Origin: a virus
Taxonomy: Duplodnaviria; Caudoviricetes
IMG/VR virus record: IMGVR_UViG_3300033067_000529
Coordinates: 1-24,615 of that record
Strand: one strand, 5' to 3'
Length of the DNA: 24,615 bases
Part shown: positions 1-24,615 of the stretch, piece by piece
How the letters are laid out: the number at the start of each line of letters is the position of its first letter
Position numbering within the stretch: position 1 is the first letter of the stretch
Position numbers and translations under genes: made by a program
Notes under the pieces: generated by a model
The model's input: only the letters and a program-made list of their open reading frames with translations
Database searches by the model: none
What the model was told of the DNA's origin: nothing

Positions 1-1935
1 AAAGGTTACCATGTATGGCTAAAATACCCAAAGGACTTACACAAGTTATCACTGGCAGACAATGATAAGGGTGCTGAGGTTATCGCGTTATACGCCGGTG
101 GGCCATTGGTATACACATACCCTACCCCCGGATATACTATTGTCAGCGGGGGTATGCAAGATATCGAAGAGCTTACTGACGATGAGTTCAATATGGTAAT
201 ACAGACTTCGCAGTATTTCAATGAATACAAACCTACCTATGATCCGAATTTAAAGGCAGTATCTTATCCTGAAGGTATGGAGAAATTTTGCTCAGATTTC
301 GATACCAAAATAAGTGAAGATACCTGGATTCAGATATTACAGGATATAAGTCTGATACCACTCCCAAATTACAGGTATAATTCAAAAGACAAGTTCGTAG
401 CATTTAAAAGATCGGGTAGCGAATCGAACGCGATAAGCGCAAAGGTATACTTCCATACAAAGCGGGTTCTTATATTCTCAGCATCACTACACAACTTCCC
501 AAATTGGCACAATAAACATGAATACCCGGTATGGTCATTGCCTCCGTCATTCATACTTTTCTATAAAAATAACAGGGATTGGGCCGCTGCATTTGAAGAG
601 ATGCAAATGATAGCAGATAGCGAGGGCATTGACTGCACTCAGGTTCAGACCTACAAAGGGGAGTTCCCGATACATGTGTTTCCGGCTGCCATACGCCGGT
701 CAATACTTGAAGTAGCTGCAGCCCGGTCCCTGGCGCCTGAGTTCCTGGCGTTGTCAGCTCTGTGGACAGTCAGTTCATTGGCCGGTACCCACTATACAAG
801 TGAGTTCAATGGTGACAGTAAAAACATTATTTTCTGTCTGCTTATAGCCCCGGTATCTGTCGGTAAGACCCCGGCGTTTAAATCCATGTGCGAAACCCCT
901 TTGAAACAAATACAGGAACAAGCTGATAAAAACTTCTCCTCAGCAATAAAAGAATACGAAGCCAAGAAAGAAGATCACCCAAACGAGAAGAAACCCAGGA
1001 GATTTATTCCATTTGCTGTAGATGGAACTACTGAGGGTTATGTAGCTTTATCGGTAGATCAACCAAATGGTATCGGGGTATACCATGATGAAGCTGAAAC
1101 AATATTTAACGCCGGGTCATTCAAAGGTACAAACGATGCCATCAGTTTCTTCACCCAATGTTTTAGCGGTGGCAGGTTCACACAGATACGGGCAGACCGG
1201 GATAAGGAGCGTATTGTACCAAACCTGAATATTAACCTAATGATGGGTACGCAGCCTTCCAGGATTGGTAACATATTCACTTCTGATAGGTTAAGCAGCG
1301 GGTTCGCATCACGGTTCATAATGGTAGAATCTGACTATATTGAACTAAATACCGAAATTGACCCATTTGCAAAGAATAAAGAAATGTGCCAGCAATGGGT
1401 AGACCTACTCCAAACTCTTTATAATTCCGGTAAACTATACAACGAAGGAAATACCCCACAGATTGTAATCAGGCTCACAGATGAAGCCAAAGATATCTAC
1501 CGGGCATACTACAAGCAGAACCTTGTAGATGCTAATAAACGAATCCTGAGCCGTTCTGAGCAGTACATTATCGGTACTGAGGCTAAAATGTCTACTTACT
1601 TCCCGCGTTTAGTGCAGATATTATCTATCCTGAATGATCCGCATACCCCTCAGGTCACCCGAAAAATAGTGGAAGATGCCCATACCCTATATAAATACTT
1701 TGCCAAGTCAACCATAAATATCATCAGTAAACTGTCTGCAGAAATTGATACCGGGTTACCGGCTTCCCTGGAATTACTTTACCAGGCACTGCCTGAAACT
1801 TTTGGTAGAAAAGATGCTATTGAGGTATGTAAAAGGCTGAATTTATCGGAAACAAAGTTTGATATGAGTATGAGAAGAAAGGATTTTAAGGCTCTTTTCC
1901 GAAAGGTTGAGTATGGTGTCTATCAAAAATTGTAG
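1..1935 (+). CDS. Prim-Pol (AEP) primase fused to DUF3987-type P-loop helicase, 5'-truncated
   Basis: Frame 1 is open from base 1 (KGYHVWLKYPKD...), so the track start at 106 is not the real start. GxH(V)W matches the Prim-Pol His motif. Walker A-like APVSVGKT, Walker B VYHDE and FPIHVFP..IRRSI match DUF3987/YfjI-like domains. Confidence 0.8.
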   Translation, partial: KGYHVWLKYPKDLHKLSLADNDKGAEVIALYAGGPLVYTYPTPGYTIVSGGMQDIEELTDDEFNMVIQTSQYFNEYKPTYDPNLKAVSYPEGMEKFCSDFDTKISEDTWIQILQDISLIPLPNYRYNSKDKFVAFKRSGSESNAISAKVYFHTKRVLIFSASLHNFPNWHNKHEYPVWSLPPSFILFYKNNRDWAAAFEEMQMIADSEGIDCTQVQTYKGEFPIHVFPAAIRRSILEVAAARSLAPEFLALSALWTVSSLAGTHYTSEFNGDSKNIIFCLLIAPVSVGKTPAFKSMCETPLKQIQEQADKNFSSAIKEYEAKKEDHPNEKKPRRFIPFAVDGTTEGYVALSVDQPNGIGVYHDEAETIFNAGSFKGTNDAISFFTQCFSGGRFTQIRADRDKERIVPNLNINLMMGTQPSRIGNIFTSDRLSSGFASRFIMVESDYIELNTEIDPFAKNKEMCQQWVDLLQTLYNSGKLYNEGNTPQIVIRLTDEAKDIYRAYYKQNLVDANKRILSRSEQYIIGTEAKMSTYFPRLVQILSILNDPHTPQVTRKIVEDAHTLYKYFAKSTINIISKLSAEIDTGLPASLELLYQALPETFGRKDAIEVCKRLNLSETKFDMSMRRKDFKALFRKVEYGVYQKL

Positions 1936-1956
1936 TTATTTTACTACGTTACTTAC

Positions 1957-1977
1957 CCGGCTCAGGCCGGTTTTTTT
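1957..1977 (+). terminator. Rho-independent terminator
   Basis: CCGGC-TCAG-GCCGG hairpin followed by T7, about 20 nt after the primase stop. Confidence 0.8.
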
Positions 1978-1983
1978 ATGCCC

Positions 1984-2225
1984 AAAAACTGGAAGTTTAG
2001 CAAAGATTAGCGGTAGTTTAGCAGCGTAGAATGGCCACCAGTAAGGAGTTTAGCAACTTTTGCATAATCTCCTATAACTATAAAGTATATATTTTATAGG
2101 GAAATAAGTATAAGGGGGGAGGGGTAGATATTACCGGTGCTAAAGTTGCTAAAGTTGCTAAAGTCCACGCCAGTATTGGGTTACAGCGTTTCATAGAGTG
2201 CTAAACTTTGCTAAACTCCATTTTT
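1984..2225. repeat. Iteron array, putative replication origin
   Basis: AGTTTAGCA at 1994, 2015 and 2047, with variants at 2004 and 2056. Inverted copies TGCTAAAGT x3 in tandem at 2138-2164 and TGCTAAACT at 2199 and 2209. These flank an AT-rich core at ~2065-2112. Confidence 0.7.
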
Positions 2226-2228
2226 GCA

Positions 2229-2258
2229 TTGTTTTTTCAAAAAATACCCGTAATTTTA
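2229..2258 (+). promoter_or_regulatory. Putative Bacteroidota-type promoter for terS
   Basis: TTG at 2229 and TAATTTTA at 2251-2258 (variant of the TAnnTTTG -7 box), 4 nt before the ATG. Confidence 0.45.
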
Positions 2259-2262
2259 ACAC

Positions 2263-2688
2263 ATGGCAGCAGGTAGACCAAGAATATACAATAACGTAGA
2301 TGAACTGGCAGAGATGGTAGAAAGTTATTTTATGCAGCCAGTGATGATTGATGTACAAAGTAAGGCGGGCATAGATCATATTCCCTCAGGCGAGTTTAAA
2401 CCTATCGCTAAACCAACCGTTACAGGCTTGGCTTTACACCTGGGCTTTGCAGATAAAACAACGCTTTATGAGTACAGGGATAGACCAGAATTATCCTACC
2501 CGATTAAAAAAGCACTCACATTAATCGAGAAATATCACGAGGAAGCGTTGGGTGATAACAATGTGGCGGGTCGCATCTTCGCCCTCAAAAACATGGGTTG
2601 GAAGGATAAGGTCGAAACTGGTTTCACAGATTCCACAGGTAAAGATATTCCGCCTGTTCAGATTTATTTACCGGGCAAAGAATTATGA
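2263..2688 (+). CDS. terS: Terminase small subunit (DNA-packaging gp3-like)
   Basis: N-terminal GRPRIY..VDEL, PTVTGLALHLGF..K.TLYEY and IFALKNMGWKDK are typical of gp3-like TerS. It lies upstream of TerL. Confidence 0.85.
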   Translation: MAAGRPRIYNNVDELAEMVESYFMQPVMIDVQSKAGIDHIPSGEFKPIAKPTVTGLALHLGFADKTTLYEYRDRPELSYPIKKALTLIEKYHEEALGDNNVAGRIFALKNMGWKDKVETGFTDSTGKDIPPVQIYLPGKEL

Positions 2689-2879
2689 AAAAACTTTTAA
2701 TCATACTATTGGTATTCGCACTTTCATCATGCCGCAAAGAACACACCGGATGTTACGTTTGTTCATTTGGTACGATCAATGGTGTAACTCCACCACCTGC
2801 TGAATGGTGTGGTGATCCTGGACACCAGTTTAAAGATGCCCAGGGAAATGATATGCAAAGTTTTTGCGTTCCAAAATAA
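2685..2879 (+). CDS. Small Cys-rich lipoprotein
   Basis: MKK plus a hydrophobic stretch and lipobox LSSC, with four more Cys. ATGA overlap with terS. Confidence 0.75.
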   Translation: MKKLLIILLVFALSSCRKEHTGCYVCSFGTINGVTPPPAEWCGDPGHQFKDAQGNDMQSFCVPK

Positions 2880-2893
2880 GATACTTATATTCG
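2863..2893 (+). promoter_or_regulatory. Bacteroidota-type promoter for the glyco-cassette
   Basis: TTTG (2863-2866), a 19-nt spacer, then TATATTCG (2886-2893), one mismatch to TAnnTTTG. Confidence 0.6.
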
Positions 2894-2897
2894 CTTA

Positions 2898-2958
2898 ACG
2901 GTTCGGGAGCCGTGAAAGAAGTTAACCGCCGATGTTCTCCCGAGCTGAGGCGGTTTTT
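2898..2958 (+). ncRNA. Structured 5' leader: two hairpins with complementary loops, the second ending in a U-tract
   Basis: Hairpin ACGG/CCGT has loop TTCGGGAG. Hairpin AACCGCC/GGCGGTT carries CTCCCGA in its loop and ends in a T5 run. Confidence 0.55.
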
Positions 2959-2963
2959 AAATT

Positions 2964-3503
2964 ATGATACACTGCATAACCCCATACAGAGAAGATAAGC
3001 GTTTAGGCGTAGCGTATAACAATGCTATGGCACAAATACCAGAAGGCGATTGGGCCTGTATAACAGATTGGGATGTGCTATTCCTATTACCTGAAACTAT
3101 TGCGCACCTGAACGAATATGTGCGCAGGTATCCTGATACAGGATTATTTACCTGTTACGCATCACGAACTCACCATATCAATACCGGCCTGCAAATGTTT
3201 GAAACAGGTATTGATTCTAATCGGGATATACTTCACCATATCGAGATCGCAAAGAAGCAGACCGAAAAGCTTTACCAGGTAACCGAGATTAACCGCTTCA
3301 TTTCAGGGTTCCTTATGATGGTGAGTAAAGAAACATGGAATACGCATAAATTTGCGGAGGACTTGAAGTGCCTTAACGTGGATAATGTTTATTCAAACAA
3401 GATGCTGCAGGCGGGGTTGCCTATTCGTAGAATGGATGGAATTTATGTTTGGCATTCTTATAGGATTGATAAGGACATAAAAGACACAACACATTTGGTA
3501 TGA
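2964..3503 (+). CDS. GT-A fold (GT2-like) glycosyltransferase
   Basis: LGVAYNNAM, DWACITDWD (DxD motif), ISGFLMMVSKETW, VDN and YVWH fit GT-A motifs. Confidence 0.7.
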   Translation: MIHCITPYREDKRLGVAYNNAMAQIPEGDWACITDWDVLFLLPETIAHLNEYVRRYPDTGLFTCYASRTHHINTGLQMFETGIDSNRDILHHIEIAKKQTEKLYQVTEINRFISGFLMMVSKETWNTHKFAEDLKCLNVDNVYSNKMLQAGLPIRRMDGIYVWHSYRIDKDIKDTTHLV

Positions 3504-3577
3504 CAGGATATTTTTTACTTACAGCTTTTTGGTCATTTACTATTTACGTTTTAAACCACCCTAATGATCTTCCGTGA
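3500..3577 (+). CDS. Possible 25-aa hydrophobic mini-protein (MTGYFLLTAFWSFTIYVLNHPNDLP)
   Basis: ATGA-coupled to the upstream stop and fills the gap to the next gene. It is very short. Confidence 0.3.
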   Translation: MTGYFLLTAFWSFTIYVLNHPNDLP

Positions 3578-4061
3578 TGACGATATATCAGTCCACACCG
3601 ACCTTGCTGTATTAAAGCCGGTGCATGACATATTCAAGAAGCACCTTGTAATGCACACCGTTGCTGTTATAGCAAAGGATATTGACATGAATACCGATCT
3701 CGTAATGTACTTAAAGAAAGAAAACTTTGATGTTCAGCTACATTGTTTTGAGCATTACAATTTCGCAGAGGTTGATATAAATAAACTTGATACTGACCTG
3801 CTGCGATCATTGAATATGTTTGCCCGTTGTGGTATTGACCGGCCCACCGTATTATACCCACCCTGGAATATCACCAGCCATGCAGTTAATGTGATGGCGT
3901 GGGATAAGCATAAGCTCACTGTGAGTAATAAAAAATGCTCCCTCTCTCAATACGTCAAAGCGAATGGGAACGTAGATGTTGATGTGGTTAATTTTCATTA
4001 TTGGGATAAGGAGTGCGAGGATTTGGATGAGGCATTAACTATATACAACCGGCTGAGATGA
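3564..4061 (+). CDS. Polysaccharide deacetylase-like (CE4/NodB fold) protein
   Basis: FRDDD (motif 1), QLHCFEH (HxxxH) and LYPPWN (motif 3). Confidence 0.75.
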   Translation: MIFRDDDISVHTDLAVLKPVHDIFKKHLVMHTVAVIAKDIDMNTDLVMYLKKENFDVQLHCFEHYNFAEVDINKLDTDLLRSLNMFARCGIDRPTVLYPPWNITSHAVNVMAWDKHKLTVSNKKCSLSQYVKANGNVDVDVVNFHYWDKECEDLDEALTIYNRLR

Positions 4062-4231
4062 GCTTAAACATCGACCACCATACCCGCCGACTGGTAATTA
4101 AAGCACTCAATAAACATCCGTTAAATATCTCTGCTGCTGCAAGATTATTGGGTATATCTTCACATACACTGAATGCAAAGATTAAAGAGTACAAACTTGA
4201 ATTAAAGCATACATGGATACTCAAAGAGTAG
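4058..4231 (+). CDS. Fis-family (HTH_8) helix-turn-helix protein, 57 aa, absent from the ORF track
   Basis: Translation MSLNIDHHTRRLVIKALNKHPLNISAAARLLGISSHTLNAKIKEYKLELKHTWILKE. The pattern AL...NISAAARLLGIS..TL..KIK is the Fis/NtrC C-terminal HTH signature. It is ATGA-coupled to the upstream gene. Confidence 0.8.
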   Translation: MSLNIDHHTRRLVIKALNKHPLNISAAARLLGISSHTLNAKIKEYKLELKHTWILKE

Positions 4232-4857
4232 TTTACACCGCCCTGTTTGGTGATTACGAGGAACTAAAAACACCCACAGTTATCACTGCCGGATGGCGGT
4301 ATATTTGCTACACCGATCAACCCCTTGCATCCGATGTATGGGAGATAATTCACACTCCTGTACCAGAAGGTATAGATCCGCAACGATACGCCAGGTGGTT
4401 TAAGATAATGCACTGGGTAGATTGGGAGTGTTCAATATGGGTGGATGCGTCATTCAGGATTGACACCGATTTAAATGAATGGTGGGTCAAGCGCGCTTTA
4501 TCATCATTCAACGCAGCTAAACACCCACTACGCAGTGATTTTTTTGAGGAGTGCATGGATTGTATTGTTTCAAAGCGTGGTGATAGAGTTGAAGTAGATG
4601 CGCAAATGAATGAGTACCTTGCAGCGGGTGTACCGAGATATAACGGGGTTATACAGTCCGGAATATTACTCAGGGTAAATACTCCCGAATGTATCGCTTT
4701 ATGCGAGGCTTGGTGGGCAGAGATGCAAGGGAGAAGTGCCAGGGATCAGATTGCGTTTTGTAAGGTAAGTGCGGGTATTAAGTTCATATATACTTACCTT
4801 TGGGATTACCGCATAGCGAAAGAATTTGTATATTTTAAACATAAACATTTGAGATGA
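4213..4857 (+). CDS. DUF616 (TOD1/MUCI70-like) glycosyltransferase
   Basis: VVYTALFGDYEEL, YICYTD, SIWVDAS, KHPLRS..EE and RDQIAF match DUF616 motifs. Confidence 0.8.
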   Translation: MDTQRVVYTALFGDYEELKTPTVITAGWRYICYTDQPLASDVWEIIHTPVPEGIDPQRYARWFKIMHWVDWECSIWVDASFRIDTDLNEWWVKRALSSFNAAKHPLRSDFFEECMDCIVSKRGDRVEVDAQMNEYLAAGVPRYNGVIQSGILLRVNTPECIALCEAWWAEMQGRSARDQIAFCKVSAGIKFIYTYLWDYRIAKEFVYFKHKHLR

Positions 4858-5423
4858 CCACCCACCACACACAACTTCTTAACGCTTTAATCGAAAAGTA
4901 TAATCTGAAGTCCTACCTTGAGATTGGTGTGCAGAATCCGGCTAATAATTTATACAAAATAAAATGCCTTACTAAGATAGGAGTTGATCCGGAAGTATCA
5001 GCATCGTTGGTTATTAAAATGACAAGCGATGATTTTTTTAAAGATAATAAACACACCTTTGACATAATCTTCATCGACGGCCTCCACCACGCCGACCAGG
5101 TCAAACGTGATTTTGAAAACTCCCTGCGCTGCCTGAGTGATACCGGGTTTATTGTTATACATGATGTGTTGCCGGAGAATGAAGCCGGTACTATTGTTCC
5201 CCGTGAAACAAAAGTATGGTGGGGTGATGTGTATAAGTGGGCGATGAATATTAACAAGTACTCAGGGATATTTGTAACGACATTTAATATTGACAACGGT
5301 TGCATGGTTGTCCGGAAGTCAAATAAAACAGGCTCTAATTTTGAACATGAAAATTATACCTGGCAAGATTACCTAACTCATGGCCGGAAATTAATGAACG
5401 TACAAAATGAAGTCTCCATCTAA
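4854..5423 (+). CDS. Class I SAM-dependent methyltransferase (Methyltransf_24-like)
   Basis: SYLEIGV, GVDP, TSDDFF, FDIIFIDGLH and G.IVIHD. Confidence 0.85.
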   Translation: MTTHHTQLLNALIEKYNLKSYLEIGVQNPANNLYKIKCLTKIGVDPEVSASLVIKMTSDDFFKDNKHTFDIIFIDGLHHADQVKRDFENSLRCLSDTGFIVIHDVLPENEAGTIVPRETKVWWGDVYKWAMNINKYSGIFVTTFNIDNGCMVVRKSNKTGSNFEHENYTWQDYLTHGRKLMNVQNEVSI

Positions 5424-6912
5424 GCGCATACAACCGCAGCCAGGGTACCAGGAAATGGCGCTACGATCAAAGGCTGACATTGTCATAGGCGGGGGCGCTG
5501 CAGGAGTAGGTAAAACATTTACACTTTTATTAGATCCTCTTTACGATATTGATAACCCAAAATTCGGAGGCGTTATATTCAGGCGCACATCCCCTCAGAT
5601 AAGATCACAAGGGGGGTTATGGGACACATCGTTTGAGCTATACCCTTTCTGTAAAGCCACATCAAAAGAAACCACGCTTGAGTGGTTATTCCCGTCAGGC
5701 GCCACAATGAAGTTTAGCCACCTTGAATACGAAAAAAATATCTACGATTGGCAGGGTGCGCAGATTCCTTTTATCGGGTTTGATGAGCTACCGCACTTCA
5801 GCGAAAAAATGTTTTTTTACTTACTTAGCCGTAACCGTTCAACCTGTGGAGTAAAGCCTCGGGTTCGTGCCACATGTAACCCTGATCCTGATTCCTGGGT
5901 CGCTGCACTTATTGAATGGTGGATAGACACTGAGACAGGATTACCCATACCGGAACGTAATGGTGTGCTGCAGTATTTTATAAAGTACGGTGATGCCTAT
6001 ATATGGGGCGATAGTTACGAAGATGTGCAGGATAAAGCAAAGCATATACTTGATCCGCTATTGGAAAAATCAGGCCTACAGGCGAGTGATTTTATAAAGT
6101 CGATAACATTCATATCGGGTAGTATATACGATAATAAAATACTAACCACATCAAACCCCGAATACCTGGGTAACCTACTGAGCCAGGATGAACAAACCAG
6201 GGTGCAGCTACTTGACGGAAACTGGAAGATGCAAATTTCTGACAATGATGTTTATAATTATTATAGTTTTGCAGGGGTGTTCGATAATGTTCGTGAAGTA
6301 GATACAACCGGTTCTTACATCACTGCAGATATAGCTATGAAGGGTAGTAATAAATTTGTTGTTTGCTTATGGCGTGGGTTCGAGCTTGTAGATATTGAAG
6401 TAATGAGTAAGAGCGACGGAAAACAGGTGATAGACCTGATCAGCGAAGTTGCTAAGTTTTGGAATGTGGAAAATCGCTATATTTGTTATGACAGCGACGG
6501 CGTTGGAAATTATATTGATGGTTTTATAAGGGGGGCTGTGCCATTTAGCGGGGGTTTACCGGCTCAAGAGGTTAAAGATAAGGCGAGTGGTGTTATTCAG
6601 AAAGAAAATTATTTCAACCTGAAAACACAGTGCTACTACAAATCGGGGGCCAGGGTTGAAAGAGGCGAGGTAAAGATAAGCGCTCATGTAGCTAATAAGA
6701 TGTACGATGAAAAAATGACGGTCAGGCAGCGGTTTATACATGAACGCAGAGCGATTAAAAGAGATAAGGTTGATATGGATGGCAAATTAAAAATTATACC
6801 AAAGGAGCAAATGAAGGTTTTGCTTGGCGGGGATAGCCCGGATCTTATGGATGCTTTTATGATGCGTGAATACTTTGAATTAAAACCTAAAAAACAATGG
6901 GCTTCAGCTTAA
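5407..6912 (+). CDS. terL: Terminase large subunit
   Basis: Walker A GGAAGVGKT, Walker B IGFDEL, coupling motif ATCNP, and nuclease residues ADIA and SPDLMDA. Confidence 0.95.
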   Translation: MKSPSKRIQPQPGYQEMALRSKADIVIGGGAAGVGKTFTLLLDPLYDIDNPKFGGVIFRRTSPQIRSQGGLWDTSFELYPFCKATSKETTLEWLFPSGATMKFSHLEYEKNIYDWQGAQIPFIGFDELPHFSEKMFFYLLSRNRSTCGVKPRVRATCNPDPDSWVAALIEWWIDTETGLPIPERNGVLQYFIKYGDAYIWGDSYEDVQDKAKHILDPLLEKSGLQASDFIKSITFISGSIYDNKILTTSNPEYLGNLLSQDEQTRVQLLDGNWKMQISDNDVYNYYSFAGVFDNVREVDTTGSYITADIAMKGSNKFVVCLWRGFELVDIEVMSKSDGKQVIDLISEVAKFWNVENRYICYDSDGVGNYIDGFIRGAVPFSGGLPAQEVKDKASGVIQKENYFNLKTQCYYKSGARVERGEVKISAHVANKMYDEKMTVRQRFIHERRAIKRDKVDMDGKLKIIPKEQMKVLLGGDSPDLMDAFMMREYFELKPKKQWASA

Positions 6913-8330
6913 AAAAGGCATGGAATAACGGTATTGTTGTTCCGTTTAAAAAGGCTTTTAGCAGGGGCCTTGATGCAAAATCTCTGCCTGTTTTCACAGG
7001 GTTTGCCTGGGCGGGTGGTTTGCCGGTGTTTAACAATGGCGATGCTATCAGTAATATCAACGAAGGGTACTGCGGTAGCGAGGATGTTTATTCAATAGTA
7101 AAGCGTATATCCACTCACTCAGCTATGCTGATGGATACTTTTAAAGTGAATAAGATAGTTGATGAAGAGGCTTTTGAGAAATTTATGGCTTTTGAAAAGC
7201 TGAGAGACTACAGTGTTAAAGGAAGAGCAAAGTCTGCGTTTCTAAAATCAAAAGCGCTTGAAGAGGTGCAGGGGCCGAATGATCTGCAGAGGCTGCTCGA
7301 TAACCCAAACCCATCGTATATAAAATCAGAATATAACTCAGGTTTATCCATCATGCGCCTTATCACAGGCAACACTTACATTCATGCACCCTCGCTTGAG
7401 TTCGGTGTGAACAAGGGCCGACCCGCAGAATTATGGATCATGCCTTCTCAGTTTACATCGTTACAGGTAAGCGATACCTGGCCCCGCAGGATACTTGGAT
7501 ACAAGTTGATAATGGGGGTTATTCAGGATGTACCGGCTCAGGATGTTATACAGGTAAGATATTTCAACCCTCAATACACCTATGTAGGAAATGAACTTAT
7601 CGGGCTTTCCCCCCTACGGGCCGGTAGTAAAGTGCTTGATAAAAACGAATCTGAAACACAGTACAGCGTTAACGCATTTCAGAATGCCGGTATCAGCGGT
7701 ATTGTGTACAATGAATCTATAAGTGGCGATGAGGTAGCTCCTGATGTATTAGGTAAATTAAAATCTGATTTTTACAATGAGGGGTCTGGTACAGCCAACG
7801 CCAGGAAGTTGCTGTTTCAGGCCGGTAAGATAGGTTACCAGGCGGTAGGGCTCGGGCCAGTTGATATGGATGTATTAGCCTCAATGAAATTGACCTTTAA
7901 AAAACTTTGTAACTTATTTGGGGTAAGTGATCGCTTATTCAACAATGATGCTACAGGATCAGAGGTGAGTGATGATAATACCCGGAAGGATTTTTATATT
8001 AACGCTGTACTCCCTGAAGTATGTGCTTTCCGGGATGCGTATAACACCTACCTTGTCCCGAAATTCAATGATGATAAGAATAAATATTTTATCGATTTTG
8101 ATATTTCAAACATCATTGAACTACAGGATAACTTTAAGGACATGGCATCAATATATGGGCAGCTACCTTTCACTAATCTTGGCGTAGTTGCAAAGGCGTT
8201 CAATATCGATGTTGATCAGAGTGATCCGATATTAAAGCAATGGTTCATTAAGAATGGGTATACCACCATTGAAGATGCAATGGCTGGCCCTGTTGATCCT
8301 TTACCAATAGATACGCAAAATGGAAATTAA
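6897..8330 (+). CDS. Portal protein (HK97-family)
   Basis: Follows terL. LLDNPNP, LITGNTYI, ELWIMP, GLSPL and LCNLFGV..LF match portal motifs. Confidence 0.9.
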   Translation: MGFSLKKAWNNGIVVPFKKAFSRGLDAKSLPVFTGFAWAGGLPVFNNGDAISNINEGYCGSEDVYSIVKRISTHSAMLMDTFKVNKIVDEEAFEKFMAFEKLRDYSVKGRAKSAFLKSKALEEVQGPNDLQRLLDNPNPSYIKSEYNSGLSIMRLITGNTYIHAPSLEFGVNKGRPAELWIMPSQFTSLQVSDTWPRRILGYKLIMGVIQDVPAQDVIQVRYFNPQYTYVGNELIGLSPLRAGSKVLDKNESETQYSVNAFQNAGISGIVYNESISGDEVAPDVLGKLKSDFYNEGSGTANARKLLFQAGKIGYQAVGLGPVDMDVLASMKLTFKKLCNLFGVSDRLFNNDATGSEVSDDNTRKDFYINAVLPEVCAFRDAYNTYLVPKFNDDKNKYFIDFDISNIIELQDNFKDMASIYGQLPFTNLGVVAKAFNIDVDQSDPILKQWFIKNGYTTIEDAMAGPVDPLPIDTQNGN

Positions 8331-8415
8331 GAATATATACAGGTTGAGCGTTGTGGGTATAGTATTAGCAATCCTATCTGGCATAGTTGATTATTTAATT
8401 ATATTTTATGCTTGA
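8320..8415 (+). CDS. Possible 31-aa single-TM protein (MEIKNIYRLSVVGIVLAILSGIVDYLIIFYA)
   Basis: Overlaps the portal stop and the next start, filling the gap. It contains a hydrophobic helix. Confidence 0.4.
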   Translation: MEIKNIYRLSVVGIVLAILSGIVDYLIIFYA

Positions 8416-8623
8416 AATTAAGCAAATAGTTGAAGAGGCTATCCCGCTAACGCCAGACTGTGAGATAAAGCGCACCGCCGAGTTTGAGCGCCGGGCGCAG
8501 TTGCGTATTCGTATCGAAGAGTTGTTGCGTGATAAATCGAAGCCGTATCAACCACCTATGGAGTATAAGGGATCAGGTTTTTCTGAAATACAGCCATCCA
8601 ACGGAGATATAACAATCAAATGA
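8408..8623 (+). CDS. Hypothetical protein
   Basis: 71-aa ORF, ATGA-coupled to the minor head gene. Confidence 0.6.
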   Translation: MLEIKQIVEEAIPLTPDCEIKRTAEFERRAQLRIRIEELLRDKSKPYQPPMEYKGSGFSEIQPSNGDITIK

Positions 8624-9471
8624 ATGCAGCAGCTAAAAAATACTTCTCACAATACCATAAGTTCCAGCTAAACCGTGAGGCGTACTGGGCACCAAAACTA
8701 TTTACTGCACTCAGAAAACAATACCAGGAATTTCTTACCAGTTACAAAGCAACCCGAAATACAGACATATCCTTGTTAGCAATATCTTCAGCGCCTATCA
8801 TTGCGGTACTGAAGCCATTATACCTTGATGCCGGGGTTCATTACGGGTCGTTGGTATATTCACAGTTACCGAAAGCCCCCGGTAAATCACGCAAGTTCTT
8901 TCAGGGCGATATTGAAACCAAACGCCGTGCGCCGATAGGGTTTAACCAGCAAATGATTGATCTTATAAACGCATATTTCGAGGGGGATATACTGAATACC
9001 AGTGAAGGGATCACAGATACTACCCGTGATGTTATTCGTGTGGTGATGCAGGTAGCGAATGAAGAGGGCAGAGATTTGCAGTGGATAGAAGATCAGTTAG
9101 TAAAAGAATCTTACGATCTCACCCGTAACCGATCCCGGCTTATTGCCCGTACTGAAACTGTTACCGCAACGAATAGGGCCGCTTTCTTTGCTGCGGCTAA
9201 AACTGGCTTAAAGATGCAGAAAGAATGGCTGAGTGCCGGTGATAACCGTGTAAGGCCAGACCATGCGCAGGTATCCGGTAGCCGTATTGATATGCTCGAT
9301 TACTTCAATGTTGGCGGGGTGTATATGTTGATACCTGGTGCAAAGATGCAACAGAACGGACTTGAAACACCGGCAAAAGAAGTATGTAATTGCAGGTGCG
9401 TTGTGCTGTATATCCCAGTGCGTGTTAATGGCAGGTTGGTGGAGTGGGATTATCAGTTGCAGGGGGCGTAA
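8620..9471 (+). CDS. Minor head / head morphogenesis protein (Mu gpF/SPP1 gp7-like)
   Basis: RLIARTET, KEWLSAGDNRVRPDH and NCRC motifs. Confidence 0.9.
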   Translation: MNAAAKKYFSQYHKFQLNREAYWAPKLFTALRKQYQEFLTSYKATRNTDISLLAISSAPIIAVLKPLYLDAGVHYGSLVYSQLPKAPGKSRKFFQGDIETKRRAPIGFNQQMIDLINAYFEGDILNTSEGITDTTRDVIRVVMQVANEEGRDLQWIEDQLVKESYDLTRNRSRLIARTETVTATNRAAFFAAAKTGLKMQKEWLSAGDNRVRPDHAQVSGSRIDMLDYFNVGGVYMLIPGAKMQQNGLETPAKEVCNCRCVVLYIPVRVNGRLVEWDYQLQGA

Positions 9472-9618
9472 AACAGGCTCTGTTGCAGCAAGAAGCTATA
9501 TACATCATTCTGCATAACGATATTAACCACTTGCTGCCCGGCGGGAACATAGCCATCAACCCTTAGTGCCGGTTTGTAAGATATCCTCAGGTTTGCAGTA
9601 TCCCTACTTTTTCCTACC
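9472..9618 (-). ncRNA. Candidate structured ncRNA
   Basis: Lies downstream of a perfect minus-strand promoter. It has a long hairpin whose inner helices pair only on the minus strand (G-U pairs) and no credible ORF. Confidence 0.45.
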
Positions 9619-9622
9619 GATG

Positions 9623-9653
9623 CAAATTTATATCACTCTTCCCACCCCTCAAA
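9623..9653 (-). promoter_or_regulatory. Consensus Bacteroidota sigma-A promoter (antisense orientation)
   Basis: Minus strand TTTG (9653-9650), 19 nt, then TAAATTTG (9630-9623), an exact TTTG-N19-TAnnTTTG match. Confidence 0.75.
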
Positions 9654-9657
9654 AAAT

Positions 9658-9693
9658 AAATTTGCAACATTGTTGCATTTATTTATATCTTTA
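9658..9693 (+). promoter_or_regulatory. Palindromic operator-like site plus putative late promoter for the protease/MCP operon
   Basis: TGCAACA-T-TGTTGCA at 9663-9677. The 20-mer recurs at 13686. TATCTTTA -7-like box at 9686-9693. Confidence 0.55.
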
Positions 9694-9697
9694 TGGC

Positions 9698-10453
9698 GTG
9701 AAGCCAATTTTTTCCTACAAGTCCGGTATAATACCAGCAGCGATAAAAGATGTCGATGGTAAAAAAGGTATTGTTACAGGTTACTTCTCTTCATTTGACA
9801 ATGTTGATTCAGACGGTGATATTATTCGCAAAGGCGCTTTTACAAAATCTATACAGGAATGGGGCCCGGCATCAGCTACCCCACGTATTAAGCACTTGAT
9901 GAATCATAACTCTTCGCAGCCGTTGGGCAAGATCACAATGCTTTGCGAGGATACAAAAGGGCTTTGTTATGAATCACAGGTAGGTACTCACACGCTTGGC
10001 CAAGACTTTGTAAAGATGGTTGAATCAAATTTGATCACCGAACATAGTATCGGGTATCAAACAATGAAGCGTAACCAATTGCAGGATTTTGACGGGTATA
10101 TGAAAAATCCATCCGGCGGTTGGTATGAACTTACTGACCTGAAACTTTACGAGGGATCATCATTGACCGCATGGGGCGCAAATCCTAACACCCCGCTAAC
10201 CGGGATGAAAAAAGAAAATAAAGAAGAGGTATTGCAGGCGCTTATCAACAGGCAGAAAAACCTGGATAAGTTTTGCCGCAACACAACAGCGAGCGATGAG
10301 ACAGTGGAACTTCTTTTGATTGAATGTAAGCAATTAACTCAAAATATAATTGAACTCACCGAGCAGGTTAAAGACACCACTCCGCAAGAGGAAGGTAATT
10401 TGAGCGTATTTGCGCAAGGGATCACAAACTTTAAAAACTCATTAAAAAATTAA
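9698..10453 (+). CDS. HK97-family prohead protease (likely GTG start at 9698)
   Basis: GIVTGYFSSFDNVDSDGDII.KGAF, HLMNH, EHSIGY and LYEGS....GANP. The upstream extension to 9566 crosses promoter sequence. Confidence 0.9.
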   Translation: MKPIFSYKSGIIPAAIKDVDGKKGIVTGYFSSFDNVDSDGDIIRKGAFTKSIQEWGPASATPRIKHLMNHNSSQPLGKITMLCEDTKGLCYESQVGTHTLGQDFVKMVESNLITEHSIGYQTMKRNQLQDFDGYMKNPSGGWYELTDLKLYEGSSLTAWGANPNTPLTGMKKENKEEVLQALINRQKNLDKFCRNTTASDETVELLLIECKQLTQNIIELTEQVKDTTPQEEGNLSVFAQGITNFKNSLKN

Positions 10454-10455
10454 TA

Positions 10456-11709
10456 ATGGCAAAAAAACTGGATACCCCGGAAGCTATCGAAACGGAGCTG
10501 AAGGAAATCGAAACCGGCCTTATGACAAAGGCTGAGACCGCTATCGGTAAAGTTAAGACCGATATTGAAACCGAATTAAAAACCATCAAAGAAACTGTGG
10601 AAGCGATAAAAACGCTCCCGGCAGATTTTGACGCTGCAAAGGTTATGAAAGACCTTGCTGCAACGATTGAAGGGTTTGACGCTTTCCAGGCTAAATACCT
10701 TGGTGGCCAAAAATCAAAAAAAGACGTGTTATCGCTTAAAGATGCTATCGGTAAAGCGATGGAAGCAATGAGTGAGAATGATATCAAGGGAATGCTGAAC
10801 AACAAGAGCACAAATGTTATCGTTCCTTTGGGAGCCGTTGATATGTCAATCGACTGGAAAGAAGCAGAGCAGGATGAGAAAATGCAGCGTAAAACTGACA
10901 TGATCCTGTCCAACTCGCTTACCGGCACAACCGTGCTGACTTACAATCAGCGCCAGGCGATCATACCCGCTCAGAAATTCAACCTCCGTGAAGTAACGCC
11001 TACCGTTCAGAGCCCTACCGGCCAGTATGTAACGTACAGCGAGAATACCGGGGCGAGCAATAACATTGCCGCACAAACTGAAGGATCAAGCAAAGGAAAC
11101 AATGCTTATGCTTTCACCGCTGCTACGCTGACAAACCCGTACATTGCTGGTTACAGCCGTTTCAGTAAGCAGTTACTGAAATTCCTGCCGTTCATGCAGA
11201 ATACACTCAGCCGTATGTTGATGCGTGATTATTTCAAAAAGGAAAACGCCGCAGGCATGGTGGTACTGGCAACTGGTACCGGCCCGACAACAATGGGATC
11301 GAGCGCATCGGATGTGCTGCAGATCATTAACCTGATCGGTGGTTTTGCCAATACCGATTACAGCCCCTCATACGCACTGATCAACTGGTCATTGTGGAGC
11401 AGGCTGGTTGCTTTGACATTTGGTGCTGGTTACTATGCAGGCGCAGGCTTGGTAGTGTTCTCAGGAAACCAGTTAAGCATCGGTGGCATTCCGATCATCC
11501 CGGCGTCATGGGTAACAGCAAATAAGTGCTGCCTGGTTGATGCAGATTACCTGGAAAGGGTTGAAGTTGAAGGTTTAAACCTTGCTTTCTCTTATGAGGA
11601 TGCAGACAATTTCACAAAGAACCTGATTACAGCAAGGATCGAGTGTCAGACAGCATTCAACCTTATGCGTACAGACGCAGTTTGCTACGCTGATTTGGGA
11701 TCTTCATAA
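10456..11709 (+). CDS. Major capsid protein (HK97 fold, N-terminal delta domain)
   Basis: Follows the protease. Coiled-coil N-terminus, EGSSK, IAGYSRFSKQLL and DNFTKNLITARIECQ. A strong terminator follows. Confidence 0.92.
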   Translation: MAKKLDTPEAIETELKEIETGLMTKAETAIGKVKTDIETELKTIKETVEAIKTLPADFDAAKVMKDLAATIEGFDAFQAKYLGGQKSKKDVLSLKDAIGKAMEAMSENDIKGMLNNKSTNVIVPLGAVDMSIDWKEAEQDEKMQRKTDMILSNSLTGTTVLTYNQRQAIIPAQKFNLREVTPTVQSPTGQYVTYSENTGASNNIAAQTEGSSKGNNAYAFTAATLTNPYIAGYSRFSKQLLKFLPFMQNTLSRMLMRDYFKKENAAGMVVLATGTGPTTMGSSASDVLQIINLIGGFANTDYSPSYALINWSLWSRLVALTFGAGYYAGAGLVVFSGNQLSIGGIPIIPASWVTANKCCLVDADYLERVEVEGLNLAFSYEDADNFTKNLITARIECQTAFNLMRTDAVCYADLGSS

Positions 11710-11734
11710 TTGCTGATCGTTAGTTAATAATAAT

Positions 11735-11764
11735 GGCCCCGTCCTGTATTGGGCGGGGTTTTTT
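11735..11764 (+). terminator. Rho-independent terminator after MCP
   Basis: GGCCCCGTCC-TGTATT-GGGCGGGGTT followed by TTTT. Confidence 0.85.
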
Positions 11765-11775
11765 AATTCTTTGCA

Positions 11776-12375
11776 ATGTCTATACTATTTCAAGGATCAG
11801 ATACTTTAAATCACCAGGTGCCATATAACGCTACCCTTGACCGGGTATTTACCGACGGCACAGTAACAGAGCCAGTTACACTACAACAGGCAAAAGACTG
11901 GTGCAAGATTGATACCGGTACAGTTGATGACACTATTGTTTCCTACCTGATCACTACCGCCCGGCAACAATGTGAGGATTTTACAGGTCTATCCCTTATA
12001 CCACGGACAGTTGAAGTTGTTATAAATAATGGATGCGGCGGTATATTCCTGCCGTATGGCCCTTTCAAAAGTCTCACCAGTATAAAAGATAGCAACGGGG
12101 ATGATATACCCACAGATCAATACAAATTATCAGGTACACAGTTTCCGCAGTTATTATACCCGAAATGGTATAATATGACGCTTGTGTATGTAGCCGGTTA
12201 CGGATCTACCGAATGGCCTTTACCACAGGAAATAAAAACCGCTATACTTGAGCAGGTATTTTACCTGTATCAAAACAGAGGAGAAACTGCTTTGGCCTCA
12301 AGGGATGGATCTGTAGTTATGACAACATTATCACCGCAGGCAAGATCAACCTTAAACAGAATAAAGCGTGTTTAA
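11776..12375 (+). CDS. Head-tail connector (gp6-like)
   Basis: EPVTLQQAKDWCKID..DD..V.YLITTARQQCE and P.EIKTAIL...YLYQNRG. Confidence 0.88.
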   Translation: MSILFQGSDTLNHQVPYNATLDRVFTDGTVTEPVTLQQAKDWCKIDTGTVDDTIVSYLITTARQQCEDFTGLSLIPRTVEVVINNGCGGIFLPYGPFKSLTSIKDSNGDDIPTDQYKLSGTQFPQLLYPKWYNMTLVYVAGYGSTEWPLPQEIKTAILEQVFYLYQNRGETALASRDGSVVMTTLSPQARSTLNRIKRV

Positions 12376-12413
12376 TCCATCTGAACTTAATAGGAGAATA
12401 TCTGCAAGGGCTT
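12356..12413 (+). repeat. 58-bp perfect inverted repeat, copy 1
   Basis: ACAGAATAAAGCGTGTTTAATCCATCTGAACTTAATAGGAGAATATCTGCAAGGGCTT is the reverse complement of 15010-15067. Confidence 0.95.
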
Positions 12414-12709
12414 ACGATTTCACTAAAGCCACAGGAGGCGGGCTAATACCTGTATTGGTTGAAACTATTGATACCTGGGCAAAGATTGAGCAGTTAAGCG
12501 GATCTACCGATACAACACAATCTCAGCAGCAGAGCAATGCACAGTACCGGGTTACAATCAGGTACAGGGCGCAGATAAACGAGAACTGGTTATTTGTTTA
12601 TGAGGGATTGGTCTTGAAGATATCGCAACTGCAGGTTGATAATCCGGCGTATAAAAGATATTGGATAGCGTATTGCACAACAACAAACCAACTATCTGAC
12701 TGGTCATAA
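12368..12709 (+). CDS. Head closure / head-tail adaptor (SPP1 gp16-like)
   Basis: GTG start. LNRRI, TWAKIE and YRVTIRYR motifs, plus synteny. Confidence 0.85.
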   Translation: MFNPSELNRRISARAYDFTKATGGGLIPVLVETIDTWAKIEQLSGSTDTTQSQQQSNAQYRVTIRYRAQINENWLFVYEGLVLKISQLQVDNPAYKRYWIAYCTTTNQLSDWS

Positions 12710-13251
12710 TGGGAGCGATAACATTCGATATAAAAGGACTTGATGCAACACTGGCTGAAATAAAAGCCTACCCACAGGATATTGAGAGGATAATTAATAA
12801 TGAGTTCAAAGCGTTTGGGGTGCAGGTGGTAAATGACGCAAGGGTTAACGCACCGGTAAATGAAGGTTTATTGAGAGAGAGTATAAGCTCACAGGTTACA
12901 CCTCTACAGGTTTCAATATCGGTTAATGTTGATTATGCAGCATACTTGGAGTTCGGTACAAAGTCATTCGCAGCGGCCTATGTAGCTACGCTACCACAAG
13001 ATTGGCAAACATTCGCAGCGCAGTATAAAGGATCATCGGGGGGGACGTTTCAGGAGTTGGTTATGAGGATAAAGAAGTGGGTACAATTAAAAGGTTTGGC
13101 GAGTGGTAAGGATATCGACAGTGCAGCTTATCTGATTGCACGAAAAATAGTGAGAGACGGCATCCGCCCTCACCCATACTTATACCCGGCCTTTGAAAAG
13201 AATAAAATTGAATTGATTAAAAACTTAAAAGCACAACTGAATGCTAAGTAG
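12709..13251 (+). CDS. HK97 gp10-family neck protein
   Basis: APVNEGLLRESI, YAAYLEFGT and PHPYLYPAF. Confidence 0.88.
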   Translation: MGAITFDIKGLDATLAEIKAYPQDIERIINNEFKAFGVQVVNDARVNAPVNEGLLRESISSQVTPLQVSISVNVDYAAYLEFGTKSFAAAYVATLPQDWQTFAAQYKGSSGGTFQELVMRIKKWVQLKGLASGKDIDSAAYLIARKIVRDGIRPHPYLYPAFEKNKIELIKNLKAQLNAK

Positions 13252-13684
13252 TAACCTGGAACTACGGATGGCTTACAACACAGCCTTAAGTACTATACAG
13301 TACAACGGATCACCGGTGCCTGTGTATTGGCAGCAGTTACCAACTACGGTGCAGGCGGGGTTATATATCATTTTCGGGCAGATCAGGAATAATGACAACA
13401 GCAATAAAACATCGGCAGTTACCCAAACATCTGTAACGGTATCTGTATTTACAAACAGCTTAAAGTATAACGATGGGGTAGCGGTGGAGGCGGTAGCAAA
13501 TGAGGTAATGAACCGGATACTGCCGACAACTACATTCAAACTGCCGTTGAATAGCCAGTTTTTCAATATCGTAACCACCACTTTGCAGTCTGACAACACG
13601 CAGGACTTCAGCCAGGTGAACCAAAACGTGTATATAGACCGGATTTTAACATTCAGCCATTTGATTGCGCAGAATGTGTCATAA
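13241..13684 (+). CDS. Tail completion/terminator protein (DUF3168-like)
   Basis: Position between gp10 and the tube gene, size, and the motifs YIIFGQ and VTVSVFT. Confidence 0.7.
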   Translation: MLSSNLELRMAYNTALSTIQYNGSPVPVYWQQLPTTVQAGLYIIFGQIRNNDNSNKTSAVTQTSVTVSVFTNSLKYNDGVAVEAVANEVMNRILPTTTFKLPLNSQFFNIVTTTLQSDNTQDFSQVNQNVYIDRILTFSHLIAQNVS

Positions 13685-13685
13685 A

Positions 13686-13722
13686 AAATTTGCAACATTG
13701 TTACAAAAAATATTTATCTTAC
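13686..13722 (+). promoter_or_regulatory. Second copy of the operator-like palindrome / putative tail-tube promoter
   Basis: AAATTTGCAACATTGTTACA at 13686-13705 is 19/20 identical to 9658-9677. TATCTTAC at 13715-13722. Confidence 0.55.
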
Positions 13723-13740
13723 AATCTAAAATAATACAAC

Positions 13741-14178
13741 ATGGGAACTCGTAGACCATTAAACGGTAATGATATTGTACTTGCGCTCGATCCTGCGGGT
13801 GGTACTAATTATACATTGCTTGTGTGTTTGGAATCAAACTCAATAGCCAGCACCACAGCGGTTATTGATGCAAGCTCAAAGTGCGGCCCGTACAAACTGC
13901 CGGGTATAACCGATAACAAGGTAGCCCTTGCACTTGTGGATTGGGTTGATACCACGAACACAGAGTTAAGCTCGTACGATCTATTTCAGTTACAACAGGC
14001 TAAAACTACCGTTGGTTGGAAGTACGGTAAAGTATCTCCCGCTGCCGGTGACGTTACTTATACCGGTGTTGGTTTTTTAGCCAACTGGAATAATGTATCA
14101 GCACAGAACCAGGCGGTGAAAACTACCTGCGACCTTGAAGTACAGGGCACAATAACAGCAACAAGAACCGGATCGTAA
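13741..14178 (+). CDS. Major tail tube protein
   Basis: 145 aa with LNGNDIVL, IDASSKC, YTGVGFL and a C-terminal QGTIT, in the TP901-1/lambda-like tube pattern. Synteny agrees. Confidence 0.8.
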   Translation: MGTRRPLNGNDIVLALDPAGGTNYTLLVCLESNSIASTTAVIDASSKCGPYKLPGITDNKVALALVDWVDTTNTELSSYDLFQLQQAKTTVGWKYGKVSPAAGDVTYTGVGFLANWNNVSAQNQAVKTTCDLEVQGTITATRTGS

Positions 14179-14179
14179 T

Positions 14180-14515
14180 ATGAGCTACATACAAGTTGAA
14201 ATCGGTGGCAAATTGCGTGGGTTGAAGTTCAACCAGGGCGCTCATGCGGAGATAGCTGCTATCGTCGGCGAAAGTACTAACGCTGTATTTGCCGGGTATG
14301 CTGTAGTTTATGGCGGGTTGGTTGCAAATTCTTATATCAAGCGTGAGGAGCCTGATTTTACCTTCGAGGATGTTTGCGATTGGTCAGAGAAAATATCAAT
14401 CGAGGATATGACAGCGATATCAGAGTGTTATAAATCAACGCTTGCATTCCTTCAGGATGTACCAGCGGAGCCTGAGGATGATAAAAAAAAACTACCGGAC
14501 GAGAATATAAGTTAA
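14180..14515 (+). CDS. Tail assembly chaperone (G)
   Basis: Lies between the tube gene and TMP. Begins IEIGGKLRGLKF and has an acidic-KKK tail over an A9 run. Confidence 0.8.
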   Translation: MSYIQVEIGGKLRGLKFNQGAHAEIAAIVGESTNAVFAGYAVVYGGLVANSYIKREEPDFTFEDVCDWSEKISIEDMTAISECYKSTLAFLQDVPAEPEDDKKKLPDENIS

Positions 14516-14799
14516 GGTGTTTGGAGATCGCTTTGGGTATGCTTGGCTGGTCTCCGTTTGAATATCATACAAGTAGCCCATGTGAGTTTTATTATGCTTG
14601 CAAGGGCTATTTTAGTAAAGAGGAAAACCGAATGCTGATTATGCGTAAGGTAGCTTTTGCGGCGGTTGCTCCTTATATAAATGATGGCGATTTTGAAAGT
14701 TTTTGGCCTTACGGTAATAACGAAATTAAAACACCATCATTCGCAGAAACACCAAAGGAAATGATTGCAGATATTTTAAAAGCCTGGAATATTAAATGA
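14491..14799 (+). CDS. Tail assembly chaperone GT extension (-1 frameshift product)
   Basis: The -1 frame from the A9 run reads TTGREYKLRCLEIALGMLGWSPFEY... without a stop until 14799. Confidence 0.75.
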   Translation, partial: TTGREYKLRCLEIALGMLGWSPFEYHTSSPCEFYYACKGYFSKEENRMLIMRKVAFAAVAPYINDGDFESFWPYGNNEIKTPSFAETPKEMIADILKAWNIK

Positions 14800-16391
14800 G
14801 CAATGAACCATTAAAAATAATTGTCGGGGCGGATATAAAGGAAGCCGAAGCGGGGTTAAAAGTTGTCCAGGCTGAGCTCGGTAAGACCGCTATTGCTGCA
14901 CAGAAAGCTGATTCATCGCTCGATGGTATTGGTAATGGTTTTGATGGTGTGGGCGCAAAGTCAAAACAGGCTGCAACTTCGATGGACGGGCTTAGCAAAA
15001 CAACATCAAAAGCCCTTGCAGATATTCTCCTATTAAGTTCAGATGGATTAAACACGCTTTATTCTGTAGCCGCTGCATTTGAAGGGTTAGGCTCACAGTT
15101 ATTACAGGGTGGCATATTAATAGCTATCCCAATAATTATCGCCGGTTTATCTGAGCTCGGAGATGCTTTATTCGGAGTTTCCCAGCAACAGAAAGCGTTT
15201 AATGATGTACTTGAATCTTCATCCAAAAGTTTTATAGAAGCTAATACTGCAATAAGCGAATTACGCATACAGGGCGAGCTTTTAAGTAAAGGGATAGGAG
15301 ATCAGGACGCCTTTTTAAAACACTACAACGAAACGCTTGGTAAAACAATCGGAGAAACTGATAACCTGGCAACAGCCGAAAAGAATTTAGTAAAGTTTGG
15401 TGATAAGTATATACAATTAATGTTTCTTAAAGCTGTCGCAAATAATGCGTTTGCGAAGTCTGGTCAATTAGTGTTTGAATCACTTGCTTTGCAACAGCAG
15501 GGTGGTGATATACCTGAGTGGGCTCTAAAGATAAGATTAAAAGAATTACAAGAGCAAATACAAATTCTAAATAATTTAGCGGTAAATGCTCAAAAACTTG
15601 CAGCAGTTGTATCAAATGATTTACCTCAGAAAGTTGGCGCAGGACTATCCGGACTAAATGGCGGTAAGGGTTTTGATGTTGATGTTGATGTTAAAATAGT
15701 ACCAAAGGTTAAAATAAAAAAACAGGATGTAAAAGATTTTGAATATAAGTATAAAGCATCGCTTGCAGATTCAATTACATCAGAGAATACTAAAGAACCT
15801 TTTGAACCAGAGATAGTAATAAAATCTCACCTGAAATTTGAAAATCCGTTTGAAGAAATACAGAAAAATGCTATCGCTACAAATGAAATAATAAAAAAGT
15901 CTTTTATATCATCATTTCAATCAATTGGGGAAAGTATTGCGGATGCGGTTTCGGGTAAAGGTAATATTTTTGGTAATATATTCTCAGGGATATTTAAAGC
16001 GCTTGGTGCAGGGCTTAAGCAACTCGGGGCATTCGCTATTGCTACCAGTAAGTTGATCATTGGTTTGAAAGCATCAATCGGTACATCACTTGGTATCGCA
16101 GGTGGTATCGCTTTAATTGCGCTCGGTTCAGTGATCAGCGCAGCGGCCTCAAAGCTAACACCTAAGTTCGCCATCGGTACCCGAGGTGCCCCCGGCGGAT
16201 CGACTTTGGTTGGTGAACGTGGCCCTGAGCTCCTCACCCTCCCCCGAGGCGCATCAATTACACCTAACGCACAACTGCGGGCATCAAACCCATTTGAAGC
16301 ACTTGGCACATTGCAATTTGAAATACAGGGTACAAAATTGGTAACAGTACTTAACCGGGCTCAGGCTCAAAACTCAAGAAACGCCTGGTAA
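14796..16391 (+). CDS. Tape measure protein
   Basis: LKIIVGADIK N-terminus, Ala/Gly-rich helices and the C-terminal FAIGT...LVGERGPEL motif. It follows the chaperones. Confidence 0.85.
   Translation: MSNEPLKIIVGADIKEAEAGLKVVQAELGKTAIAAQKADSSLDGIGNGFDGVGAKSKQAATSMDGLSKTTSKALADILLLSSDGLNTLYSVAAAFEGLGSQLLQGGILIAIPIIIAGLSELGDALFGVSQQQKAFNDVLESSSKSFIEANTAISELRIQGELLSKGIGDQDAFLKHYNETLGKTIGETDNLATAEKNLVKFGDKYIQLMFLKAVANNAFAKSGQLVFESLALQQQGGDIPEWALKIRLKELQEQIQILNNLAVNAQKLAAVVSNDLPQKVGAGLSGLNGGKGFDVDVDVKIVPKVKIKKQDVKDFEYKYKASLADSITSENTKEPFEPEIVIKSHLKFENPFEEIQKNAIATNEIIKKSFISSFQSIGESIADAVSGKGNIFGNIFSGIFKALGAGLKQLGAFAIATSKLIIGLKASIGTSLGIAGGIALIALGSVISAAASKLTPKFAIGTRGAPGGSTLVGERGPELLTLPRGASITPNAQLRASNPFEALGTLQFEIQGTKLVTVLNRAQAQNSRNAW
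15010..15067 (-). repeat. 58-bp perfect inverted repeat, copy 2 (inside TMP)
   Basis: Reverse complement of 12356-12413. It explains why the minus-strand ORF at 15055 begins MFNPSELNRRISARA. Confidence 0.95.
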
Positions 16392-18385
16392 TGGCATACG
16401 GACTAAAATATCAAGCTGAATTTAAAAACATACCGCTGCCGGGTGGCACAGAGTTGCCGTATCGCGTAGAGATACTTCAAAAAGATTACGCCGGGGGTTT
16501 TTCAACAATCACACTTTCAGGTACACCATGCTTACCGTCCTACCAAACGGATGATATCAGGGCTCCGATAGCAGGCTTTGGCGGTACTCTGAGTATTATT
16601 AATTCAGGGCCGATACCACTGACTTCTTTTTATTCAGTGAATGACGATGAGTGGCAGGTGATATTTTACCAGGGTTCAAATGTATTGGGTGTATTCTACG
16701 TAATACAGGACGATAGTAACGAATTAATGGTTGATTTCGCCCATGATATTACTATCCAGTATAATGATAATCTCGGTCTACTTAAAGATGTTGCGTTCAA
16801 CAAAAACACCACAGTAATTACAGATTATTACGCACGAAATTCACTCGCAGCATGTATTCATCAGTGTCTTAAAAACACGAACCTTTCGCTTGTTACGAAT
16901 GTATTTGTGAATATGTGGGAGAATAGAATGAGCGAGGCTGACAGTTTATTTCCGCAGACTTATATTGACCTGCAAACATTTATTTCAGGTGAGGTTTTTA
17001 TGAGTTGTTACGATGTACTTACCAGGATACTTGACCGGTTCAACTGCTCATTGTTTCAAGCAGGTGGCACGTGGAACATTGTAAGGTGGGATGAACTTAG
17101 GGGCTTAACAACAATACATTCGTTCATCTATAATTCAGATTGGGTGCTCACCGGTTCAGGCTTGCTCGATACACCGTTTGTTGCATCTGCGAATATACCA
17201 GGCGCTACAGTGCCTGATTCCGTACCTGAGTTTGGACTGCGTAGGCAGGGAATAAGACCGTTTCTGTTTGACAAGGAAACTTTTAACTACGTACAACCGA
17301 AATACTTACTAAAAAACTATGATCTGCAAACATTAGGTGCGCTGATCAGGACTTACGTAGTTGATGTGCGTACGTTCTCTGAGTATGTTGCTATCGGTTG
17401 GCTCGGTGGTTGGACAACAAACACCGCAGAGAGATTTATACGGGTGGTTACGGATACTTTAGGTAATGAGCTTGACCGGTATTTGGTAGTAAGAAATACA
17501 ACTACCGATTCAGCACGTTCTGTATTGGGTACTCCGTTTGAAGTGAGCAAGGGTGATAAGGTTAAATTCTCTTTTTCTGTTCGTACAAATATTTCACAGG
17601 GCGGATCATTGACAATAATTTTTGCGCTTGGTTTATACAACGGCACTACCGTTCGTTATGTTGATGAGAATCCTGCGGGTAATGGTGCGTGGATACCGAA
17701 TATTGGATTTAATTACACCTACCCCTCAGGTGATAACACGGATATAATACATAGTGTCGAAATACCCTCAGGTCAAATACCGTTTGACGGGCTTATTTAT
17801 CCGTACCTGGCTGAAGTAACACAAGGCACTCAGAACTCCTCCAAAGAAACCCACTACAAGGATATTCGTATGGAATATACCCCATACATCAATGACAGTA
17901 CGAAGATAATTGGCCATATTCATAAAGACATTCAGACTGACCCCGCAGCAGCAGACACAAAGAACAATGAGGATATTACCGTGTTTATGGATGACAGTCC
18001 TCGTAATTCAATACAGGGTACATTGTTTTTATCCACGTTTACTGGGCTAATACAGAATCGTACAGCATTATGGCACAGGGCCGGTTACACTGAGGCGCTA
18101 AAGATCGGGCAGATAATGACAACCGAAACCCTGCAATGGAGATCTATACCACGAACAAAGCTTGAAGGAGATTTCAGAGGACTTGTGCAATCGAATATAC
18201 ATTTGAGTCGGCTGACGGTGCTTAAATTTACATATCTTAATCCGTTACGATTTATCTTTGGTATCTTAGAGTATAATTACAGAGAGAATAAGTGGCACTG
18301 TACGGCGTGGGAATTAACCGGGCAGAATGATGAACCGGCAGTACCGAATGATTATACGTTCACTTATATTTATGCAACACAATGA
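16391..18385 (+). CDS. Tail tip / baseplate hub-like structural protein
   Basis: 664-aa beta-rich protein directly after TMP. MAYGLKY start and SCYDVL..IL..FNC.LFQ..G.W.I motif. Confidence 0.65.
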   Translation: MAYGLKYQAEFKNIPLPGGTELPYRVEILQKDYAGGFSTITLSGTPCLPSYQTDDIRAPIAGFGGTLSIINSGPIPLTSFYSVNDDEWQVIFYQGSNVLGVFYVIQDDSNELMVDFAHDITIQYNDNLGLLKDVAFNKNTTVITDYYARNSLAACIHQCLKNTNLSLVTNVFVNMWENRMSEADSLFPQTYIDLQTFISGEVFMSCYDVLTRILDRFNCSLFQAGGTWNIVRWDELRGLTTIHSFIYNSDWVLTGSGLLDTPFVASANIPGATVPDSVPEFGLRRQGIRPFLFDKETFNYVQPKYLLKNYDLQTLGALIRTYVVDVRTFSEYVAIGWLGGWTTNTAERFIRVVTDTLGNELDRYLVVRNTTTDSARSVLGTPFEVSKGDKVKFSFSVRTNISQGGSLTIIFALGLYNGTTVRYVDENPAGNGAWIPNIGFNYTYPSGDNTDIIHSVEIPSGQIPFDGLIYPYLAEVTQGTQNSSKETHYKDIRMEYTPYINDSTKIIGHIHKDIQTDPAAADTKNNEDITVFMDDSPRNSIQGTLFLSTFTGLIQNRTALWHRAGYTEALKIGQIMTTETLQWRSIPRTKLEGDFRGLVQSNIHLSRLTVLKFTYLNPLRFIFGILEYNYRENKWHCTAWELTGQNDEPAVPNDYTFTYIYATQ

Positions 18386-19056
18386 GTTTAATCAACGGCA
18401 TAAACACAATACTTGCGTTCTTTGAGAACGGGCAGTGGTACCCTTATGCCTGCGCCCGTAGTTCGACAGTGCAGGTTGATGTAGAAACCATTGAGACAAG
18501 CGTATCCGGTTCCGGTACCTGGCAAACAAATATGCCAACAAAGCGTAAATTCTCGGGCAATTTCGAGGGGCTTGTCGCATTGAGTAATGTTGCAGTTCTC
18601 AGTGCTGCGGATCTTACGGCCCGGATGATAGCCGGTACAGAGATGTTATTCAGGCACCAGGTAGTGGCTCAGGATGGATCTGTTTATACAGAACAGGGTT
18701 ATATATACTTCACCGGTAGGCCATTAACTTCAAGTTTTGATAATGTAGTAACCTTCAGTATGAACTTCATCGGCAATGGCGAATTAACACAAGTTTTCAC
18801 ACCAATAGTACAACCTACTCCGATTATGTACCGATTTGAATATACCGCTTCAGGCGGTGAGTCCGGCTTCAGTGATGCCGCGCTCATAAATAAAGACATT
18901 CAGCACGTCAGCAAGGATGGTATCGAAAATGCAAAGATTGTCACCGGTGCACCGGGCAGCAAAGAGGTAAGATATAATGCATCAGTCGGGCAGTTTACGT
19001 GGGCTGTTGAATTTGAACCTGGTGAGATCGCTGTCATTAACTATCAAAATTTATAA
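18382..19056 (+). CDS. Second tail-tube-like protein with C-terminal extension
   Basis: INGINTIL, ACARSSTV...ETIETS..GSGTW, FSGNFEGLV and TFSMNFIGNGEL fit the TP901-1-like tube pattern, plus an extra ~80-aa domain. Confidence 0.6.
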   Translation: MSLINGINTILAFFENGQWYPYACARSSTVQVDVETIETSVSGSGTWQTNMPTKRKFSGNFEGLVALSNVAVLSAADLTARMIAGTEMLFRHQVVAQDGSVYTEQGYIYFTGRPLTSSFDNVVTFSMNFIGNGELTQVFTPIVQPTPIMYRFEYTASGGESGFSDAALINKDIQHVSKDGIENAKIVTGAPGSKEVRYNASVGQFTWAVEFEPGEIAVINYQNL

Positions 19057-19058
19057 CT

Positions 19059-21653
19059 ATGAAATGGATATTGTTTTTTTTAGTACTGATAACGGGTTCT
19101 GCGGTGGCGCAAACACCCATCACATATACACCATTTAATGGCGGCTACCAGTATATGTATCTGAAAGCAGATAGCGGCTTAAAAGTACCATATATTGATA
19201 CAGCAATAAGGCGCGGCGGGGTTCGTCCTGGTTCAATCGTATGCCGACCAGCAGATAGTTTATTCTACGGTTGGAATGGCCGTAAATGGGCTGTAATGGG
19301 AGCAGATGTTGCCAGCCTGATCACACTTATAAACCAGAAAGTAGATAGCGTTACGGTCTCCGGTGATACCTTATACTACTGGAAACTTGGTGTTTCATAC
19401 GGATATGTATTACCTACTACGGGTTGGAAACTTACCGGGAATACCGGGTGCGATGGATGTATATTCGGTACTACTCAGCCATACCCAGTTAGGACATACA
19501 CAAATAACGTACAAAGAGAAATCATTGATACCAATGGAAACCACGGTATTCATAATGCGAATCCAGATGCAATACTTGATATTGTTTCAACTACAAGTGG
19601 GGTATTGATACCACGTATGACAACTACACAGCGTAATGCCATCAGCAGTCCACCTACGGCGCTGTTGATATACAATACTACCAATGATGAGTTTAACTAC
19701 TACAACGGTTCATCATGGGTACTTATTGAACCAGGTACCAATGTGAACGTATATAATTCCGATGGTACACTTTCAAGTACCCGGACACTTACCAGGGGTG
19801 GGTATTCATTCTCAATTACAGATGGTTTGAATAGTCCGGGGTTCTTTGCAAATGGTACATGGGCCAGCACTCATTACAGGAAAACAGGGAATGAATTTTA
19901 TTCGGCTTTTGTGGCAAAACAGGATAGTGCCGTGATATATGCTGAAGGAATACCCACGATAATCATAAAAGATTCAGCAATAAGAATACCGTATATCCCG
20001 GATGGCGCAGGGAATAAGGCTGTAAGGTGGAATAGAAGTACACAGACATTAGTTCTGGCTGATACAACAGCAACCTCCACCCCTACACTTCAGCAGGTAT
20101 TCAACACAGAAACAGGCGGTAGCGTTTTGACAAAGAATGATACCATCGCTGGTGGCGGCTTTAACTGGCGGATGATTAATATGGGTATTACATCTATTGC
20201 CCAGAACGCTAAAACAGCGGTTACCGGGGCAAACGGTACGGCCAATGTTTCGCCGTTGGTTGTTACCGGAGGAGCGGGAGGAGCAACATCATACTCAACA
20301 GGGACGGTTATCGGTGGGGCAGCGGGAGAGATAACTATCACTGGAGGTACGGGAGGCGCAATCACAGGAACACCAACAACGGGAATAGGCGGCACAGGTG
20401 GAGGGTTAACATTACTGGCTGGCGATGGTGGCGCAGGTACAACCAATGGCGGTGTAGGCGGTTATGTAGAGGTTCAGGGCGGCACAGGAGGTAATGGTAC
20501 AAGCGGAGGAACTGCCGGGTATTCGGCATTAAAAGGAGGGAATGCCGGGAGTACTGGAAATGCGGGAGGTGGTAATGTTTTTATTGTGCCGGGAATAGGA
20601 AATGGTACAGGCAAAAGCGGTACAACTTTTATAGGAGTTTCCCCATCTTATACAATCAGTGGAAATACCGTTATCGGTAATACAAGCGACAATTACACCA
20701 ACTTATTGCAGGTTAATGGCTCAGTCAATATCAATAAAGATTCCCTTGCAATAACAACCGGGAAGAAGTGGAAGGTAATGATTGATACCGCTACGGGTAA
20801 CTTGGTGAGGGATAGTACGACTGGGGTAACAGGTACAGGTACTAATAACTATATTTCAAAATGGAATAACGCAGGAGGAACTACTCTTGGTAACTCACAG
20901 ATATTTGATAACGGTACTAATGTGGGGTTTAATACGGCAACACCTTCTTTCCTTTTAGATGTTAATGGTGTAGCAAGAATAAGAGGAACGAATATGCTTG
21001 TATTTGGTGATGCAAGTGGTACATATAAGTACACAAATATTTACGGAGAAACAGGACAGAACGGTATTGTTTACAATGCTTATGCTCAACATACTTTTAC
21101 AACCGGAACAAATGCTGCAGGTGCTGGATCAACAAAATTTAGATTAACCACATCGGATGCAAACTTCGCTACTAACGTAATCGCCACTACTGATAATACT
21201 TACGATATTGGAGCAAGCGGAGCAACCCGTTTTAGAGATTTATTCTTAGGTCGTAACGCTGTCATGGGTGGTAGTTTAACAATTAACGGTGCAATTTCAT
21301 TAGGCGCATCTCAATACATACAATGGTCTGGTAGGTCTTATATACAGAGTAACGCAGATACTAAGCTTACACTTTACGGTAATTCGGGAAACTTCAGTGA
21401 ATTACAATTAGGTGGAATATCGTCTTTTTATCCTGAATTAAGAGTAAACGGCACAGGCATAGATTTTAAACTCGCTGATAATAGTGCTTATACAGGCATA
21501 CAATCACTATACGATAGATTCGGAAGCGGAAGCCCTGAAAGTGTTGTTACTGCTCCCGTAGGCACAACTTATCATAGAACTGATGGTGGTGCAGGAACTT
21601 CGCTTTACGTTAAAGAATCAGGAACAGGTAATACCGGATGGGTAGCTAAATAA
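19059..21653 (+). CDS. Tail fibre/spike-like protein with N-terminal Sec signal peptide
   Basis: MKWILFFLVLITGSAVA|Q signal. LDIVSTTSGVLIPRMTTTQRNAI module, Gly-rich repeats, and C-terminal GSGSPESVVTAPVG..Y.RTDGGAGTSLYVKESGTGNTGWVAK typical of fibre/spike ends. Confidence 0.7.
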   Translation: MKWILFFLVLITGSAVAQTPITYTPFNGGYQYMYLKADSGLKVPYIDTAIRRGGVRPGSIVCRPADSLFYGWNGRKWAVMGADVASLITLINQKVDSVTVSGDTLYYWKLGVSYGYVLPTTGWKLTGNTGCDGCIFGTTQPYPVRTYTNNVQREIIDTNGNHGIHNANPDAILDIVSTTSGVLIPRMTTTQRNAISSPPTALLIYNTTNDEFNYYNGSSWVLIEPGTNVNVYNSDGTLSSTRTLTRGGYSFSITDGLNSPGFFANGTWASTHYRKTGNEFYSAFVAKQDSAVIYAEGIPTIIIKDSAIRIPYIPDGAGNKAVRWNRSTQTLVLADTTATSTPTLQQVFNTETGGSVLTKNDTIAGGGFNWRMINMGITSIAQNAKTAVTGANGTANVSPLVVTGGAGGATSYSTGTVIGGAAGEITITGGTGGAITGTPTTGIGGTGGGLTLLAGDGGAGTTNGGVGGYVEVQGGTGGNGTSGGTAGYSALKGGNAGSTGNAGGGNVFIVPGIGNGTGKSGTTFIGVSPSYTISGNTVIGNTSDNYTNLLQVNGSVNINKDSLAITTGKKWKVMIDTATGNLVRDSTTGVTGTGTNNYISKWNNAGGTTLGNSQIFDNGTNVGFNTATPSFLLDVNGVARIRGTNMLVFGDASGTYKYTNIYGETGQNGIVYNAYAQHTFTTGTNAAGAGSTKFRLTTSDANFATNVIATTDNTYDIGASGATRFRDLFLGRNAVMGGSLTINGAISLGASQYIQWSGRSYIQSNADTKLTLYGNSGNFSELQLGGISSFYPELRVNGTGIDFKLADNSAYTGIQSLYDRFGSGSPESVVTAPVGTTYHRTDGGAGTSLYVKESGTGNTGWVAK

Positions 21654-21722
21654 CTTAAACACTAACCCTCCTTCAATATTTAAAAAAAAGGACTAAGGAA
21701 ACAGGATAATAAAAACTAAATA

Positions 21723-21977
21723 ATGGAACCACAGACAGACAGGGAATGGATAATGCAGGTAGACGGTAAGGTTGACCGGATGTGCGAGGCGGTAGAACGC
21801 CTTGCTGAAGCAGTTGAGAAATTTGAAACAACAAAATACCAGGATCACGAAAATAGAATAGCTGCTTTAGAGAAAAAAGAGAATGAAAGGAATGGTATGT
21901 ATAAATTTTTTATCGCAATAGTTACTGCTTTAGGCGCAATATCAACGTACATTTTAATACGAATAAATTCAAAATAA
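21723..21977 (+). CDS. Coiled-coil plus C-terminal TM protein (XhlA-like / holin-associated)
   Basis: HENRIAALE coiled coil followed by one TM helix, at the start of the lysis cassette. Confidence 0.55.
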   Translation: MEPQTDREWIMQVDGKVDRMCEAVERLAEAVEKFETTKYQDHENRIAALEKKENERNGMYKFFIAIVTALGAISTYILIRINSK

Positions 21978-22189
21978 TGGACTACACCCCGTTGTATATC
22001 GGTACATGCGCAATGATTATTTTGGCAATAACGATTATTCTTATCACCCTGTACTCTGCTCATCAGATTAAAGGGTTCAAAGAATTCGCCAATAGTCGCG
22101 ATGAGCATTATATGAATCGTATAGACGGGCTTGAAGCCATCATGCGCACAGAATTCAAAGCAATGGTAGAAACACTTAAAAAATTATAA
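21977..22189 (+). CDS. Single-TM membrane protein
   Basis: N-terminal hydrophobic helix, TAATG-coupled to the upstream gene. Confidence 0.55.
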   Translation: MDYTPLYIGTCAMIILAITIILITLYSAHQIKGFKEFANSRDEHYMNRIDGLEAIMRTEFKAMVETLKKL

Positions 22190-22191
22190 CC

Positions 22192-22614
22192 ATGTTTACT
22201 TATTTAATCGCCGGGCTTCTCGGCCTATTATTCGTAACCCTTGCAAAAGCAAGGTCATTGAAAAAAGATTTTGCCGTAGCAAACCAGCCATTCGTCTGGG
22301 CGAAGTTCTGGGGTGGTGAATCCATCGGTATTGCCATGTCAGTCATCGTCATTGTATTGATGGCGCTTACAATAAACGAATGGCTTCATATCAAGCCGGT
22401 ACTTGAAGATTATGTAACGATAATATTCGCCCTTGGCGGCGCAATCGGATCCTGGGCCTTTATGTTATTCCTTGGTAGTTCAAAGAAGTACATCCGCCGG
22501 ATCGTGGATGAAAAGACCAACATCGCCGACGGGGTAGGCAGTCTTAAAGGATCTTCGTATACAGCCCCCAATGACGCTGAACAACAAAACAGGACACACC
22601 ATGATAACGCCTAA
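22192..22614 (+). CDS. Holin-like protein (3 predicted TM helices)
   Basis: Three hydrophobic segments and a charged C-tail (KKYIRRIVDEK), upstream of the spanin and lysin. Confidence 0.6.
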   Translation: MFTYLIAGLLGLLFVTLAKARSLKKDFAVANQPFVWAKFWGGESIGIAMSVIVIVLMALTINEWLHIKPVLEDYVTIIFALGGAIGSWAFMLFLGSSKKYIRRIVDEKTNIADGVGSLKGSSYTAPNDAEQQNRTHHDNA

Positions 22615-23134
22615 AATGTTACGCTGGATCCTGGTATTGCTTGCCGGGTTCCTGATACTTTGCGCCATACTGCTTTCCTGTACTTCTGCAAAGAAGATGG
22701 TAGAGAAAGCCTACGCAAAGGACCCTAATGCTGTGGCAGAGATTGCCAGGGATAAATTTCCGTGTACGGTCCTGTTAAAGACCGATACCACTACAATGGT
22801 ACGGGATAGCGTAGTATTTATCGACTGTCCGGAGCAACCGATACAACCGGGGCAGATATTCCATGATACCCTAATAAATGTGGTTTCTGGCGGTGTCAGG
22901 ACTGTCCGGGTGCCGGTACACCTACCGATAGAGATTAAGTATGTCAACCGGTATTTTGAGGATAGCGCTAAAATACGATTAATCACCGCTGACCGGGACA
23001 AGTGGGCCGGTAAGGTTGACCGGCTTGAAGGTAGCCTGGCATGGTACCGTAAATGGTTCTGGTGGTTATTAGTGCTTCTTATTGGCTCACTTGGTTGGAA
23101 TTTTAGGAAACTTATATTTAAAACTATTGCATGA
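22601..23134 (+). CDS. Putative unimolecular spanin (lipoprotein with C-terminal TM)
   Basis: Lipobox LLSC after a hydrophobic signal and C-terminal TM WFWWLLVLLIGSLGW followed by basic residues. The start at 22601 is likelier than 22571. Confidence 0.6.
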   Translation: MITPKMLRWILVLLAGFLILCAILLSCTSAKKMVEKAYAKDPNAVAEIARDKFPCTVLLKTDTTTMVRDSVVFIDCPEQPIQPGQIFHDTLINVVSGGVRTVRVPVHLPIEIKYVNRYFEDSAKIRLITADRDKWAGKVDRLEGSLAWYRKWFWWLLVLLIGSLGWNFRKLIFKTIA

Positions 23135-23718
23135 AATCTTACAAAGACATATCCTTCCCAGGCAGCACCTTCCCGGATGATCCGTACCGGCATATACCAG
23201 TAAAAATTGATCAGCATATACTTGACCAGTATATACCAGCCATGCCACCGATGGCAAAAGGTCTTAAGTTATTACTTATCGCCATGACTGATATGGAAGG
23301 ATTCAGGCCTGGTTCAAAGTCTTACCGGACAAATAACCCGGGTAATGTAGGAAATACCGACAGTGGGGCTACAAATGGATTCCCAACGCTATCTGCTGGA
23401 ATCACAGCACAAGCAGCTTTTATTCAGGCAATAGCTGCGGGAAAAAAGAAATACTACCCGTTGGGTAAACAGGTAGTATTAAAGCCGGACTGGAGTGAAG
23501 AGGTTGATAATAATAAGAAATTATACGGCCGACCAGACGGCTGGCTGCCAGGTTACTCATTTACATACGTAGGTCAACTTGATCAACTTTTAAAGATCTA
23601 CAGCACCGGCGCCCGGTTTACAAATGTGTATGTAAATCAAATTGTATCGTACTTCGCTGATAATGGTATTCTGATAACACCTACAAGCACCCTGGCTGAA
23701 ATCATTGCAATTCAATAG
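23131..23718 (+). CDS. Putative endolysin, lysozyme-like fold
   Basis: MEGF..GSKSYRTNNPGNV and FPTLSAG motifs. It is the last gene of the lysis cassette. Confidence 0.6.
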   Translation: MKSYKDISFPGSTFPDDPYRHIPVKIDQHILDQYIPAMPPMAKGLKLLLIAMTDMEGFRPGSKSYRTNNPGNVGNTDSGATNGFPTLSAGITAQAAFIQAIAAGKKKYYPLGKQVVLKPDWSEEVDNNKKLYGRPDGWLPGYSFTYVGQLDQLLKIYSTGARFTNVYVNQIVSYFADNGILITPTSTLAEIIAIQ

Positions 23719-23769
23719 CCTCACCCCTTAATCACCATCACCTGTTTTCCTTTTTTGGAGGGGGAATAT

Positions 23770-23797
23770 AAAAAACGGGGACACTTTCGCTGTCCCC
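23770..23797 (-). terminator. Rho-independent terminator of the tmRNA gene
   Basis: Minus strand GGGGACA-GCGAAAG-TGTCCCC-G-TTTTTT. Confidence 0.85.
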
Positions 23798-23806
23798 AAT
23801 CTCGTG

Positions 23807-23854
23807 TTATGCAACCGCTTTTAAAGCAGGTGTAAACATTGGCACAATTTTGCC
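23807..23854 (-). other. tmRNA tag reading frame (A)GKIVPMFTPALKAVA*
   Basis: GGC resume codon after ATAACAAAC, 15 codons and TAA, with a hydrophobic Ala-terminal end. Confidence 0.75.
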
Positions 23855-24042
23855 GTTTGTTATTTCTGATAATCTATTATTATCTACTACTTGCTGTCAA
23901 ATCCGGTCAACCCCATTTATGCCCCGAAGGGCAACTGTACTAAAGCGACAGGTTAGCTTTTAAATGGATTCTGTGGAGTTGAGGGGAATCGAACCCCTGT
24001 CCAAACAAGCGTCTAATAATCGTCAAACAATTATCATTATCG

Positions 24043-24070
24043 TAAAATTAAGAACTTTTTATGAGTACAA
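24043..24070 (-). promoter_or_regulatory. Putative promoter of the tmRNA
   Basis: TTG (24070-24068), 17 nt, then TAATTTTA (24050-24043), the same -7 variant as before terS. Confidence 0.5.
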
Positions 24071-24164
24071 TTTGTTTTCCTTTCATCTCTGCTCCCTGTG
24101 ATTGAATTTTCCCCAGAACATCAACTATCAATGCCTCTTTGTGGTTAAGGGTTATTTTTTGCAT
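24048..24164 (-). CDS. Possible 38-aa protein (MQKITLNHKEALIVDVLGKIQSQGAEMKGKQIVLIKSS)
   Basis: ATG with A-rich upstream context, filling the gap before the tmRNA. Confidence 0.4.
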   Translation of the reverse strand: MQKITLNHKEALIVDVLGKIQSQGAEMKGKQIVLIKSS

Positions 24165-24220
24165 GGCTCTTTATTTTACCCACTATGCTTTATTGCAAGT
24201 GGGGAGTGAGGGGAATTATT

Positions 24221-24529
24221 TTATTCAGTTTGAGCGATTAGCGATAAGTCCTGACCACAATATTGTATCAGGTTACAAATCTGCGGACGGCTATCAATGT
24301 ATTTCATCAATGTGCAGTCTTTAGAATGGAACCAACTTGTACCATACCACGGCTGATAATGCTCCTCACAAACCTTGCAATCGCATTCAACCTTTCCGAT
24401 TTTATGCCGCCACTTGAAATCAAATCGAACAATAATTTTATACCCGTTATCAACCCAGTTCTTAGGTTTTCGTTTTGACAATTTATTGAAGTTGCCGCTT
24501 ATGTGCGCCCCGTTAAAATATGCTCCCAT
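24221..24529 (-). CDS. Hypothetical protein with Cys/His cluster (CDCKVC..H..C)
   Basis: 102-aa ORF with an A-rich start context and possible Zn ligands. Confidence 0.6.
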   Translation of the reverse strand: MGAYFNGAHISGNFNKLSKRKPKNWVDNGYKIIVRFDFKWRHKIGKVECDCKVCEEHYQPWYGTSWFHSKDCTLMKYIDSRPQICNLIQYCGQDLSLIAQTE

Positions 24530-24534
24530 AACTT

Positions 24535-24615
24535 TTAGTTTTTACTTCTGTTTATGTATTGGGTTATAAGTTTATTAATATCAATACTATTATGATATTC
24601 CCAATTATCCCACCA
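24535..24615 (-). CDS. C-terminal fragment of an upstream minus-strand gene
   Basis: Open from the window edge (WWDNWEYHNSIDINKLITQYINRSKN*), stopping 5 nt before the next ATG. Confidence 0.4.
   Translation of the reverse strand, partial: WWDNWEYHNSIDINKLITQYINRSKN

Follow-up and report, generated by a model that had tools for sequence, protein, structure and literature searches.

Gene order at the tmRNA locus

The window, i.e. the whole stretch of DNA analyzed here, is an entire linear IMG/VR virus record of 24.6 kb with an estimated completeness of 81%. Run X1 contained identical long contigs over all 30 bins of positions 4700–24615, and run X14 from another study contained an identical 348-nt contig over 23750–24097; the assembly of the window holds. 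A tmRNA gene lies on the minus strand, 560 bases from the contig end. Between 24050 and 23770 the tmRNA 3′ half, an intervening segment, the 5′ half, the tag frame and a terminator-like hairpin follow each other, and re-reading of the sequence confirmed the order and the coordinates that an initial annotation had given for these parts. The following features were assigned.

2263–23718, plus strand: phage genes for packaging, head, connector and tail (terminase, portal, protease, capsid, tape measure); the last open reading frames, unassigned and presumably of a lysis region, run convergently towards the tmRNA gene
24043–24050, minus strand: possible Bacteroidota-type -7 promoter element TAATTTTA, inferred, with one mismatch to TAnnTTTG
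23974–24037, minus strand: tmRNA 3′ half, predicted as acceptor piece of about 64 nt without its CCA, with an inferred 5′ end
24004–24036, minus strand: 3′ strands of helix 2 (24036–24030, 24020–24015, 24009–24004), from the comparison of relatives
23982–24002, minus strand: GGAC (24002–23999) and T arm (23998–23982; 5 bp, 7-nt loop), from the Rfam match and T-stem covariation
23974–23981, minus strand: 3′ strand of the acceptor stem (23981–23975, with U70 of G3-U70) and discriminator A (23974)
23915–23973, minus strand: intervening segment of 59 nt, predicted to be excised, with a 5-bp C(UUCG)G hairpin (23933–23920)
23896–23914, minus strand: start of the coding piece with the 5′ strand of the acceptor stem (23914–23908) and a short D-loop analogue, 3-nt linker
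23867–23895, minus strand: 5′ strands of helix 2 (23895–23890, 23884–23879, 23873–23867), from the comparison of relatives
23855–23866, minus strand: A-rich linker of 12 nt at the usual site of pseudoknot 1, with an A at -4 from the resume codon
23807–23854, minus strand: tag frame GKIVPMFTPALKAVA-stop, 15 codons; an in-frame start one codon earlier is possible
23770–23798, minus strand: intrinsic-terminator-like hairpin (G+C, 23798–23776) with a U run behind it, immediately downstream of the stop codon

A 7-bp acceptor stem with G3-U70, the alanine identity pair, and the discriminator A had been described for this gene and was found again, as was the absence of an encoded CCA, the A being followed by CAG. 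The D-loop analogue ends with GAC. The T arm has a canonical loop and is preceded by GGAC, the region contacted by SmpB. No region with helix 5 and pseudoknots 2–4 is present between the tag stop codon and the terminator-like hairpin.

Covariance models and gene callers

The Rfam model tmRNA_permuted (RF04321) matched 24035–23807 of the minus strand with 61.7 bits (E-value of 1.2e-10, cutoff 47), in agreement with the earlier identification as a permuted tmRNA. The best match among the clade models of the clan was beta_tmRNA (RF01850) with 46.1 bits, below its cutoff of 84, and neither alpha_tmRNA (RF01849) nor cyano_tmRNA (RF01851) reached the family cutoff. None of these three models reached its cutoff for any of 12 relatives scanned. 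The window gene belongs to RF04321 but to none of the three clade models. ARAGORN, which the initial annotation had proposed as a check, called no tmRNA in the window; at the loci of 32 relatives it called a permuted tmRNA in 24. The folding z-score of the whole region was only -2.65. A BLASTN comparison of the region with 50,697 phage records gave matches of T-arm size only, and no record covered 80% of it.

A family of related genes and its covariation

Relatives were searched with a pattern combining the permuted order with the D-loop type of the window gene. As G3-U70, the discriminator and the D-loop motif were fixed in this pattern, their counts are not independent evidence. Matches were obtained on 31 viral contigs and, with the pattern one base looser, in 119 listed metagenome stretches, out of about 150 estimated. 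Among 185,579 prokaryote genomes a single match was found, on a 5.8-kb contig of an Aequorivita MAG, whose open reading frames resemble a phage head protease and capsid by our own reading of the translations. After removal of duplicates and truncated hits 118 distinct full-length members were retained: the window, 28 viral, 1 genome and 88 metagenome sequences, with a viral origin presumed for each metagenome contig. Of two other viral scans, the first gave 15 loci, 13 of which were permuted tmRNAs of other, longer types and not close; requiring a T arm removed about half of the 48 loci of the second, which were chance matches or one-piece genes. The rarity of permuted phage tmRNAs that the initial annotation had implied was not borne out, the family being large and already annotated or listed.

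All 7 acceptor pairs were kept in each of the 118 members; position 5 showed six pair types and position 6 three, both positions being left free by the pattern. GGAC, which the pattern did not contain, was found in 115 of 118 members. The CCA is encoded in 6 of 118, and the intervening segment varies in length from 39 to 106 nt. For 31 aligned members (acceptor stem, T stem, inner helix 2) 94.1% of the cells were paired with a covariation of 0.474, compared to 77.4% and 0.148 for the shuffled control of the same alignment; the observed level was reached in none of 500 shuffles, and a sliding control yielded 45–54% paired cells. The T stem of these members was 99.4% paired with double changes in 3 of 5 pairs. 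The homologs show the compensatory pairing whose absence would have spoken against the initial annotation. A variant with 96% identity over 23802–24062 (runs X16 and X19) carries ten shared differences, none of them in the acceptor stem, T arm or tag. Within the UUCG hairpin of the intervening segment, six of the ten make up three compensatory pairs; the remaining ones are one A-U to G-U change in helix 2 and three loop changes. Judged by these comparisons, the window gene is an intact, circularly permuted tmRNA gene under selection at the RNA level.

In 8 of the 118 members a whole tRNA-Ala(TGC) gene was observed within the intervening segment (L105:4026–4100; L208, L222, L230, L260, L278, L288, L302). 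One permuted gene with a tRNA-Ala at this place is mentioned by Nawrocki et al. (2025; PMC11915505); it is nominally archaeal and may stem from a misbinned phage. Another member is followed by a Hatchet ribozyme (L045:4751–4840, 61.4 bits, cutoff 51), about 75 bases downstream on the same strand.

Helix 2

A three-segment helix 2 between the two pieces had been proposed before. The helix itself stood, but not its middle register (TAATAAT/ATTATTA) nor the 7 bp of the first segment. In the closest relative, L280, the former register breaks 3 of 7 pairs, while a register shifted by three bases (23884–23879 with 24015–24020) keeps 6 of 6, two of them by double changes; the middle segment was reassigned for this reason. 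In the first segment, L280 has C-A in place of the outer U-G pair, leaving 6 bp. A local hairpin favored by energy (23884–23868) was rejected, since it is broken in L280.

Among five close relatives 93.5% of the cells of the 19 pairs of the three segments were paired, a level seen in none of 500 shuffles, and six pairs showed double changes, which occurred in all three segments. Cognate duplexes of 34 members had a mean energy of -15.1 kcal/mol compared to -9.4 for non-cognate ones. The duplex of the window gene (-15.6 kcal/mol) was equaled by 1 of 66 non-cognate duplexes and 7 of 200 shuffles. When the two predicted pieces were co-folded, the acceptor stem formed with a probability of about 1 and helix 2 with at most 0.04, local hairpins being preferred. 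The gene is A+U-rich, and helix 2 is not favored by energy alone; its support is therefore the comparison with relatives, and help from SmpB would be needed. On that comparison, a long helix 2 leaving the tRNA-like domain is predicted for the window gene.

The tag and the missing pseudoknots

The previously proposed tag frame was supported by an open frame with stop codon, an A at -4 upstream, a small hydrophobic C-terminus, and coding-type variation in the family. The tag of the window gene, GKIVPMFTPALKAVA, has the commonest length of the family (15 aa). In 47 frames of 15 codons the third codon positions were most variable (1.42 bits versus 1.06 and 1.12), and the tag of L280 differs from that of the window by two synonymous changes and one I to V exchange. 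Conserved residues are K2, V3, I4, P10, L11, and R/K12. An AA or VA end was found in 81 of 92 assigned tags, a count that is partly circular, since the rule assigned tags only with an A at -4 and with A, V or S as the last residue. Under this rule 26 of 118 members had no tag, 17 of which belong to a group with much longer frames (L105, L194, L208, L226, and some 13 loci like them; the four frames translated to their end have 37 codons). The tags of this subgroup still end with AMAA or AMAV. Some members carry host-like tags of 10 aa.

The distance between the end of the D-loop motif and the resume codon was 41 nt in the window and 37–46 nt in 33 of 34 members, as determined with a rule that searched only 36–47 nt and mis-picked one frame. 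The corresponding distance was 64–109 nt in 62 Bacteroidota host genes and 63–88 nt in 7 beta-type phage genes (ARAGORN). With only 12 nt from helix 2 to the resume codon, pseudoknot 1 cannot form, and with the terminator starting 9 nt after the stop codon none of the four pseudoknots fits. Neither a pseudoknot nor a hairpin is present between helix 2 and the resume codon. The two predicted mature pieces total about 210 nt. Pseudoknot 1 of E. coli is described as replaceable by an unrelated sequence or a hairpin (PMC2481249, PMC3968760); a stable structure at its site was required according to Tanner et al., as cited in a 2026 preprint (PMC13692277). The pseudoknot-free linker is the most interesting trait of the family and at the same time the main doubt about its activity. 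Plausibly, the open two-piece topology makes the pseudoknot ring unnecessary.

The phage and its probable host group

No integrase was found among the 31 window ORFs scanned (record 81% complete), and no tRNA gene in the 24.6-kb record. The initial annotation had noted that smpB is absent from the window, which agrees with our scan of the 81% complete record; likewise, none of 32 carrier records, 7 of which have a completeness of at least 90%, contained SmpB. A Shine-Dalgarno-like motif preceded none of 29 window genes. Genes of Bacteroidota typically lack this motif, and its absence fits a Bacteroidota host. The terminase of the window is 57% identical to a gene on a 4.1-Mb contig found in 1 of 401 Bacteroidota genomes, and the named carriers of the family infect Chryseobacterium (MA9V-3) and Maribacter (Panino). 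The window phage probably infects Bacteroidia (Bacteroidota). No tmRNA reached the cutoff within 60 kb around the chromosomal terminase relative, nor near relatives of the last plus-strand ORF, of whose 11 loci 6 were scanned. Beside this terminase relative (G220; L192:6100–12307), three group II intron-like copies stand in tandem at a spacing of about 2.2 kb. Within the window, many related contigs branch at about 9680–9693.

Promoter and cassette edges

The consensus of the Bacteroidota -7 promoter element is TAnnTTTG. The promoter assigned by the initial annotation holds as far as a possible element is present at the expected place, but TAATTTTA (24050–24043) is only a near match with one mismatch. 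Its position matches that of the exact TAnnTTTG boxes of 31 of the 118 members. The exact motif was clearly enriched (shuffles mean 6.0, maximum 12), the TAATTTTA-type variant weakly (20 of 118; shuffles mean 11.4, maximum 18). A boxA-like sequence stands at the place of the promoter motif (window 24062–24050) in 5 of 118 members, including L280 and L218 (shuffles mean 0.44); some family copies may thus be transcribed from upstream. Elsewhere in the window, exact TAnnTTTG motifs lie back to back on both strands at 9630–9665, near the start of the head protease gene. Contigs covering just the tmRNA gene in two runs of presumed RNA were considered as a sign of expression; they extend 20–25 bases above the predicted start. 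For this reason, and because the same runs hold tail and lysis pieces of related phages at similar depth, they carry no weight in this respect.

The similarity of the window to L280 and to the X16 variant ends at 24062, and the carriers of the family gene range from about 40 to more than 170 kb. The tmRNA cassette looks mobile from these comparisons. One contig of run X1 joins 23767 to 24118 with 9 other letters and without the cassette; its short side has 25 bases, and it gives a faint hint that related phages lack the cassette. An 11-nt direct repeat flanking the cassette (23743–23753, 24073–24083) may be due to chance.

Origin of the permutation

The tRNA-like domain was compared with 63 Bacteroidota hosts, 7 beta-type phage genes, 4 one-piece phage genes, and E. 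coli, a set without alphaproteobacterial or cyanobacterial hosts. The nearest sequences outside the family were ssrA genes of the core Bacteroidia-like group with identities of 0.81, 0.78, and 0.78 over 27 positions unfixed by the pattern. The resemblance of the 5′ end to Bacteroidota ssrA, pointed out in the initial annotation, extends to a Bacteroidia-like tRNA domain, with a nearest identity of 0.81 in a set consisting mostly of Bacteroidota. Under the same restriction of the set, the nearest class of 34 members was core Bacteroidia-like for 22, other members of the phylum for 9 and beta-type for 3, and the mean identities barely separate the classes (0.52 versus 0.49). A one-base offset in helix 2a occurred in 27 of 34 family members and in 16 of 23 core Bacteroidia-like hosts; among other members of the phylum it was seen in 3 of 40, and among beta-type genes in 0 of 7. 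In 143 of 151 Bacteroidota genomes a full-length one-piece ssrA scored over the cutoff; among the other 8, no permuted gene was found in the 5 searched.

On these sequence comparisons, the permutation probably arose independently of the other two-piece lineages, with considerable room for doubt. A speculative route is the imprecise excision of an element integrated at ssrA, which would have placed a duplicated 3′ fragment before the captured 5′ part. One-piece tmRNA genes with a Bacteroidia-like D loop were observed on four viral contigs (L024, L030, L031, L032) and could be intermediates or host flanks.

Relation to known systems

GenBank/RefSeq annotate family members in phages MA9V-3 (PV245944.1) and Panino (PP540027.1) and in the crAss-like cr7_1 (NC_055895.1), labeled only "transfer-messenger RNA SsrA." They share with the window gene the order of parts, an intervening segment of 39–70 nt and the 3-nt D-loop linker, and have 41–45 nt from the D loop to the resume codon, similar tags and RF04321 scores of 62–66 bits; by our own measures they belong to the same family. 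These phages have genomes of 77–104 kb, while the window record comprises 24.6 kb (81% complete) and lacks tRNA genes. In its accessible parts, the Panino paper mentions one SsrA gene and never the word "permuted" (PMC11590407), and the North Sea phage paper merely counts tmRNAs.

The two-piece tmRNAs of Alphaproteobacteria, some Betaproteobacteria and marine Cyanobacteria (RF01849, RF01850, RF01851; merged in RF04321) have the same permuted order, tRNA-like domain and tag frame. The window's family differs from them in being found on phages and not as a chromosomal gene, and from the beta-type phage genes by its 37–46 nt before the resume codon instead of 63–88. Like the window gene, the tmRNAs of Melnitz and other marine phages are phage-encoded and two-piece. 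Using ARAGORN, Buchholz et al. (2022) classified 53 of 133 unique phage tmRNAs as two-piece, and their Table S1 marks Cellulophaga phi4:1 and 13 crAss phages as "Permuted" (PMC9004378). As far as accessible, their text covers the alpha, beta/gamma and cyano lineages, the Bacteroidota entries being table rows without analysis. Among these "Permuted" phages, the sequence of cr7_1 was compared and places it in the family. Nawrocki et al. (2025) list 11,946 permuted and 79 phage sequences, and the accessible part of their paper names only the three classic clades (PMC11915505).

Core Bacteroidia one-piece ssrA shares the 3-nt linker, TTTGAC, the offset of helix 2a (16 of 23) and tags starting with G. 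It differs in being one-piece, with 346–402 nt, 64–109 nt before the resume codon and tags of mostly 9–10 aa. Like the family, Bacteroidota host genes are mostly without an encoded CCA (present in only 12 of 62). The minimal tmRNAs of phage DS6A, mitochondria and some plastids share the extreme reduction, with the tag frame absent there and kept here; that of DS6A is phage-borne as well. In the literature searched, which largely excludes subscription papers, no paper describing a Bacteroidota-phage two-piece lineage or its missing pseudoknot 1 was found. Apparently the family has been cataloged by software and not analyzed as a lineage in print. The initial annotation had held that a cataloged family would remove the novelty of the gene and not its identification. 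The identification stands, and the novelty is limited by the GenBank annotation and the "Permuted" rows of the supplement.

Proposed function

With a probability of roughly 60%, we consider the window gene a working trans-translation RNA which borrows RNase P, 3′-trimming, CCA addition, AlaRS, EF-Tu and SmpB from the host and keeps ribosomes in circulation during infection. From one precursor, the tRNA-processing enzymes of the host (RNase P, 3′-trimming) would release an acceptor piece of about 67 nt and a coding piece of about 140 nt, the acceptor piece then receiving its CCA from the host and alanine from the host AlaRS. Assisted by host SmpB and EF-Tu, ribosomes stuck on broken mRNA would be freed and the tag (A)GKIVPMFTPALKAVA added to the stalled product. 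Most likely, the benefit would be that translation continues during infection when the tmRNA or mRNA of the host is cleaved or in short supply, with the gene carried as an accessory cassette of the phage. The proposed processing, charging and tagging steps would follow established tmRNA biology; we infer the host group, expression, and benefit of the window gene.

Alternatively, the gene might re-route ribosome rescue instead of backing it up. The phage tmRNA could out-compete the host tmRNA for SmpB, and its longer, basic and hydrophobic tag could be read by a different protease or adaptor or be degraded more slowly, shifting the fate of rescued proteins and tmRNA-dependent regulation towards the phage. 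Host tags have mostly 9–10 aa and are polar (GENNYALAA-like), while family tags typically have 15 aa with the conserved residues given above, and their conserved middle suggests a specific reader. However, AA/VA is an ordinary degron end (E. coli ClpX binds LAA and ClpA ALA; PMC3968760), and some members have host-like 10-aa tags. Such re-routing, which is compatible with a working rescue RNA rather than exclusive, appears unlikely.

Still less likely is a decoy or inhibitor, whose tRNA-like domain would titrate SmpB or absorb host anti-tmRNA nucleases without tagging being its job. A DS6A form consisting of the tRNA-like domain only was reported to inhibit endogenous tmRNA (PMC11915505, PMC4131195), host systems predicted to bind tmRNA are described (CoCoNuTs; PMC10542128), and the lack of pseudoknot 1 would be in line with this role. 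For a pure decoy, however, the conserved open tag frame with stop codon, coding-type variation and degron-like end would be superfluous.

We regard it as improbable that the gene is of host origin or marks an integration site, either as an att site or as a copy replacing a host ssrA that integration had disrupted. Integration commonly takes place at tmRNA genes (PMC11915505), replacement after integration is proposed in the Panino paper (PMC11590407), the gene lies close to the contig end, and a relative of the terminase sits in a bacterial chromosome. On the other hand, ssrA is one-piece in nearly all Bacteroidota genomes, with no permuted gene in those searched among the exceptions, and the only genome match of the pattern lies on a contig whose head genes look phage-like. 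In every one of the 118 members, covariation links the 3′ strand to the 5′ strand of the same gene, and the window ORFs scanned in the incomplete record contain no integrase. That the gene is a decayed relic, or that tRNA-like fragments lie together by chance, as the missing ARAGORN call and the modest z-score might suggest, is already contradicted by the covariation counts, and the Rfam score, the compensatory changes in the near-identical variant and the identical 348-nt contig of an independent run leave it hardly any likelihood.

The most far-reaching picture would be a fourth independent tmRNA permutation, arisen in phages from Bacteroidia ssrA, which shed all four pseudoknots, spreads as a cassette of about 350 bp among unrelated Bacteroidota phages and yields an active trans-translation RNA of about 210 nt with its own conserved degron, shielding or re-routing rescue during infection. 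We hold this combination as a whole only tentatively, at somewhat less than even odds. If active, the working rescue RNA would be a natural experiment in which trans-translation needs only a tRNA-like domain, helix 2, a 12-nt linker and a tag, bearing directly on the unsettled role of pseudoknot 1. If independently derived, its phage-borne origin would join the three known bacterial origins of two-piece tmRNA. Since the family occurs in cultured phage-host pairs (Maribacter Panino, Chryseobacterium MA9V-3), the question why phages encode tmRNA becomes testable in Bacteroidota. The window gene is one more member of this family, notable for the small size of its genome and the lack of tRNA genes in it. 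In this genome the genes of the small and the large terminase are separated by a region (window 2964–5423) in which two glycosyltransferase-like genes, one polysaccharide deacetylase-like gene, and one methyltransferase-like gene were observed.
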